Positions 1 through 64,000 of a stretch of DNA of 64,000 nucleotides are shown here, one piece after another. The notes under the pieces are model-generated. The model was not told where the DNA came from. It saw only the letters and a program-made list of their open reading frames with translations, and ran no database searches. Source of the DNA: a candidate division WOR-3 bacterium (GTDB lineage: Bacteria; Hydrothermota; 32-111); NCBI GenBank assembly GCA_037481815.1, contig JBBFKX010000001.1, positions 224,001 to 288,000 on the forward strand. Reading direction: 5' to 3'. Every line of letters begins with the position of its first letter. Positions within the stretch are counted from its first letter, which is position 1. Position numbers and translations under genes: made by a program.

Positions 1-620
1 ACAGATTTAAAGATGGAGGAATATTTACACCTAAGATTTTACTTTTTGATGACCCTGAAACGGTTAACTCAACGGGTCTTGTTGTAAATAGAACTGGTTA
101 TGCATACGATAGAGATTTTGGGAAAAATTTAAAAGATTTAAAACGAGAAAGTGGTGAAGTCACAGGTGGATCTGGTGGAGCAATGTTTTTGAGAACCGAA
201 ATAATAAAAAAGATAGGTTATTTTGAAAAATTTTACTCAGCATACTATGAGGATCTCGATTTTTCTTTTAAATTAAGAAGGTTTACAGATTTCAAAATTT
301 TTTATAACGAATATTCTGTATGCTATCATAAATTTTCTTGTTCATGGAAAAATACAAAAATAAAAAATTATTTTATGAATCGAAACCGTCTCTTTTTTTT
401 AGTCATTCATTTTCCATTAAGTTTAATATTTAAATCTCTAAAATTTTTGATATTTAATCAAGCAAATTCAAGTAAAGAATTAAATTATTATATGTATTTT
501 GATATTTTATTTCATTTACCATTTTTAATTTTAAAAAGGTTAAGTTATTACCATAAAGATAAAACCAAAAACATAGCCGTTTATCTGGAAAAATATTCGG
601 GTTTCCCAACGATTGATTAG
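1..620 (+). CDS. Glycosyltransferase family 2, 5'-truncated by window edge
   Basis: Frame is open from base 3 (RFKDGGIFTPKILL...GGSGGAMFLR) and contains GYFEKFYSAYYEDLDF, a GT2 C-terminal motif. Confidence 0.85.
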   Translation, partial: RFKDGGIFTPKILLFDDPETVNSTGLVVNRTGYAYDRDFGKNLKDLKRESGEVTGGSGGAMFLRTEIIKKIGYFEKFYSAYYEDLDFSFKLRRFTDFKIFYNEYSVCYHKFSCSWKNTKIKNYFMNRNRLFFLVIHFPLSLIFKSLKFLIFNQANSSKELNYYMYFDILFHLPFLILKRLSYYHKDKTKNIAVYLEKYSGFPTID

Positions 621-741
621 TGCAAATTTTACCTTTATTTTATAAAATTAAAATAAATAATGCAAAATTTTCCATCTTTTCTTTTCACCAAATATAACTA
701 TATTATAAATATGAAAATATATAGTCTATTGTACAGAATGA

Positions 742-757
742 TGGAACGAAAATTGTT
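742..757 (+). promoter_or_regulatory. Putative sigma54-type -24/-12 element upstream of S8 protease
   Basis: TGGAACG-AAAA-TTGTT versus consensus TGGCACG-N4-TTGCW; -12 dinucleotide is GT rather than GC. Confidence 0.35.
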
Positions 758-800
758 TATAATTTATAAAAAAAAGGAGAAAAATGAAAAAGGAGGATAA

Positions 801-3800
801 ATGTTAAAAAGAAAACTATCCATGCTCCTTTTAATCTTATTTGTTTTTACCATTTTTTATGCAGAGAGTATGATAAGATTAAAAGTAGCAAAATTTTCAA
901 CTGATTTCGAACCACCTTCATTTGCAAACCTTGGACTTGAAAGAACTCAAGTTAAAGGTGATTATGATTATTATGTTGTTCAGTTCAACGACCTTGTGAG
1001 ACAGAGTTACAAAGATGAGATCAAAAAGTTGGGTGGAGAAATATTTGACTACATTCCAGATAACGCTTTCATCGTCAAACTTTCAAACAAAAGTTTTGAG
1101 CAGATAAAAGGTAAAAAGTTTGTGAAATTCATTCAGATATGGCAGCCAGCATACAGAATAGCACCCAATCTCATAAGTGATAAGCAGGAGCCTTTAAAAG
1201 GCGATTTACCAGGAAAAGTTAACCTTTTGGTTGGACTTTTTGCTGGTGAAGATGTTGAACTTTTCCATTCAAAACTGAAAAATCTTTCAGATATTACAAT
1301 TCTTGCCGGTCCAAATCCAGTGAGGATTTCAGTTCCAGCTGAAAAAGCAAACGATATAGCAAAATATCTTGCAAATCAGGTTGAAGTGTACTGGGTTGAA
1401 AGGGATTATCCTGTTGAACTCCATAATGCATGGTCAAGATGGATACTGCAAACATTTGATACATTGAACATGAAAGCAGCAGCTGATTCATGGAAATCAC
1501 AACTTACGATCTCAACAGCAGCTGATTCTGTTCGTCTACCATTTTATGCTAAAGGAATCTATGGTCAGAACCAGATAGTTGGAGTTGATGATACCGGTTG
1601 TGATTGGGATAACATTTATTTTAGAGATCCATCAGGAACAAAACCTGTCTATGATAAAGATAAAGATAGAGTTTGTGAAACAACTGGAACACATAGAAAG
1701 ATAGTTGCATATAATGTTCATGCAGATACTTTTGATCTTAACTCATCAGGCCATGGTTCCCATACTTGTGGTTCAGTTGCTGCTGATTCGATGAACTCAG
1801 GTCTTCCATCTGTTACCGCTTATGCAAGAGTCATGGGAATGGCCCCACTTGCAAAACTAGCATTCACTGATATTGGAAACTCGAGTGATGGTTTGGTTCT
1901 TCCAACTAACTATCAGGATATATATCAATGGGCTTACAACGCTGGTGCAAGAATTCATACATCTTCATGGGGGCAGTCATATGGTGGTTATAGTTCTTAC
2001 ACTTTAAATGCTCAGCAAATAGATTCATGTGCATGGGATAAAAAAGATTTTCTGATGTTTAGATCAGCAGGGAACTCAAACCTTGACAGGGATTCTGTTA
2101 ACACTCCGGCAACAGCGAAAAATATTGTTTGTGTTGGAGCATCAGAATCTGGTTTTGGTTCAGGGGCGACAACATGGGCTGTGAATGGAACTTCAACAAG
2201 AAATGAACTTCTTGATGTTGCAGAGTTCTCTTCACACGGACCAACAAAAGAAGGAATGATGAGACCTGATCTTGTCGGAACTGGTGGATGGTATATCTGG
2301 TCAGTTGATTCAGATGGGAATTTAGCATCCAATAATACTGGAATCACCTATATGGGTGGAACATCGATGTCAACTCCAACGGTTGCTGGTTTTGGTGCTC
2401 TTGTGAGACAATATTTTACAGAAGGTTGGTATCCATCAGGAACAAAAAATGCAGCGGATGCTTTTACACCTTCTGCTGCTTTGATCAAAGCTGTACTTAT
2501 AAATTCGACAAGGAACTCTCCTGGTGCATATTCAATAAGTACAATAAATAACTCTGGAACCCAAAATGCTCCTTCACAGGGACAGGGTTGGGGTAGAATA
2601 GTAACAGATGATGCTATATATTTTGCTGGTGATGTCAGAGATTTGAAGGTCTGGGATGTTACATCAGGATTTACAGCAGCAGGACAATATCATGAATATA
2701 CAATAAATACAGGTCCTTCAACAACCGAATATATAAAAATAGTTTTGTGCTGGACTGATTATCCAGCAGCAGTTGGTGCGGATCCTCTTGTAGTTAACAA
2801 TCTTAATTTAACAGTTACTGCCGGTGGAAACACGTATCTTGGAAATGTTTTTGGAACGAATGCAAGATCAACAACAGGAGGTTCTGCTGATGTTGAAAAT
2901 GTTACTGAGGTTGTCTGGCTTGATCCAATACCAAATTCAACGATAACGATTAGAGTTACCGCAGCTAATGTTCCAAATGGACCACAGCCATACGCTCTTG
3001 TTGCAACAGGTGATTTTGTTACAACAGCACCTGCTGGAAAGATTCTTTATAAAAAATCTGTGATTCTTGATTCACCGACAGCGGTTCTTGTTGATGGAAA
3101 GTTGAACAACGGTGAAACAACAGATATGAATATCTGGGTTGTTAACAATACGGGTGCTTCTCAGTCAAATATCACAGCAAAACTTAGAGAAGGTTCACCT
3201 TATATAACAAATCTTGATTCAACTGGAACCTATGGAACACTTGCAAATGGTGACTCAACTTATTCAGTATACAGATTCCAGGTTGCAAATAATACTCCTG
3301 ATGGAACGAGTATACCATGTACACTATTTGTGTCTTATGGAACGAAAGTTGATACTTCAGCGTTCACTTTAACTGTTACAGGAGTAAGGATTGCATCACT
3401 TTCAACATCACAACTCGTTTTTGATTTCTCAACAAAAAAATCAACAACTGAAGTGCTTTCTGTGAATAATCAAACAACAAAGAATATATATCTGGGAGAT
3501 TATTATAAAGATATAAAATTAGTCAATCTATCAGAAAATGTGATAAATACAAAAGGCATCTGGGATACATTGAAATGGGATGATGCAGAAACAGAAGGTG
3601 CAGCTGGATGGTATGGTGTGAGTTATTTTGCAAATAAATTTTCAGTCGCACAGGGCTGTTCTTTAAGAGCTATATGGTGGGGTAGAATGATAGAAAGTGG
3701 CCTTGCAAGAACAGATACACTTTATGTATGGACAGACAATGCTGGAGTTCCAGGGACACTGCTTGGAAAATATGTTGCTTCTGGCCTTACAACCGGTGGG

Positions 3801-4838
3801 GCAGCACAATTATTTAGAGCAACCGTTCCAACAGCAGTTTATCTTACTGGCAACTTCTGGGTTGGTGTTTATGCTGTAACAAACGCATCAACAACACCAC
3901 CAAACAGAAGATCATATATGCTTTCAGACACAATAGGTGGAACATATTCCTACTATGCTTCAGCAATCACAGGTCCTTGGACAAATATGTCACCCGATGG
4001 AGATCTTATCATAAGAGCAGAAATCGAATATCCAACAACACCCGCAGGGTCAGGAACGTTCTATGTAAAGAATACTGATTCAGGTTCAGTTTTGCCATTT
4101 GATGTTACAGGAATAACAAAAGCAAGAAATTCTTCGTGGATTGTTTCAATAACCCCTACAACAGGAACAGTGAATGTTGGAGATTCTTTGGGTGTTACAG
4201 TTCTTGTTGATACAGCCGGTCTTTCTTATGGAACAACATACTATGATACTCTTTTGATTGCAACTTCAGCGGATCTATCAAAAGCTGTAACGGTCAGGTT
4301 ACCAGTAACATTGATTATGCCATCCAATACAGGTATAATGTCAACCTCTTTGGTGGCAACAGTTTCTGGAAAAGATGTTGTATTAAAATGGAATTCTAAC
4401 AATGAAACTGCAAAAACTTGGATAATTGAAAGAGACAATGTTATAGTTGGTACAGTACTTGGAAAAGATAACATGACTTTTGTTGATGAAAATGTGTCAA
4501 CCGGAACACATACTTATAGGGTTGGGTTCAAAGTGAATGATCAGATCGTTTATTCAGATGCAACAACTGTTCTGGTGAGCAAAATTTCAACAAGTTTATC
4601 TGTAAGAAAAATGGTTGACAATGAGAATGTTTCCATAAGATTTTCAAATGGTGAAACTCAAAAGGTTACAATTGAAATCTTCGATCTAATGGGAAGAAAA
4701 GTTTCTACTTTATTTAATGGAATCTTAAATGAAGGTGTTTACAACTATAAAGTTGATAGCCTTTCAAAAGGTGTATATTTTGTGAAAGTTGTTGCTGGCA
4801 ACGAAAATCTTAAAGAAAGATTTGTAATTATAAAATAA
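801..4838 (+). CDS. Secreted S8 subtilisin-like serine peptidase (KP-43-like) with T9SS-like C-terminal domain
   Basis: Signal peptide; triad motifs DDTG, HGSHTCG, GTSMSTP; QGWGRI; C-terminal IFDLMGRKV..SKGVYFVKV; SD aggagg. Confidence 0.92.
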   Translation: MLKRKLSMLLLILFVFTIFYAESMIRLKVAKFSTDFEPPSFANLGLERTQVKGDYDYYVVQFNDLVRQSYKDEIKKLGGEIFDYIPDNAFIVKLSNKSFEQIKGKKFVKFIQIWQPAYRIAPNLISDKQEPLKGDLPGKVNLLVGLFAGEDVELFHSKLKNLSDITILAGPNPVRISVPAEKANDIAKYLANQVEVYWVERDYPVELHNAWSRWILQTFDTLNMKAAADSWKSQLTISTAADSVRLPFYAKGIYGQNQIVGVDDTGCDWDNIYFRDPSGTKPVYDKDKDRVCETTGTHRKIVAYNVHADTFDLNSSGHGSHTCGSVAADSMNSGLPSVTAYARVMGMAPLAKLAFTDIGNSSDGLVLPTNYQDIYQWAYNAGARIHTSSWGQSYGGYSSYTLNAQQIDSCAWDKKDFLMFRSAGNSNLDRDSVNTPATAKNIVCVGASESGFGSGATTWAVNGTSTRNELLDVAEFSSHGPTKEGMMRPDLVGTGGWYIWSVDSDGNLASNNTGITYMGGTSMSTPTVAGFGALVRQYFTEGWYPSGTKNAADAFTPSAALIKAVLINSTRNSPGAYSISTINNSGTQNAPSQGQGWGRIVTDDAIYFAGDVRDLKVWDVTSGFTAAGQYHEYTINTGPSTTEYIKIVLCWTDYPAAVGADPLVVNNLNLTVTAGGNTYLGNVFGTNARSTTGGSADVENVTEVVWLDPIPNSTITIRVTAANVPNGPQPYALVATGDFVTTAPAGKILYKKSVILDSPTAVLVDGKLNNGETTDMNIWVVNNTGASQSNITAKLREGSPYITNLDSTGTYGTLANGDSTYSVYRFQVANNTPDGTSIPCTLFVSYGTKVDTSAFTLTVTGVRIASLSTSQLVFDFSTKKSTTEVLSVNNQTTKNIYLGDYYKDIKLVNLSENVINTKGIWDTLKWDDAETEGAAGWYGVSYFANKFSVAQGCSLRAIWWGRMIESGLARTDTLYVWTDNAGVPGTLLGKYVASGLTTGGAAQLFRATVPTAVYLTGNFWVGVYAVTNASTTPPNRRSYMLSDTIGGTYSYYASAITGPWTNMSPDGDLIIRAEIEYPTTPAGSGTFYVKNTDSGSVLPFDVTGITKARNSSWIVSITPTTGTVNVGDSLGVTVLVDTAGLSYGTTYYDTLLIATSADLSKAVTVRLPVTLIMPSNTGIMSTSLVATVSGKDVVLKWNSNNETAKTWIIERDNVIVGTVLGKDNMTFVDENVSTGTHTYRVGFKVNDQIVYSDATTVLVSKISTSLSVRKMVDNENVSIRFSNGETQKVTIEIFDLMGRKVSTLFNGILNEGVYNYKVDSLSKGVYFVKVVAGNENLKERFVIIK

Positions 4839-4848
4839 TTTTTTAAAA

Positions 4849-4871
4849 GCACCGGGGGCACACCCCGGTGC
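4849..4871 (+). terminator. GC-rich stem-loop after S8 gene (terminator or 3' stabiliser; no U-tract on +)
   Basis: gcaccgggg-gcaca-ccccggtgc, followed by A6. Confidence 0.6.
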
Positions 4872-4978
4872 AAAAAATTCAGATTCAAATATCAAAAAAA
4901 GCAATTTTTTCACTTTATCTAAAATATATTATTACCTTATTATTTAACTAAAGAAAAATATAAACTTATTTAATAAAA

Positions 4979-4994
4979 AGGTATAATTTATGCA
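4979..4994 (+). promoter_or_regulatory. Putative sigma54-type -24/-12 element upstream of C25 protease
   Basis: AGGTATAATTTATGCA has GG-N10-GC spacing. Confidence 0.4.
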
Positions 4995-5020
4995 ATAATT
5001 TTTATAAAAAAGGAGGTTTT

Positions 5021-7660
5021 TTGAAAAAATTTGTTTTTCTATTTTTAACTTTTCTGTTAACAATATCACTCAGCGCGAGTATGACTATTTACAATGTTGG
5101 TGAAAATAAAGTAAATCTCTATAAAGCGACAGATATTTTCAAATCATCGCTTGAATTTGAACTTGACAAATTTTATGTTGAGAAAGATGGAGAATATGAT
5201 TTAGTTAAAATTGATGGGTTTGACCAGTTCAGTTTTCAGGAAGGTTATCCCTCTTTACCTTTCATTATAAAAAATATTGCTCTACCTGATGAAGGGGATC
5301 TGGATTATAAAATTGAAATAATCGAAGAAATTGAGGTTTTAGGAAATTTTAATATAAAGCCATTACAGCCACCAGTTTTTGATGCTCCGGGTTTTAAACC
5401 GGAATTTTTAAAGGATGAATATTTTTATAGTTTAAATCAATTTTACCCTTCAAGCAATATAACAATTCTTGAACCAGCGGGAATAAGAGATGTAAGATTT
5501 TCAAAAGTATATTTTACACCTTTCAAATATAATCCAGTTACAAAAAAGTTAAAGTTGATAAAAAAAGCAAGAGTTACATTTTTTGTTAATACCTCTAAAT
5601 CAACTAATCCAATAACAAATTCTCCATTTCTTACTGAAGAGTTTGTTCCTTTGTACCAAGAATTTTTAAGTAACTTTGATGCAGTTTTGAAATTCAAAAA
5701 AATTGAAACACTTGAAGAAAGAAGCAGAAGAATTCAGGAAATTAAAAAATCTATTAAAGGAGATAATTTTTCAGCACCTGGTGATTATCTGATAGTTGTT
5801 GGTGGGACAACTTTGAGCACAAAAATAAAAACTTTTGCAACCTATAAAGCAAAATTAGGTTACAATCCTGTTATAATGCATCTTCCAAACTATTCTTCAT
5901 CAATTTTGATTAAAGATTCGATCCAGTATGCATATAACAATTGGTCTGTAAAACCAGTATACATTCTTATCGTTGGTGATGCTGATTCAACAAGAACACC
6001 ATCTGAAAGCTGGGTAGTTATGAGGCCGCTTTGGAAAGATTTTCGATCTGTTTATAATTATGGAATAAAAGCAGGATATGTTCCTGGAGACCATTGGTAT
6101 GCATGTTTGAATGATACAAGTTATTATCCTGATGCTTATATTTCAAGATTCAATGTCAAAGACACAATCACTTTAAACAACATAGTGAACAAAACTATAA
6201 AATATGAAACTAATCCACAACTCACTGGAAACACGGATTGGTTTACAACTTATGTTGCTGTTGCAGGGTATGAAACAGGAAGGATTTTTGATACAACCGC
6301 AACAAGAGTATGGAAAAATTATTTAAGACCGTATGGATGGACAGATTGGGATTCTTTGATCGAAACAGCAACATGGAGTCCGGGAAGAGCAGCAGTTTCA
6401 GATTCAATAAATGATGGACAGAACTTTATACTTTTCAGAGGACATGGTGCTGAGGGGTATGATGGTGATAGCGATGATGGTAAAGGTTTTGGTTGGATGG
6501 GTGGTGCTAACCAGAATTACAAAGATCTTTATACAAACGAAGATATCGCGATAAGGGCAAACGGTTATATGGGTGGATTTGTTTTTGCTCCAACTTGCCT
6601 GGCCGGTAACTATGCTTATCCAAACGATACCAACTCGATGGGTGATTACTGGACACATCTTTCTGCAACAAATGGTGGAGTTGGATATTTTGGAGCAACA
6701 AATGTTTCATTATCTTATTACAATGATTCGATGTCTCTTGGAGTTGGTAGAGCATTTGCAAATTATAACAATGTGATGCCTGATAGAACTTTTGGGAAAG
6801 TTACCAATTATGCAAAACTTTATATGGAGTCGTATGCAGGAACTGTTACATACTTTAGATTGGAAAACTATCTGATGAATACTCTTGGTGATCCTGCTGT
6901 AAAGATTTGGACAAAGATTCCAAAAAATTTAATCGTTTCACATGATCCTTCTGTTCAAACAAGAACGGATACCATAACAGTTACTGTAACTGATAATACA
7001 AAGGCAGCAGTTCCTGGAGCGACTGTTTGTCTATACGATACTCTTGAAACTCCAGCACTTCAGGTCGTTTCAACAACCGATGCAACAGGAAAAGCAACAA
7101 TAATAACAACCTATACAAAAACTGGCAGTGCATTCCTGACAGTTTCAAAACAGGACTATATTCCATATATGGGAACAGTTGCTGTAAATCAGGCAACAGA
7201 ACTTGCTGAAATTTCATTTACTGGAAAAGTTATAAATGGGAAAGTGATATTGAACTGGAATGTTTCAAATCCACTATCAGTGGATAAGTATAAAATTTAT
7301 AAAAACAACAAAGAGATAGCAACTCTTGAAAATACGAAAAAAGAATTCAAAGATGTTTTACTTTCAAATGAAACTAAAAAAATAGAGTATAAACTAGAAG
7401 TATTCTATCTCTCAGGAAAGAAAACCGAGTATAAGTTGCCATTGGTTGTTGATGCAAAAAAATCGGTTCAGTTTATTGAAAACAAACTGTATTTATCTAA
7501 TATTGAAAATCTAGTGATATACAATGTTTCAGGTCAAAGAGTAAAGGAATATTCAATAAACAGAACTTCAGCGCTCTTGGATATATCATTTCTTTCTTCT
7601 GGATTCTATATCATTAAAGCGGATAATCTTGAAAGCAAAAAAATCTTGATAGTTAAATAA
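5021..7660 (+). CDS. C25 family (gingipain-like) cysteine peptidase with propeptide and T9SS-like C-terminal domain
   Basis: Signal peptide; propeptide (GYPSLP, PFKYNP); YILIVGDA, FRGHG (His), PTCLAG (Cys), LGDPA; C-terminal IYNVSGQRV..SSGFYII; TTG start with SD aggagg. Confidence 0.9.
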   Translation: MKKFVFLFLTFLLTISLSASMTIYNVGENKVNLYKATDIFKSSLEFELDKFYVEKDGEYDLVKIDGFDQFSFQEGYPSLPFIIKNIALPDEGDLDYKIEIIEEIEVLGNFNIKPLQPPVFDAPGFKPEFLKDEYFYSLNQFYPSSNITILEPAGIRDVRFSKVYFTPFKYNPVTKKLKLIKKARVTFFVNTSKSTNPITNSPFLTEEFVPLYQEFLSNFDAVLKFKKIETLEERSRRIQEIKKSIKGDNFSAPGDYLIVVGGTTLSTKIKTFATYKAKLGYNPVIMHLPNYSSSILIKDSIQYAYNNWSVKPVYILIVGDADSTRTPSESWVVMRPLWKDFRSVYNYGIKAGYVPGDHWYACLNDTSYYPDAYISRFNVKDTITLNNIVNKTIKYETNPQLTGNTDWFTTYVAVAGYETGRIFDTTATRVWKNYLRPYGWTDWDSLIETATWSPGRAAVSDSINDGQNFILFRGHGAEGYDGDSDDGKGFGWMGGANQNYKDLYTNEDIAIRANGYMGGFVFAPTCLAGNYAYPNDTNSMGDYWTHLSATNGGVGYFGATNVSLSYYNDSMSLGVGRAFANYNNVMPDRTFGKVTNYAKLYMESYAGTVTYFRLENYLMNTLGDPAVKIWTKIPKNLIVSHDPSVQTRTDTITVTVTDNTKAAVPGATVCLYDTLETPALQVVSTTDATGKATIITTYTKTGSAFLTVSKQDYIPYMGTVAVNQATELAEISFTGKVINGKVILNWNVSNPLSVDKYKIYKNNKEIATLENTKKEFKDVLLSNETKKIEYKLEVFYLSGKKTEYKLPLVVDAKKSVQFIENKLYLSNIENLVIYNVSGQRVKEYSINRTSALLDISFLSSGFYIIKADNLESKKILIVK

Positions 7661-7671
7661 TCAAACAAATC

Positions 7672-7699
7672 TTCAGGGTGGGATAACTCCCACCTTGAA
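7672..7699 (+). terminator. Stem-loop after C25 gene
   Basis: ttcagggtggga-taac-tcccaccttgaa; no U-tract. Confidence 0.6.
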
Positions 7700-7722
7700 A
7701 TCCCTGAAAAGTTTTATATAAT
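7695..7722 (+). promoter_or_regulatory. sigma70-type promoter
   Basis: TTGAAA-N16-TATAAT. Confidence 0.6.
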
Positions 7723-7732
7723 TTTTTTGAAT

Positions 7733-9337
7733 ATGAGATTTATTTTCGTATGCGTCCTTTTTTTCTATTTTCATTTCTTGAATTCAAAAGTTGTTTTCAA
7801 TGAGGTCATGTTCAATGTAAAAGGAAATGAATCTGGTATAGGTTCACCAGGTGATAGAAATGAATTCATTGAACTTTATAACGATTCATCAGAGAGTGTC
7901 AACATACTGAATTATTATTTTTATGATGGTTCTTCAAAAGATTACATAACACTTTATCCTGAAACTTTAAAATATCCAGGTGGTATTGTAGGAGAATCTT
8001 TGGTTCCACCTTGTTCATATATTGTTGTTCTTGATCCAGAGTATACACAGATAGGGGATAGTGTTAATTATATGATTTACAACATACCCGATTCTGCTTA
8101 TGTTTTCACAATTTCAAATACAACATTTGGGACATCTGGTCTCTCATCCTCAACTTCTCTTTATCTTTATAATAAAAATGATAGTTTACAAGATACTTAT
8201 GGAACACCATCTTTAGAGGACTCTTTCCCTTACCAGACAAAAGATGGTTATTCTTTCGAAAAAAAGAATCCTGTTTTCCCTGATGGAAAAATCTATTATT
8301 CTGAATCGGTTGATTCAACGGGAAATACAATAGGAAGAAAAAATTCTATTTTTATATCAGGAGCGATTATCGATTCTTTTAAACTTGTTGAAGAGAGTTC
8401 AAAAAAGTTTTTTTTAGTTTACTTTTCTGGAGATTTTGAAAACGATGAGTTTATAGTAGAATATGAAAATTTTATCGATAGTTTTGAGATAGATGAGAAT
8501 TATCAAAAGATAGAACTTTCAGAAAATGAAAGGGTGTTCAATTTTTATACTCTTGGAGAAAAACAAAAAAGAACCTATATATATGATCAAGAAGTCAACC
8601 CCGGTTCAATCAGTTTGAACGAGTTTATGGTAAAAGGTTTTGAATGGCTTGAGATTTATAACCCGTATAAAATCGACTTCAATTTTGAAAATTTAACATT
8701 GTCAACATTGAACGATTCTGTTGTACTAAAAAACGGAGTAATTCCAAAAGATTCATACCTAGTGGTAACTTCAGATTCGATCACTTTAAAAACTTATTTT
8801 CCATATATAAAAATGAACATATTTCAGACAGAACTTTTTTCTTTACCTGATAGAGAGGATACATTTGTTTTAAGATATCTAAATTTTGCACTCGATTCTG
8901 TTATAAGAGGTTTTGAAAATAAAACTTCTTCGATTGAAAGAATCAACTATCTTGTTGAAGGATACAGGAAGGATAACTGGGACAACAGCATCAATTATTT
9001 GAACGCGACACCTTCATTCAAAAATTCGATCTCCTATTCATTGCCTTTAAACGAAGATTCGATTTCTATTTTTCCAGTAATAATTGACAAAAATAGTCCG
9101 GTACTTTTTATAAATTATAAAACGGATATGTACAAAGCGACTTTAAACATAAAAATTTTTGATCAGATGGGAAAAGAAATTTATTCACCTTATATAGATT
9201 GGATCAGTTCGTCACAGGAAAATCTTTATATCAAAAATTTGAACTCACTTTTAAAATCGGGTCTTTACATCTTATATTTTGAACTAAAAAATGAAAGCAA
9301 AATTGTAAGGAAAAATTTTCTGTTTTATGTAAGATAA
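7733..9337 (+). CDS. Secreted lamin-tail-domain protein with T9SS-like C-terminal domain
   Basis: Two LTD-like motifs (VVFNEVM..EFIELYN; ISLNEFM..WLEIYN), ATP/NS tail motif, IFDQMGKEI..KSGLYIL. Confidence 0.75.
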   Translation: MRFIFVCVLFFYFHFLNSKVVFNEVMFNVKGNESGIGSPGDRNEFIELYNDSSESVNILNYYFYDGSSKDYITLYPETLKYPGGIVGESLVPPCSYIVVLDPEYTQIGDSVNYMIYNIPDSAYVFTISNTTFGTSGLSSSTSLYLYNKNDSLQDTYGTPSLEDSFPYQTKDGYSFEKKNPVFPDGKIYYSESVDSTGNTIGRKNSIFISGAIIDSFKLVEESSKKFFLVYFSGDFENDEFIVEYENFIDSFEIDENYQKIELSENERVFNFYTLGEKQKRTYIYDQEVNPGSISLNEFMVKGFEWLEIYNPYKIDFNFENLTLSTLNDSVVLKNGVIPKDSYLVVTSDSITLKTYFPYIKMNIFQTELFSLPDREDTFVLRYLNFALDSVIRGFENKTSSIERINYLVEGYRKDNWDNSINYLNATPSFKNSISYSLPLNEDSISIFPVIIDKNSPVLFINYKTDMYKATLNIKIFDQMGKEIYSPYIDWISSSQENLYIKNLNSLLKSGLYILYFELKNESKIVRKNFLFYVR

Positions 9338-9381
9338 ATCTGTATTGACCTTTTTATCTTTATATATTATATTAGTTCCTT

Positions 9382-9858
9382 ATGAAAAAAGATGATAATT
9401 ATTTTATGGAAAAGGTTTTAAAAGAAGCACTGAAAGCAAAGAAAAGAGGGGAGATCCCGATCGGTGCAGTTATCGTTAAAAATGGAGAAATAATTTCAAA
9501 ATCTTATAACAGAGTTGAAACCAAAAAGAGTTCAATTATGCATGCTGAACTTGATGCGATAGTAAAAGCACAGAAAAAATTAAAAGATTGGCGCCTTGAA
9601 GGTTGCACAATCTATACAAATGTTGAACCGTGTTTGATGTGTGGTTTTGCGATCGTTCTTTCGAGAATCGATAGACTGGTTTTTGGTTGTAGAAACAAAA
9701 AGTTTGGGGGTATATATTCATTGATAAATCTTGAAAATCTTAAAACAAACCATAGATTAAAAGTAAAAGAGGGTGTTTTAAAAGAGGAATCGATAAAAAT
9801 TTTGAAAGAATTTTTTAAAGAACTCAGAGAAAAAGGAGAGGTGGTCGAGCTGGTTTAA
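9382..9858 (+). CDS. tadA: tRNA adenosine(34) deaminase
   Basis: EIPIGAVIV, HAE, EPCLMC zinc motifs, WRL. Confidence 0.9.
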   Translation: MKKDDNYFMEKVLKEALKAKKRGEIPIGAVIVKNGEIISKSYNRVETKKSSIMHAELDAIVKAQKKLKDWRLEGCTIYTNVEPCLMCGFAIVLSRIDRLVFGCRNKKFGGIYSLINLENLKTNHRLKVKEGVLKEESIKILKEFFKELREKGEVVELV

Positions 9859-9922
9859 GGCACCGCACTCGAAATGCGGAGTATCCGAAAGGGTACCCCG
9901 GGTTCGAATCCCGGCCTCTCCG
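9835..9922 (+). tRNA. tRNA-Ser(CGA)
   Basis: Acceptor GGAGAGG/CCTCTCC+G; anticodon arm CCGCA-CTCGAAA-TGCGG; long variable arm; TTCGAAT loop; no encoded CCA. Confidence 0.95.
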
Positions 9923-9953
9923 CATTTATTTTGAAATTAAAAAAGGAGTAAAT

Positions 9954-11174
9954 ATGGGAAACGGGAAAAAACTTGACAGAGAGATGAAGAAAGCGTTTCT
10001 GATAATCACTCTTTTTGGATTGATCAGTTTGTTCGGTGATATAATTTATGAGGGAGCAAGGGGGGTTAATGGGCCATACTTAAAAATTCTTGGTTCAAAT
10101 GCAGCACTACTTGGACTGATAATCGGTATCAGTGAGTTTATCGGTTATGGACTCAGATTCTTTTCAGGTTATCTTTCGGATAAAACAAAGGCACACTGGG
10201 TTTTCCTTTTTTTAGGTTATTCTTTGCTTATATCTATTCCTTTGCTTTCATTAACAGGTATCTGGCAGATAGCAGCGGTTTTAATCGTGCTTGAAAGGTT
10301 GGGTAAAGGTTTGAGAAGTCCTGCAAGGGATACTTTAGTTTCATTTGCAACAAAGAAAGTTGGAACAGGAGTTGGTTTTGGTATCTCAGAGTTTTTTGAC
10401 CAGATCGGTGCAACAACAGGGCCTTTAATATTTTCTTTATTTTTTCTTTCAAGAGGTGTTGGGGAAAGAAGTTTAAACGATTACCAGTCAGCATATAGAA
10501 TAATGTTTATTCCTTATTTGATTCTTATAGGTATCATTGTTTCAGTATATTTTATATACAAAGGTTATAAAGTTGAAAGTGGTGAAAGAAAAATTGAAAA
10601 TGAAGGTTTATCAAAACTTTTCTGGCTCTATTCTCTGTTCACATTTACAACAACATTTGGTTTTGTTAACTTTGCTTTGATCGGTTATCATATGAAGGAT
10701 TCAAAAATAGTATCAGATAACCTGATACCACTTTTTTATGCTGTTGCCATGCTCGTTGATGCTGTTTTTGCAATCATAATAGGAAAGGTATACGACAATT
10801 TTAAGGAAAATTCAAAGAAAGAGGATGCTGGGTTAAACCTTCTGGTTGTTATCCCAATACTTACAACTTTTATTATTCCTCTTGCGTTCTCTATGAACTA
10901 TTATTTTGTTCTGACAGCTGTTATCATCTGGGGAATAGTTATGGGAGCACATGAGACGATTATGAAGGCTGCTATAGCTGACATAACTTCAATCAAAAAA
11001 AGGGGAACCGGTTATGGAATTTTTAACCTGATATATGGTCTATCTTTTTTCCTTGGAAGTAGTTTTGTTGGATTTTTATATGATTTTTCAAAAGGTATAT
11101 TGGGGACATTTTTGATAATTTCACAGGTAATTTCAATATTTTTGTTCTTTGTATTAAAGAAGAATCTTTCATAA
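9954..11174 (+). CDS. MFS transporter
   Basis: About 12 hydrophobic segments; SGYLSDKT, ERLGKGLRSPARD, GTGYGIF. Confidence 0.88.
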   Translation: MGNGKKLDREMKKAFLIITLFGLISLFGDIIYEGARGVNGPYLKILGSNAALLGLIIGISEFIGYGLRFFSGYLSDKTKAHWVFLFLGYSLLISIPLLSLTGIWQIAAVLIVLERLGKGLRSPARDTLVSFATKKVGTGVGFGISEFFDQIGATTGPLIFSLFFLSRGVGERSLNDYQSAYRIMFIPYLILIGIIVSVYFIYKGYKVESGERKIENEGLSKLFWLYSLFTFTTTFGFVNFALIGYHMKDSKIVSDNLIPLFYAVAMLVDAVFAIIIGKVYDNFKENSKKEDAGLNLLVVIPILTTFIIPLAFSMNYYFVLTAVIIWGIVMGAHETIMKAAIADITSIKKRGTGYGIFNLIYGLSFFLGSSFVGFLYDFSKGILGTFLIISQVISIFLFFVLKKNLS

Positions 11175-11184
11175 AAATAGATTA

Positions 11185-11212
11185 TTGACAAGAAAGATGA
11201 TTTAAATATAAT
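11185..11212 (+). promoter_or_regulatory. Consensus sigma70 promoter of tRNA-Ser(TGA)
   Basis: TTGACA-N16-TATAAT. Confidence 0.85.
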
Positions 11213-11221
11213 GGAGCAAAC

Positions 11222-11305
11222 GGAGGATTAGTCTAATTGGTAAGGCAGCGGATTTGAAATCCGCCGGGTGATGAGCCCTTGGGGGTTCGAGTCCCTCATC
11301 CTCCG
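11222..11305 (+). tRNA. tRNA-Ser(TGA)
   Basis: Acceptor GGAGGAT/ATCCTCC+G; anticodon arm GCGGA-TTTGAAA-TCCGC; long variable arm; TTCGAGT loop; no CCA. Confidence 0.93.
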
Positions 11306-11321
11306 TTTTTTAAAAAAACTA

Positions 11322-11349
11322 TTGACTTAATTAAATTTTAGTATATTAT
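11322..11349 (+). promoter_or_regulatory. Probable promoter of RRM gene, giving a leader of about 160 nt
   Basis: TTGACT-N16-TATTAT. Confidence 0.55.
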
Positions 11350-11462
11350 ATTTTTAATGAAAAATTTTAGTAATAAAAAAAGTTCGGAAGTGTTTGATGT
11401 TTCAAAAAGTTTTTAAGGGAAGGAATATTTCCAATTAAAATAGATTCTCAGATGAAAATGAA

Positions 11463-11826
11463 ATTAGGCGATTTTCCATATATAAAATTCAATTCAAAAA
11501 AGAAAAAGGAGAACAAATGAAGATTTACGTAGGTAATCTATCTTTCTCATTGACAGAGGAAGAACTCAAAAAAGAATTTGAAGTATTTGGTGAAGTGAAC
11601 TCAGTTACAGTTATCAGAGACAGAGAAACAAACAGATCGAAAGGGTTCGGTTTTGTTGAAATGGCTGATGACAGTGCACAGAAAGCGATTAATGAATTAA
11701 ATGGAAAAGAAGTTGCAGGAAGAAAACTGGTGGTAAACCAGGCGAAACCAAGAGAGGAAGGATTTAGAAGGCCAAGAGGAAATAGTTTCAGAAGAGGTAG
11801 ATAAGAAAAAGGAAAAATCGCCTAAT
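11463..11826. repeat. Inverted repeat pair flanking the RRM gene (11463-11477 and 11811-11826)
   Basis: attaggcgattttcc versus ggaaaaatcgcctaat; 13 bp perfect plus CC/GG with a 1-nt bulge. Confidence 0.75.
11517..11804 (+). CDS. Single-domain RRM RNA-binding protein
   Basis: RNP2 IYVGNL, RNP1 KGFGFVEM, R/G-rich tail. Confidence 0.95.
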   Translation: MKIYVGNLSFSLTEEELKKEFEVFGEVNSVTVIRDRETNRSKGFGFVEMADDSAQKAINELNGKEVAGRKLVVNQAKPREEGFRRPRGNSFRRGR

Positions 11827-11844
11827 ATACTTCTTTTGAATCTA

Positions 11845-11872
11845 TTGACATTTGGTCTTTAAAATATATAAT
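11845..11872 (+). promoter_or_regulatory. Consensus sigma70 promoter of lipoprotein pair
   Basis: TTGACA-N16-TATAAT. Confidence 0.85.
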
Positions 11873-11890
11873 TTTCCAAAAGGAGGTTTT

Positions 11891-12154
11891 ATGAAGAAAG
11901 TACTCTTAGGTATTCTTGCATTTTCATTTTTACTTTTCGTTTTTACTGGATGCACAGACACACAGATGAAAACAGATGTTCAGAAATTGCAGGATGATGT
12001 TGCAAAACTTCAGGAAACAGTTACCAAACTTCAAACAACGGTTGATTCTTTAAACATGAAATTGATGCCAAAAGAAGAAGTGAAATCAACAACAGGTGCA
12101 CCAACAAACACAACAGATAAACCAGTAAAAGCTGCACCACCAAAAACAAAGTAA
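11891..12154 (+). CDS. Small coiled-coil lipoprotein (Lpp-like architecture), 87 aa
   Basis: SD aggagg before ATG 11891; lipobox FTGC (Cys21); heptads VQKLQDD-VAKLQET-VTKLQTT-VDSL; ends in Lys. Confidence 0.8.
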   Translation: MKKVLLGILAFSFLLFVFTGCTDTQMKTDVQKLQDDVAKLQETVTKLQTTVDSLNMKLMPKEEVKSTTGAPTNTTDKPVKAAPPKTK

Positions 12155-12163
12155 GGAGGAAAG

Positions 12164-12709
12164 ATGAAAAGATTGTTAACAGTTTTATTCGTTTTAGTTT
12201 TGGTTTTTGCTGGCTGCTCAATAATTCAACCACCAGTTGTTGATCACTCTGAAACAGTTGAATATTATTCAGACATAACACTTTACGATTTTGATCAGGC
12301 AGGTCCATCAGGATTCTGGATTTCAAATGACGAAACAGGACAGGGTGAAGCAATTTCTGTTACAGGTAATGGTGAAGTTATTGATTTCTATTATAATGAT
12401 AGAGATTATACTTCTGGAGCATACTTTGTTTCAGCGGATGGTGATTCAGAAGTTTATTACTGGGGCTCAGAAAATGATCCAAAGACAACATATTTTGAAG
12501 TTATTTCTGACACATCTGTAACAACAGCACCAGCAACGATGACTGGAATTTCAGTTGTTGTTAACGCTGATGCATGGTACTGGGTAAAATTTGAAAATGG
12601 TTGTTATGCAAAATTACATATAACCGAGTATGCATCACCTTATGATTTTGTAAAATTTGAATACTGGTATCAGACAGACGGAACAAGATATTTTGGTGTT
12701 GAAGAATAA
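12164..12709 (+). CDS. Lipoprotein, possibly HmuY-like fold
   Basis: Lipobox FAGC; C-terminal WYWVKFENGCYAKLHI resembles the VKT-x-G-x-YAK motif of HmuY-like proteins. Confidence 0.6.
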   Translation: MKRLLTVLFVLVLVFAGCSIIQPPVVDHSETVEYYSDITLYDFDQAGPSGFWISNDETGQGEAISVTGNGEVIDFYYNDRDYTSGAYFVSADGDSEVYYWGSENDPKTTYFEVISDTSVTTAPATMTGISVVVNADAWYWVKFENGCYAKLHITEYASPYDFVKFEYWYQTDGTRYFGVEE

Positions 12710-12718
12710 CTAAAATTC

Positions 12719-12746
12719 AAGGAGGGTTAAAAAACCCTCCTTTTTT
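12719..12746 (+). terminator. Rho-independent terminator
   Basis: aaggagggtt-aaaa-aaccctcc-tttttt. Confidence 0.85.
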
Positions 12747-12760
12747 ATTTTAATTGATTG

Positions 12761-13240
12761 ATGAAAAAAACATTTATTATTCTTTTTAATTTTATTTTGA
12801 TTTCATGCTCATTAAAAAATATTCAAACGATAGATGTTAAGAAATATTCGGATGTAAAAATATACAACAATTCTTTTAATTCACTATCCTCAATCTCAGT
12901 CCAAGATTCCATTTTAACAATCGATACGATATCAATATTTTCTGATCTCATCGTTTCATCTTATGTTTCCCATTCAATACTTTTTTTATCACCATCCAAA
13001 GACACTATTCTTTCAAAAGGAAATAAAAAAATCACAGGATTTTGTAATACAGGAAAAGAAAAATACGATATTCCACCAGAAGAAGGATATTTTGATATGG
13101 AGTATCCTGCAAAAGATAACTGGTATTTTGTTAAAACAAGTGATGAAAGGTATTTAAGAATTTTTGTTAAGGAGTTTTCACAAGATAGTTTGATACTTGA
13201 CATTGAACTTCTGAATGATACAATTTTGATCTTCCAATGA
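12761..13240 (+). CDS. Lipoprotein, diverged paralogue of 12164-12709
   Basis: Lipobox LISC; WYFVKTSDERYLRIFV parallels the upstream gene. Confidence 0.55.
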   Translation: MKKTFIILFNFILISCSLKNIQTIDVKKYSDVKIYNNSFNSLSSISVQDSILTIDTISIFSDLIVSSYVSHSILFLSPSKDTILSKGNKKITGFCNTGKEKYDIPPEEGYFDMEYPAKDNWYFVKTSDERYLRIFVKEFSQDSLILDIELLNDTILIFQ

Positions 13241-14562
13241 AATTTTTCGAGATTTTAATTTTTCTTTTTCTATTGAACTGGAATCTATTTTCAGAAACTT
13301 TTTCATACACAATCTTTAAGGGAAATAAGATCGTTGGATATTCCAACTTTGAAATAAATAACTCTCTGATAATAGAAAGGACTCTTTTTATAGATGGTTT
13401 TTCAAAAGAGTATAATCTTTCAAAAACGAGCATTAAAGAGAATACTTTTAAATGTTTTAAATACTATTCTGATATGGCTTTCCCTGAATTTATAGAGTAC
13501 AATAATGGAATTTTAAAAAAAACTTTTCATGATAAAATTTTAAAATATAAAATAAAACCCTATGATTTTTTCGGTATAGAAAATATTTTAACTGTTTCAT
13601 ATCTGGGAGGTATAAAAAAAGATAGTGTTTTCAATTTCAATAGAAACGAATTTTTGTCGGTAAAAAGGTATGGTAATAGATTTATTTTTGGTGTTGGAGA
13701 ATATTCTATTTTTAGTAAAGATGGAACGATTGATTCTCTGTATTATTTCAATTACAAATACATTAAAAATGAAACAACTGTTGATATAAAAAACCCTTAC
13801 CATATTGTTTTGAACAAAATTTTTAAACCTGAGAGTTTTTATAAAAAGAAAAACAGAAAATTTACAGAATTGAAACATACAAAGATTTTACTTTCCTACA
13901 ACGATAAGACAAATACCGTTGTTTTGATAACTCCGTTCACATTCACTTCTGATAAATTTGGTAACATCTCAAACACTATAATTCCTTTTACTCAACTCCA
14001 AATTTCAGAAAATCTGAATCTGCCAACTCTTATTTTTGAATTTAAAAATAAAGAACTTGATAGAGTTGAAATAGAAAAAGCTTTAAAAGAAATATACGAT
14101 TTTCTAAAAAAAGATTTCAAAAAAGTTTATCTATTATCTTTCAATCATATTTTTCTGTATTCGAACATAGAGAATTTTGATCGAATTATTCTTATTAATC
14201 CCCCACTCATAGATTTGAAAATTTGGGCTGAAGATTTTTATAAAAAAATTTCTTTTAAGAATAACTATTTGTTTAGAAGTTATGAAAAATTTTTGAAATA
14301 TGAAATGGTTGATACCACTCTGACCATTGATGAAATTGAATTACTTTATAAAAAAAGGAACGATTTAGTGTTTATTTTTTCAAAGGATATTTTAGCAAAA
14401 GAGGAAATCAATAAAACTTTTGATTTGAATGGAAAAGTGTTTTTTATAAAAAATGTTGACAGAAGGTTAAATTCATACTATAAATATGATCTGTGGTCAT
14501 ATGAGAATGAAATAATGATAGATAATAAAATTTTTGATTTTCTTAATGTTCTTTTAAAATAA
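13237..14562 (+). CDS. Hypothetical exported protein, possibly a degenerate alpha/beta-hydrolase
   Basis: 441-aa ORF with signal peptide, ATGA-coupled; eroded hydrolase-like segments VVLITP..DKFGN, VYLLSFNH, IILINPP. Confidence 0.45.
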   Translation: MKFFEILIFLFLLNWNLFSETFSYTIFKGNKIVGYSNFEINNSLIIERTLFIDGFSKEYNLSKTSIKENTFKCFKYYSDMAFPEFIEYNNGILKKTFHDKILKYKIKPYDFFGIENILTVSYLGGIKKDSVFNFNRNEFLSVKRYGNRFIFGVGEYSIFSKDGTIDSLYYFNYKYIKNETTVDIKNPYHIVLNKIFKPESFYKKKNRKFTELKHTKILLSYNDKTNTVVLITPFTFTSDKFGNISNTIIPFTQLQISENLNLPTLIFEFKNKELDRVEIEKALKEIYDFLKKDFKKVYLLSFNHIFLYSNIENFDRIILINPPLIDLKIWAEDFYKKISFKNNYLFRSYEKFLKYEMVDTTLTIDEIELLYKKRNDLVFIFSKDILAKEEINKTFDLNGKVFFIKNVDRRLNSYYKYDLWSYENEIMIDNKIFDFLNVLLK

Positions 14563-14578
14563 AAAAAAGGAGTGATAT

Positions 14579-16150
14579 ATGATAACAAAACCTTTTGAAA
14601 ACACAAAGATTATTCTGTTCAAAACTCAGGAAGAACAGAAACTAATGAAAGATGCTATAAAAAAGGTAGAATCTGAGTTTGGAAAGGAATATCCAATAAT
14701 AATTGATGGAAAAGAGATCTTTAATCAGGATAAAATAAAGTCAACAAACCCATCAAAACCATCTGAAATAGTTGGTCTTGTGAGCAAAGCGACAAAACAA
14801 CAGGCAATCGAAGCCATAGAAAAAGCATACAAAAGTTTTTCATGGTGGTCCAGAGAGAGTCAGGCGAAAAGATCTGCGATACTTTTAAGAGCAGCCGAAA
14901 TAATGAGACAGAAAAAGATGGAACTTTCTGCAACTATGGTTGTTGAAATCGGCAAAAACTGGGTAGAAGCGGATGCTGATACATCTGAAGCTATAGATTT
15001 TCTTGAATATTATGCAAGAGAGGGACTCAGATACTCACAGGAAACTCCGCTTGTAAAAATAAATGGTGAGGATAATCATCAGGTCTATATACCTCTTGGA
15101 GTTGGTGTAGTTATCCCACCATGGAATTTCCCGCTTGCAATAACAACCGGTATGACAACAGCGGCCCTTGTAACAGGTAATACGGTTGTATTAAAACCTG
15201 CATCAGATACACCTGTTATCGCTTATAAACTTGTTGAAATTTTGAAAGAAGCAGGTCTTCCGGATGGTGTTTTGAACTTTGTTCCTGGAAGTGGTGGAGA
15301 GGTTGGCGATACTCTGGTAGATCATCCTTTGACAAGGTTTGTTTCCTTTACCGGTTCTATGGAGATTGGAATGAGAATCTATGAAAGGGCTTCAAAAGTC
15401 AATCCAGGACAAAAATGGTTAAAGAGGGTTGTTGCCGAAATGGGCGGAAAAGATTACATAATCGTTCAAGATGATGCTGATCTTGAAAGTGCTGCCAACG
15501 GAATAGTGCAGGGTGCATTTGGTTTTCAGGGACAAAAATGTTCTGCGTGCTCGAGAGCTATAATTCATGAAAAAGTGTATGACAAAATGGTGGAGTTGAT
15601 AAAAGAAAAAACTGAAAAAATAAAAGTGGTTGATACAAGAGAATTCCCGATTCCCGATGTTCATTATTACAATATGGGACCTGTTTCAAGTGCTTCTTCT
15701 AAAGCAAAAATAATGAGTTATATTGAAGAAGGCAAAAAAGATGGTAGATTGATCACAGGTGGAAAAGCCATAGATAACAACGGTGGATATTTTATTGAGC
15801 CAACAGTTTTTGCTGATATAAAACCACTTTCAAAACTTGAGCAGGAAGAAATTTTTGGACCAGTTCTTGCTATCATAAAATCAGAGTCGTTTGAAAGATC
15901 AATAGAAATTGCAAATGATACCATATATGGTTTAACTGGTGCAGTATATACGAAAGACCGCGCAAAGATTAAAAAAGCAACAGAAGAGTTACTCACAGGG
16001 AATCTTTACATCAACAGAGGTTGCACAGGCGCACTCGTTGGTGTTCATCCTTTTGGTGGTTTCAATCTTTCAGGGACCGATTCAAAAGCAGGTGGCCCAG
16101 ATTATCTTTTGCTCTTCTTACAGGCAAAAGTTTTTAGCGAAAAAGTTTAA
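14579..16150 (+). CDS. pruA: L-glutamate gamma-semialdehyde (P5C) dehydrogenase
   Basis: PPWNFPLAI, FTGS, AEMGGKD, GQKCSACSR, EEIFGP, PFGGFNLSGTDSKAGGPDYL. Confidence 0.93.
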   Translation: MITKPFENTKIILFKTQEEQKLMKDAIKKVESEFGKEYPIIIDGKEIFNQDKIKSTNPSKPSEIVGLVSKATKQQAIEAIEKAYKSFSWWSRESQAKRSAILLRAAEIMRQKKMELSATMVVEIGKNWVEADADTSEAIDFLEYYAREGLRYSQETPLVKINGEDNHQVYIPLGVGVVIPPWNFPLAITTGMTTAALVTGNTVVLKPASDTPVIAYKLVEILKEAGLPDGVLNFVPGSGGEVGDTLVDHPLTRFVSFTGSMEIGMRIYERASKVNPGQKWLKRVVAEMGGKDYIIVQDDADLESAANGIVQGAFGFQGQKCSACSRAIIHEKVYDKMVELIKEKTEKIKVVDTREFPIPDVHYYNMGPVSSASSKAKIMSYIEEGKKDGRLITGGKAIDNNGGYFIEPTVFADIKPLSKLEQEEIFGPVLAIIKSESFERSIEIANDTIYGLTGAVYTKDRAKIKKATEELLTGNLYINRGCTGALVGVHPFGGFNLSGTDSKAGGPDYLLLFLQAKVFSEKV

Positions 16151-16157
16151 AAAAAAT

Positions 16158-16182
16158 AAGAGGGGGAAAGTGCCCCCTCTTT
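16158..16182 (+). terminator. Rho-independent terminator
   Basis: aagaggggg-aaagtg-ccccctcttt. Confidence 0.75.
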
Positions 16183-16189
16183 CTCCAGG

Positions 16190-16217
16190 TTGACTAAAAT
16201 TCCCAATTAGATATAAT
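16190..16217 (+). promoter_or_regulatory. sigma70 promoter, probably leaderless
   Basis: TTGACT-N16-TATAAT; ATG follows 8 nt later; no SD. Confidence 0.7.
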
Positions 16218-16225
16218 TTTGAAAT

Positions 16226-18052
16226 ATGTTTGGAATCTTGTTGTTTTTTTTGTTTTTTGTTTTAAATTTCAATCTATATTCGAATTCGTATGAATTTTCA
16301 AAAATTGTTGATATTGGTAATTCTTTAAAAAGTTTCAATAGTAAGATTTTTGCTACAGAAATTGGATTCTTCTATGATGATAACAATATAACTCCGGTAA
16401 AAATTTTTGATAGAAATGTGAAATCTGTTGCGAAAACTGATTCTTTGTTTTCAATTCTATATGAGGATAATTTTTTTGAAATCTTTAGGATGGATTCGTT
16501 ACCATCATTGATTTTTTCAGATTCGTTTGATTTCAAAGTTGAAAATTTTTTGATCTCAAAAGAATATTTACTTTTTAAAACAGGTGAGGTTTACTATCTT
16601 TATAAATTTAAAGATGATTCTCTGGTACGGATAAAACATTTCAATCTGAATTCAATCTATAAATTTTTTTCACTTAACAACAACCTTCTTTTTATAATTA
16701 ATAATGGTGAAATTATTAAATATGGAAAAGAGGAAGGCGATTCATTTCTATTGAAGAACAGTGTTTTTGTTAACAATTCAAAATTTCTTTTTTTTAACCG
16801 ATATTCAACGATAATTTCAAATTCTACTGATAAGTTTCTCTACTTTTTCGTGTTAAGAGATGATTCTTTAAAACTTTTATATGAGGTTCCAGATAACAGA
16901 ATCTATGAAAATGGATTTATCGTTGATTCTTTTTTGATTCTATCAAGTTCGGATTCTCTTTTTATAAGAACTGTGATCGACTCGTTTATAACATATTCTC
17001 TTGATTCTTTTGAATTTAAATATCCTGTAAAGGATATTGTATTCAAAAATGACACCTTTTTTATTAACACCGGTTATAAAATCATAAAATATCCTTTGAT
17101 TTCAAAATTATTTAAAGAAGGGGAAAATTTTTCCAGAACTTTTCAAGGATTTCTTAGAACGAACTACAAAAAAGGATTTTACTCTGATGACAGTTTTTAC
17201 ATTTTTGTTAAAGATTCAATTGTTGAAGCAAAAGGTAAAAGTAAAACTTTACTGAAAAAAGAAAATATACTTTTATGTTATGATCAAATAATAATTCCAG
17301 AAGAAGATTCTTTTAACTTTTTCCCAATGTATTCCTATGTTAACCTGATCAAATCAACTGTTGATGGTGTCTATTTTATAGATAACAGTTTTAGATTAAA
17401 AAAGATTAACCTCGTAAGTGATTCCATAGAAACACTTTTTGATATAGGTTTTAATTCTAACGATTTTGAACAACACGATTCAATTTTTTATTTTATTTCT
17501 GGGCAGAATGGAATCTTGAAACTTACTCAAAATGGACAATTTATTAGATCATATTTTGATGGTTCTTATTTTAGGAAAATTTTTTCTTTTAAAAATAGGT
17601 TGTTATCCATAAAAGATGATTATAAAATTTCAATAATAGATTCTCACAATCTTATTGTGAATGAAATTTTTTCTATACCGGGCTATGTAGACTTTTATAA
17701 TTACGATGATACATTATTAATTTTTTTAACAGAAGATTCTATAATCTTTTATAAGGATTATATCGAACATGTTTATCTTGAAGGTAAAAATCTAAAGAAT
17801 ATCAAAGATATAATATTTGATGGTCAGGGGTGTTATGTTCTTTTAAAGAATAGTGCGGTTCTATTTTTCAATAAAAAAATATCCCATCTAAAGGAAGATG
17901 ATCAAAAAGGAGAAGTTGATAATTTTACTTTTAAAAACGAAAATGTATGTTATGATATTTTGGGAAGAAAATTATCAAAAAATTTAAATTACAGAGGATT
18001 GTATTTTATAAAAAAAGAAAATAGAGTTAAAAAAGTTTTAAAAATTAAGTGA
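16226..18052 (+). CDS. Hypothetical secreted beta-rich protein with short T9SS-like C-terminal domain
   Basis: Signal peptide; C-terminal CYDILGRKL..RGLYFIK..KKVLKIK. Confidence 0.6.
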   Translation: MFGILLFFLFFVLNFNLYSNSYEFSKIVDIGNSLKSFNSKIFATEIGFFYDDNNITPVKIFDRNVKSVAKTDSLFSILYEDNFFEIFRMDSLPSLIFSDSFDFKVENFLISKEYLLFKTGEVYYLYKFKDDSLVRIKHFNLNSIYKFFSLNNNLLFIINNGEIIKYGKEEGDSFLLKNSVFVNNSKFLFFNRYSTIISNSTDKFLYFFVLRDDSLKLLYEVPDNRIYENGFIVDSFLILSSSDSLFIRTVIDSFITYSLDSFEFKYPVKDIVFKNDTFFINTGYKIIKYPLISKLFKEGENFSRTFQGFLRTNYKKGFYSDDSFYIFVKDSIVEAKGKSKTLLKKENILLCYDQIIIPEEDSFNFFPMYSYVNLIKSTVDGVYFIDNSFRLKKINLVSDSIETLFDIGFNSNDFEQHDSIFYFISGQNGILKLTQNGQFIRSYFDGSYFRKIFSFKNRLLSIKDDYKISIIDSHNLIVNEIFSIPGYVDFYNYDDTLLIFLTEDSIIFYKDYIEHVYLEGKNLKNIKDIIFDGQGCYVLLKNSAVLFFNKKISHLKEDDQKGEVDNFTFKNENVCYDILGRKLSKNLNYRGLYFIKKENRVKKVLKIK

Positions 18053-18059
18053 GGTTTGT

Positions 18060-19064
18060 ATGATAGAAAAATTCATTGAAGAATTGGTATCGATAGATTC
18101 CCCATCAGGTTTTACAGGAGAAATAGTTAAACATATTGAGAAAAGAGTTTCAAATTCTGGTTATAAAACTTTGATAACGAATAAAGGTGCTTTGAAAGTT
18201 TACACGGGGGATAAACCTCTGTATGCGATAACAGCGCATATAGATACACTTGGTGGAATGGTGAAAGAAATAAATTCGGATGGAACTTTAAAGATAACTC
18301 AGATTGGTGGTTTCCCAAACAATTCATTTGAAGGATCTTATTGTAAAATAAGAAATTCAGAAGGTGATATATTCACAGGTACCTATCTTATTAAAAACCC
18401 TTCAACACATGTTAACAGAGATGTTTCAAAAAGTGAAAGAACAACAGAAAATATGATCATAAGATTGGATGAAGAGGTTAAAAGTAGAGAAGATATATTG
18501 AAATTAAAAATAAATGTTGGTGATTTTGTTTTTTTTGATCCCAGATTTGAATTTACAAAATCTGGTTTTGTTAAAACAAGATTTCTTGATGATAAAGCAT
18601 GTGCTGGAATACTTCTCGATTTGTTGATCAACGAAAGTGAAAAACTCAAAAATAAGCCTTTTTTATTCTATTTTTCAATTTATGAGGAAGTTGGGCATGG
18701 AGGAGCAACTGGATTTGACCCATCTATAAAAGAACTGATAGTAGCAGATATGGGAACAGTTGGTGAAGGAGTTGAAGGTGATGAATATTCAGTTTCGATC
18801 TGTGCGAAAGATTCAACCGGCCCTTACGATTATGATTTAAAAAATGAACTTGTCACACTTTGTAAAACTAACGGTATCCCTTACAAAGTTGATGTTTTCC
18901 CTTACTATGGTTCAGATGGGTCAGTAGCACTAAGAGCGGGTTACGATTTTAAAGTTGGATTAATTGGCCCAGGAGTTTCAGCTTCCCATGGAGTCGAAAG
19001 AACACATTTGAAAGCTTTGAAAGCAACAAAAGAATTACTTTTAAAATATATTGAGAAAAGATGA
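18060..19064 (+). CDS. M42 family metallo-aminopeptidase
   Basis: DSPSG, AHIDTLG, RFLDDK, YEEVGHG, YGSDG, SHGVER. Confidence 0.92.
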   Translation: MIEKFIEELVSIDSPSGFTGEIVKHIEKRVSNSGYKTLITNKGALKVYTGDKPLYAITAHIDTLGGMVKEINSDGTLKITQIGGFPNNSFEGSYCKIRNSEGDIFTGTYLIKNPSTHVNRDVSKSERTTENMIIRLDEEVKSREDILKLKINVGDFVFFDPRFEFTKSGFVKTRFLDDKACAGILLDLLINESEKLKNKPFLFYFSIYEEVGHGGATGFDPSIKELIVADMGTVGEGVEGDEYSVSICAKDSTGPYDYDLKNELVTLCKTNGIPYKVDVFPYYGSDGSVALRAGYDFKVGLIGPGVSASHGVERTHLKALKATKELLLKYIEKR

Positions 19065-19525
19065 AGAACTTTTTGCTACTTTTTTTCATAATCTTATTTT
19101 TATTTATGATCGAAATCTTTCTCTGGATTAAAAATTTTTTCTTAGTGATTCTATCTTTTTTTATAGTTATTTTTTTAACTTTTTTGTATCTATCAAGAAT
19201 GACAGAGGACTTAAAAACTTTTAAGAAACTTGTGAGTTTGTTTTTTAAAAATATTGACACAATTTTTTTGATCGTTTTAAAAAATTTTTACTTTTTTACT
19301 TACCTTATATTAAAAAGAAATACTGAAGATGATATTATTGAAAAAAAAATAAATCTTGAAAAAAATGATCAAATTTTTAATCATTTTCTAAAATTGATTT
19401 TTTTTATGGATATAACGATTTTGAATCTATATTTTACTGAAAAATCGTTAAACATAAAAATAAAAAGAGATTTTGATTCTGAAATTTATCAAACGAGATA
19501 TTATAGAATGTTAAGAAAATTATGA
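19061..19525 (+). CDS. Membrane protein, positional MnhE/MbsA-like subunit
   Basis: Size, N-terminal TM segments and first position in the cluster; sequence very diverged. Confidence 0.4.
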   Translation: MKNFLLLFFIILFLFMIEIFLWIKNFFLVILSFFIVIFLTFLYLSRMTEDLKTFKKLVSLFFKNIDTIFLIVLKNFYFFTYLILKRNTEDDIIEKKINLEKNDQIFNHFLKLIFFMDITILNLYFTEKSLNIKIKRDFDSEIYQTRYYRMLRKL

Positions 19526-19770
19526 CACAATATTTTTACTTTTTTATTGTTTTCGTTTTTTCTATCAATTTTATAATTTTAATTTTAAAAAATAAAAAGA
19601 TTGATAAAGTTTTTGCTTTTATGAATATAGCAAATACTTTCATTCTCACAATATTTCTTTTTTCTGATTTCCAAAAATTTTCTATACTTAAACTGTTTTT
19701 TTCTTTAATCTTCATTTTGCAGTCTGGAGTTATAATAAAAAATCTAATCGATAACTTTAAAGAGGTTTAA
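19522..19770 (+). CDS. Small membrane protein, MnhF/MbsB-like
   Basis: 3 TM; IDKVFAFMNI resembles the MnhF DRxxAxD motif; ATGA coupling. Confidence 0.45.
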   Translation: MTQYFYFFIVFVFSINFIILILKNKKIDKVFAFMNIANTFILTIFLFSDFQKFSILKLFFSLIFILQSGVIIKNLIDNFKEV

Positions 19771-20016
19771 ATGTTTTTTCTATGGACAGTTTTCATTTTT
19801 GTTCAAACAATAATAGTCGCAAAGAAAAATGATCCCTATAAAAAAAGGATTTTTGTTTATATGAATATTCTCTTTTCAATTTTCTTACTTTTGTTTGCTT
19901 TTATAAACGCTTTGAAAGGTTTTATTTTTATTGGGATTTTATTGATATTTGTATTTCTGTTTAATCTTTTTATTGTTTTGTATGTTCAATATTTTAGTTT
20001 TTTGGTTTCAGATTGA
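19771..20016 (+). CDS. Small membrane protein, MnhG/MbsC-like
   Basis: 3 TM; DPYKKR resembles MnhG DxYxRxH. Confidence 0.45.
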   Translation: MFFLWTVFIFVQTIIVAKKNDPYKKRIFVYMNILFSIFLLLFAFINALKGFIFIGILLIFVFLFNLFIVLYVQYFSFLVSD

Positions 20017-20024
20017 GGGTAATA

Positions 20025-20264
20025 ATGTTGGATAACAGTTTGATAATACCTGTTTTGATCTTTTTTGCTATACTCGGAAATCTTATTATGTTGTACAATA
20101 AAAAAGGATATGTTTTTTCTTTTATAGTTCTTTTAAACATTTATGCACTGGTAATCTTTTTTTTAGATAATGATTTTATATCAATATTGTTCGTTTTCTT
20201 TAACTCTTTCATTACTTCGAATCTGATGATGAAATTTATAAATGAAATAAATACAAAAAAATGA
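20025..20264 (+). CDS. Small membrane protein, DUF4040/MbsD-like by position
   Basis: 3 TM; size and position only; SD gaggg before ATG 20025. Confidence 0.35.
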   Translation: MLDNSLIIPVLIFFAILGNLIMLYNKKGYVFSFIVLLNIYALVIFFLDNDFISILFVFFNSFITSNLMMKFINEINTKK

Positions 20265-20271
20265 AGTTAAT

Positions 20272-20568
20272 ATGTCAGAGTTTATTTTCATAGAGATTGT
20301 GTTACTGATTATTTTAAATTTGCTAATTTTTATACAAACTGACTCAATAGTCAAAACTTTTGTTTCGTTATTCCAGATGTTTCCTATCCTGTTGATTTTA
20401 ACAATGACAAAAATAATAATCAGTAATACTATACTTGCCACAGTTTATCTTTCAACATTTATAATCTTGAATTTATTGTTGGTTATCATGATTCTTTTTT
20501 TCATAAAAAAAAGTTTAATGATAAAAAAAACCGATAGAAATTTCAGGCCTGATGATTATGATGAATGA
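20272..20568 (+). CDS. Small membrane protein, MnhC/NuoK/MbsG-like
   Basis: 3 TM; DSIVK resembles NLIK motif; position before antiporter subunits. Confidence 0.4.
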   Translation: MSEFIFIEIVLLIILNLLIFIQTDSIVKTFVSLFQMFPILLILTMTKIIISNTILATVYLSTFIILNLLLVIMILFFIKKSLMIKKTDRNFRPDDYDE

Positions 20569-21991
20569 AATTTTATTTTTATTTCTTGTAATGTTTACTT
20601 TTTATTCAATGGACCATTTCAAATTAAAATCTATTAATACACAACTTAACCTCTTGGTTAGTGTATACATCTTATATAAACTTTTGATAGTTTTTTATTC
20701 AAAAAATGAATTTTATGTTTTTAATATTTTACCTTTTTTGACTTTTCATTTTGATTCTCATCGTTCAATAAAAGTACTGGAGTTACTGGTTATATTTTTT
20801 TACTTCATCTTTTTGTTATTGGATAAAGAGAAGGAAGATATTTTTAGAGATAAAAACTACAATATGGTTTTATATTTTTTAGCCGTTCCGATTTCAACAT
20901 TTGCATATAGAACTTCGGATATATTTATTTATTATATTTTTTGTTTTTTAATATTTTTATGTTTAATTTTTACTTATAAAAACAAAAAATTGAGTTTTAT
21001 CACAATAAATGTTAAGGTTTCATTTATCATATATTTTGCTTTCCTAATATCTTATTTTGTATCTGTAAAATTTCTTGAAAATTATAATACAACCAACATT
21101 TTGGAAATTTCAAAAAATACAGGTTTTCAAACTTTAAATGGTTTACTTTTTTATTTACTATTTTTTACTCCTTTACTTTTTTCTTTCATTTTTCCTTTAA
21201 ACATATTTTTATCTGATTTCATATCTACAATGAACACGAAACAGATATCATTGTTCGTGTTATTTTTAACTATTCCTTCTCTTGTATTTATAAACAAACT
21301 TCTTTTGGTAACACCAGTAAAAATAATCAATTCACTTTTTATAATATCACTCTTTTCATACCTGATAAACATAATTCTTCTAATATCTCCTAAAGTAAAA
21401 TATTTTAAAACTTTTTTATTGTTTACGATTTCAAACGAGACCATCCTTCTTATTCTTTTTGAGCATAGATTTAACACTTTTATGTATACGGGATTTTTGT
21501 TTTTTTATGTAGGGCTATTCTTTGCTTTTCTATATTCACTTTCCAAGTTTGATTTTGAAAACGATGATGATCTTAAAAACTCATTTATAAAACAACCAAC
21601 AAATTCTTTAATTTTTTTCATAACAAGTTTTTCTTTCACTTCTTTACCTTTTTCATTGCTCTTTTTGTATCAATACAAATTCCTTCTTATTCTTTACAGA
21701 TTTGAAAAATTTCTTTTTTGGGTGTATCTTATCGCTCTGATATTAAAATCCTATGCTCTCTTAAGGTTCGATCTAAAAATGTTGTTGGTTGAAAGAAGAA
21801 GTAAAAGTCATTTGATAAATCTGATAAAAAACTTTAACAGGATTGATTTTGCTGTCTTAATAACGATTGCAATTCTTGCAATTTTCTTTTATCATAATTT
21901 TGTTAACAGGAAAGAAGAGAATTTTGGTGAATATAGAAAACTTATTTATAAAGTTTCAAGCATGGAAAGCAAAAATATAAATGAAAAATGA
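20552..21991 (+). CDS. Antiporter-like subunit (MnhD/MbsH-like), highly diverged
   Basis: About 14 TM; TSDIFIYYIF, FIFPLNIFL, SFTSLPF resemble proton-conducting transporter motifs. Confidence 0.6.
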   Translation: MIMMNEILFLFLVMFTFYSMDHFKLKSINTQLNLLVSVYILYKLLIVFYSKNEFYVFNILPFLTFHFDSHRSIKVLELLVIFFYFIFLLLDKEKEDIFRDKNYNMVLYFLAVPISTFAYRTSDIFIYYIFCFLIFLCLIFTYKNKKLSFITINVKVSFIIYFAFLISYFVSVKFLENYNTTNILEISKNTGFQTLNGLLFYLLFFTPLLFSFIFPLNIFLSDFISTMNTKQISLFVLFLTIPSLVFINKLLLVTPVKIINSLFIISLFSYLINIILLISPKVKYFKTFLLFTISNETILLILFEHRFNTFMYTGFLFFYVGLFFAFLYSLSKFDFENDDDLKNSFIKQPTNSLIFFITSFSFTSLPFSLLFLYQYKFLLILYRFEKFLFWVYLIALILKSYALLRFDLKMLLVERRSKSHLINLIKNFNRIDFAVLITIAILAIFFYHNFVNRKEENFGEYRKLIYKVSSMESKNINEK

Positions 21992-23706
21992 ATAGTGTAT
22001 ATTTTTATTCATCCATAATCTCCATAATAAGTGTTTACATCTTAGGAAATCTTAATAAAGTTTTAAGGAATGTTTTTGTATCCGTTTTCTTTGTTTTTTC
22101 TTTTCTTTATTTTTATTCGATCGATTCTACAAAATTAACCATCAATTTTTTTGGGTTTGAATCGCTGAACCTGAATTTTTCAAAAACTGACCTCTCATAT
22201 TCTTTTTTAATTCTTAATCATATTCTATTCTTCTTTTTTCTATTGAGGGAGATCTTTCGTGCTCCGCGTGAAAGTGAAAACAGTTATTTTATGAATATCT
22301 GTTTTATTTTTGCTTTGCTGAATCTTATTTTTGTTTCGAATGATTTTATAACCCTATATATATTTTTTGAAATTTTATTCTTTATTATGGTTATAACTTT
22401 AACGATAAATCTCAACGACTATAAAAGTAGTGAAAACATCCTTCTTATTAATCTTTTTGGTTCACTTTTATTGCTCTCGGTTATAGTTGTGATAACATCA
22501 AGTAAAACTTTTTTAAACTGTCCATCTTTTTTTTATATTGTGTTATATATTTCTGTGGCACTCAGGACTCTTGTTTTACCTTTAAGTACCTTTTTTAAAA
22601 AAGAGTTGATGAAGTCAGATTTTAACTTTATGGGTATTTTTACCATGTCAATTTTTCTATCTGGATTTTTTATAATGAGTTTCCTTTACAATAGTTTTTT
22701 AATCAATCAACATTTTTTGCCAGATCTTTCCAAATTTTTTATTTATCTTTTCTTCCTAATAACTTTGTTCATATTTTCCATCGAATCTTTGATTTCAAAT
22801 GATTTAAAATTGTCGATTTTTAATTTTTCAGGAGCAATATTTGTAACAAATCTTTTGATATTTCTTTACTATTCCAATTTTTCTTTTGGATATTTGATAA
22901 ATGTAATTTTTTACTTTATTCCTTTAACTTTTATTTTTATTTTTTTTGATTATATTGAGGATAAATTTAAAACATCAAATTTCAATTTTTTGTTTAACCT
23001 TTTTTATCTGAAACCAATATCATCATTTATAATAATATTATCATTTCTATCGCTTTCATTTCTCTATCCTACTGTTGGTTTTTTCCTTTTTAAAGAACCT
23101 CTTTTTACCTTATCATACAATTCTTTTCCTATATTTTTTGTTTTTCTTATCTATTTTCTTTTTTATCTTACTTTCATTCTGAAATTGTTTTATATTCTTT
23201 TTATTCAAAAAAGTAATATTTCTGAAACCAAAACAATAAAAGATTCTGAATTCTTGATTTCAGTTTTAACAATACCATTTTTAGTGCCAATCTTATTCTT
23301 CGGTATTTTAAAATATATTATTGGTTTTAGTTCTTATATTTCTTATCTAATGATCGTGATTTTAAGTGCAATAATCTTTTTGATTCTCTTGAAAATGAAG
23401 GAGAATGGATTTAACTTGGCAATATTTACAACAGAAAACAGTAAAGAATATTTTTACATTCAAGGCAGAAAAAGTTCGATGATAGGGGATCTATTGAATT
23501 TTGATTTAACCACAAATCAAAAAAATTTGCAAAAATTTTTGGAACAAACCGATTTGAATAGAATATTTCATTCCATAAAAATATTTTTAGAAGATTTTAG
23601 TTTAACTATTTTAAAATTATATCAGAGAAGTTTTTCTGCAACGATATTCATTCTTTTGATTTTTTTTATTTTTCTGTTTATAATTCTGTATAGAGGTAAC
23701 ATATGA
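21988..23706 (+). CDS. Antiporter-like subunit (NuoL/MbsH'-like), highly diverged
   Basis: SNDFITLYIFFEI, LVLPLS, LYPTVGFFLFKE motifs; many TM. Confidence 0.7.
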   Translation: MNSVYFYSSIISIISVYILGNLNKVLRNVFVSVFFVFSFLYFYSIDSTKLTINFFGFESLNLNFSKTDLSYSFLILNHILFFFFLLREIFRAPRESENSYFMNICFIFALLNLIFVSNDFITLYIFFEILFFIMVITLTINLNDYKSSENILLINLFGSLLLLSVIVVITSSKTFLNCPSFFYIVLYISVALRTLVLPLSTFFKKELMKSDFNFMGIFTMSIFLSGFFIMSFLYNSFLINQHFLPDLSKFFIYLFFLITLFIFSIESLISNDLKLSIFNFSGAIFVTNLLIFLYYSNFSFGYLINVIFYFIPLTFIFIFFDYIEDKFKTSNFNFLFNLFYLKPISSFIIILSFLSLSFLYPTVGFFLFKEPLFTLSYNSFPIFFVFLIYFLFYLTFILKLFYILFIQKSNISETKTIKDSEFLISVLTIPFLVPILFFGILKYIIGFSSYISYLMIVILSAIIFLILLKMKENGFNLAIFTTENSKEYFYIQGRKSSMIGDLLNFDLTTNQKNLQKFLEQTDLNRIFHSIKIFLEDFSLTILKLYQRSFSATIFILLIFFIFLFIILYRGNI

Positions 23707-24464
23707 AAATCCTTTATAATTTTATTTTCTTTTACCTCTTAAATTTTGTTGTCATTTTTTGGTTTGAAAAATATTTTTTGTTCAAAATTTCAAGAAGAGA
23801 TGAAAGGGATATAATTCTTTACGATATTGTTTTGTTTTCAAAAGAAAAGTTTTTTTTCATTTTAACTATTATGATTAAAATTATTTTTTTGCTTTTACTC
23901 TATATCTGGTTATATTTAATGAGTAAAGAAAATATTTTGATAATCTTTTCTCTTATCGTTCTTTTGCTTTTTTTCTCATTTTACAGAAAAATTAAAAATT
24001 CACAATTGATCTATCATAAGGAAATACTAAAAGATTACTTGATTACTTTTTTTTCACTTGGAGTATTTCTTCTTAATTTGTTCGCTTTGAATAATCTAAA
24101 CAGAGATAATTTAGGTATTAAACTTATTATTCTTGTGTTGGGTTTTCCCTCTCTGTTTGTTTTAAATTTTGATAAAACAAAACAAAACATTTACTTATAT
24201 ATTTCAAAAGGGGAGTTATATTTTTTAAATATTCTTGACTCCATTTTTTTTACCATTTTAAATTCTTTGTTTATAGTTTTTATGTTAGATTCTGGAATTG
24301 ATTTTTTCTTTTTATCTATAGCAGTTTTCATCTTTAGATTATTTTTCTATACTATTAAAATTGTTTTTTTGAGTTTTTCTTCAAACTTAATGTCTATATT
24401 TTTATTTTTATCGTTTTTTTTGAACATTGTAATCAATGTGATTTTGAAATATGCTGTATGGTAA
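23703..24464 (+). CDS. Membrane subunit, NuoH/MbsM-like by position
   Basis: EKYFLFKISRR..YDIVLFSKE resembles NuoH ERK..R..D..KL..KE; multiple TM. Confidence 0.5.
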   Translation: MKILYNFIFFYLLNFVVIFWFEKYFLFKISRRDERDIILYDIVLFSKEKFFFILTIMIKIIFLLLLYIWLYLMSKENILIIFSLIVLLLFFSFYRKIKNSQLIYHKEILKDYLITFFSLGVFLLNLFALNNLNRDNLGIKLIILVLGFPSLFVLNFDKTKQNIYLYISKGELYFLNILDSIFFTILNSLFIVFMLDSGIDFFFLSIAVFIFRLFFYTIKIVFLSFSSNLMSIFLFLSFFLNIVINVILKYAVW

Positions 24465-24825
24465 AATCTATTTGAAATACATAATCTTTGGATCAGGTTG
24501 TTGCATAGACACTTTCATTTCGCTCGAATCAGAGTGTTATACATCTGAAAAATTGATTCTTGAAAGAACAACTTCTATATTTGATGCTGATATAATTTTT
24601 ATATACGGTTGCCTGAATTCGAATGCTCTTCAGGTTATAAAGAAAGAATTCTTAAATATGAATAAAGTCAAAGTATTTCTTGGTAATTTTACTTTTGTTG
24701 ATGAAAGTGTTAAGGATGAAATTCTTAGAAATTTTGATTACACAATAGTTGGTTGTCCGGTTGATTGCATAAATTTGATCAAATTTTTGGAGGAAAAGTT
24801 TTATGAAAGAAATTTTTTACGATGA
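24451..24825 (+). CDS. NuoB/MbsJ-like Fe-S small subunit, shortened
   Basis: GSGCC, ADIIFIYG, DYTIVGCP. Confidence 0.75.
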   Translation: MLYGKIYLKYIIFGSGCCIDTFISLESECYTSEKLILERTTSIFDADIIFIYGCLNSNALQVIKKEFLNMNKVKVFLGNFTFVDESVKDEILRNFDYTIVGCPVDCINLIKFLEEKFYERNFLR

Positions 24826-25234
24826 TAGCCAATTTTTACAACATGATATAAAAACCCTTATAACGGAAAATATTTTTCCAGGGAAAGATTCTATTTATTT
24901 TAAACTTGAAGAAAAGAAAATCTTGACCTACACACTAGATTTTTTATACAATAAATGGAATTACAAATATCTTTCAACTATTGTTGTGATTGAAAGGGAA
25001 AATGGTTTTACAATAAAATATTTTATAAATTCAACATCCATCAAAAAAAATGTAATTATCGAAGTTTTTGTTGAAAAAGAAAATCCCGTTTTTACTTCCA
25101 TAGATATGATCTATCCTGTTGCTACCATTTTTGAAAGGGAAATCAATAAAAAGTATGGTATTGTTTTTGAAGGTAACCCTGAAACGAAAAATATAATCTA
25201 TAACTACCTTGAGACATCTAAGGAGGAATTTTGA
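24803..25234 (+). CDS. NuoC/MbsK-like subunit
   Basis: SIDMIYPVATIFEREINKKYGIVFEGNP. Confidence 0.85.
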   Translation: MKEIFYDDSQFLQHDIKTLITENIFPGKDSIYFKLEEKKILTYTLDFLYNKWNYKYLSTIVVIERENGFTIKYFINSTSIKKNVIIEVFVEKENPVFTSIDMIYPVATIFEREINKKYGIVFEGNPETKNIIYNYLETSKEEF

Positions 25235-26340
25235 GGAAGAGGTTCCCTTATATTGTTAATACTGTTGATCCCTGTTTATCGTTAGGTAATATTAATTTTG
25301 AATTTGATATAGATAAATTCTCGTTTAAAGAATTGAATATTGATTTTGAAAACGAAAGAAAAAACATAAATAAAACATTGAAAGGGAAAAAAATTTCAAC
25401 TGCCATTAAGATAATACCAAAACTTTCTTTTGTTCAAACATACCATTTTCAAGAGGTCTTTTCTCTTGCGATTGAAGAGATATATAATGTTAAAATACCA
25501 GAAAAATCTAAAATTTTTAGAATGATTGTTTTAGAACTTGAAAGAATATCAGCATCTTTACTTTTTTTATCAACAATTTCATCCGTCCTTGGTTTTGAAA
25601 CTTTTAAATACTGGACTCTGAAAGATCGAGAAAAGGTTGTTTCAATATTGAAAATTTTAACAAAAAACGAAAATATTTTAACCGATTTCATCGTTCCAGG
25701 AGGTATTATGAGGAGAATTTATAATGTTGATATAGAAACAATGTTGGAATTTTTTGATAGATACTTTGAAAAGATTTTGTTTGATTATGAAAAAATCTTT
25801 TTCAAAAATATTTCTCTTATATCAAGAACAAAGGATTTTGGTGTTTTCGAAAAAGAAATTTTAAAAAAAAATAATGCAACTGGACTTTTACTCAGAAGTT
25901 GTGGGATAAAATTTGATTTAAGAAAAAACGTTCCTTATGAGATGTATAAAAAAGTTGAATTTCCGATTTATCATTTTGAAGTTTCAGATGTTTATAACAG
26001 GATTCTTTCCTTGTATTTTGAAATAAAAAATTCGATAAAAATAATAAAGTGTTGTTTAAAATTCTTGAATGAAATATCTGATGAGGATTTTCAAAATGAA
26101 ATTCCTTATCATGAAAAAATAGGTAACAGATTTTCTTTCAAAAGAATTGAAGGTGTAAATGGTGAACTTTCTGTTTATGTCGAAGTTCGTGATTCGAATA
26201 TAGAACATATAAAATTTACATCTCCTTCTTTTATAAACGGTCTTTTAATGATCAACAAATTAAGTGGGAACTATTCGTGCTCAGATATACCTTTAATTTA
26301 TTCATCTCTCTATATAGTTCCAATGGAGGTTTTTATATGA
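25231..26340 (+). CDS. NuoD/MbsL-like large subunit lacking NiFe and catalytic cysteines
   Basis: LELERISASL, VPGG, TGLLLRSCGIKFDLRKNVPY, EGVNGEL, TSPS; no CxxC motifs. Confidence 0.85.
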   Translation: MRKRFPYIVNTVDPCLSLGNINFEFDIDKFSFKELNIDFENERKNINKTLKGKKISTAIKIIPKLSFVQTYHFQEVFSLAIEEIYNVKIPEKSKIFRMIVLELERISASLLFLSTISSVLGFETFKYWTLKDREKVVSILKILTKNENILTDFIVPGGIMRRIYNVDIETMLEFFDRYFEKILFDYEKIFFKNISLISRTKDFGVFEKEILKKNNATGLLLRSCGIKFDLRKNVPYEMYKKVEFPIYHFEVSDVYNRILSLYFEIKNSIKIIKCCLKFLNEISDEDFQNEIPYHEKIGNRFSFKRIEGVNGELSVYVEVRDSNIEHIKFTSPSFINGLLMINKLSGNYSCSDIPLIYSSLYIVPMEVFI

Positions 26341-26648
26341 TCAACATTGTTGGTTTTTTTGAAACTTTTTTTCAATTGAAATATCTTGTTAGAAAAGAAA
26401 AAAAGGAATTCTTTTTTACTGGGGGTATAAAATTGGTTGTTCCCTCACTGGATAAAGAAAAATGTAATCTGTGTGAATTGTGTGTTGATATATGTCCAAC
26501 AAAAAGTTTTAAAACAAAAGAAGAAAACCTTGTTTTTGACATAATAAGATGTATAAATTGTTCTTTATGCATCGAAGAGTGCCCTCAGAATGCTTTAAAA
26601 AAAGAATTAACAGAAAGGATAGTTTTGAAAAAAACAGATCATATTTAA
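26337..26648 (+). CDS. NuoI/MbsN-like 2[4Fe-4S] ferredoxin subunit
   Basis: CNLCELCVDICP and CINCSLCIEECP; SD ggagg and ATGA overlap give start 26337. Confidence 0.85.
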   Translation: MINIVGFFETFFQLKYLVRKEKKEFFFTGGIKLVVPSLDKEKCNLCELCVDICPTKSFKTKEENLVFDIIRCINCSLCIEECPQNALKKELTERIVLKKTDHI

Positions 26649-26690
26649 AATAATATTTACAAAATTTAACTATAAAAAAGGAGAAAAACT

Positions 26691-27209
26691 ATGTTTATAA
26701 AATTAAACAACAAAGAACCACAACCACCTTTTTATATTTCTGAAGATGCTGTATTGATAGGAGATGTAAGATGTAAAGAAAATTCATCGATCTGGTTCAA
26801 ATCAGTTTTAAGAGGTGATATAAATTATATTGAAATTGGAAAATATTCGAATGTTCAAGATCTTTCTGTATGTCATGTGACATTTGAGTTACCATGCATC
26901 GTTGGAGATTATGTAACCGTTGGACATAACGCTGTGTTGCACGGATGCAAAATTTCTAATTATGTTCTTATCGGTATGGGAAGTGTTATTTTAGATGGTG
27001 TAGAAATAGGTGAAGGAAGTATTATTGCCGCAGGAACGGTTGTAAAAGAAAATAGTAAAATACCCCCTTTCTCTCTTGTTGCTGGAGTCCCCGGACAGAT
27101 AAAAAAAACTCTACCAGAAAGTGTAATAGATGATTTAAAGAAGCACGCTGAATCTTATTTCGAATTCGCAAAATCTCTCAAGAAAAACGGGAAAACCATT
27201 TTATATTGA
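26691..27209 (+). CDS. Gamma-carbonic anhydrase family protein
   Basis: LRGDIN, NVQD..H, TVGHNAVLHGC, hexapeptide repeats. Confidence 0.92.
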   Translation: MFIKLNNKEPQPPFYISEDAVLIGDVRCKENSSIWFKSVLRGDINYIEIGKYSNVQDLSVCHVTFELPCIVGDYVTVGHNAVLHGCKISNYVLIGMGSVILDGVEIGEGSIIAAGTVVKENSKIPPFSLVAGVPGQIKKTLPESVIDDLKKHAESYFEFAKSLKKNGKTILY

Positions 27210-27233
27210 CTTGATATTTTTAAAAGTTATAAT
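27206..27233 (+). promoter_or_regulatory. sigma70 promoter of rnpB-asnS
   Basis: TTGACT-N16-TATAAT. Confidence 0.8.
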
Positions 27234-27238
27234 AGAAA

Positions 27239-27570
27239 TTGTGGGTAGATGCTGGCTACAAGTTCTTTAACTTGAGGAAAGTCCGAACTCCGCAGGGCAG
27301 GATGCCGGGTAACACCCGGAAAGCGAAAGCTTATGGAAAGTGCAACAGAAAATATACCGCCTACCTATGGTAGGTAAGGGTGAAAAGGTGAGGTAAGAGC
27401 TCACCATCTGTTCAGGTAACTGAACAGATTGGCAAACCCCATCCGGAGCAAGATCAAACAGAGGTTAGCTTGCCCGGCTGATACCTCGGGTAGATCGCTT
27501 GAGATGGTTGGTAACAACCATCGCAGATAGATTGCCAGAAAACAGAATTCGGCTTACTATCTACCCACAA
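27239..27570 (+). ncRNA. rnpB: RNase P RNA, bacterial class A
   Basis: GAGGAAAGTCCG, AGTGCAACAGAAA, GGGTGAAA, GGCAAACCCC..GAGCAA, ACAGAATTCGGCTTA; P1 ttgtgggtagat/atctacccacaa. Confidence 0.95.
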
Positions 27571-27594
27571 ATTTTTATAGTTTTGGAGGTTCAA

Positions 27595-28890
27595 TTGAAA
27601 TATTTAACAGTTGATGAATTGAAAAATCATATTGGTGAAGAGGTTGAATTGAAGGGCTGGGTATACAATACCCGTTCAAGTGGAAAAATTTCTTTTCTTT
27701 TGTTCAGAGATGGAACAGGTATAGTCCAAGCAGTTTTGTATCATCCCAACCACAATGAAGAGATCATAAAAAGATTTGATGAGTTGACACAGGAAACGAG
27801 TTTAGTATTGTTTGGAAAGATAAGGGAGGATAAAAGAGCTCCATCAGGGGTTGAACTTGATATAATAGATTTTAAAATTATTTCAAAATCGATAGATTAT
27901 CCGATTTCTCCAAAGGAACATGGTGTTGATTTTTTACAATCCAATAGACACTTATGGCTCAGGTCAAAAAAACAGGCAGCTTTGATGAGGGTAAGAAGTG
28001 ATGTTGTTTTTTATGCGAGAGAATTTTTTAACAACAGGAAATTTTTATGTATCGATGCTCCGATATTCACCCCATCGGCCTGTGAAGGAACCACAACTCT
28101 TTTTGAGGTTAACTATTTTGATGAAAAAAAGGTTTATCTTTCCCAATCAGGTCAACTCTACATGGAAGCAGCAGCACTCGCTTATGGAAAAGTTTACTGT
28201 TTTGGTCCGGCTTTTAGAGCAGAAAAATCAAAAACGAGAAGACATTTAACAGAGTTCTGGCAGATTGAACCGGAGGTTGCTTTCTTTGATATAGACGATG
28301 ATATGGAACTTGCTGAAGATCTTGTTGTATATTTGGTTGAAAAAATACTTGAAAGGAGAGTTGAAGATTTGAAAACATTGGAAAGGGATATCAAACCACT
28401 CGAAAATGTAAAAAAACCTTTTTATAGAATAACATATGAAGATGCGATTAAAATTCTAAACAAAAAAGGAATCGATATAAAGTTTGGAGATGATTTTGGT
28501 GCACCAGATGAGGCCGCTCTGTCATTAGAGTTCGATAGACCTGTTTTTGTTCACAGGTACCCTGCTGAAATAAAAGCGTTTTATATGAAAAGGGATAAAG
28601 ATAGACCTGATCTTGCTCTTGGTTTTGACATGATTGCAGGGGAAGGATATGGAGAAACGATTGGAGGTGGACAAAGAGAAGACGATTATGATACACTTTT
28701 AAAAAGAATCGAAGAACATAAACTTCCAGTTGAAAATTTCAACTGGTATCTTGATTTAAGAAAATATGGTTCTGTTCCGCATGCTGGTTTTGGACTTGGA
28801 ATCGAAAGATTTGTTCAATGGATCACCAAAACCCAACATATAAGAGAAGTGATTCCATTTGCCAGAACACTTGATAGAACTGAGCCTTAA
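27595..28890 (+). CDS. asnS: Asparagine--tRNA ligase
   Basis: OB-fold N-terminus; RHLWLRS, YLSQSGQLY, FRAEKSKTRRHL, KAFYMK, PHAGFGLGIER; TTG start after ggaggt. Confidence 0.93.
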   Translation: MKYLTVDELKNHIGEEVELKGWVYNTRSSGKISFLLFRDGTGIVQAVLYHPNHNEEIIKRFDELTQETSLVLFGKIREDKRAPSGVELDIIDFKIISKSIDYPISPKEHGVDFLQSNRHLWLRSKKQAALMRVRSDVVFYAREFFNNRKFLCIDAPIFTPSACEGTTTLFEVNYFDEKKVYLSQSGQLYMEAAALAYGKVYCFGPAFRAEKSKTRRHLTEFWQIEPEVAFFDIDDDMELAEDLVVYLVEKILERRVEDLKTLERDIKPLENVKKPFYRITYEDAIKILNKKGIDIKFGDDFGAPDEAALSLEFDRPVFVHRYPAEIKAFYMKRDKDRPDLALGFDMIAGEGYGETIGGGQREDDYDTLLKRIEEHKLPVENFNWYLDLRKYGSVPHAGFGLGIERFVQWITKTQHIREVIPFARTLDRTEP

Positions 28891-28916
28891 AAGTTTATTT
28901 ATAGGAAGGAGGAAAG

Positions 28917-30068
28917 ATGAAAAAAATTTGTCTTTTAATTTTGGTAGTTTTAACATTTTTTAATCTCTTCGCTTTGAAGATCAACGAGTTTATCGTAACA
29001 CCAACGAGTGCTGAACAGATAGAACTCTACAACGATGGAACTAGTTCAATTGATGTTAACGGTTATAAACTTTATATAAAGGGTTCTACATCAACAAGTA
29101 GTACAACTTTTAAATCTTATACGATTCCAGCAGGTGGATATAAAGCGTTTAATCTGGGAGCAGTAGATTTTAACGATTCTTTGGGACTTCCCAACGATGG
29201 AGCAATAATAATCATAAAGGACGCTTCAGATAATCTAATAGATTCGGTCGGTTACGGTGATCTTGGAGGAGCACCAGCCCCGATATACAACTTTTCAAGC
29301 GCAAGAGTTGATAACACTGGCGATAACGCTTTAGATTTCAACATGGATTTTACACCGACTATGGGAAGTGCAAACGATTGTCCAGCGAATATGTTGGGTT
29401 CAGGCACAATTTTTATCAATGAAGTGTATCCTTCGGATTCAAACGATAATTCGACTGCTGTAACTGAATTTATTGAACTTTACAACAATTCAAATACTCC
29501 TGTTGATATATCAAACTGGATAATCGTTTGTGATGATGATTATTATATACCTTCTGGAACAACGATTTCAGCGTATGGATACTTTGTTTTATATGATACA
29601 TCTTTCCCACAATATTTTTACCTTGATGCTTACAGGGACAACATATATCTTTATAACAATTCAGGTAACAGGATAGATCAGGTTGGATGGCATAATATTC
29701 CTGTTGATACTTCATTTTCAGTGATACCAAATGGAACGAGAACATTCTTTAAAGGTTATGATGAGATAACCTCTGTTGATTTTAAAAAAGAGGTTCCAAC
29801 ACCTGCAGATTTTAATAACCTTGATGAAATCATAAAAACAAATGAGAAACCTGTTTCAGTTAAAGTTTGCTCTCTAAACAACGTTGGAATCAAAATTGAA
29901 ACTTCAACAGATTACTCTTCTAAAGTTTCGATTATTGATATAAGTGGAAGAACCCTGTACACTTCATTCTTGAAAAATATGATATTCTCTGCAAAATCGG
30001 GAATTTATTTTGTAAAAATAGAAAAAGAAGGAAAAACTTTTGTTTATAAAGTTAACCTTTTAAAGTAA
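28917..30068 (+). CDS. Secreted double lamin-tail-domain protein with T9SS-like C-terminal domain
   Basis: INEF..IELYN and INEV..EFIELYN..DISNW; IIDISGRTL..KSGIYFVKI. Confidence 0.8.
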   Translation: MKKICLLILVVLTFFNLFALKINEFIVTPTSAEQIELYNDGTSSIDVNGYKLYIKGSTSTSSTTFKSYTIPAGGYKAFNLGAVDFNDSLGLPNDGAIIIIKDASDNLIDSVGYGDLGGAPAPIYNFSSARVDNTGDNALDFNMDFTPTMGSANDCPANMLGSGTIFINEVYPSDSNDNSTAVTEFIELYNNSNTPVDISNWIIVCDDDYYIPSGTTISAYGYFVLYDTSFPQYFYLDAYRDNIYLYNNSGNRIDQVGWHNIPVDTSFSVIPNGTRTFFKGYDEITSVDFKKEVPTPADFNNLDEIIKTNEKPVSVKVCSLNNVGIKIETSTDYSSKVSIIDISGRTLYTSFLKNMIFSAKSGIYFVKIEKEGKTFVYKVNLLK

Positions 30069-30077
30069 GAGGTGGTT

Positions 30078-31991
30078 ATGAAAAAGTTTTTAATTTTATC
30101 GTTTATACTTTTCATATGTGGATCGATTTTTGCTATACCAACGCTTTATATAAACGAATTTTTTTACGATTCACCAGGAATTGATACGAGTTGTTATATT
30201 GAGATAAAAGGAATACCTGGAACATCTCTTGATTCAGTAAAGATTGTTGGTATCAATGGAAATGGTGGAGCAGTATATGCTACCATAAATCTTACAGGAT
30301 ATGTTATACCTGCTGACAGTTATTTTGTTGTAGCACAATCAACAAATGTTCCAAACTATGACATGATTTCAACGCTGATTGATTTTCAGAATGGCCCATC
30401 GGATAATATAATTTTAAGATTCGATTCACTCGGTGCATCTACAACACTTGATGCTGTTTGTTTTGGTCTCCCATCTGGAACAGATTCAGTGTTTAGAGGA
30501 GAGACATGGCCAACTTATGATGTAACACCTGCAACAACATATTATGCTTATATGGGACGACACACCGATCCTTTCACTTTCGAATTTAACAACAACTATT
30601 TAGATTTTGCACACTATATGGTAAGAACACCTGGAAGTGCAAACAAACCATTGTTACTAAAAGGTATAGTTGAAATACAGACCACACCTGATTCTTTCTC
30701 ACTTTTTAAAGATTCAACTGTAAAAGTAATTGATACCTGTGTTGTTACAGCAGTTTTTACAGGTCAATACTATATAACTTCAAAGACAGGTCCAAAAGAA
30801 TGGGATGGTATCTGTGTTTATGGTGATATTGGAAATCATACATATAATGTTGGGGATACTATTATTTTTTATCATGGTTTTGTAAATGAATACTTTAACA
30901 AAACACAACTTGTGAGTGTTGGAACAGAACTTTATAAAGCAGGTGATGGAACTTCTCCTGTACCATTTATTCTTTCTTTATCACAGGTTGGGGAAAATTA
31001 TGAAGGTGTTTTAATAAAAGTTGGACCAGTTACAGTTTTAACTGGACCTGATGCAAACGGTGAATGGCTTGTTTCTGATGGTGTTGATACACTTATAATC
31101 GATAACCTTGCAACCTATACCGTTCCTTCGATTGGACAAACAGTTTATATAACAGGAATCCTTGATTATACCTATGGGAATTATAAGATACAACCAAGAA
31201 ATGATTCAGATATCCAGGTAGTTAATTTTTATAACATTTCAGGTGTAGTTACACTTGATGATAATTCAAATTCCTCAGGTATCTCTGTAATTCTTTATAA
31301 CAATACATTCAATGATACTATTTTAACAGATTCGATTGGTTATTTTGATTTTGGTACTGTTGTTGAGGGAACATACAATTTGATTTTCAAAAAGACATAT
31401 TACGATACCGATTCATCTGAAATAGTTTTGCAATCAGACACTATAATAAATAAAATACTTTCAAGATCAAAAGGAACGATTTCCGGCTATGTTGATTTGA
31501 GCGATTCTCCATCAGACCTTTCTAATTCAATAGTAACAATATACTATGATGTTGTAACTGTTGATACGACAGATGCAACAGGATATTATTCTTTCTCAAA
31601 TTTACCTCTTGGAAAATCTTACAAACTTAAATTTGAACACAACGGTTATGCACCGGATTCTGTCACATTCACACTTGAAGACACTTCTTACACTTATTCT
31701 GTTAATTTAACAAAACTCACAGGTCTTGAAGAAACTTTAAAAATTGAAAAGATTATAGTTGAAGACAATGGTAATGGTATTTTCTCGTTCATATACAATA
31801 AAGAAGTCGATAATCCAACAAATATTATGATCTATGATTTAACTGGAAGAAATGTTGTTAATAAAACTGTAGAATCCGGGAAAGGAATGTATAAGATAAC
31901 ACTCTCAAAAAGATTATCAAAAGGTGTTTATTTTATACAAATTACAGGTGAAGAGAAGCCGTTTGTTAAAAAATTCGTTGTAGTTAACTGA
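30078..31991 (+). CDS. Secreted multidomain protein: LTD, OB-fold, two carboxypeptidase-regulatory-like domains, T9SS-like C-terminal domain
   Basis: INEFFYDSPG; ENYEGVLIKV..YGNYKIQPR; ISGxV..TD..GY repeats; IYDLTGRNV..SKGVYFIQI. Confidence 0.75.
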   Translation: MKKFLILSFILFICGSIFAIPTLYINEFFYDSPGIDTSCYIEIKGIPGTSLDSVKIVGINGNGGAVYATINLTGYVIPADSYFVVAQSTNVPNYDMISTLIDFQNGPSDNIILRFDSLGASTTLDAVCFGLPSGTDSVFRGETWPTYDVTPATTYYAYMGRHTDPFTFEFNNNYLDFAHYMVRTPGSANKPLLLKGIVEIQTTPDSFSLFKDSTVKVIDTCVVTAVFTGQYYITSKTGPKEWDGICVYGDIGNHTYNVGDTIIFYHGFVNEYFNKTQLVSVGTELYKAGDGTSPVPFILSLSQVGENYEGVLIKVGPVTVLTGPDANGEWLVSDGVDTLIIDNLATYTVPSIGQTVYITGILDYTYGNYKIQPRNDSDIQVVNFYNISGVVTLDDNSNSSGISVILYNNTFNDTILTDSIGYFDFGTVVEGTYNLIFKKTYYDTDSSEIVLQSDTIINKILSRSKGTISGYVDLSDSPSDLSNSIVTIYYDVVTVDTTDATGYYSFSNLPLGKSYKLKFEHNGYAPDSVTFTLEDTSYTYSVNLTKLTGLEETLKIEKIIVEDNGNGIFSFIYNKEVDNPTNIMIYDLTGRNVVNKTVESGKGMYKITLSKRLSKGVYFIQITGEEKPFVKKFVVVN

Positions 31992-31999
31992 ATCTATAT

Positions 32000-32025
32000 A
32001 AAAGGGGCTTTTAAAGCCCCTTTTT
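32000..32025 (+). terminator. Rho-independent terminator, possibly bidirectional
   Basis: aaaaggggctt-tta-aagccccttttt. Confidence 0.85.
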
Positions 32026-32050
32026 CTTATATTTCAAATCTCATTTATTA

Positions 32051-32078
32051 TTGACTTTTATTGATTATTTGATATATT
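32051..32078 (+). promoter_or_regulatory. sigma70 promoter of lat operon
   Basis: TTGACT-N16-TATATT. Confidence 0.6.
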
Positions 32079-32112
32079 TAATATTTAATTTCCTTATAAC
32101 TCAGGAGGTGTG

Positions 32113-33426
32113 ATGACTAATAAAATATATCCAAAAAATGTTCTTGAAACATTATCAAAATATATGCTTGTCGATGGTTTTGATCTTGTTTTTGATGCAG
32201 AAGAATCTCATGGTTCCTATCTTTACGATTCAAAATACAATAAGGAATATCTTGATTTTTTCACATTTTTTGCTTCTTCTCCAATAGGTTTCAACCATCC
32301 AAAAATGAACAATGAAGAGTTTATTAAAAAGATCGGTAAGGTTTCAATACACAAACCATCCAATTCGGATATTTACACTGTTGAAATGGCTGAATTCGTT
32401 GATACTTTTGGAACCATAGCAAAACCAGATTTTATGAAATACCTGTTCTTTGTTTCAGGTGGTGCACTTGCAGTTGAAAACGCATTAAAAACTGCGTTTG
32501 ATTGGAAAATTAGAAAAAATCTTAAAAAAGGAAAGGGAGAGAAGGGAACAAAAGTTATTCATTTTAAACACGCTTTCCATGGTAGAAGTGGATACACTTT
32601 AAGTATGACAAACACATTTGATCCAAGAAAAACAAAATATTTCCCAAAGTTCAACTGGCCTCGTGTTGAAAGTCCAGCATTAAAATTCCCAATTACAGAT
32701 GAAGAGATCAAAAGGGTTGAGAAGGAAGAGGAAAAAATTATAAACGAGATCAAAGATATACTTTTAAAAGATGGTGATGATATAGCAGCACTCATACTTG
32801 AACCGATTCAGGCAGAAGGTGGAGACAGACATTTCAGAAAGGAGTTTTTCAAAAAATTAAGAGAGATTACTCTTGAAAGTGAAATAATGTTTATACTCGA
32901 TGAAGTGCAGACGGGAATGGGATTAACTGGAAAGTTCTGGTGTTTTGAACATTTTGATATAAAACCAGATATTGTTGCTTTTGGGAAGAAATCGCAGATT
33001 TGCGGTATAATGTGCTCTGATAGAGTCGATGAAGTTGAAAACCATGTTTTTGCAGAATCTTCAAGGATAAATTCAACCTGGGGTGGTAGTTTGACCGATA
33101 TGGTTAGAGCAACAAGAATTTTACAGATAATCGATGAGGAAAAACTTGTTGAAAATGCAAAAATTATAGGTGAATTCTTACTCGATGAGTTGAAAAAGAT
33201 TGAGAGTAAAAAAATTAGTAACATAAGGGGAAGAGGATTGATGATAGCGTTTGATCTTGAGAGTACTGAAAAAAGGGACAGGATGTTTGATAAACTTTTT
33301 GAGAATGGTTTATTCTCTATCAAGTGTGGTGAAAAGAGTATAAGATTCAGACCACCTTTAAACCTTACAAAAGATGATGCATTAAAAGGTGTTTCAATAG
33401 TTGAAAAATCTTTAAAGGAGATATGA
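32113..33426 (+). CDS. lat: L-lysine 6-transaminase (class III PLP aminotransferase)
   Basis: LVDGFDLV, KPSNSDIYT, AFHGRSGYTLS, EPIQAEGGD, DEVQTG, FGKK, SRINSTWGG. Confidence 0.88.
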   Translation: MTNKIYPKNVLETLSKYMLVDGFDLVFDAEESHGSYLYDSKYNKEYLDFFTFFASSPIGFNHPKMNNEEFIKKIGKVSIHKPSNSDIYTVEMAEFVDTFGTIAKPDFMKYLFFVSGGALAVENALKTAFDWKIRKNLKKGKGEKGTKVIHFKHAFHGRSGYTLSMTNTFDPRKTKYFPKFNWPRVESPALKFPITDEEIKRVEKEEEKIINEIKDILLKDGDDIAALILEPIQAEGGDRHFRKEFFKKLREITLESEIMFILDEVQTGMGLTGKFWCFEHFDIKPDIVAFGKKSQICGIMCSDRVDEVENHVFAESSRINSTWGGSLTDMVRATRILQIIDEEKLVENAKIIGEFLLDELKKIESKKISNIRGRGLMIAFDLESTEKRDRMFDKLFENGLFSIKCGEKSIRFRPPLNLTKDDALKGVSIVEKSLKEI

Positions 33427-33430
33427 TAAA

Positions 33431-34531
33431 ATGGGAACAATGAAGGCAGTAAGAAAACTCAAAAGAGAGAAAGGTGCAGATCTTGTCGAAATTGAAATTC
33501 CAAAAATAAAGCCAGATGAAGTTCTAATAAAAGTTGTGGCAACAAGTATATGTGGAACAGATGTTCATATATATAAATGGGATAAATGGTCTGAGACAAG
33601 AATAAAAAATATTCCCCAAACACTTGGACATGAGGTTTGTGGTGAAGTTATCGAAGTTGGATCATCTGTTAAAAAAATAAGAGTTGGAGATTTTATTTCT
33701 GCTGAAACACATATAACATGTAAAAGATGTATAAATTGCTTAACAGGTAACGAACACATATGCACAAATGGAGATATACTGGGTGTTGACAGAGATGGAG
33801 TTTTCGCTGAATATGCTGTAATTCCAGAGTCAGTTGCATGGGTTAATGACAAAAATATTCCACCTGAGATAGCATCAGTTCAGGAACCTCTTGGAAACGC
33901 TACTTATGCGGTTCTGGGAGAAGATTATAACCTGTATGGTAAAAGGGTTGCAATTTTTGGTGATGGGCCAACAGCATTGTTTGCAATAGGTGTTGCAAAA
34001 CTTGCAGGAGCATCAAAAATTTTCCATATCGGAGTTTTTGATTTCAACATGGAAATCGGTAAAAGGATGGGAGCAGATTTTTCTTTGAAAGCAACCGATA
34101 ATCTTGATAGAGTTCAATTTATAAAAGATAACACTGATGGTTATGGAGCAGATATAGTTGTTGAGATGGCAGGAGCCAAACAGGCAGTCGAAGAAGGGTT
34201 GAACTCTTTGAGAAAAGGTGGTAGATTTTCTGCTTTTGGAATAACACCCGAACAAAAACTTGAAATAGATTACAACAATCAGATAGTTTTTAAAGGGATA
34301 CAGATACATGGTATCTCTGGGCGAAGAATGTTCGATACCTGGTTAAGAGTAAAAAATATGCTTTCATCGAAAAAACTTGATATAAGACCTGTGATAACCA
34401 ATCTTTTTTCTCTGGAGGATTTTGAAAAAGGTTTTGAAGAGATGATGAAAATTCCAAGAGTTTCAGCAAAGATAGTTCTCTTTCCTGATAAGAAGATTTT
34501 AAACGAAAGGTTGAAAGAGTTTAAAGAATAA
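33431..34531 (+). CDS. tdh: L-threonine 3-dehydrogenase
   Basis: SICGTDVHIYKW, GHE, SAETHITC..C..C, EPLGNA, GRRMFDTW; adjacent to kbl. Confidence 0.88.
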   Translation: MGTMKAVRKLKREKGADLVEIEIPKIKPDEVLIKVVATSICGTDVHIYKWDKWSETRIKNIPQTLGHEVCGEVIEVGSSVKKIRVGDFISAETHITCKRCINCLTGNEHICTNGDILGVDRDGVFAEYAVIPESVAWVNDKNIPPEIASVQEPLGNATYAVLGEDYNLYGKRVAIFGDGPTALFAIGVAKLAGASKIFHIGVFDFNMEIGKRMGADFSLKATDNLDRVQFIKDNTDGYGADIVVEMAGAKQAVEEGLNSLRKGGRFSAFGITPEQKLEIDYNNQIVFKGIQIHGISGRRMFDTWLRVKNMLSSKKLDIRPVITNLFSLEDFEKGFEEMMKIPRVSAKIVLFPDKKILNERLKEFKE

Positions 34532-34543
34532 TAAGGAGAAACT

Positions 34544-35743
34544 ATGTACGGAAGAATGAAAGAAGATTTAAAAAAAGAGATTGAAAAAATCAAAAATGAT
34601 AATCTGTACAAAGAGGAAAGAATTATAACCTCAAAACAGGGTGTTGAAATAACACTTAACGATGGAAGAAAAGTTTTGAATTTCTGTGCAAACAACTATC
34701 TTGGACTTGCTGGAAGTGAAAAACTTATAGAGATAGCAAAAAAAGGAATAGAAAAATATGGATACGGTTTAAGTTCTGTGAGATTCATCTGTGGAACATT
34801 TGATATCCATAAAAAACTTGAAAATAAGATTTCAGAATTTTTACAGAAAGATGATACGATACTTTATGCTGCCTGTTTTGATGCAAACGGTGGTGTTTTT
34901 GAACCACTTTTGAACGAACAGGATGCAATTATTTCGGATAAGTTGAACCATGCATCGATAATAGATGGTGTAAGATTGTGTAAAGCCCAAAGATTTGTTT
35001 ACGATCATTCAAATATGGAACAACTTGAGGAGATTTTAAAAAATACACAGAATTTAAGATATCGAATGATAGCGACAGATGGTGTATTTTCAATGGATGG
35101 AGATATTGCAAAACTTGATAAAATAGTTGAACTCGCTGAAAAATATGATGCACTTGTGATGGTTGATGATTCACATGCAACAGGATTTATTGGAAAAACT
35201 GGAAGGGGAACTGTAGAACTCATGAATGTGATCGATAAAGTTGATATAATCACTTCAACACTCGGAAAAGCGTTGGGTGGTGCAATGGGCGGATTCATAT
35301 CTGGAAGAAAAGAGATAATCGAAATTTTAAGACAGAGGTCAAGGCCATATCTTTTTTCAAACTCTCTTTCTCCAGTTATTGTTTATACAGCATACGAAAT
35401 ATTTAATATGCTTTCAGAAACAACTGAACTGAGAGATAAACTTGAAGAGAACACAAAATATTTCAGAGAAAAAATGACACAAACAGGTTTTGATATCAAA
35501 CCTGGAATACATCCAATAGTTCCAATAATGTTTTCAAAATTTGAAAATGATGCTCAACTATCACAAATTTTTGCTAAAGATCTTTTGGATGAAGGCATCT
35601 ATGTGATTGGATTCTATTATCCTGTTGTTCCAAAGGGAAGTTCAAGAATAAGAGTTCAAATATCTGCCGCTCATACAAAAGATCATCTTGATAAAGCGAT
35701 AGATGCTTTTGTAAAAGTAGGTAAAAAACATAAAGTAATATAA
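34544..35743 (+). CDS. kbl: Glycine C-acetyltransferase (2-amino-3-ketobutyrate CoA ligase)
   Basis: NFCANNYLGL, SVRFICGT, CFDANGG, TLGKALGG, RQRSRPYLFSN. Confidence 0.95.
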   Translation: MYGRMKEDLKKEIEKIKNDNLYKEERIITSKQGVEITLNDGRKVLNFCANNYLGLAGSEKLIEIAKKGIEKYGYGLSSVRFICGTFDIHKKLENKISEFLQKDDTILYAACFDANGGVFEPLLNEQDAIISDKLNHASIIDGVRLCKAQRFVYDHSNMEQLEEILKNTQNLRYRMIATDGVFSMDGDIAKLDKIVELAEKYDALVMVDDSHATGFIGKTGRGTVELMNVIDKVDIITSTLGKALGGAMGGFISGRKEIIEILRQRSRPYLFSNSLSPVIVYTAYEIFNMLSETTELRDKLEENTKYFREKMTQTGFDIKPGIHPIVPIMFSKFENDAQLSQIFAKDLLDEGIYVIGFYYPVVPKGSSRIRVQISAAHTKDHLDKAIDAFVKVGKKHKVI

Positions 35744-35747
35744 TTTT

Positions 35748-37454
35748 ATGAAACTGACAAATTTTCTTTTCAACAGTTTAAAAGAGATTCCAAAAGATGC
35801 TGAGATAGCAAGCCATAAGTTGATGCTTAGAGGTTGTTTTATAAGACAGAACGCTGCAGGTATATATTCATATTTGCCATTAGGGCTCATGGTGATTGAA
35901 AACATCAGAAAGATAATCAAGGAAGAAATGGATAGAATAGGAGGGCAGGAACTTTTACTACCTGTTTTAACTCCAAAAGAGATATGGGAAGAGAGTGGAA
36001 GATGGACAGATTTTGGAGATGAGATGTTCAGGGTCAAAGATCGTAAAGGAAGAGATTTTGCGATGTGTCCAACACATGAAGAGATCATTACAGATCTTGC
36101 AAGACGTGAAATTAAATCTTACAGAGATCTTCCACAAATCTGGTATCAGATTCAAACAAAATTCAGAGATGAACCTCGCCCGAGGAGCGGACTTTTAAGA
36201 GTCAGACAGTTTGAGATGAAGGATTCATACTCACTCGATAAAGATTATGAAGGACTGAATGTTTCCTATGAAAAACATAGGGAAGCGTATACAAGAATTT
36301 TTAAAAGATGTGGACTTGATTTTGTGGTAGTAGAAGCAGCGAGTGGATTGATGGGTGGAAAAAAATCTCAGGAGTTTATGGCTTTTTCTGATGCCGGAGA
36401 AAGCAATGTTGTGATATGTGAAAATTGCAAAACAGCATCAAACACAGAGGTAGCAAGACCTTTGATTGAAAACCCAGTTGATGTTGATGGAGAATTAAAA
36501 GAGGTTTTTACTCCAGTTGAAGGTAGTATTGAAAGTATTAGTGAATTTTTGAAGATCGATAAAAACAGATTATTCAAATCGATACTTTTGATAGCGAACA
36601 GTCAACCAGTTTTTGTTATTCTGCCTGGTGACAGGGATATAGATGAAGATAAACTTGTGTTAATATTTGGTGAACTATTCAGATATGCAACCGATGAGGA
36701 GATAGAAAAATATTGTAACGCTCCAAAAGGTTATGTTTCTCCTGTAAATCTTGAAATTCCAGTTTATGCGGATATCTCATTAAAAGGAAGAAAAGGTCTT
36801 GTTTCAGGTGCAAACAAAAAAGATTATCATTTCATTAACATAAGTATCGAAAGAGACATAAAAAACATAAAATTTGTTGATATTATAAAACTCAAAGAAA
36901 ATGATAGATGTGAAAAATGTGGTGGGAAATTGGAGATTAAAAAAACGATTGAAATAGGTCACATTTTCCAACTGGGAACAAAATATTCTGAATCGATGAA
37001 AGCTGAATATTTAACACAGAACGGTGAAAGGAAACCTATTGTTATGGGTTCGTATGGAATAGGACTTGGAAGAATAGCATCAACAATAATTGAACAGAAT
37101 AATGATGAGAACGGTATAATCTGGCCGATTTCCGTTGCACCATTTAAAGTTATCATAATTCCCTTAAATGTTAAAGAAAAAGTTATTATGGATGAAGCAC
37201 AGAATCTTTACAACAGATTTTCTATCTATGACGCTTTACTTGACGATAGAGATCTTTCTCCTGGAAACAAATTCAAGGATGCTGATCTTATAGGTATTCC
37301 TTTCAAAATCATATATGGAAACAAGTTTTTGAATGAGGGTAAAGTTGAAATTGCACGAAGAAGGGATAACAAGAGAATTATGGTTGATAAAGAACAGGTT
37401 TTTGATAAAATAAATCAACTGATAAAAGAGGAGATGGAAAAATACAATGTATGA
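35748..37454 (+). CDS. proS: Proline--tRNA ligase (bacterial type with editing insertion)
   Basis: PTHEE, KFRDEPRPR.GLLRVRQF.MKD, EIGHIFQLG, MGSYGIG. Confidence 0.96.
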   Translation: MKLTNFLFNSLKEIPKDAEIASHKLMLRGCFIRQNAAGIYSYLPLGLMVIENIRKIIKEEMDRIGGQELLLPVLTPKEIWEESGRWTDFGDEMFRVKDRKGRDFAMCPTHEEIITDLARREIKSYRDLPQIWYQIQTKFRDEPRPRSGLLRVRQFEMKDSYSLDKDYEGLNVSYEKHREAYTRIFKRCGLDFVVVEAASGLMGGKKSQEFMAFSDAGESNVVICENCKTASNTEVARPLIENPVDVDGELKEVFTPVEGSIESISEFLKIDKNRLFKSILLIANSQPVFVILPGDRDIDEDKLVLIFGELFRYATDEEIEKYCNAPKGYVSPVNLEIPVYADISLKGRKGLVSGANKKDYHFINISIERDIKNIKFVDIIKLKENDRCEKCGGKLEIKKTIEIGHIFQLGTKYSESMKAEYLTQNGERKPIVMGSYGIGLGRIASTIIEQNNDENGIIWPISVAPFKVIIIPLNVKEKVIMDEAQNLYNRFSIYDALLDDRDLSPGNKFKDADLIGIPFKIIYGNKFLNEGKVEIARRRDNKRIMVDKEQVFDKINQLIKEEMEKYNV

Positions 37455-37725
37455 AGAAAGAGAAGAAAAGGTGAAAACACTTGTAGAAAAACTGTTGAGT
37501 AGAGAGGATTATCTTGAACAAAAGATTAAACTTGTAAAAATTTTTGTTTCAAAATCGATAAATCCTCATATAAGAATTTTTCTCGATAAAGAAGGTGGAA
37601 TTACAGTGAAAGATCTTGAAAAATTCCATAAAGAGTTTGAAGTGTTGCTTGATGTTGAAAAAATATTTGAAAAAAATTATGTTTTAGAGGTCTCTTCACC
37701 AGGAGAAGAAAAAGATAGGAGGTAA
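37447..37725 (+). CDS. rimP: Ribosome maturation factor RimP, N-terminal domain only
   Basis: RIFLDKEGGIT, YVLEVSSPG; directly upstream of nusA; only 92 aa. Confidence 0.8.
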   Translation: MYEEREEKVKTLVEKLLSREDYLEQKIKLVKIFVSKSINPHIRIFLDKEGGITVKDLEKFHKEFEVLLDVEKIFEKNYVLEVSSPGEEKDRR

Positions 37726-37726
37726 A

Positions 37727-39031
37727 GTGAACAAAGAAAGAGAAAGGGAAATTATTGAAGCGATAAAGGAGATCAGTGCTGTAAAAAATATTGATAAAAG
37801 TAAACTTTTGAAAATTGTTGAAGAATCGCTTAAATTTGCTGTTCAAAAACATTACGGGGAGGATGGTGATTATAAAGTAACGATCAATGAAGCAACTGGA
37901 GAAATAAAGATTGAAAGGGGGCTTCTGATTGTTGAAAATGTTGAAGAGCCAAATCTTGAAATAAGTTTGGAAGATGCGATGGAAAGCACCACTGATGAGA
38001 AATCAAAGAAAAATATAAAACTCGGTAATAAGTTCTGGGAAGAACTTTCAGTTGAGGATGTTGGCAGGAGTGCTATCAACAGAATGAAACAACTTATAAA
38101 CACGAAGGTACTTGCTGAAGAAAGAGAGTCATTGTTCAACGAGTTCTCAGCGAAAGTTGGAATGCTTGTCAATGGACATATAAAAAAGATCGATAAAGTA
38201 AAAGGTTTTGTTTATATAAACCTTGCGAGATTGGATGCAAAAATGGCTTTTGATGAGGCGATTCCGGATGAGATAAAAAATTTCAGACAGGGCAAACTTC
38301 TAAAAGCTGTTATCATTGAAGTAAAAAAGAATAACAACAAGGATCCGGAAATATTCTTGTCAAGAAAATCTGACGAATTTCTGAAAAAACTTTTAGAATT
38401 TGAAGTTCCTGAAATAGAAGAGGGTTCTGTTGTAATAAAAGGTATCGCAAGAGAACCTGGCAAAAGATCGAAGATTGCGGTAATGTCTCTTGACGATAAA
38501 ATCGACCCAGTTGGTGCATGTGTTGGAGTTAAAGGTTCAAGAATCCATACAATAATCAGAGAGTTGAACAACGAACACATTGATATAATTCAGTGGTCAT
38601 CTGATCCTACACTATATACTCAAAGGGCAATATCACCGGGAACTATTATTCGAGCATTTAAGAATGAAGAGATGAAAACGATGAAACTTGTCGTAAAAGA
38701 TGATACGAAAGACAAAGCTATAGGAAAAGATGGAGTAAATCTCAAACTCGCATCGAGGTTGACTGGCTGGAATTTACAGGTTATATCTGAAAGTGAATTC
38801 AAAGAGGAACTTGGAAAAAGCTCAGATATAAATCCAATCTATGAATTGAAGGATATCACAGAAAATCAGAAAGAAAATCTTGTAAAAGCAGGTTATAAAA
38901 ATGTTGAAGAGATAGTTCAAAAAGGAATCGAAGAACTTGAAAATATACAGGGTTTTGGAAAGAAAACAGCAGAAAAAATTATGAAAAGTGCTCAGGAGTA
39001 TTTAAAAGAAAGGGAGTCAAATAATGCCTAA
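37727..39031 (+). CDS. nusA: Transcription termination/antitermination factor NusA
   Basis: AREPGKRSKIAV, DPVGACVG, AIGKDGVN.KLASRLTGW; C-terminal HhH. Confidence 0.96.
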   Translation: MNKEREREIIEAIKEISAVKNIDKSKLLKIVEESLKFAVQKHYGEDGDYKVTINEATGEIKIERGLLIVENVEEPNLEISLEDAMESTTDEKSKKNIKLGNKFWEELSVEDVGRSAINRMKQLINTKVLAEERESLFNEFSAKVGMLVNGHIKKIDKVKGFVYINLARLDAKMAFDEAIPDEIKNFRQGKLLKAVIIEVKKNNNKDPEIFLSRKSDEFLKKLLEFEVPEIEEGSVVIKGIAREPGKRSKIAVMSLDDKIDPVGACVGVKGSRIHTIIRELNNEHIDIIQWSSDPTLYTQRAISPGTIIRAFKNEEMKTMKLVVKDDTKDKAIGKDGVNLKLASRLTGWNLQVISESEFKEELGKSSDINPIYELKDITENQKENLVKAGYKNVEEIVQKGIEELENIQGFGKKTAEKIMKSAQEYLKERESNNA

Positions 39032-41741
39032 GAAAAAAGAGAAAGAGATTTTACTTAAAGAACTTGCTGATCAGATAAAAGTTAGTAGCAAAGATATCAT
39101 TGCATACCTTAAAAAGAAATATAAAAAAAGTTATGAAGAACAAACAATCCTTGAAGTTGAAATTGCGAAGGAAATAGCAGAATATTTCAAAGAACAAAAA
39201 AAGAGCAAAGCGAAAAAAAAGAAAAGCGATGAAAAGGAAAAGAGCGAAAAAGAAAAAACAACAAAAACAAAAAGAACTTCTAAAAAATCTACAAAAGAAA
39301 AAATTGTAATAGAGATTAAAGAGGAAGAGGAAGAAGAAGAGGAAGAAGAAAAAATTCCTCAAAAACCAAAAAGAAAGTTCTCACGTATTGAAAGTGTTTC
39401 TGAAGAAGAAGAACCAAAAACCGAAAAACAGGAAGAACAAAAGGTTGAAGAAAAAAAAGAAGAAAGAATACAAGAGATAGAAAAACCCGAAATACAAAAA
39501 ATTGAAAAAAGCAATGAAAATGAAAAAAGTACTGTTTTAAAAGAACCTGAAAAAACAGAAGAAATAATTGTTAAAGAAGAGGTAATTTCTGAAAATAAGA
39601 AGGGAACTTTTGAAGAGGTTGAAGTGGAAAAAAGAGAAACTATTGAAAAACAGAAACCAGTTGAACAACATCCCACAGAAAAGAAACAGTTCCCTCCTGA
39701 AAAAAAATTTGAAAGATATGAAAGAAAAGATAAAAGAGATAATTTTTATAAAGGTAAACCTTATCAAACCCCAAAATTTGAAGAGGTAAAACCAATTTTC
39801 GAACCTGACAAAAAATTCATAACATCCGAAGAGATAACAAAAGGTAAAAAGGGGAAAAAGAAAAAGGTAATCGATGAAAAAGTTATTGAAAAATCAATAC
39901 AAAAAACCATAAAGGCAATTAGAGCCGGGGAATTATCACATAAGAAAAAATATAAAGAAAAACCAAAAGAGGTTAAAGATGAAGGGGAGACAAAAAAGAT
40001 AGCGATTTCCGACTTTATCGTTCTTTCAGATTTAGCAGAGAGAATCAATATCGATCCTGTTGAGTTGATAGAAAAAGGAATAGAACTTGGTTTGATGGTT
40101 ACGATAAACCAAAGGATAGATTTTGAAACCGCTTCATTACTTTTGATGGAGTTTGGATACGATGTTGAAAGGATAGCACCAGAGATTGAAGAGACAGCAA
40201 AAAAAGAGGAAGAGGAAGAAAAAGAAAAATATGAACTTTTAAAAAGACCTCCAGTTATAACAATAATGGGACATGTTGACCATGGGAAAACAACATTGAT
40301 AGATTATTTAAGAAAATCAAGGATAGCGGATTCTGAATATGGAAAAATTACACAGGATCTTGGTGCATATACCGTAAATACAAAGCATGGTTTAATAACG
40401 ATTCTTGATACACCAGGGCATGAAGCATTCACAGCTATGAGAGCAAGGGGAGCACAGATAACCGATATTGCAGTGATAGTTATTGCTGCAAATGATGGAG
40501 TTCAGCCACAGACAATCGAGGCGATAAACCATTGTAAATTAGCAAATGTTCCAATCATAGTTGCGATAAACAAAATAGATCTTCCTGAAAGCGATATCAA
40601 CAGAGTCAAAAGAGAACTTTTAAACATAAATGTTGTCCCGGATGAATTCGGTGGTAATGTTCCTGTTGTTCCAATCTCTGCAAAAACAGGGAAAAATGTC
40701 GAAGAATTACTTGAAACGATTGCTATACAGGCCGAATTATTAGATCTTAAAGCACCTTATGAAGGAACGGTTAAAGGAACTGTAATCGAGATAAAGCAGG
40801 ATAAAGGTCTTGGGGCTATTTTTAATTGTATCATTCAAAAAGGGACACTGAAAAAGGATGATTTTTTTGTTGTTGGAAAGGTTTATGGAAAAGTGAGAAA
40901 AATGTTGAACGAGTTTAAACAGGAGGTACAAAAAGCAACTCCTGGAGTTCCAATAATGATTGTAGGAGCAAATGAGTTACCAGAGGTCGGAGATATTTTA
41001 ACAACGGTGGAAAATGAAAAGATAGCGAAAGAGATCGCTCGAGAAAGATATTTTGCATACAGAGAGCAACTTTTGAAGAAGAGAGAAATAACATCACTTG
41101 ATGGGTTTGAAAAACAACTTGAGATAATGAAAAAGAAAGAGCTAAATATTATCATAAAAGGAAAGGCATATGGTTCAATAGAGGCACTTGCCGATTCGTT
41201 GCAGATGTTATCAAATGAAGACGCGATTGTTAATGTAGTGTTGAAAGATGTCGGAATTGTAACAGAAAATGATGTCAATGCTGCAATAGCATCCAAAGGT
41301 ATGATAATAGCATTTGATACATCCATAGATCCAAATGCCAGGACAAAAGCAAAAACTGAAGGCATCATTATAAAGCAATACAATGTTATATATGATGTTA
41401 TAGATGATGTAAAAAATGCATTAAAATCTTTCAAAGAAGTTGTTTACGAAAACAAGATAATTGGAACTGCAGAGGTGAGAGAACTGTTTAAAATTTCGAA
41501 ACTCGGAACGATAGCGGGGCTCTATGTACTTGATGGAAAAATTGTTCGAAATTCGATGATAAACATTTTAAGAAATGGGGATGATATTGGAACATACCCT
41601 ATAAAAACTTTGAAGAGATTTAAAGATCATGTTAAAGAGGTTGAAGCAGGTTATGAATGTGCTGTTTTACTCGATGGCTTTGATGATATAGAAAAAGGTG
41701 ATATTTTTAAATGTGTCATTAAAGTTGAAAAGAAAGATTGA
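39024..41741 (+). CDS. infB: Translation initiation factor IF-2
   Basis: RPPVITIMGHVDHGKTT, DTPGHEAF, NKID; long K/E-rich N-terminus. Confidence 0.97.
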   Translation: MPKKKEKEILLKELADQIKVSSKDIIAYLKKKYKKSYEEQTILEVEIAKEIAEYFKEQKKSKAKKKKSDEKEKSEKEKTTKTKRTSKKSTKEKIVIEIKEEEEEEEEEEKIPQKPKRKFSRIESVSEEEEPKTEKQEEQKVEEKKEERIQEIEKPEIQKIEKSNENEKSTVLKEPEKTEEIIVKEEVISENKKGTFEEVEVEKRETIEKQKPVEQHPTEKKQFPPEKKFERYERKDKRDNFYKGKPYQTPKFEEVKPIFEPDKKFITSEEITKGKKGKKKKVIDEKVIEKSIQKTIKAIRAGELSHKKKYKEKPKEVKDEGETKKIAISDFIVLSDLAERINIDPVELIEKGIELGLMVTINQRIDFETASLLLMEFGYDVERIAPEIEETAKKEEEEEKEKYELLKRPPVITIMGHVDHGKTTLIDYLRKSRIADSEYGKITQDLGAYTVNTKHGLITILDTPGHEAFTAMRARGAQITDIAVIVIAANDGVQPQTIEAINHCKLANVPIIVAINKIDLPESDINRVKRELLNINVVPDEFGGNVPVVPISAKTGKNVEELLETIAIQAELLDLKAPYEGTVKGTVIEIKQDKGLGAIFNCIIQKGTLKKDDFFVVGKVYGKVRKMLNEFKQEVQKATPGVPIMIVGANELPEVGDILTTVENEKIAKEIARERYFAYREQLLKKREITSLDGFEKQLEIMKKKELNIIIKGKAYGSIEALADSLQMLSNEDAIVNVVLKDVGIVTENDVNAAIASKGMIIAFDTSIDPNARTKAKTEGIIIKQYNVIYDVIDDVKNALKSFKEVVYENKIIGTAEVRELFKISKLGTIAGLYVLDGKIVRNSMINILRNGDDIGTYPIKTLKRFKDHVKEVEAGYECAVLLDGFDDIEKGDIFKCVIKVEKKD

Positions 41742-42022
41742 TGAAAGTCACAACTGTAAAAATAGAACTTTTTATGAAAGAAGCACAAACTTTAAAGGAT
41801 AAAAGAAGAGTTATCAAATCTTTGATTGAAAGAATCAAAAACAGATACAATGTCTCTATTTCAGAAGTCGATGATAACGATTCCTGTAAAAAATCAACAA
41901 TAGGCATTGCAATAGTGTCCAATGATACCAGATTCAACGATAGACAGGTAAAAGAGATTATAAATTTTATCGATTCGAACCCACTTGTTATGATCATAAA
42001 AAGTGAGATGGAAATATGGTAA
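41741..42022 (+). CDS. DUF503 (YlxP-like) protein
   Basis: TLKDKRRVIKS..YNVSISEVD; located between infB and rbfA. Confidence 0.85.
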   Translation: MKVTTVKIELFMKEAQTLKDKRRVIKSLIERIKNRYNVSISEVDDNDSCKKSTIGIAIVSNDTRFNDRQVKEIINFIDSNPLVMIIKSEMEIW

Positions 42023-42369
42023 GTGAACGAAGACATAAAAGGATAGAATCTGAAATTTTAAAAGTTGCTTCAATTTCACTTGAGTATATAAAGGATCCAA
42101 AATTGAAATTGATAACTTTCACAAGAGTTGAAGTTACAGATGATTTACAATACGCAACAATTTTTTATATTGCACATAAAAAGAAAGATTACATACCCTT
42201 ACATCTTGAAAAGGCAAAAGGTTTCTTCAGAAACCATATCAGTGAAAAAATAAATTTAAGGAAAACTCCCGAAATCAAATTCAAATACGATGATGGGCTT
42301 GAATATCAACTGCGAATTGAAAATCTACTTCAAGAGTTAAAAGATGAAGAAGATAATAGAGAAGATTAA
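42016..42369 (+). CDS. rbfA: Ribosome-binding factor A
   Basis: KDPKL, VEVTDDL, LRKTPEIKFKYD. Confidence 0.92.
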   Translation: MVSERRHKRIESEILKVASISLEYIKDPKLKLITFTRVEVTDDLQYATIFYIAHKKKDYIPLHLEKAKGFFRNHISEKINLRKTPEIKFKYDDGLEYQLRIENLLQELKDEEDNRED

Positions 42370-43300
42370 ATCTGCAAAAAGAATTTTGATAGTTTCCCAT
42401 AAAAGACCGGATGGTGATTCTATTGGCTCCCAGATTGGCCTCATACTTGCGTTAAAGAAGATCAAAAAAGATGTTTTCTGTTTGAATGAGGATGATGTCC
42501 CTGAAACTTTTCGCTTTCTAAAAGGTAGTGAGTTTGTAAAAAGAGATATTCCCGTACAAAAAAAATTTAATCTTGTTATTACACTCGATATGTCCGATCT
42601 TTCAAGACCTGGAGATAGAATAGAAAAATATCTGTACGATCTTTTGCAACAAAATATTTTTCTTATAAATATAGATCATCATGATTCGAATAAAAATTTC
42701 GGACACGAGAATTTTGTAGATGTGTGTTCAAGTTCAACAGCGGAAATAGTGTTCAAACTTCTGAGAAAAATGAATATCAAATTTGACACAAATATTTCTA
42801 ATGCTCTTTATACAGGAATTGTTTCCGATACAGGAAATTTCATGTTTGAAAACACAAACTCAGAAACTTTTAATATCGCATCAAAACTTATCGATGAAGG
42901 AGCTGAGAGGCAAAAAATCTCAAACGAAGTTTTTATGTCCCGACCTTTTGCAAAGGTCAAACTCATATCAAGAGTAGTTGACAGAATAAAATTTATTGAT
43001 GATAAAGTTTATTCTTACATAAAACTATCGGATTTTGATGAGTTGAAAGCAAAAAAAGAATACACTGATGGAATAGTTAATGAACTTTTAAAAATTAAAG
43101 GTGTTGGATTCGCTGTTTTGTTAACTGAGGAAGAAGGAAATATCAGAATTTCTTTCAGAAGTAAAATCGAAAAGTACAATGCAGATCTTTTCGCAAGAAA
43201 GTTTGAAGGTGGTGGCCATTATTATGCTGCTGGTGGGAAATCAAGTGATACACTTGAAAAAACCATCAAAAATCTTGAAAAAGAACTCTATTCGTTATGA
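42344..43300 (+). CDS. nrnA: DHH/DHHA1 nanoRNase/PAP phosphatase
   Basis: HKRPDGDSIGS, IDHH, SDTGNF, GGGH..AAG. Confidence 0.9.
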   Translation: MKKIIEKIKSAKRILIVSHKRPDGDSIGSQIGLILALKKIKKDVFCLNEDDVPETFRFLKGSEFVKRDIPVQKKFNLVITLDMSDLSRPGDRIEKYLYDLLQQNIFLINIDHHDSNKNFGHENFVDVCSSSTAEIVFKLLRKMNIKFDTNISNALYTGIVSDTGNFMFENTNSETFNIASKLIDEGAERQKISNEVFMSRPFAKVKLISRVVDRIKFIDDKVYSYIKLSDFDELKAKKEYTDGIVNELLKIKGVGFAVLLTEEEGNIRISFRSKIEKYNADLFARKFEGGGHYYAAGGKSSDTLEKTIKNLEKELYSL

Positions 43301-44340
43301 AAAAAATCGTAGTTCTTTTGGGAGCAAGACCACAGTTTATAAAACATGCTCCCGTTAATATACATTTAAAAAAATATTTTAAAATCGTTCTTGTTCACTC
43401 AGGACAGCATTATGATTTCAATATGTCTGAAATATTTTTTAAATCTTTAAAACTCCCTGTCCCGGATTACAATCTTGGTGTTGGATCGAAAACCCACTCA
43501 CAACAAACTGGTGAAATTATGGAAAAGTTTGAGGAGGTTCTCCAGAAAGAAAAACCATCGGGAGTAATAGTTTATGGAGATACAAACACAACACTTGCCG
43601 GAGCCATAACAACCGTAAAACTCTGCATACCTCTTGTTCATATAGAAGCAGGACTTAGAAGCAGAAACATTTATATGCCTGAAGAGATCAACAGGATAGT
43701 TACCGATAGAGTATCAGATTATCTTTTTGCTCCTTCAAAACTTGCTATTTCTAATTTGAAAAGCGAAGGATTAAAAGGTATTTTTTCAGGGGATGTGATG
43801 TATGATCTTTTTTTAATGCTTGAAAAGGATGTTGAAAGGAAAGTCAATAAAGGTTTGAAAAAAAAGATTGAGAATAGAGATTTTGCTCTATTAACGATTC
43901 ACAGAGAAGCGAATACAAAAAAAGAGGTTTTAAAAAAAATTTTAAACAATGTGTCAAGGTTGGAATATAAAATAATTTTTCCTGTTCATCCAAGAACGAA
44001 AAATTTCCTCTCTGATCAAAGAATTTATAAAAATATTGAATTTGTTGATCCTGTTGGTTATTTTGAAACATTGTTTTTGTTGAAAAATTGTAGAATCGTT
44101 ATAACTGACTCTGGAGGATTACAGAAGGAAGCATATTTTGCAAAAAAACCTTGTATAACTCTCAGGAATGAAACCGAATGGCAAGAGACGGTTGAATCTG
44201 GTTATAACATTTTATCACCATTTGGAGAAATAGTTGACGAAAAAGTTGAAAAAAAGTTTAAATTGAAAAAATATAAATTTTTTTATGGAAAGGGAAACGC
44301 ATCAACGATAATTGCAGAAAAATTGAAGGAGTCATTATGA
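43297..44340 (+). CDS. wecB: UDP-N-acetylglucosamine 2-epimerase (non-hydrolysing)
   Basis: GARPQFIK, GQHYD, GDTNT, HIEAGLRS, PEEINR, TDSGGLQKEA. Confidence 0.93.
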   Translation: MKKIVVLLGARPQFIKHAPVNIHLKKYFKIVLVHSGQHYDFNMSEIFFKSLKLPVPDYNLGVGSKTHSQQTGEIMEKFEEVLQKEKPSGVIVYGDTNTTLAGAITTVKLCIPLVHIEAGLRSRNIYMPEEINRIVTDRVSDYLFAPSKLAISNLKSEGLKGIFSGDVMYDLFLMLEKDVERKVNKGLKKKIENRDFALLTIHREANTKKEVLKKILNNVSRLEYKIIFPVHPRTKNFLSDQRIYKNIEFVDPVGYFETLFLLKNCRIVITDSGGLQKEAYFAKKPCITLRNETEWQETVESGYNILSPFGEIVDEKVEKKFKLKKYKFFYGKGNASTIIAEKLKESL

Positions 44341-45878
44341 AAATAAGAAATGCTTTAATTTCACTTTACAACAAAGATGGCATCGAAAATTTACTCGATA
44401 CTTTAAAAAAATACTCAGTAAAAATATATGCAACAAGTTCGACAGCAAAACATATAAAAAAACTCGGATATGATGTTTTTGAAACTGAAGAAATTACCGG
44501 AATAAGCGAAATTCTTGGTGGAAGAGTTAAAACCCTCAACACAGATCTTTTTGCAGGAATCCTTGCAAGAAGAGATAAAGATGATGTTTCAAAAGTTAAG
44601 GTTCTTTTTGATCTTGTTGTCGTTGACCTTTATCCATTTGAAGAAAGTTTCAAAAACTCAAAAAATCCAGTTGAAAATCTTGAAAATTTGATCGAAAAGA
44701 TTGATATAGGAGGAGTTTCCCTTATAAGAGCGGCAGCAAAAAACTATAAATTTGTCGGAGTTATCGTTGATAAAAATGACTATAAAAATATAGCCGAACA
44801 TATCGAAGAAAACGATGGTTCAATTACAGAATCCACACTTTCACTTCTTGCGCAAAAAGCATTCAATAGAGTAGTTGAGTATGATTCAACGATATTCAAA
44901 TTTTTTAGTATCATAAATCAGAATGAATCGATGTTGCCGAACAATTTGAATTTGATTTTAAAGAAAAAATCAGATTTGAGATATGGAGAAAATCCACATC
45001 AAAAAGGTTCTCTATATGTGGTGAGTGGTTCGAGCAGAACTCTTGCGGACTTAAGAGTGATCCAGGGTAAAGAAATGTCATTTAACAATTATCTTGATCT
45101 TGACGCTGCGATAAACATTTCTTTATCATTTGAGCAACCTGCTTGTTCAATAATCAAGCACTGTAATCCCTGTGGAGTGGGAGTGGGTGAAACAATATCG
45201 GATGCTTTTCAGTATGCACACATCTCTGACCCGAAATCCGCTTTTGGTGGAATAATCGCTTTAAACAGGGAATGTGATGAAGAAACAGCAGAAATGATAA
45301 GCCCTCTTTTTATGGAGGTTCTCTATGCTCCTTCATTCTCAGAAAATTCTTTAAAAATCTTATCTAAAAAGAAAAATTTAAGAATAGTTGAAGGGGAGAT
45401 AGATATAAAGAAAGAAATAGAATTGAGATCCTTAACAGGTTGCTATCTTGCTCAAAACAAGGATAACATTCAGGATAATGCTTCTCTGTTTCAGGTTGTT
45501 ACAGAAAAAAGGCCAACCGAAAAAGAATGGTCGGCGATATATTTTGGATGGAAGGTTGTCAGATTCGTAAAATCAAACGCGATAGTTATTGCCACACCCA
45601 ACCGAACAATGGGAATATCAGGTGGGCAAACTTCAAGAGTTGATGCTGTTGAAATTGCGCTCAAAAAAACTGGAGGAATGGCAGCGTATACTGGTGGTTC
45701 TGCGCTTGCATCCGATGGTTTTTTCCCGTTCAGAGATTCAATAGATTTGATAGCGAAAGAAGGTATATACGCGATAGTTCAACCAGGTGGTTCGATCAAG
45801 GATCAAGAGGTTATCGAAGCGTGTAATGAACATGGTATTTCAATGGTGTTTACAAATGTGAGACATTTTAAACACTGA
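44337..45878 (+). CDS. purH: Bifunctional AICAR transformylase/IMP cyclohydrolase
   Basis: GGRVKTL, IDIGG..RAAAKN, LRYGENPHQ, KHCNPCG, SDGFFPF, QPGGS, RHFKH. Confidence 0.96.
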   Translation: MKIRNALISLYNKDGIENLLDTLKKYSVKIYATSSTAKHIKKLGYDVFETEEITGISEILGGRVKTLNTDLFAGILARRDKDDVSKVKVLFDLVVVDLYPFEESFKNSKNPVENLENLIEKIDIGGVSLIRAAAKNYKFVGVIVDKNDYKNIAEHIEENDGSITESTLSLLAQKAFNRVVEYDSTIFKFFSIINQNESMLPNNLNLILKKKSDLRYGENPHQKGSLYVVSGSSRTLADLRVIQGKEMSFNNYLDLDAAINISLSFEQPACSIIKHCNPCGVGVGETISDAFQYAHISDPKSAFGGIIALNRECDEETAEMISPLFMEVLYAPSFSENSLKILSKKKNLRIVEGEIDIKKEIELRSLTGCYLAQNKDNIQDNASLFQVVTEKRPTEKEWSAIYFGWKVVRFVKSNAIVIATPNRTMGISGGQTSRVDAVEIALKKTGGMAAYTGGSALASDGFFPFRDSIDLIAKEGIYAIVQPGGSIKDQEVIEACNEHGISMVFTNVRHFKH

Positions 45879-45885
45879 GGTGAAT

Positions 45886-46893
45886 ATGGGATTTATGGGA
45901 TTCAAAAATAAAAAACCTAAGATTGGACTTGCTCTTGGTTCTGGTGCAGCAAAAGGTTATGCTCATATTGGTGTTTTAAAAGTTCTTGAAGAATTGAAAA
46001 TCAAACCTGATGTGATCGCAGGAACTTCGATGGGGGCACTCGTTGGTGTATTATATGCTTCAGGTTATCTTGCAAAAGATATTGAGGATCTTGCAAACAG
46101 GATAGATAAAAAAGAGGTAAAAAAACTGTTTAAGATCACATTTGATGGAGCGGGACTTGTCAATGGAGAAATTTTAAACAGATATATTGATTCGTTGCTT
46201 CCTGTTGATACCTTTGATAAATTAAAAATTCCATTTGGCTGTGTAGCATGTAACATTATCGATGGAAGGGAGTTGAATTTCACTAAGGGATTTTTAAGGG
46301 ATGCAGTGCGTGCATCGATTTCTATTCCTGGAATCATAACTCCAAAAATGTTAAAAAATTATGCTCTTGTTGATGGTGGTTTAGTTAATCCTGTCCCGGT
46401 ATCTTTATGTAGAAGGTTGGGAGCAGATGTGGTAATCGCTGTGAATGTATTACACACTCCGGTTTTAAAATGTAAATGTGCTGATTTCCCTATAGCCGAA
46501 AAAACTGAAAACTACCAGATGCAAAAAGTGGATCAGGCGACAAATTTTAATGAAAAATTAAAAATTTTTATAAAACAGGAAATTGAAACGATTGAAAAAA
46601 GAGCAAAAATTTTGGGTTCACTTTTAAATCTGAATGACAAACTGAACATCATGGATGTTCTATCACAAACATTTATGATAGCAGAGTCAAATCTTGCAAA
46701 TTTCAGGTTGAATTTTGATAAACCAGATTTTTTGATTCAACCTGACATGACATCGATAAAACATTTCGATTTCTATAAATCAGAGGAGGCTATACTTCTC
46801 GGTGAAAAGGAGATGTGGAAATTCGCGGCAGAAAGTAAAATCGCTGATAGATTAAAAAATTATGAACCATTTAAAAAATTTTTACATCGATAG
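45886..46893 (+). CDS. Patatin-like phospholipase (RssA-like)
   Basis: GSGAAKG.AHIG, GTSMG, DGG. Confidence 0.9.
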   Translation: MGFMGFKNKKPKIGLALGSGAAKGYAHIGVLKVLEELKIKPDVIAGTSMGALVGVLYASGYLAKDIEDLANRIDKKEVKKLFKITFDGAGLVNGEILNRYIDSLLPVDTFDKLKIPFGCVACNIIDGRELNFTKGFLRDAVRASISIPGIITPKMLKNYALVDGGLVNPVPVSLCRRLGADVVIAVNVLHTPVLKCKCADFPIAEKTENYQMQKVDQATNFNEKLKIFIKQEIETIEKRAKILGSLLNLNDKLNIMDVLSQTFMIAESNLANFRLNFDKPDFLIQPDMTSIKHFDFYKSEEAILLGEKEMWKFAAESKIADRLKNYEPFKKFLHR

Positions 46894-47743
46894 ATGTTTC
46901 CTTTGTGGAAACATGTGTGGTGCAAAAAGATATAAAGGAGAAACAGGTATCTGTAATGCAGACCACAAGATCAAGATCGCATCGAAAAATCTCCATTTTG
47001 GAGAAGAACCACCGATTTCTGGAACTGAGGGTTCTGGAACGATCTTCTTTTCAAACTGTTCTATGAAATGTATATACTGTCAGAATTATCCAATATCTCA
47101 ACTTGGAGTTGGAAACATTACGGATGAAGAAGGATTAAAAGAAGCGATAATTGATTTACAGAAAAGGGGAGCAAAGAATATAAATTTTGTCACTCCAACA
47201 CACTATACTTATCACATCTATGATGTTGTAAAAGAAATAAAAGGTAAAGAATTGAAAATACCAATCGTCTGGAACACATCTTCTTATGAAAATCCTGAGA
47301 TTGTTGATTTTTTAGACGAGATTGTAGATGTTTATCTTGCTGATATCAGATACTCCAACGATAACGATGCAAGAAAATACTCTTCCGTTGATAACTATGT
47401 TTCAATTGTTTTTGAAAACATCAAAAAATTTTTTAAACAGAAGGGAAATTTAAAAGTCGACAAAGATGGATATGCACAGAAAGGTTTGATCATAAGAATA
47501 CTTTTGTTACCAGGTAAAGTAAAAGAGATGAAAGATATAATTAAATTTTGTTTTGATAACTTTGGTAATGAAATCTCTCTTTCTTTGATGTCACAATATA
47601 CACCATACTTTAAAGCACTTGATGATCTCTTGTTAAAAAGAAAGGTTTATGTTGAAGAATATGAAGAGATCGTTGATTATGCTAACATGTTAGGTCTTGA
47701 AAACTGCTTTATACAGGAGTTTGATAATCTGGAGGAAAAATGA
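46862..47743 (+). CDS. Radical SAM protein, PflX-like
   Basis: HFGEEPPISG..GSGTIFF, CSMKCIYCQN, NINFVTP, MSQYTP. Confidence 0.88.
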   Translation: MNHLKNFYIDRCFLCGNMCGAKRYKGETGICNADHKIKIASKNLHFGEEPPISGTEGSGTIFFSNCSMKCIYCQNYPISQLGVGNITDEEGLKEAIIDLQKRGAKNINFVTPTHYTYHIYDVVKEIKGKELKIPIVWNTSSYENPEIVDFLDEIVDVYLADIRYSNDNDARKYSSVDNYVSIVFENIKKFFKQKGNLKVDKDGYAQKGLIIRILLLPGKVKEMKDIIKFCFDNFGNEISLSLMSQYTPYFKALDDLLLKRKVYVEEYEEIVDYANMLGLENCFIQEFDNLEEK

Positions 47744-50523
47744 TATTAGAAATAATTCCAAAAAATGATAGTTATGATTCACTTGGTCTTATAATAAGGA
47801 ATGAGATGAAAAAAAGACATTTTAAGATTGAAAAAGTTAGAACTTCAAACCTTTATTTTTTTGATAGGGACATAGATTTAAATTTTTTACAAGATCTCCT
47901 TGTCGATTCAATTACAGATGAAATTTATATACATCCAGATCATCCCTTTGAAAACTCATTTTTTATTGATATATACTATAAAGATAGAGTTATGGATCCT
48001 GCTGGTGAAACTCTCAAAAATTACCTTCTGAAATCATCTTTTGAAGTGGAAAATGTAAAAACGATAAGAAGGTTTTACTTTTTTGCAGAAGAAAAAGTTG
48101 ATAAAGAAAGTGTTATAAAATTTTTAAAGAACAGATATTTTAATCCTCTTGTTGAACAGGCTGGTGAGTTCAGGGAGAAGAAAAAAATCCAGAAAAAATT
48201 TCAAGATTTTGAAATAAAGTATGTTGATCTGGATTGCGATCTTGAGAAATTGTCAAAAGATATGTTTTTATCACTCAATTTAAGGGAAATGGAAGTCATA
48301 AAAGATTATTTTTACAAAAAACTCAAAAGAAAACCAACGGATGTTGAACTTGAAACTATTGCTCAAACATGGTCAGAACATTGTGTTCATAAAACTTTCA
48401 AATCACCTTTCAAATACAAAAACAAAAAGATAAAAAATCTATTCAAAGAAACGATAATGAAAGCGAGTTACAAAATAGATCATCCGGACACTGTTTCCCT
48501 TTTTTCTGATAACGCTGGTATAGTAAAATTCGATGAATACCATAATATATGTTTTAAAGTAGAAACTCACAATCATCCATCAGCACTTGAACCTTATGGT
48601 GGTGCGGGAACTGGAATCGGTGGAGTTATAAGAGATATAATTGGAACCGGTTTGTCTGCTAAACCTATAGCGAATACAGATGTTTTTTGTATCGGTATTG
48701 ATGAAGGAGAGTTGAAGGAGAATGAATCGATAATACCACCAGATGAAATTTTAAAAGGTGTTGTAGCAGGGGTGAGAGATTATGGAAACAGGATGGGTAT
48801 TCCTACTATAAATGGTGCTGTTTGTTATCACAAAAATTTTCTTGGAAATCCTCTTGTTTTTGCTGGAAGTATAGGAATAATGAAATCAAGAAACAGTTTT
48901 AAAAAGGTTGTTGAAAATGATTATATAGTTTTGATAGGAGGTAAAACTGGGAGAGATGGAATACATGGAGCAACTTTCTCCTCAACATCTCTTACTGAGG
49001 ATTCTCAGGAGTTATCAAGTGGTGCTGTGCAAATAGGCAATCCAATAGAAGAAAAGAAGATGCTTGATGCTATAATGGAAATGGATGGACTTTTCAATGC
49101 TATAACCGATTGTGGAGCAGGTGGACTATCTTCTGCTGTTGGAGAGATGGGAGAAGAAACAGGGGCGGTTGTTTACCTTGATAAAGTGCCATTAAAATAT
49201 GAAGGATTATCATATAGTGAAATCTGGATCTCTGAAAGTCAGGAGAGAATGGTTCTTTCAGTACCACCAAAAAATTTTGAGAGGATAAAAGAGATTGCTG
49301 AAAAATATAACACTGAGGTTTCACATATAGGTTATTTTAAAGGCAAAAAACTTGAACTTTATTTTTATGATAAACTTGTTCTCTCCCTTGATATGGACTT
49401 TTTGCATAAAGGTGTTCCTTTGTTTGAAAAAAAAGCTTTACCTTATATAAATTTCAAAGAGTCAAAAAGAAAAGAAAAATATAAATTTTCTATCGATGAT
49501 GCTGTTGAAAAGGTTCTTTCGTCAAAAGATGTTAAATCAAAGGAATGGATCGTCAGACAGTATGATCACGAGGTTCAATCACAAACATTGATAAAACCAC
49601 TTGGTGGTAAAAAACATAATTCACCAAACGATTCATCAGTTTTGTACCCATTATTTTCAAAAGAAAAATGTATAGTGGTTGGTTGTGGAATCAATCCAAG
49701 ATATGGAGAATTGAATGTCAAAAAGATGACATACTCTGTTATAGATGAAAGTATAAGGAATGTACTTTCGCAGGGCGGAGATCTTGATCATACATTTTTA
49801 CTTGATAATTTTTGTTTCGGTGATGTTACAAATCCTCATACTCTTGGGGCGATAGTCGAATCAACATTCGCCTGTTATGATTATACTTTGAGATTAAAAA
49901 CTCCTTTCATATCAGGCAAAGATTCCCTGAACAATTATTTCATAATGAAAGATAAAAAGATAGAAATCCCTCCAACTCTTTTGATCTCCGCATTATCAGT
50001 TTCAGATGTTGATAATATAAAAAGTTCATATTTTAAAATGACATCAAAACCTTCTTCAATTTTAATTTTAGGAAAGGAGACAAAGGAAGAGTTGGCAGGT
50101 TCAATTCTTTATACCGAATTTAAAATAAGAAATGGTTTTGTTCCTGATATAGATATTGTTGAGTCAACAAAAATACACAGGAATTTTAACGAGATCACTA
50201 AAAAAAGGATGATAATTTCTGCACATGATATTTCAGATGGTGGCATTTTTGTTACACTTTTTGAAAGTTGTATCGGGAACGATCTTGGCTGTGAGATAGA
50301 AATAAAAAGTAAACTTGATCCAATCGATTTTCTTTTTTCTGAAACCCAAACAAGATATGTTGTACAGGTTTACGATGATGATATCGAATATATTGAAAAA
50401 ATAATGGGCAAAAAATATGTAACAATTTTAGGTAAAGTTCTTGAAAAACCTTTAATAAAAATAAAATACAACACTAAAACTTATAAATTCGAAACAAAAA
50501 AACTTATGAAACTTTACAGGTGA
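47740..50523 (+). CDS. purL: Phosphoribosylformylglycinamidine synthase PurL with N-terminal PurS-like domains
   Basis: WSEHC.HK, ETHNHPS, DCGAGG, SESQERM, QYDHEV, GKDS, HDISDGG. Confidence 0.93.
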   Translation: MILEIIPKNDSYDSLGLIIRNEMKKRHFKIEKVRTSNLYFFDRDIDLNFLQDLLVDSITDEIYIHPDHPFENSFFIDIYYKDRVMDPAGETLKNYLLKSSFEVENVKTIRRFYFFAEEKVDKESVIKFLKNRYFNPLVEQAGEFREKKKIQKKFQDFEIKYVDLDCDLEKLSKDMFLSLNLREMEVIKDYFYKKLKRKPTDVELETIAQTWSEHCVHKTFKSPFKYKNKKIKNLFKETIMKASYKIDHPDTVSLFSDNAGIVKFDEYHNICFKVETHNHPSALEPYGGAGTGIGGVIRDIIGTGLSAKPIANTDVFCIGIDEGELKENESIIPPDEILKGVVAGVRDYGNRMGIPTINGAVCYHKNFLGNPLVFAGSIGIMKSRNSFKKVVENDYIVLIGGKTGRDGIHGATFSSTSLTEDSQELSSGAVQIGNPIEEKKMLDAIMEMDGLFNAITDCGAGGLSSAVGEMGEETGAVVYLDKVPLKYEGLSYSEIWISESQERMVLSVPPKNFERIKEIAEKYNTEVSHIGYFKGKKLELYFYDKLVLSLDMDFLHKGVPLFEKKALPYINFKESKRKEKYKFSIDDAVEKVLSSKDVKSKEWIVRQYDHEVQSQTLIKPLGGKKHNSPNDSSVLYPLFSKEKCIVVGCGINPRYGELNVKKMTYSVIDESIRNVLSQGGDLDHTFLLDNFCFGDVTNPHTLGAIVESTFACYDYTLRLKTPFISGKDSLNNYFIMKDKKIEIPPTLLISALSVSDVDNIKSSYFKMTSKPSSILILGKETKEELAGSILYTEFKIRNGFVPDIDIVESTKIHRNFNEITKKRMIISAHDISDGGIFVTLFESCIGNDLGCEIEIKSKLDPIDFLFSETQTRYVVQVYDDDIEYIEKIMGKKYVTILGKVLEKPLIKIKYNTKTYKFETKKLMKLYR

Positions 50524-50527
50524 TATT

Positions 50528-51289
50528 ATGAACAAATTTTTATCTCTCGTTATAAAAGCCGATGGAACCAACTGTGAGTTGGAAACATCTTTTATCCTTA
50601 AAAATGTTGGATTTAAAAATGAAATTTTAACAGTCGGTGAATTGATACAGGATCCTGATATAATAAAAAAATTCTCATTCATAGTTTTCCCCGGTGGTTT
50701 TTCTTATGGAGATTATACTGGAAGTGGTAGAATCGTTTCTTCAATAATAAAACATCACCTGTTTGAAAATTTTAAAAAACATGTTGAAGATGGAAAACTC
50801 ATTCTTGGTATCTGTAACGGATTTCAGATTCTTGTTAAATCTGGTCTTTTACCAAACACTCATGGTAAATGGGAGCAGGAGGTTAGTTTAATATTTAACG
50901 ATTCTTTCCATTATGAAGATCGCTGGGTAAAACTTCTTGTAAACAAGAATACTATTTACACAAAAAATCTTCCAGATTATATTTATCTTCCCGTTGCACA
51001 CGGGGAAGGGAAATTCATTCATAGTTTTGAAAAAGATATGATAGAAAAACTTGGGGTTTTCTTTTATGTTGATGATAAAGGTAAAAAAACCTTAAAATAT
51101 CCCGATAACCCCAATGGATCTTTCGATTCTCTAGCAGGAATAGTTGATAATTCTGGTAGAATTCTTGGAATGATGCCACATCCTGAAAGGTTCAGAGATG
51201 AAAAACAATTTTACTATGATGAAAAAAAAGACCCTTATGGTATAATAATATTTGAGAATGCTTACAGATATATAAAGGAGGAGTTATGA
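50528..51289 (+). CDS. purQ: FGAM synthase glutaminase subunit
   Basis: GTNCE, PGGFSYGD, GICNGFQ, AHGEG, MMPHPER. Confidence 0.95.
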   Translation: MNKFLSLVIKADGTNCELETSFILKNVGFKNEILTVGELIQDPDIIKKFSFIVFPGGFSYGDYTGSGRIVSSIIKHHLFENFKKHVEDGKLILGICNGFQILVKSGLLPNTHGKWEQEVSLIFNDSFHYEDRWVKLLVNKNTIYTKNLPDYIYLPVAHGEGKFIHSFEKDMIEKLGVFFYVDDKGKKTLKYPDNPNGSFDSLAGIVDNSGRILGMMPHPERFRDEKQFYYDEKKDPYGIIIFENAYRYIKEEL

Positions 51290-52653
51290 AGCAATCAATA
51301 TTCAGAATGTATGATGTTCGTGGTATTGCCGAAACAGATTTAAATAGTGGTGATGTATATAAAATAGGAAAGGCGTTTGCAACGTATATAAAAAGAAGAG
51401 GTGGAAAGAAAGTTGTTGCTGGAATGGATGTGAGATTATCAAGCCCAAGGATCAAAGAAGCGTTTGTTAATGGAGTTCTTGACACAGGTCTTGATGTTAT
51501 TGATGTTGGAGTTGTGACAACACCGATGCTTTATTATTCTCAGTATTACTTTAAAAGCGATGGAGGAATAATGGTCACAGGATCCCATAATCCTATAGAA
51601 TACAATGGGCTTAAGATGGTTGATCCTGATGTTACCATATATGGAGATGTTATTCAAAATTTTTACAAGATGATCATCGAAAATGATCTTGAAAAGGGAG
51701 AAGGTAAACTCATAAAGGAAAATATTGATGAAATTTATGTAAACATGTGCGTTGAAAAAATTAAAATAAAGAAAGAGTTAAAGGTTCTTGTCGATCCGGG
51801 TAATGGAACTGCAGGTCCAATCGCAAAGAAAATTTTTGAGAGGTTGAATGTGAAGGCAGATTTCATAAATTTTGAAAGAGATGGGAATTTCCCGAATCAT
51901 CTTCCAGACCCAACCGTGATGGAGTTTATAGAAGAATTAAGAGAAAAAACTGTTAAAGGAGAATACGATGTTGGAATCGGATACGATGGAGATTGCGATC
52001 GGGTTGGGATAATCGATGAAAAAGGAGATGTGGTTTTTGGAGATCAGATCCTTGGAATCCTTGCAAAAGATATGCTTTCAAGAAACAAAGGTGAAAAGGT
52101 TATATTTGATGTAAAATGTTCCCAGGGACTTGAAGAATTGATTCTTAAAGAAGGCGGAGTTCCCATTATGCATAAAACTGGTCATTCTCTTTTGAAAAGA
52201 AAAATGAAAGAGGAAAAGGCGTTACTTGCTGGAGAAATGTCAGGGCATATGTTTTTTGCTGAAAATTATTTTGGTTTTGATGATGGGCTTTATGCATCTT
52301 TACTAATCTTAAGAATCATGTCTGAGAGGAATAAAAAAGTTTCTGAACTGAAAAATGAAATGCCATATTATATCTCAACACCTGAAATCAGAGTTGATAC
52401 AACGGATGAAGATAAATTTAAAATTGTTGATGAGATTGTAAAGTTCTATAAAGAAAAAAATTACAGAGTGGTTGATATCGATGGTGCGCGAGTTTATTTC
52501 GAAAACGGCTGGGCTCTTGTGAGGGCCTCAAACACTCAACCGATTTTAGTTGTCAGATTTGAAGCAAAAGATCAAGAGAGTATGGAGAAGATCAGAAAAA
52601 ACATTAAAGAGACACTGTCAAAATATAAATCTGTAGATATTAAAAATGTATAA
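51286..52653 (+). CDS. Phosphomannomutase/phosphoglucomutase
   Basis: YDVRG, TGSHNP, DGDCDR, GEMSGH, RASNT. Confidence 0.95.
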   Translation: MKQSIFRMYDVRGIAETDLNSGDVYKIGKAFATYIKRRGGKKVVAGMDVRLSSPRIKEAFVNGVLDTGLDVIDVGVVTTPMLYYSQYYFKSDGGIMVTGSHNPIEYNGLKMVDPDVTIYGDVIQNFYKMIIENDLEKGEGKLIKENIDEIYVNMCVEKIKIKKELKVLVDPGNGTAGPIAKKIFERLNVKADFINFERDGNFPNHLPDPTVMEFIEELREKTVKGEYDVGIGYDGDCDRVGIIDEKGDVVFGDQILGILAKDMLSRNKGEKVIFDVKCSQGLEELILKEGGVPIMHKTGHSLLKRKMKEEKALLAGEMSGHMFFAENYFGFDDGLYASLLILRIMSERNKKVSELKNEMPYYISTPEIRVDTTDEDKFKIVDEIVKFYKEKNYRVVDIDGARVYFENGWALVRASNTQPILVVRFEAKDQESMEKIRKNIKETLSKYKSVDIKNV

Positions 52654-53095
52654 GTTAATCGGTGTTATAGGTGGTTCTGTGATTGATGAACCACTTTTTC
52701 AAGAAGTGGTTAAAATAGGGGAGATACTTGCAACTTTTAAGGTTCCTGTGATATGTGGTGGGGGAACTGGTGTGATGGAAGCGATTTCAAAAGGTGTAAA
52801 GAATAAAGGTGGCACTACGATTGGAATACTTCCTTTTGAAAAGAAAAATGCAAATCCTTATATAGATATTGCAATATCAACAGGAATAGGATACGCAAGG
52901 AACTATATCATTGTCAACTCTTCTGATATTATAATAGTTATCGATGGTAAATATGGAACTTTAACTGAAATCGGTTATTCACTCCAATTTGGAAAACCGA
53001 TAATAAGTTATAGATCTGATTTCGCAAAAAATCTTGGAATTGAGGAAGCAAAAACTGTAAACGATATAAAAAAGTTTGTTGAGAAAAACCTATGA
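52646..53095 (+). CDS. TIGR00725/LOG-family Rossmann-fold protein
   Basis: CGGGTGVMEA, GILP, ARN, GTLTEI. Confidence 0.85.
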   Translation: MYKLIGVIGGSVIDEPLFQEVVKIGEILATFKVPVICGGGTGVMEAISKGVKNKGGTTIGILPFEKKNANPYIDIAISTGIGYARNYIIVNSSDIIIVIDGKYGTLTEIGYSLQFGKPIISYRSDFAKNLGIEEAKTVNDIKKFVEKNL

Positions 53096-53361
53096 AAACC
53101 TATGAAATCCTTGTAAAAGGTTATGTGCAGGGTGTCGGATTCAGATATTTTGTTCAGAGAACTGCAAAAAAAATTGGTGTTAAAGGATATGTAAAAAATC
53201 TCTATTCTGGAGATGTTTTAATAATAGCACAAGGGGAGAATTATCAACTTGAAGATTTTGTTAAAAGAGTAAAAACTGAACATCCTTATGCTGAAGTGAA
53301 AGATATGATAATAAAAGAAATAGAATCATCAGAGTATGATGATTTTTCAATCGAATATTAA
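53092..53361 (+). CDS. acyP: Acylphosphatase
   Basis: GYVQGVGFR, GYVKN. Confidence 0.93.
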   Translation: MKTYEILVKGYVQGVGFRYFVQRTAKKIGVKGYVKNLYSGDVLIIAQGENYQLEDFVKRVKTEHPYAEVKDMIIKEIESSEYDDFSIEY

Positions 53362-53371
53362 AGGAGGAATA

Positions 53372-53884
53372 ATGGAACTTAAAAGTTTTATAAGGGACAT
53401 ACCTGATTTTCCGGTGAAGGGAATAATCTTTAAAGATGTTACACCTGTTATACTTGATCCTTATGCGTTTAAATACGCTGTTGACAGAATGAGTGAACAT
53501 TTTGATTTTTCAAAAATTGATAAAATTGCAGGGATCGAATCAAGAGGCTTTATCTTCGGAATCGCTATCGCAAACAAATATAACAAAGGTTTTATACCTA
53601 TAAGAAAGAAAGGAAAATTACCTTATAAAACTTTTGAGGAAACTTATACTCTTGAATATGGAACAGCAACGATAGAGATGCATACAGATGCTGTATCAAA
53701 AGGAGAGAATATACTTCTTGTTGATGATCTACTTGCAACCGGTGGAACGATGAAAGCAGCAACAAAACTTATTGAAAAAGCAGGTGGAAATGTTGCTGGA
53801 ATATCATTTTTAATCGAACTGGATTTTTTAAATGGTAGAAAGAATCTTGAAAATTGGGAAATATCAAGTATAATTCACTTTTAA
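53372..53884 (+). CDS. apt: Adenine phosphoribosyltransferase
   Basis: IPDFP..GIIFKD, ESRGF, RKKGKLP, LEYG, VDDLLATGGT; SD aggagg before ATG 53372. Confidence 0.96.
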   Translation: MELKSFIRDIPDFPVKGIIFKDVTPVILDPYAFKYAVDRMSEHFDFSKIDKIAGIESRGFIFGIAIANKYNKGFIPIRKKGKLPYKTFEETYTLEYGTATIEMHTDAVSKGENILLVDDLLATGGTMKAATKLIEKAGGNVAGISFLIELDFLNGRKNLENWEISSIIHF

Positions 53885-53889
53885 AAAAT

Positions 53890-53962
53890 GCCCCTGTAGC
53901 TCAGTGGATAGAGCATCTGTTTCCTAAACAGAGGGCCACAAGTTCGATTCTTGTCAGGGGCA
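53890..53962 (+). tRNA. tRNA-Arg(CCT)
   Basis: Acceptor GCCCCTG/CAGGGGC+A; anticodon arm TCTGT-TTCCTAA-ACAGA; TTCGATT loop; no CCA. Confidence 0.95.
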
Positions 53963-53983
53963 CTTATAAAAAAGGAGTGGCAA

Positions 53984-54745
53984 ATGGCAATAGTTAAAAA
54001 GGTCAAAGTAAAAAAATCTGAACTCAAAAAAGATAAGTTCGTAGAAACTGTTGGAGAGTTTATAAACTGGTCAAGATCGAATTGGAGATATCTTTTTATA
54101 GGTGTTTCAGCATTTATTCTTGTTATCATCATAGCAGTTTCAATAAGATCAAGTTTTGTTTCGAAAGAAAAAAATTCATCTCTCGAATTGACAGGCGCTA
54201 TAGATATATTTGTTTCTGGTGATTTCAAACAGGCACTTGAACTGTTCATAAATATCAAACAAACATATTACGGAACAAATTCATCAAAGAAAGCAACATA
54301 TTATATCGGAATGTGTAATCTGAATCTTGGAGCAATGGATCAACAGAATTCTCAAAAATACTACAACGATGCGATTAAAAATTTGAAACAGTTTATCAAA
54401 TACAATTATGGACTCGATGAATTAAAATGTGCTGCATATATTGGCATAGCAAAGGCGTTTGAAGGATTGGTTCAAATAGATTCAGCACTCGTATACTACC
54501 AGCAAGCAATAAAAAAAGTGCCTGAAAATGCCTATACCCCTGAAGCATATCTTGGAATGGGAAGAGTTTATGAAATGAAATATGAAGTTGAAGACGCTAT
54601 AAACTGCTATGAAGAAATAATCTTTAGATTCCCGAATTCAAGTTTTGTCCAACAGGCACATGTTTATAAAAATATGCTTGAAGGTGCTGTTGATCCTTTA
54701 ACCCAACAGTACAACGAGAAGAAACAGCAGGGCAAAATTAAATAA
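53984..54745 (+). CDS. Membrane-anchored TPR protein (YfgM-like)
   Basis: Basic N-terminus ELKKDKF, one TM, TPR-like helices; SD aaggag before ATG 53984. Confidence 0.8.
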   Translation: MAIVKKVKVKKSELKKDKFVETVGEFINWSRSNWRYLFIGVSAFILVIIIAVSIRSSFVSKEKNSSLELTGAIDIFVSGDFKQALELFINIKQTYYGTNSSKKATYYIGMCNLNLGAMDQQNSQKYYNDAIKNLKQFIKYNYGLDELKCAAYIGIAKAFEGLVQIDSALVYYQQAIKKVPENAYTPEAYLGMGRVYEMKYEVEDAINCYEEIIFRFPNSSFVQQAHVYKNMLEGAVDPLTQQYNEKKQQGKIK

Positions 54746-54784
54746 AAATTTTAGATTTTTATCTCAAAATTATTAATACACATA

Positions 54785-54812
54785 ATTCCCGATAATATAT
54801 ATTATGTAAAGT
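54785..54812. other. dif-like XerCD recombination site (probable replication terminus)
   Basis: ATTCCCGATAA-TATATA-TTATGTAAAGT, an 11-6-11 layout close to B. subtilis and E. coli dif; intergenic, at the switch in gene orientation. Confidence 0.85.
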
Positions 54813-54923
54813 TGACTATGTAAAATTCAATTAAATACCTTGATTTTCTTTCTGTCAAAACATCACATAAATAATACAATTTCATATAATTGTCTTCCTC
54901 TTTTTAACTAACGGGATATCTTT

Positions 54924-55951
54924 TTAGAATTTATTTTTTTGAAATTTATTTTTTATTTCCAGAATAAAACTGTTCAAGATTCCTATTCCAAAACATATTC
55001 CCAATGAAAAAATAATGTTCACTATCAAAATACTCTTGTATGCTTCTGGTTCCTTTTTAAACAGGATTAAAATGATACCAAATATCAAAGTTAAAACCTG
55101 CTCATGGAAACCCAATATATATAGCGTACTTTTTGATACTAATTCATAAATTTTTCTTCCTAAACCAAGTTTTTCAACGATTACTGAAAGAAAAATAATC
55201 ATAACACTACCAATAAAGCCATTTATATAATAGATTATAAAGTTGTTTCCAAAAAGATTCCCAACAAGATCAACAAATCCGTTAATTTTGGTTAGATATT
55301 GATTTAATAACAAAAATACAAAAAATAAAACTATTATTTTATATATACTTAATCTTTTTAAATTAACTATAAAATTATTTTTCTTAATGATAAATCCTGA
55401 AAAATAAAATACTTGTGCTATTAAGACCTTCTCGAAACCGTAAATTAACCTTAAATGTAATATATTTGTAAAAATATAACAATAAGACCCAAAATAATTG
55501 GGATTATTAAAAGTAAAACTTGATTTTTTATTTTGGAAATATAAAAATAAAGCAATTCTATCAGAAATAAGACATACAAAAACCATAATGATATATTGTG
55601 AACAAGGTAATCGTTGTGTGATAGACCTGTTAAGGTTCCGACTATAGGTTTTAAGTATCCTATTTCAGAGACAAGTCCAATTCCATGTCTCCCCGTTACA
55701 AATACCCAGAACAGATAAGTCAAAAAACTGAAAATAAAATAAGGAATTATTAATCTTTTGAACTTTTTTATAAAGAATTCTTTGAAATTCGATTCGGTTT
55801 TAAAAAGAAATCCCGATACAATAAAAAACAAAGGCATATGGAACGAGTATATAAATGTTTTTAAATTTGGGTTAATCTCTGTATGTCCTAAAACGACCAA
55901 GAAAATTCCTAAAGATTTTGCTATATCAACAAAATTTTCTCTTTTATCCAT
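54924..55951 (-). pseudogene. Acyltransferase family 3 (OafA-like) split by one frameshift near 55480
   Basis: N-half has DIAKSLGIFLVVLGH, FHMPLFF, RLIIPY, LWFL; C-half (HLRLIYGFEK..TLYILGFH) is in another frame. Confidence 0.8.
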
Positions 55952-55960
55952 TCTTTAACT

Positions 55961-55988
55961 ATTATATATTTACTCTAAAATATTTCAA
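55961..55988 (-). promoter_or_regulatory. sigma70 promoter of acyltransferase, near-leaderless
   Basis: Minus strand TTGAAA-N16-TATAAT; ATG 9 nt later. Confidence 0.6.
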
Positions 55989-55996
55989 CACAGATC

Positions 55997-56025
55997 AAAA
56001 ATGTCAAAAAGTCAAGCACCGTCCC
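55997..56025. repeat. 29-bp direct repeat, copy 1 (REP-like)
   Basis: aaaaatgtcaaaaagtcaagcaccgtccc, identical to 57213-57241. Confidence 0.9.
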
Positions 56026-56094
56026 CAATCAAAATAAACTATTATATATTTGATAGTTATTGACATAAACAATTGTTTTGATAATATAAAATCT

Positions 56095-57168
56095 ATGAAA
56101 CTGAGAGAAAAAAAAATCTTTATCCTTTTCTTTTTAGTTCTTTTAATAAATTGTGCGCATCGTTATCAAAAATATTCTCTTGACTTGACAAAAGATGTTA
56201 GGATCCATAAAGGTAAAATCGATTGGTATTATACCTATATTTTAACTCAAAATCAGCAAAAAAAGTATGATTATTTTATAATTGTTTTTCAATATTATGA
56301 TGCTATTTCATATTTTTCAAACATCTATATCAAAGATATTTTAAAGGATACTTTCTATTATTACGAAACCAACTTTCCTGTCTATTCTGGTATGAAGAAT
56401 TTTAGAAATAATAATGATTTCGAAAACCTGAGTTTTGATATAAATTTTTATCTTAACGATTTACAATGTTCGATAAATTTTGATTACGATAACAAGGTGC
56501 TTATAAATGGAGATAGCGGATACATAATAATGGGACATATTAAAGATACAGCAGGATATTATTCCTTAATATCAAACAAAATAACAGGTTTCATAAAAAC
56601 AGATAAAGTGAATATTGATTTATCAACAGTATCTAAAAAATATGGATGGTTTGATCATCAATGGGGAAATATGAAACTTGATATTAAAAATAGATGGATA
56701 TGGAGTGGGATCTTTCTTGGTGAAGATGAATTTCTTGTTTCAGGTCATTTTAAAAATCATGAATTCAATTTTTTACAATATCACAATCTTAAAGACAAAA
56801 AATCGATAATATACAAAAACACTTTTCTTGAACCTTTAACATACAGAAAATCACTCTTATCGCGTAAAATCTACGAATATGGTTTTCTTATAAGAAGTAA
56901 AAATGATTCTATCTATCTTTTTTATGAGCCACTTTATGATGAATGCTATATACCTGGAGTAATATTTACCGGTCCGTGTAAAGTAAAGGGCTTTATTAAT
57001 GAAAACTATTATGAAGGTATTGGAACTTTTGAGATTTCTGATCCTGTTGATGATTCAACAATGTTTTATCCATATGACTTTTATAATAGTATTTTCAACA
57101 ATTCAAAAAAAGTTATCGAACAAAATATTGAAAATCGTAAAAAATCAATAAAAATTTACAAGAAATAA
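56095..57168 (+). CDS. Lipoprotein with AttH/CrtC lipocalin-like domain
   Basis: Lipobox LINC; DWYY, GYYS, GWFDHQWG, WIWSGI; start placed after TTGACA-N16-TAATAT. Confidence 0.65.
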   Translation: MKLREKKIFILFFLVLLINCAHRYQKYSLDLTKDVRIHKGKIDWYYTYILTQNQQKKYDYFIIVFQYYDAISYFSNIYIKDILKDTFYYYETNFPVYSGMKNFRNNNDFENLSFDINFYLNDLQCSINFDYDNKVLINGDSGYIIMGHIKDTAGYYSLISNKITGFIKTDKVNIDLSTVSKKYGWFDHQWGNMKLDIKNRWIWSGIFLGEDEFLVSGHFKNHEFNFLQYHNLKDKKSIIYKNTFLEPLTYRKSLLSRKIYEYGFLIRSKNDSIYLFYEPLYDECYIPGVIFTGPCKVKGFINENYYEGIGTFEISDPVDDSTMFYPYDFYNSIFNNSKKVIEQNIENRKKSIKIYKK

Positions 57169-57212
57169 AAATTTGTATGGTCTATATCTCATTTAATTTT
57201 TTATACTTACAA

Positions 57213-57241
57213 AAAAATGTCAAAAAGTCAAGCACCGTCCC
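57213..57241. repeat. 29-bp direct repeat, copy 2 (REP-like)
   Basis: Identical to 55997-56025. Confidence 0.9.
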
Positions 57242-57250
57242 TGATTCTTA

Positions 57251-57336
57251 TGTGGATAAGTGTGGGGAGAAAATGTGGAAAAGGGATGTAAGTGTCGAGA
57301 AAATAATGAAAAATGATGTAAAGGAAATGTGGAAAA
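57251..57336. promoter_or_regulatory. Cluster of TGTGG motifs resembling DnaA boxes
   Basis: TGTGGATAA (57251), TGTGGGGAG (57261), TGTGGAAAA (57274 and 57328). Confidence 0.45.
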
Positions 57337-58095
57337 ATGGTTAATTTCTTTTCTTTATCAAGTTGTTCTGATGGTAACTCTTTTGTGCTATATTCAAATC
57401 CTGAAGAACTTATACTTATCGACGCTGGACTTTCATATAGGAAAACCAAAAAACTTCTGGAATCAAAATCGCTTTCGATTGAAAATTTAAAAGCAATCGT
57501 TATAACCCATTTTCACCGTGATCATTTTATAGGTCTTGAATCTATTCTGAAAAAGAATCCATCAATAAATTTATATTTTAACGATAATTATAAAAGTCAT
57601 TATCAAAATCACCTTTTTAAAAAACCTTTTGAGTTTGGAAAAAGTTTTTCTGTGTTCGGCTTTGAGTTTTTCCCATTCGAAATTTCACATGATATGTTAA
57701 ATACCGGCTTTATAATAAATTATCACGACTCAAAAATTGGATTCCTTTCAGATATGGGACAATTTGATGATAATCTGATTCCTCTCTTAAAAGATATCAA
57801 GGTTCTTGTGATCGAATCAAACCATTCAAAAGAAGGTCTTCATAAATCGAAATATTCTGACTCATTAAAACAAAGGATACTTTCTGAAAATGGGCACTTG
57901 TCAAATGATGATACACTTAAAGTTATAAAAAAACTTTATAATGAAAATATAAGATACATATTTTTACATCATTTAAGTAAAAGAACCAACTCCCCTGAAA
58001 TTGTCTATAACGAAGTTATCTCACTTTTTCCATCTGAAAAAACAAAATTTGTTATCTCTCCTTACAACTCGCCTTCAGAAACGATAACTTTATAG
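57337..58095 (+). CDS. MBL-fold metallo-hydrolase (YycJ/WalJ/PhnP-like)
   Basis: SSCSDGNS, IDAG, THFHRDH, SHD, IESNH, RILSENGHLSN, HLS..TN. Confidence 0.88.
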   Translation: MVNFFSLSSCSDGNSFVLYSNPEELILIDAGLSYRKTKKLLESKSLSIENLKAIVITHFHRDHFIGLESILKKNPSINLYFNDNYKSHYQNHLFKKPFEFGKSFSVFGFEFFPFEISHDMLNTGFIINYHDSKIGFLSDMGQFDDNLIPLLKDIKVLVIESNHSKEGLHKSKYSDSLKQRILSENGHLSNDDTLKVIKKLYNENIRYIFLHHLSKRTNSPEIVYNEVISLFPSEKTKFVISPYNSPSETITL

Positions 58096-58096
58096 T

Positions 58097-60202
58097 TTAT
58101 TTAGTTATACCCCAAACATAATAAAGTAAAAATGCATTGTCAAACGCTATCTCTTCATACCAATTATATTTACCTGAATTTCCACCATGTCCAGCATTCA
58201 TTCTCATCTTTAAAAGTAAGAGGTTGTTATCAAGTTTATTATCTCTCATTTTGGCAACCCATTTCAATGGTTCCCAATACATAACCCTTGTGTCATAAAA
58301 TGATGATTTCACAAGGATTATTGGATATTTTTTTGGTTGAATATTGTCATAGGGGCTATATTTTATCATATAATCGAACTGCTCTTTTATCTGTGGGTTG
58401 CCCCATTCTTCAAACTCCCCTACAGTGAGTGGTAAAGTTGTATCAAGCATCGTGTTTATAAGATCAACGAAGGGAACACCAAGGATTGCTCCTTTGAAAA
58501 GATGTGGTTTCATGTTCAAAACGGAACCTATCAAAAGTCCTCCGGCACTTCCACCTTCTATTGCGAGTTTGTCCTGAGATGTATATCCTTTCTGAATAAG
58601 ATATTCAGCACAAGAAATGAAATCAGTAAAAGTGTTCATCTTTTTAAACATCTTTCCATCAAGATACCATTTTCTACCTTTGTCCCCACCTCCCCTGATG
58701 TGTGCTATACCGTATATCACTCCCCTATCGAGCAAAGATAACCTTGATGTTGAAAAGTATGGGTCTGATGGAGCGCCATAAGCCCCATATCCTGTTAAAA
58801 GTAAAGGACGATTTTCTGGCTTGAATTTTTTATTGTAAACGAGTGATATCGGGATCATCTCTCCATCTGGTGCTTTTGCATAGATATATTCGGTTACATA
58901 ATTTTCTTTTTTATAACCTTTTATTTCATCTACTTTTTTCACAACACTTTTTAAACTCCATACATCGATATCTATCACAGTTGAAGGTGTCTTTAAAGAC
59001 ATATAGGAAACTCTTAACGAATCCCTTTTAAAAGATGAGTTTGAAAATGGATAAAAAGTGCAATTCTCTTCACCAAAATCAAAATATTTTGATTCACCAC
59101 TATCAAGGTAGTAAAATTTTAACTTTTTTCGTCCATTAACCCTTTCATAGACAGATAAGAATTTTTCAAATGCATCAAAACCTTCAATCATGAGGGTATC
59201 TGAACCTTTGATAACCGTATAAGAGTTTTCTATTGTTGAATCGATTCTGAATCTTTTTAAGTCGAAATTAACACAATCTTTATTTGTTAAAAAGTAAAAA
59301 TATTTCCCTGATTGATCAAACGAATATTCAACTCCATCTTCCCTTTTCACAAGTGGTTTCATAACCAATTCTCTATCACCACTTTCAATGTAGTAATATT
59401 CAGATGTTGTTGAACTGGAAACTGAGACCAATATGTAATCTTTATTTCTTGTTTTGTTAATATAAACCGAAAATTTTTCATCTTTCTCTTCATAAAGAAG
59501 TGTATCCTTTCCTGTTCTCATATCGTAAAATTTTAAAGCATAAGATCTTGAAATATCATTTTGAATCGTGTAAAAAAATCCATCGTTGTATCTGTTGAAT
59601 GCAAAAGATGTGATATTATCGATAACCGGTAAAGCGATATTTTGTTTTGTTTTCAAATCGAGGATTCTTAAAGTGTAATTCTCATTTCCCAGAGTATCAA
59701 AAGAATAGGACAGCATCCTGTGATCAGTTGAAATCTCTCCAAAATTCAAATCGAAGAAAGCATAATTTTTCGCATATTCGTTCACATCAATAATAACTTC
59801 CTCTTTTGCACCTTCTTTATCTTTTTTTCGACAAAAGATTGTATAGTCCTTTCCTTTCAAATCCTTATAATAGTAAAGGAAAGAATCCCTTCTTTCTGGA
59901 ACAGAAATATCATCCTTATCCACTTTTTTTAAAATCTCGTTAAAAAGTTGTTTCTGTAAATTTTTTGTTTTTATCATTATTTTTTCAGTATATTCGTTTT
60001 CTTGATCGATATAGTCCAGCACCCTTTTATCATCACTATTTCTGAAATAAAAATAATCATCAACAAGAGTTGTATCATGTATATTCAAATAATGTGGTTC
60101 TTTTATCGCATCAGGTGGAGTCAAAGATTTAAGTTGTTTTGAAAAACTGAAAACGAAAACTAAAAGAACGATTAAAATAATTACACTTTTTGATTTTTTC
60201 AT
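58097..60202 (-). CDS. ptrB: Oligopeptidase B (S9A) with signal peptide
   Basis: GYGAYG, AHIRGGG, GGSAGG, DTRV.YWEP.KW, GHGG; SD aaggag before ATG 60202. Confidence 0.9.
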   Translation of the reverse strand: MKKSKSVIILIVLLVFVFSFSKQLKSLTPPDAIKEPHYLNIHDTTLVDDYFYFRNSDDKRVLDYIDQENEYTEKIMIKTKNLQKQLFNEILKKVDKDDISVPERRDSFLYYYKDLKGKDYTIFCRKKDKEGAKEEVIIDVNEYAKNYAFFDLNFGEISTDHRMLSYSFDTLGNENYTLRILDLKTKQNIALPVIDNITSFAFNRYNDGFFYTIQNDISRSYALKFYDMRTGKDTLLYEEKDEKFSVYINKTRNKDYILVSVSSSTTSEYYYIESGDRELVMKPLVKREDGVEYSFDQSGKYFYFLTNKDCVNFDLKRFRIDSTIENSYTVIKGSDTLMIEGFDAFEKFLSVYERVNGRKKLKFYYLDSGESKYFDFGEENCTFYPFSNSSFKRDSLRVSYMSLKTPSTVIDIDVWSLKSVVKKVDEIKGYKKENYVTEYIYAKAPDGEMIPISLVYNKKFKPENRPLLLTGYGAYGAPSDPYFSTSRLSLLDRGVIYGIAHIRGGGDKGRKWYLDGKMFKKMNTFTDFISCAEYLIQKGYTSQDKLAIEGGSAGGLLIGSVLNMKPHLFKGAILGVPFVDLINTMLDTTLPLTVGEFEEWGNPQIKEQFDYMIKYSPYDNIQPKKYPIILVKSSFYDTRVMYWEPLKWVAKMRDNKLDNNLLLLKMRMNAGHGGNSGKYNWYEEIAFDNAFLLYYVWGITK

Positions 60203-60289
60203 CACATCTCCTTTCATATTCAATATATGGTAATCATTTTGAAACAAGATTCAAGTGGGATAGACGAAGATAGATATCGTAAAAAATTT

Positions 60290-60910
60290 TTAAGATTCTT
60301 GATAATCTTCTTTAGGTAAATCCTTTATTTTTTTTGCAGGATTACCAGCAATAACACAATGACCTTCCGGAAAACTTTTTGTAACTACAGATCCAGCCCC
60401 TACCACGGTATTTTTCCCCAATTTAACTCCAGGCAATATAACAGCATTCATTCCTATCCAACAATTATCTTCAATAATAACGTTTTCTCCTTCTTTATGT
60501 TTTGAAGGATCAAAGGGATCATGGTTTGTTGCAATTATTCCAACATTGGGGGCTATCCAGACATTTCTACCAATTATTATTCCTCCATTTTTATATGCTT
60601 GAAAATATGAACCTGGAGCTTGAAAAATGTTTATGGAATCGGGATCACAATTTATATTATTAAAATCGATTACTTTACAGAAAGGAGATATTGGAAACGG
60701 AACAGTATTGTTTACATGTAAAAATAATCGTCCATTAAAGTCTCTAATTATCCACATCCATCCTGGTGCATCAAAAAAATATTTTTGTCCTTTAAACCAT
60801 TTATTTTTAAGATATTTTTTGTCATATAAAAATAATGATATTAATTTTGCAAAAAGAAAAACCAGAAATAAATAAAAGTTTTTAACTAAAACTTTCATTT
60901 TTAAATTCAT
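60290..60910 (-). CDS. Hexapeptide-repeat sugar O-acyltransferase
   Basis: IGRNVWIAPNV, NCWIGMNAVILPGV, GAGSVVTK, AGNPAK. Confidence 0.88.
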   Translation of the reverse strand: MNLKMKVLVKNFYLFLVFLFAKLISLFLYDKKYLKNKWFKGQKYFFDAPGWMWIIRDFNGRLFLHVNNTVPFPISPFCKVIDFNNINCDPDSINIFQAPGSYFQAYKNGGIIIGRNVWIAPNVGIIATNHDPFDPSKHKEGENVIIEDNCWIGMNAVILPGVKLGKNTVVGAGSVVTKSFPEGHCVIAGNPAKKIKDLPKEDYQES

Positions 60911-62372
60911 CCTCCAGTTTATAATTATTTAAATATTTCCATAAATGAAGAATTTTTTTTCTAAATACAAAAATAAAGTAGAAAATTGAAAATAGAAATG
61001 ATAAAACTATAAAAGATAAATAAGAATTTATTTTGAATTTTAGAATAAAAATTTTCAAAATCTCTAAAATTATCGAAAAAAGAAAAGTTACTAATATAAT
61101 TTTAACAATTGTATTCCATTTAAAAATTTTAAAAAAACTATAGCCAATCATTTTTGAAGTATAGATAAGTTGAAAAAAAGCTACAACAGATAAAGATAAT
61201 AAAGTTGCTATTGCTGGACCTATAAAACCAATTAATTTTATGAATAATATATTAAGAAACAAATTTAAAATTAGAGATATTAAAGACGAATAAAAAATAA
61301 ATTTTGTTTTACCCGAGGCGTTTAATAACATACCAAAATATGTAAATTTTAAAAACAGAAGGAGAGAATATATTCTAAAAATGGGAACAGATTCAATATA
61401 TTTCTTTGAATAAAGTAATGTCACAATTTCTGGAGCAAAAACTAAAAAAATTACTATAAAATAAGAAATAAACATTAGTGATAGTTCATTTGTCTTATTC
61501 CAAAGTTCAAATACCATTTTATAATTTTTCCTTTTAATCTCCCTAACAATAATAGGCATAAGAATTGATATTAAAGAACCTGATATTATTGTAACAGGCA
61601 TTTCTTTTGATCCATTTGTATAAATTGCGAGTTTTTCAGTATCAAAGAATCTACCTATAATAAATTTATCAAGTTCTATATTTATTGTTGAAATAGTTGT
61701 CGCAAGTCCTAAAGGAATTGAAAATTTTAATATACTTTTCAAAATTCTATTTTCAATTTTGAATTTGAATTTATTAACATAAAAATAAATGTATAAAAGA
61801 AAAATAATAGATACAATTAGTTCAATTGCAAGATAAAATGTCAAAAATGTTTTAAAATTACTTTTAAAAATAATGTTCAAAGAAACAGTAATAAGGAGTA
61901 AGGCAGAATGAAATATTTTGAAAAATAATAAATTTTTTGTTTTATTTGAAACTATCAAAATATTGTCAAAACTTGATTTACTGATAATTGCAAAAGGTAA
62001 AATAAAAAAAACGATCGAATATGATATTAAATCATTGTTGTTGAAATATTTTGCGAAGAATGAATCAGTTAAAATGAGGGTAACTCCGATAATTACCGAA
62101 ATAAAAATAGAGAAAGTATAAAAAATTGATAAAAAATTGCTTCTTCCTTCAACATTATCCTCTTTTGCCATAAAGTAATTAACACTTGAAGCAAGTCCAA
62201 AACCAAGAACTATAGTAGCAAAATTGGAAATAAGTAAAATTTGAGAAAAAGTTCCATATTCTTTTAGAGTTAAAAACCTTGTAAGAATCATTAAATATAT
62301 TATCATCACAACAAGATTTATAAATCTTGTAATTGTCAAAATCAATGAATTAGTAGCAATTTTTATGTTCAT
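60882..62372 (-). CDS. Wzx-type oligosaccharide flippase
   Basis: LTRFL..EYG, FSIPL..LDKFII, GFIGPAIAT; many TM. Confidence 0.88.
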   Translation of the reverse strand: MNIKIATNSLILTITRFINLVVMIIYLMILTRFLTLKEYGTFSQILLISNFATIVLGFGLASSVNYFMAKEDNVEGRSNFLSIFYTFSIFISVIIGVTLILTDSFFAKYFNNNDLISYSIVFFILPFAIISKSSFDNILIVSNKTKNLLFFKIFHSALLLITVSLNIIFKSNFKTFLTFYLAIELIVSIIFLLYIYFYVNKFKFKIENRILKSILKFSIPLGLATTISTINIELDKFIIGRFFDTEKLAIYTNGSKEMPVTIISGSLISILMPIIVREIKRKNYKMVFELWNKTNELSLMFISYFIVIFLVFAPEIVTLLYSKKYIESVPIFRIYSLLLFLKFTYFGMLLNASGKTKFIFYSSLISLILNLFLNILFIKLIGFIGPAIATLLSLSVVAFFQLIYTSKMIGYSFFKIFKWNTIVKIILVTFLFSIILEILKIFILKFKINSYLSFIVLSFLFSIFYFIFVFRKKILHLWKYLNNYKLEDEFKNESFS

Positions 62373-63601
62373 TTTTTGCTTAACTCAATCTTTATATTTT
62401 TTTCTCTTCTTGCAGTCCTTTCTATAAGTTCTACTTCTTTATCAAACCTTTCCTCTATAGATAAAAATCTTTCAAGAGCAGTTTTTCTCGCATTTTGTTT
62501 TACAAAATTTGTATCTATATCCCCTTTCAAAATTTTAATTACAACTTCTGCTGCTTCTTCTTCATTTTCAACTAAAAATCCATTATACCCGTTAATAATA
62601 TATTCTTCAAGTGCTCTATTTTTTAATGAAATAATTAAAGAACCTATTGAAAATATTTCGAAAAAAACATTACCTAAATTTGAATAATCTGCCATAAGTA
62701 AATTTGCAACAGCATTTTTTGCAATTATTTTTACTTCATCTTTTGGAATTTCTCTTTCAAAAAAAACTTTTTCGAAAATATTTAATTCTCGTGCCAAATT
62801 TTTTAAACTTTCATAATAATTAACTGAAGTTATACTTCCTGTAAAAATTAAATTTATATTATAACCTTTGCCTTCTAAAATTTTTAAAACCCTTAATACT
62901 CTGTCTTGTCTTTTCCATTCTTGGTATCTTGCTGCAAAATAAAGGTAGTTGTCTTTTGGAATTTGCTTACTGTTTTCTGGTAAACTCATGTCAATTCCTG
63001 TTTTCCAAAAATAGAATTTTATTTTACCATTATCCCATACTTTGAAAAGTTTATCACAATTTGAACCATCATCTGTAGCAATTAGAAAATTGGCACCAAC
63101 TTTAAATGAGAAAAATTCGAATAAATGTTTTAATGTGCCGATAAATTTTCCATGTTTTTTTATATCAGGATAACAAAATGTGAAATCTCCGAACAATCTT
63201 ATCCCTGTAGGTATTTTATACATCTTTCCAATAATTTGTCCTGCAAAACCTTCATAAACTTTACAATAGATAAAATCATATTTTTTTGCCCTTGTTGCTT
63301 TATAGGTGTAATATAAAAGTTGAAGAAATCTAATAATTTGTCTTATAAATCTCATAAATTTTTCTTCTGTATAAGGAGCATAAATATTTACAAGAATATT
63401 TTTTTCTCTGAACCATTTAACTTTGATATTGTATTCCCCCTTAAAATTGGAAATAAAAACAAAATCAACATTATGACCTTTCTCAACAAGTTTTTTCCAT
63501 GGATAATAAAATCCTGGAAGTCCAGAAATTTCATTTTCAGTTTTACCATTTAATATATCTTTTAAAGGAAGAGTTAAGCCTGTGACATACAATATGTTCA
63601 T
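62369..63601 (-). CDS. Glycosyltransferase family 4
   Basis: MNILYV, GHNVD, NLGNVFFE, INGYNGFLV. Confidence 0.82.
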   Translation of the reverse strand: MNILYVTGLTLPLKDILNGKTENEISGLPGFYYPWKKLVEKGHNVDFVFISNFKGEYNIKVKWFREKNILVNIYAPYTEEKFMRFIRQIIRFLQLLYYTYKATRAKKYDFIYCKVYEGFAGQIIGKMYKIPTGIRLFGDFTFCYPDIKKHGKFIGTLKHLFEFFSFKVGANFLIATDDGSNCDKLFKVWDNGKIKFYFWKTGIDMSLPENSKQIPKDNYLYFAARYQEWKRQDRVLRVLKILEGKGYNINLIFTGSITSVNYYESLKNLARELNIFEKVFFEREIPKDEVKIIAKNAVANLLMADYSNLGNVFFEIFSIGSLIISLKNRALEEYIINGYNGFLVENEEEAAEVVIKILKGDIDTNFVKQNARKTALERFLSIEERFDKEVELIERTARREKNIKIELSKK

Positions 63602-64000
63602 TTTTCTAACATCCTTTTATCTTTAAGATTTGTTAAATATAAAAGAACTATAAAATAAGACACAAACTTTTGTCTATGCCTTAAAGCAGTTCCTGTATTC
63701 CCTACTCCTGAACCAAAAATGATAGAGATAAAAACAACAACTACAATGAGAGAAAATATATAACTTCTATAAATAGGTTCAAAAATTTTTTTTCGATTCA
63801 AAACAAAATCAATTATTTTTATTATTACAATCAAATATAATAAAGAATCAAAGAGAAAAGTTATAATATCAAAAATATTTCTCCAGTCAATTGGAAGCGG
63901 AGTAATAAAAAAATAGATAAATTTAATAGGACCAATTAAAACAAGTAATAATGGAGAATCAATTTTTAAAAACTTCAAATATGCAGATCCACCCAATCTT
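63598..64000 (-). CDS. Polytopic membrane protein (Wzy-like), 5' part outside window
   Basis: GGSAYL, PLPIDW, NTGTALRHR within a polysaccharide cluster. Confidence 0.55.
   Translation of the reverse strand, partial: RLGGSAYLKFLKIDSPLLLVLIGPIKFIYFFITPLPIDWRNIFDIITFLFDSLLYLIVIIKIIDFVLNRKKIFEPIYRSYIFSLIVVVVFISIIFGSGVGNTGTALRHRQKFVSYFIVLLYLTNLKDKRMLEK

Follow-up and report, generated by a model that had tools for sequence, protein, structure and literature searches.

A twelve-gene complex I relative that lacks most known working residues yet is kept intact by selection in a WOR-3 bacterium

The window analyzed here, a 64,000-nucleotide stretch of the genome of a candidate division WOR-3 bacterium, carries between positions 19061 and 26648 of its forward strand twelve packed open reading frames (ORFs) that form a complex-I/Mbx-like set (Table 1). 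Five junctions are 4-nt overlaps (at 19522, 20013, 21988, 23703, and 25231), elsewhere, two genes abut directly (19770/19771), two are separated by 7 nt (20264/20272), and overlaps are longer (17, 14, and 23 nt). The last gene most likely starts at the ATG at 26337 (MINIVGF...), as in all five genus-mates, and not at the GTG at 26277 that opens the longest ORF. A preliminary description of this DNA had reported tight, mostly overlapping ORFs without internal stops, which the ORF list bears out, and the Mbs/Mbx gene order and complex I superfamily membership that it proposed are supported. It had also noted that an MbsE/MnhB equivalent seemed to be lacking, and this gene is indeed absent in all six genomes of the window's genus (g1).

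Table 1. Genes of the operon and its immediate neighbors in the window
Position	Strand	Product	Length (aa)	Basis or remark
16226..18052	+	Conserved upstream neighbor of the locus	608	Context, outside the complex
18060..19064	+	M42 glutamyl aminopeptidase		PF05343, 1.3e-70; 4-nt overlap with first operon gene
19061..19525	+	MnhE/MbsA-position subunit	154	Position only
19522..19770	+	MnhF/MbsB-position subunit	82	Position and length only
19771..20016	+	MnhG/MbsC-position subunit	81	Position and length only
20013..20264	+	MbhD/DUF4040/MbsD-position subunit (TTG start)	83	Position
20272..20568	+	MnhC/NuoK-like subunit	98	Sub-threshold Pfam matches of g5 orthologs
20552..21991	+	H, antiporter-like (MrpD/NuoN-like)	479	Profile and hhalign
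21988..23706	+	H', antiporter-like	572	hhalign, BLASTP, PDB profile
23703..24464	+	M, NuoH/ND1/MbsM fold	253	Predicted structure
24451..24825	+	J, NuoB-like	124	Profile search
24803..25234	+	K, NuoC-like	143	PF00329, 2.5e-15
25231..26340	+	L, NuoD/MbsL-like (TTG start)	369	PF00346, 7.7e-38
26337..26648	+	N, NuoI-like, two [4Fe-4S] motifs	103	Fer4 families, 1e-12
26691..27209	+	Hexapeptide-repeat (gamma-carbonic-anhydrase-like) protein		PF00132, 3.8e-15; conserved downstream neighbor

The operon had been called more AT-rich than its flanks. This holds for 1-kb windows, with a GC content of 0.198 to 0.259 from 19001 to 26000 against 0.327 at 18001 to 19000 and 0.385 at 27001 to 28000, but the gene for the 608-aa protein upstream is just as AT-rich (0.245). 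Since GC3 in the operon genes (0.20 to 0.30) equals that of the flanks (0.20 to 0.26) and the deficit lies at codon positions 1 and 2 (0.17 to 0.30 versus 0.27 to 0.40), the AT-richness stems from amino acid composition and not from foreign DNA.

None of the eight membrane subunits, H, H', and M included, has a Pfam match even at an E value of ≤1. As a composition control, all 13 proteins of a paralogous operon in the same genus (type B, see below) match Pfam strongly (1e-78 to 1.6e-15). The MnhE/MbsA-position subunit has no NCBIfam match either, and hhalign to canonical E gave a probability of 0.8 to 3.7%. In g5, the second genus carrying this form of the operon, the MbhD-position ortholog shows a sub-threshold match to PF13244 (MbhD; E, 0.0067) that the Pfam search did not return for the window's own protein, and the orthologs of the MnhC/NuoK-like subunit match PF00420 (Oxidored_q2) at E values of 6e-4 and 0.12, both sub-threshold. 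The conserved membrane Glu of the latter subunit (canonical SIMETA) is replaced in g1 (LFQMF), and g5 has an Asp nearby.

A profile built from nine orthologs of H matches MrpD (7d3u_D) at an E value of 5.3e-06 over positions 9 to 417 and NuoN at 0.0014; the alignment shows H without the TM5 Glu and TM7 Lys but with the TM12 Lys/Arg retained. H' is the best-conserved membrane subunit, and its profile finds NdhD at 0.0022 in the PDB. Glu128 (TM5) and Lys274 of H' are invariant in 9/9 sequences and the window's protein has a Lys at the TM12 position, the TM7 Lys is replaced by Arg193, and the TM8 Lys and TM11 His/Lys are lost. Subunit M of the window had no sequence match, while in a BLASTP comparison its ortholog from g5 matches MbxM of type B (6e-07). 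The AF2 model of M (pLDDT, 80.4; pTM, 0.79) was searched with VIA-align against 48,161 chains, and the top five were all of the ND1 family (7a23_H, Z of 15.7; 8iuf_N1, 14.8; MbhM 6cfw_M, 14.6; MbsM 6u8y_m, 14.2; HycD 7z0t_D, 12.4), followed by an unrelated match at 9.9. Two loop segments of M are deleted in g1 (gaps of 13 and 7 columns).

The peripheral subunits are easier to recognize. The J profile matches NdhK (5e-09), PSST/NuoB (about 1e-05), and MbhJ (1.8e-04). The window's protein keeps three of the four cluster cysteines (Cys17-Cys18 and Cys102), with Asn79 at the third ligand position, as the preliminary description had seen in its GCC, GNF, and GCP motifs. GCC and GCP occur in all nine orthologs, GNF in the six of g1, and G(E/K)C in the three of g5; J of types A and B has a CTGC motif. 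The eight cysteines of N, also noted earlier, are present in all nine orthologs, and these J and N motifs are thus retained among sequences otherwise only 20 to 40% identical. N lacks the GltD-like domain carried by its type A (587 to 595 aa) and type B (618 to 619 aa) counterparts, both of which contain Fer4_20 and Pyr_redox_2. In the PDB, L is closest in sequence to MbsL (6u8y_L, 1.6e-28), and the AF2 model of L (pTM, 0.76) gives Foldseek TM scores of 0.64 to 0.72 to 49-kDa/Nqo4/MbsL chains. Structure prediction, suggested earlier as a check together with profile searches, finds the folds of L and M kept. The motifs described for L, PKLSFVQTYH and a C-terminal IVPMEVFI, are there, and GPxHP and RGxEK are absent. 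The protein lacks the Ni-Fe cysteines, the MbsL cysteines, and the quinone-site Tyr/His, while Ser66-Phe67 and Pro364-Met365-Glu366 are invariant in 9/9 sequences.

Comparison with related genomes showed what occupies this locus elsewhere. In three sister genera, the locus holds an ordinary Mbx-like operon of 13 genes (type A; G006, G007, and G008, loci L038 to L040), with the same genes on either side. It runs MnhE-F-G, MbhD, MnhB, MnhC, H, H', M, J, K, L, N, where N carries a fused GltD-like NAD(P)H flavoprotein, and rex comes next. The rex gene lies between N and the hexapeptide gene in g5, g2, and g4. Upstream, the 608-aa protein has no Pfam family at an E value of ≤0.001 and is homologous over 557 aa (E, 2e-09) to a 597-aa protein directly upstream of the G006 type A operon; downstream, the hexapeptide protein is 66% identical (4e-85) to its G006 counterpart. 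The M42 gene, which has the same position in 5/5 genus-mates and 3/3 g5 genomes and is missing from the locus of G006, G007, and G008, is restricted at this site to the two genera having the divergent operon. Gene order is common to type A and the divergent operon, and homology can be recognized for H, H', M, J, K, L, and N, but the proteins of type A look conventional (Pfam NADHdh, 4e-55; Proton_antipo_M, 3e-43; motifs GPQHP, RGFEKL, RICVPE, CPPEIER, and CTGC), and the divergent proteins are only 22 to 28% identical to them, compared with 65% for the neighboring hexapeptide gene.

Among the 14 genomes of the family, nine carry the divergent L (g1, 6/6; g5, 3/3) and the other five have a single type A copy each. 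A second L match, scoring as type B, occurs in five of the six g1 and two of the three g5 genomes, and the type B operon itself, a slowly evolving and well-conserved second Mbx-like operon, was read in G001, G002, G005, and G013. The divergent operon therefore coexists with a paralog in its two genera. The second canonical mbx copy looked for following the preliminary description was not found in the window's own 95%-complete assembly, although sister genomes have type B.

On this evidence, the twelve-gene operon is very probably an ortholog of type A by position, a relationship that goes beyond what the single window could reveal, and its product a nickel-free complex of the Ehr class that resembles complex I. 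By hhalign, H matches type A H at 97.6% (E, 3.6e-12) and H' matches type A H' at 99.4% (E, 9.5e-22; 356 columns), and BLASTP aligns the N-terminal 127 aa of H' at 31% identity (E, 3e-11). In hhalign, five subunits score better with type A than with type B, namely, H' (170 versus 40), M (35 versus 14), L (360 versus 293), K (85 versus 61), and H (97 versus 78). Phylogeny was another proposed check. The L tree alone does not place the divergent clade, which stands beside Cys-less sequences with LG+G4 and by itself with the C20 mixture model, but an approximately unbiased (AU) test does not reject its grouping with type A (P = 0.377), the grouping with type B having a P value of 0.025.

The same data bear on the idea that a distinct Ehr-type operon was acquired by transfer and replaced type A in the ancestor of the two genera. 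The tandem CC of J is typical of complex I/NDH-1, J matches NdhK/NuoB better than MbhJ, the LG+G4 neighbors of L are non-Mbx (support of 91, open fork), and the best non-self match of L (P0003), a fusion of N, J, and L, likewise has CC. However, such a transfer would require exact replacement between the same flanking genes, and it sits poorly with the higher type A scores of five subunits, the start of H', and the AU result; the LG+G4 neighbors vanish under the mixture model, and among 1.84 billion representative proteins, only two clusters fall in the clade, leaving no visible donor lineage. We consider this origin quite unlikely.

With type A as the starting point, the resident operon of both divergent genera lost the GltD-like module, several channel residues, and the two MbsL-type cysteines (replaced by Ser66 and by Val or Ile near the C terminus), and the CxxC of J became tandem CC. 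In the window's genus, MnhB and the neighboring rex disappeared as well, along with the third J cysteine, the NuoK-type carboxylate, and two loop segments of M. To judge from the co-occurrence of the two operons in related genomes, which counts as only one event, type B apparently came first and the divergence after.

The reading frames have nonetheless been preserved. All twelve are intact and syntenic in the five genus-mates, and hence intact in 6/6 genomes of the genus, as are 13/13 ORFs in the three g5 genomes; no stop was found in 60 orthologous ORFs of the former and 39 of the latter. These genomes are not near-clonal, since dS among them ranges from 0.25 to above 2. The operon dN/dS ratio was 0.06 to 0.56 (48 gene-pair values from four close pairs, synonymous sites having reached saturation in the G000-G005 comparison and among the g5 genomes). 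For instance, it was 0.06 to 0.13 in K, 0.16 to 0.19 at the MnhE position, 0.15 to 0.56 at the MnhF position, and 0.23 to 0.36 at the MnhG position. In the pair G001-G002, values were 0.07 to 0.40 for the divergent operon, 0.00 to 0.09 for type B, and 0.03 to 0.06 for the flanks. With the hexapeptide gene as rate calibrator (65 to 71% identity between genera), the identity of L is 77% among type A copies, 27% for divergent against type A copies, and 32% for the divergent copies of g1 against those of g5. The operon thus evolves about 3 to 5 times faster than its paralog and flanks, yet is clearly under purifying selection. Each of the two alternatives offered in the preliminary description, a complex I superfamily member with a possible new acceptor or structural role or an operon under relaxed selection with its frames kept, is therefore true in part.

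The raised dN/dS ratio and the missing functional residues might also be expected of an operon on its way to loss, nonfunctional and merely not yet broken. In a neutral, substitution-only simulation (200 runs per divergence level), 0.1 changes per site already produced a mean of 45 in-frame stops over the twelve frames, with at least 29 in every run and 0/200 runs stop-free, while the 99 orthologous ORFs of eight other genomes have none. Together with the dN/dS values, this excludes simple decay, and the scenario is close to refuted. Selection on the operon persists, apparently since a second, normal copy arose in the lineage.

How does the complex relate to known systems? Marreiros et al. 2013 is reportedly the founding paper of the Ehr complexes. 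In this class, the loss of Ni-Fe and quinone residues is described as the defining trait of nickel-free complexes whose function is unknown (PMC6349859, PMC10284858). The operon fits this named class, with a large subunit accompanied by NuoB/C/I-like, NuoH-like, and Mrp-antiporter-like subunits, and is therefore a known kind of complex rather than a new one. It differs in that a single family shows its descent from an Mbx-like ortholog with MbsL-type cysteines and a GltD-fused N, the Mrp-type small subunits are, by position, all retained, the membrane subunits escape Pfam, and one proximal-cluster ligand is lost. From complex I/NDH-1, with which it shares the tandem CC of the NuoB-like subunit, a large subunit without Cys ligands, and the 49-kDa subunits as best Foldseek matches of L, it differs by a Phe at the Nqo4 Tyr87 position, a beta1-beta2 loop without His, the lack of NuoEFG, and an Mrp-type membrane arm. 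No MenA or MqnA/D was found in the window's genome.

The sulfane sulfur reductase MBS (formerly MBX) of Pyrococcus furiosus (PDB 6U8Y) has the same order, A-B-C-D-(E)-G-H-H'-M-J-K-L-N (PMC7684303). The best match of L, the fold of M, the two clusters of N, and, in the window's genus, a proximal cluster with three Cys ligands are points of likeness. Here, however, Ser66 and Val363 stand at the C85 and C385 positions, J carries a tandem CC in place of CxxC and is missing the GxC ligand employed by MBS, g1 has no MbsE, and H, H', and the small subunits have lost several of their charged residues; the host is a bacterium. The two MbsL cysteines had been taken as catalytic, but the C85A/C385A enzyme is reported to keep activity, and catalysis is placed at the open iron site of the three-Cys proximal cluster of MbsJ (PMC7684303; Yu et al. 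2020).

As the best overall explanation, we regard the operon as probably a diverged type A ortholog encoding a still iron-sulfur-bearing, ferredoxin-fed membrane complex. Its mechanism can be sketched more tentatively, at somewhat less than even odds. The complex would still assemble, with two [4Fe-4S] clusters carried by N and a single cluster by J. Because the NAD(P)H module is gone, reduced ferredoxin would donate electrons directly at N, supplied by four 2-oxoacid:ferredoxin oxidoreductases (the genome has four POR_N matches and one RnfD match). Electrons would pass to the proximal cluster, with only three Cys ligands in g1, and a putative small acceptor would be reduced in the chamber between J, L, and M, while ion translocation would be weaker or changed. 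Gene context suggests no acceptor, and the analogy with the open iron of MBS is loose, because the three cysteines of J differ from those of MbsJ and g5 keeps four. Ion pumping may even be lost, because many coupling residues of H and H' are gone, as are, in g1, the NuoK-type Glu, MnhB, and part of the M loop region.

Those stepwise losses, which also took the GltD module, one J ligand, and membrane carboxylates and lysines, would also suit a redox-inert remnant, that is, a complex still made but carrying out no classical electron or ion transfer, any clusters being structural and the whole kept, for example, as a membrane scaffold, an assembly partner, or a redox or iron-sulfur sensor. Sustained fast evolution (dN 3- to 5-fold above the paralog) points the same way, and Rnf here and type B in sister genomes could carry the energy-conserving roles. 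We hold this to be unlikely, although less so than acquisition by transfer. The invariance of the eight N and three J cysteines across nine such divergent sequences is hard to account for without bound clusters, the TM5 Glu and Lys274 of H' are kept in all nine, with a Lys at the TM12 position of the window's protein, and 12 to 13 genes would be a costly scaffold in a 1.6-Mb genome.

The twelve plus-strand ORFs of the preliminary description, running from the MnhE-like gene to the NuoI-like gene N, were recovered as described, mostly with 4-nt overlaps and with no internal stops, and comparison with five genus-mates placed the start of N at ATG 26337 instead of the GTG that opens its longest ORF. 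The same twelve genes, with the same neighbors and all frames open, were present in all five genus-mates (identities of the large subunit, L, of 86, 86, 73, 72, and 50%), and a second genus (g5) carried an orthologous operon with 13 intact genes in its three genomes, at saturated synonymous sites. Using the Nei-Gojobori method on four close pairs (dS of 0.25 to 1.09), all 48 gene-pair dN/dS values fell between 0.06 and 0.56. Simulated neutral substitution at 0.1 changes per site introduced a mean of 45 in-frame stops, and 0 of 200 runs remained stop free. Simple decay, which had been expected to leave scattered stops and dN/dS ratios near 1, is thus excluded, as the frames are open in both genera and the ratios are low. 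Selection on this operon is, nonetheless, weaker than on comparable genes: between genomes G001 and G002, dN/dS values were 0.07 to 0.40 for the divergent operon versus 0.00 to 0.09 for a paralogous operon and 0.03 to 0.06 for two flanking genes. Four other metagenome runs yielded contigs with near-identical DNA (0 to 4 differences per piece among those listed; a single contig had a low-depth 2-base deletion at 25785, with a depth of 2.2 of 10.5), too similar to be informative on selection.

The visible AT richness held when measured, with GC values of 0.198 to 0.259 in the operon versus 0.327 and 0.385 for the closest flanking stretches. GC at third codon positions was like that of the flanks (0.20 to 0.30 versus 0.20 to 0.26) and the deficit was located in codon positions 1 and 2, which points to an amino acid makeup rich in Phe, Ile, Leu, Lys, and Asn rather than to a foreign origin. 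Pfam and NCBIfam gave above-threshold families for only three of the twelve proteins, the NuoC-like K (PF00329, 2.5e-15), the NuoD-like L (PF00346, 7.7e-38), and, as the third, a ferredoxin domain with two clusters; the best match of the NuoB-like J had an E value of only 0.026, and the eight membrane proteins matched no family in either collection even at E of ≤1. Base composition does not explain these blanks, since the proteins of an ordinary Mbx-like operon in genus-mates are strongly recognized by Pfam, from MNHE (3e-40) to Complex1_49kDa (1e-78). A sigma-70-like promoter scan returned consensus matches only.

Among the membrane subunits, the profile of the antiporter-like H matched MrpD (5.3e-06, over positions 9 to 417) and also NuoN, while H' matched NdhD weakly in the PDB profile search (0.0022). 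For M, Pfam, NCBIfam, and the PDB profile search (0 matches at E of ≤10) were blank, and the best ESM Atlas score (0.85) came with TM values of ≤0.34, that is, at chance level. Its AlphaFold2 model (pLDDT, 80.4; pTM, 0.79) aligned over 232 to 247 of 253 residues with ND1, MbhM, MbsM, and HycD. Foldseek returned nothing at E of ≤0.001 with this model, although 9 of the top 10 chains were of the ND1 family, and VIA-align settled the question: among 48,161 chains, the five best were all ND1, MbhM, MbsM, or HycD (Z of 12.4 to 15.7), with the next, unrelated chain at 9.9. M is, by modeled fold only, a predicted NuoH/ND1-type membrane anchor. Sub-threshold matches of the g5 orthologs (E of 0.0067 and 6e-4) suggest the MbhD-like and MnhC-like assignments, and MnhE, MnhF, and MnhG are putatively assigned by position alone; Kyte-Doolittle helix counts were left out as unreliable for very hydrophobic small subunits. 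MbsE/MnhB was missing in all six genomes of the window's genus (g1), as had been suspected, leaving 12 of the 13 positions of the A-B-C-D-E-G-H-H'-M-J-K-L-N order filled, and the three g5 genomes have at that position an ORF of 217 to 222 amino acids with no Pfam match. The NuoK-like subunit ends, in both divergent genera, in a conserved C-terminal tail, (D/E)(R/K)(N/D)(F/Y)RPxxYD, that its canonical paralog does not have.

The motif GCC...GNF...GCP of J and the eight Cys of N were as previously read. A profile of the nine J orthologs (six from g1 and three from g5) matched NdhK (5e-09), NuoB/PSST (ca. 1e-05), and MbhJ (1.8e-04), with its CC aligned to the tandem CC of complex I. Of the N2 ligands of complex I (CC and two further Cys), the CC is present and the third Cys is replaced by Asn79 (GNF) in all six g1 genomes, while g5 keeps all four Cys, as GCC...G(E/K)C...CP. 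Neither genus has the MbsJ pattern (CxxC...GxC...GCP, where C28, C93, and C123 hold the proximal cluster). J, K, and N (Fer4) all lie beside the large subunit, as in the complex I superfamily.

Alignment with the canonical paralog bore out the motif losses reported for L. KLSFVQ occupies the column of RICVPE in Mbx-type proteins, of the first CxxC in hydrogenases, and of DRLDY in complex I; IVPMEVFI stands at the position of CPP(D/E)xDR; and GPxHP and RGxEK are gone. The Ni-Fe site of group 4 [NiFe] hydrogenases (Mbh/Ech/Hyc) has four Cys ligands, none of which was found in any of the nine orthologs. Ser66 stands in the column of MbsL C85, and Val363, or Ile in g5, in that of C385. At the quinone headgroup residues (Nqo4 His38 and Tyr87), Phe67 falls in the Tyr column and VDPCLSLG replaces GPxHP. 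Ser66-Phe67 and Pro364-Met365-Glu366, on the other hand, are invariant in all nine. The best PDB sequence match of L was still MbsL (6u8y_L, 1.6e-28), and its AlphaFold2 model (pTM, 0.76) gave Foldseek TM values of 0.64 to 0.72 against 49-kDa, Nqo4, and MbsL chains. The premise that MbsL has two catalytic Cys was, however, mistaken: according to the available text of Yu et al. 2020 (PMC7684303), C85A/C385A MbsL retains activity and catalysis in MBS takes place at MbsJ's proximal [4Fe-4S] cluster, held by three Cys only. The best non-self match of L, P0003, is a single protein of 668 amino acids that fuses NuoI-like, NuoB-like (with CC), and NuoD-like (RICVLD...CPADHDR) parts.

A second, canonical mbx copy, proposed as something to look for in this genome, was found in the genus-mates and not in the window's own assembly (1.58 Mb, 95% complete). 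This ordinary Mbx-like operon (type B) occurs in g5 as well, with 84% identity of its L between the two genera. Neither type B nor its downstream flank had a match in the window's assembly, where two contigs end within the stretch that immediately precedes type B in G002 (91 to 93% identical). Since one of them, C7, stops ca. 170 bases short of the type B start in G002, the missing copy may be due either to a gap in the assembly or to a true deletion. Within the family (14 species genomes in five genera), the divergent L was found in nine (6/6 in g1 and 3/3 in g5), while the other five genomes, from genera g2, g3, and g4, carry one ordinary Mbx-like operon each, termed type A, without a further copy. 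N (618 to 619 amino acids in type B and 587 to 595 in type A) bears in both ordinary types a fused GltD-like domain (Fer4_20 plus Pyr_redox_2), which for type B implies, at the level of domain content, a putative NAD(P)H-linked complex.

Type A shares its locus with the divergent operon. Upstream lies a protein of ca. 600 amino acids homologous to one in the window (E of 2e-09 over 557 amino acids), and rex follows downstream, along with a hexapeptide-repeat gene sharing 66% identity with that of the window. Profile scores were likewise higher against type A than against type B for H' (170 versus 40; hhalign E of 9.5e-22 versus 4e-4), M (35 versus 14), L (360 versus 293), K (85 versus 61), and H (97 versus 78), and about equal for J and N; over its first 127 residues, H' shares 31% identity with its type A counterpart. 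In L phylogenies, the nine divergent sequences formed one clade (support of 100) on a long stem whose attachment point varied with the model, beside Cys-less rows under LG+G4 (162 rows) and alone in a quick version of the tree under the C20 mixture model. Approximately unbiased (AU) tests did not exclude a grouping with type A (P = 0.377), versus a P value of 0.025 for its placement with type B. Taking the hexapeptide gene as a clock (65 to 71% identity between genera), L is 77% identical among type A copies, 27% between divergent and type A copies, and only 32% between the divergent copies of g1 and g5, which argues for sustained fast evolution and not for a single burst. Among 1.84 billion representative proteins, only two clusters belonged to the divergent-L clade (563 and 452 bits), after which scores dropped to 215 bits. 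The first operon gene shares 4 nt with an M42 aminopeptidase gene, which occupies this place in all nine genomes with the divergent operon and is absent there in the type A carriers G006, G007, and G008, and on gene order its insertion and the divergence of the operon appear to coincide. None of the six g1 genomes has rex at the locus, and the window's assembly gave no Rex family match; a Rex operator consensus (≤3 mismatches) had 5 matches in the window versus 15 expected by chance, none of them upstream of the operon.

Locations of the operons, their neighbors, and other features
Feature	Location	Remark
Divergent operon	window 19061-26648, +	twelve genes
Homolog of the protein upstream of type A	window 16226-18052	
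M42 aminopeptidase gene	window 18060-19064	
NuoK-like C-terminal tail	window 20530-20568	also in orthologs
Hexapeptide-repeat gene	window 26691-27209	
Type B operon	L020:3824-14688 (G002); L019 (G001); L021 (G005); L041:3591-14438 (G013)	13 genes, well conserved
Contig ends matching upstream of type B	C7:1-751; C11:1-705	window's assembly
rex (PF06971 + PF02629)	L022:842-1534; L023:1682-2335; L024:9526-10188; L038:15318-15878; L039:2335-2970	between N and hexapeptide gene in g5, g2, g4
Strong AT skew	window 39001-40000	
Short repeat	window 55996-56041; 57207-57245	

Set side by side, the operons form a series, with type A ordinary, g5 intermediate (retaining MnhB, a four-Cys J, rex, and the acidic residue of the NuoK-like subunit), and g1, which has lost all four, the most reduced. 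Losses common to both divergent genera are the GltD-like domain of N, the CxxC of J (now CC), the two MbsL-type Cys of L, and, in H', the TM8 Lys and the TM11 His/Lys, with the TM7 Lys changed to Arg. In g1, M also lacks two segments (13 and 7 alignment columns) whose g5 counterparts fall, in the alignment, on canonical MbxM's QQxG...W and PF region, and which, by analogy with MBS, would correspond to the TMH5-6 coupling loop. Invariant in all nine genomes are the eight Cys of N, both the CC and the CP of J, and, in H', Glu128 (TM5), Lys274, and the motifs ESExSYxMN and YQRS...A; the window's H' has a Lys at the TM12 position too. Judging from the AlphaFold2 models, the folds of L and M also count among the features never lost.

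With NuoD-, NuoB/C/I-, NuoH-, and Mrp/NuoLMN-type subunits all present, the divergent operon is a member of the complex I superfamily, although it lacks defining features of [NiFe] hydrogenases, of MBS, and of complex I. The available text of two papers (PMC6349859 and PMC10284858) describes complexes related to energy-converting hydrogenases (Ehr complexes) as hydrogenase related, devoid of the Ni-Fe Cys, and of no known function. As predicted from its sequences, the operon falls within a loose definition of Ehr, having a large subunit without both CxxC Ni-Fe motifs that is co-encoded with Mrp/complex I-type membrane subunits. Within the main texts available, no description of this operon was found in the literature on WOR-3, TA06, Mbx/hydrogenase, and Acetofilamentum.

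As for its function, the invariance of the cluster ligands argues that electrons still pass via N and J. Reduced ferredoxin would be the most plausible donor, the NAD(P)H module being gone; the genome encodes RnfD (4e-107) and four 2-oxoacid:ferredoxin oxidoreductase alpha-type matches. The proximal cluster of g1 would be held by three Cys, an arrangement similar to the one that provides the catalytic open iron in MBS, but the missing ligand differs between the two, and g5 keeps four. Quinone and protons seem unlikely acceptors, given that L has no quinone-site residues and no Ni-Fe site and that the 95%-complete assembly had no match to quinone synthesis families PF02621 (MqnA/D) and TIGR00751 (MenA), with three generic UbiA-family matches. 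[FeFe] and [NiFe] hydrogenases had no match in this assembly either. Ion coupling is probably reduced or altered. We tentatively propose, as a possibility that we hold to be rather less than even, that the resident complex was kept and repurposed after a second Mbx-like operon appeared, as a twelve-subunit, complex-I-like machine that dispenses with the known catalytic and quinone-site residues, with a large part of the canonical route for protons, and with the NAD(P)H module. Under this reading, a site-differentiated proximal cluster may serve a new substrate, or the complex may be a membrane device under redox gating that does not pump.

Ehr-type complexes, relatives of complex I with neither nickel nor a quinone site, occur widely and have no known function. 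If the resident complex was indeed repurposed, this family would show one being born from an Mbx-type ancestor, and the interest of the case lies in this path being visible within a single family. Ancestor-like and derived states occupy one locus, and the conserved paralog in the same cells provides an internal control. The natural series indicates what a complex-I-like machine can lose, in residues and in subunits, while it remains under selection, and what it cannot, and the never-lost set (in N, the eight Cys; in J, CC/CP; in H', Glu128 and Lys274; in L, Ser66-Phe67 and Pro-Met-Glu) offers targets for Ehr biochemistry. It is also a warning for annotation, since routine pipelines would label parts of such an operon nuo and overlook the remaining eight genes.

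Elsewhere in the window, one stretch had an unusually strong AT skew (0.527, with neighbors at 0.18 to 0.24). A short repeat of ca. 30 to 45 bases occurs twice and at ca. 60 other sites in the genome, frequently where contigs end. Copies of this repeat in G002 adjoin an ORF of 305 amino acids (MRRARVKYEGSYHH...), which may resemble the REP-associated tyrosine transposases.
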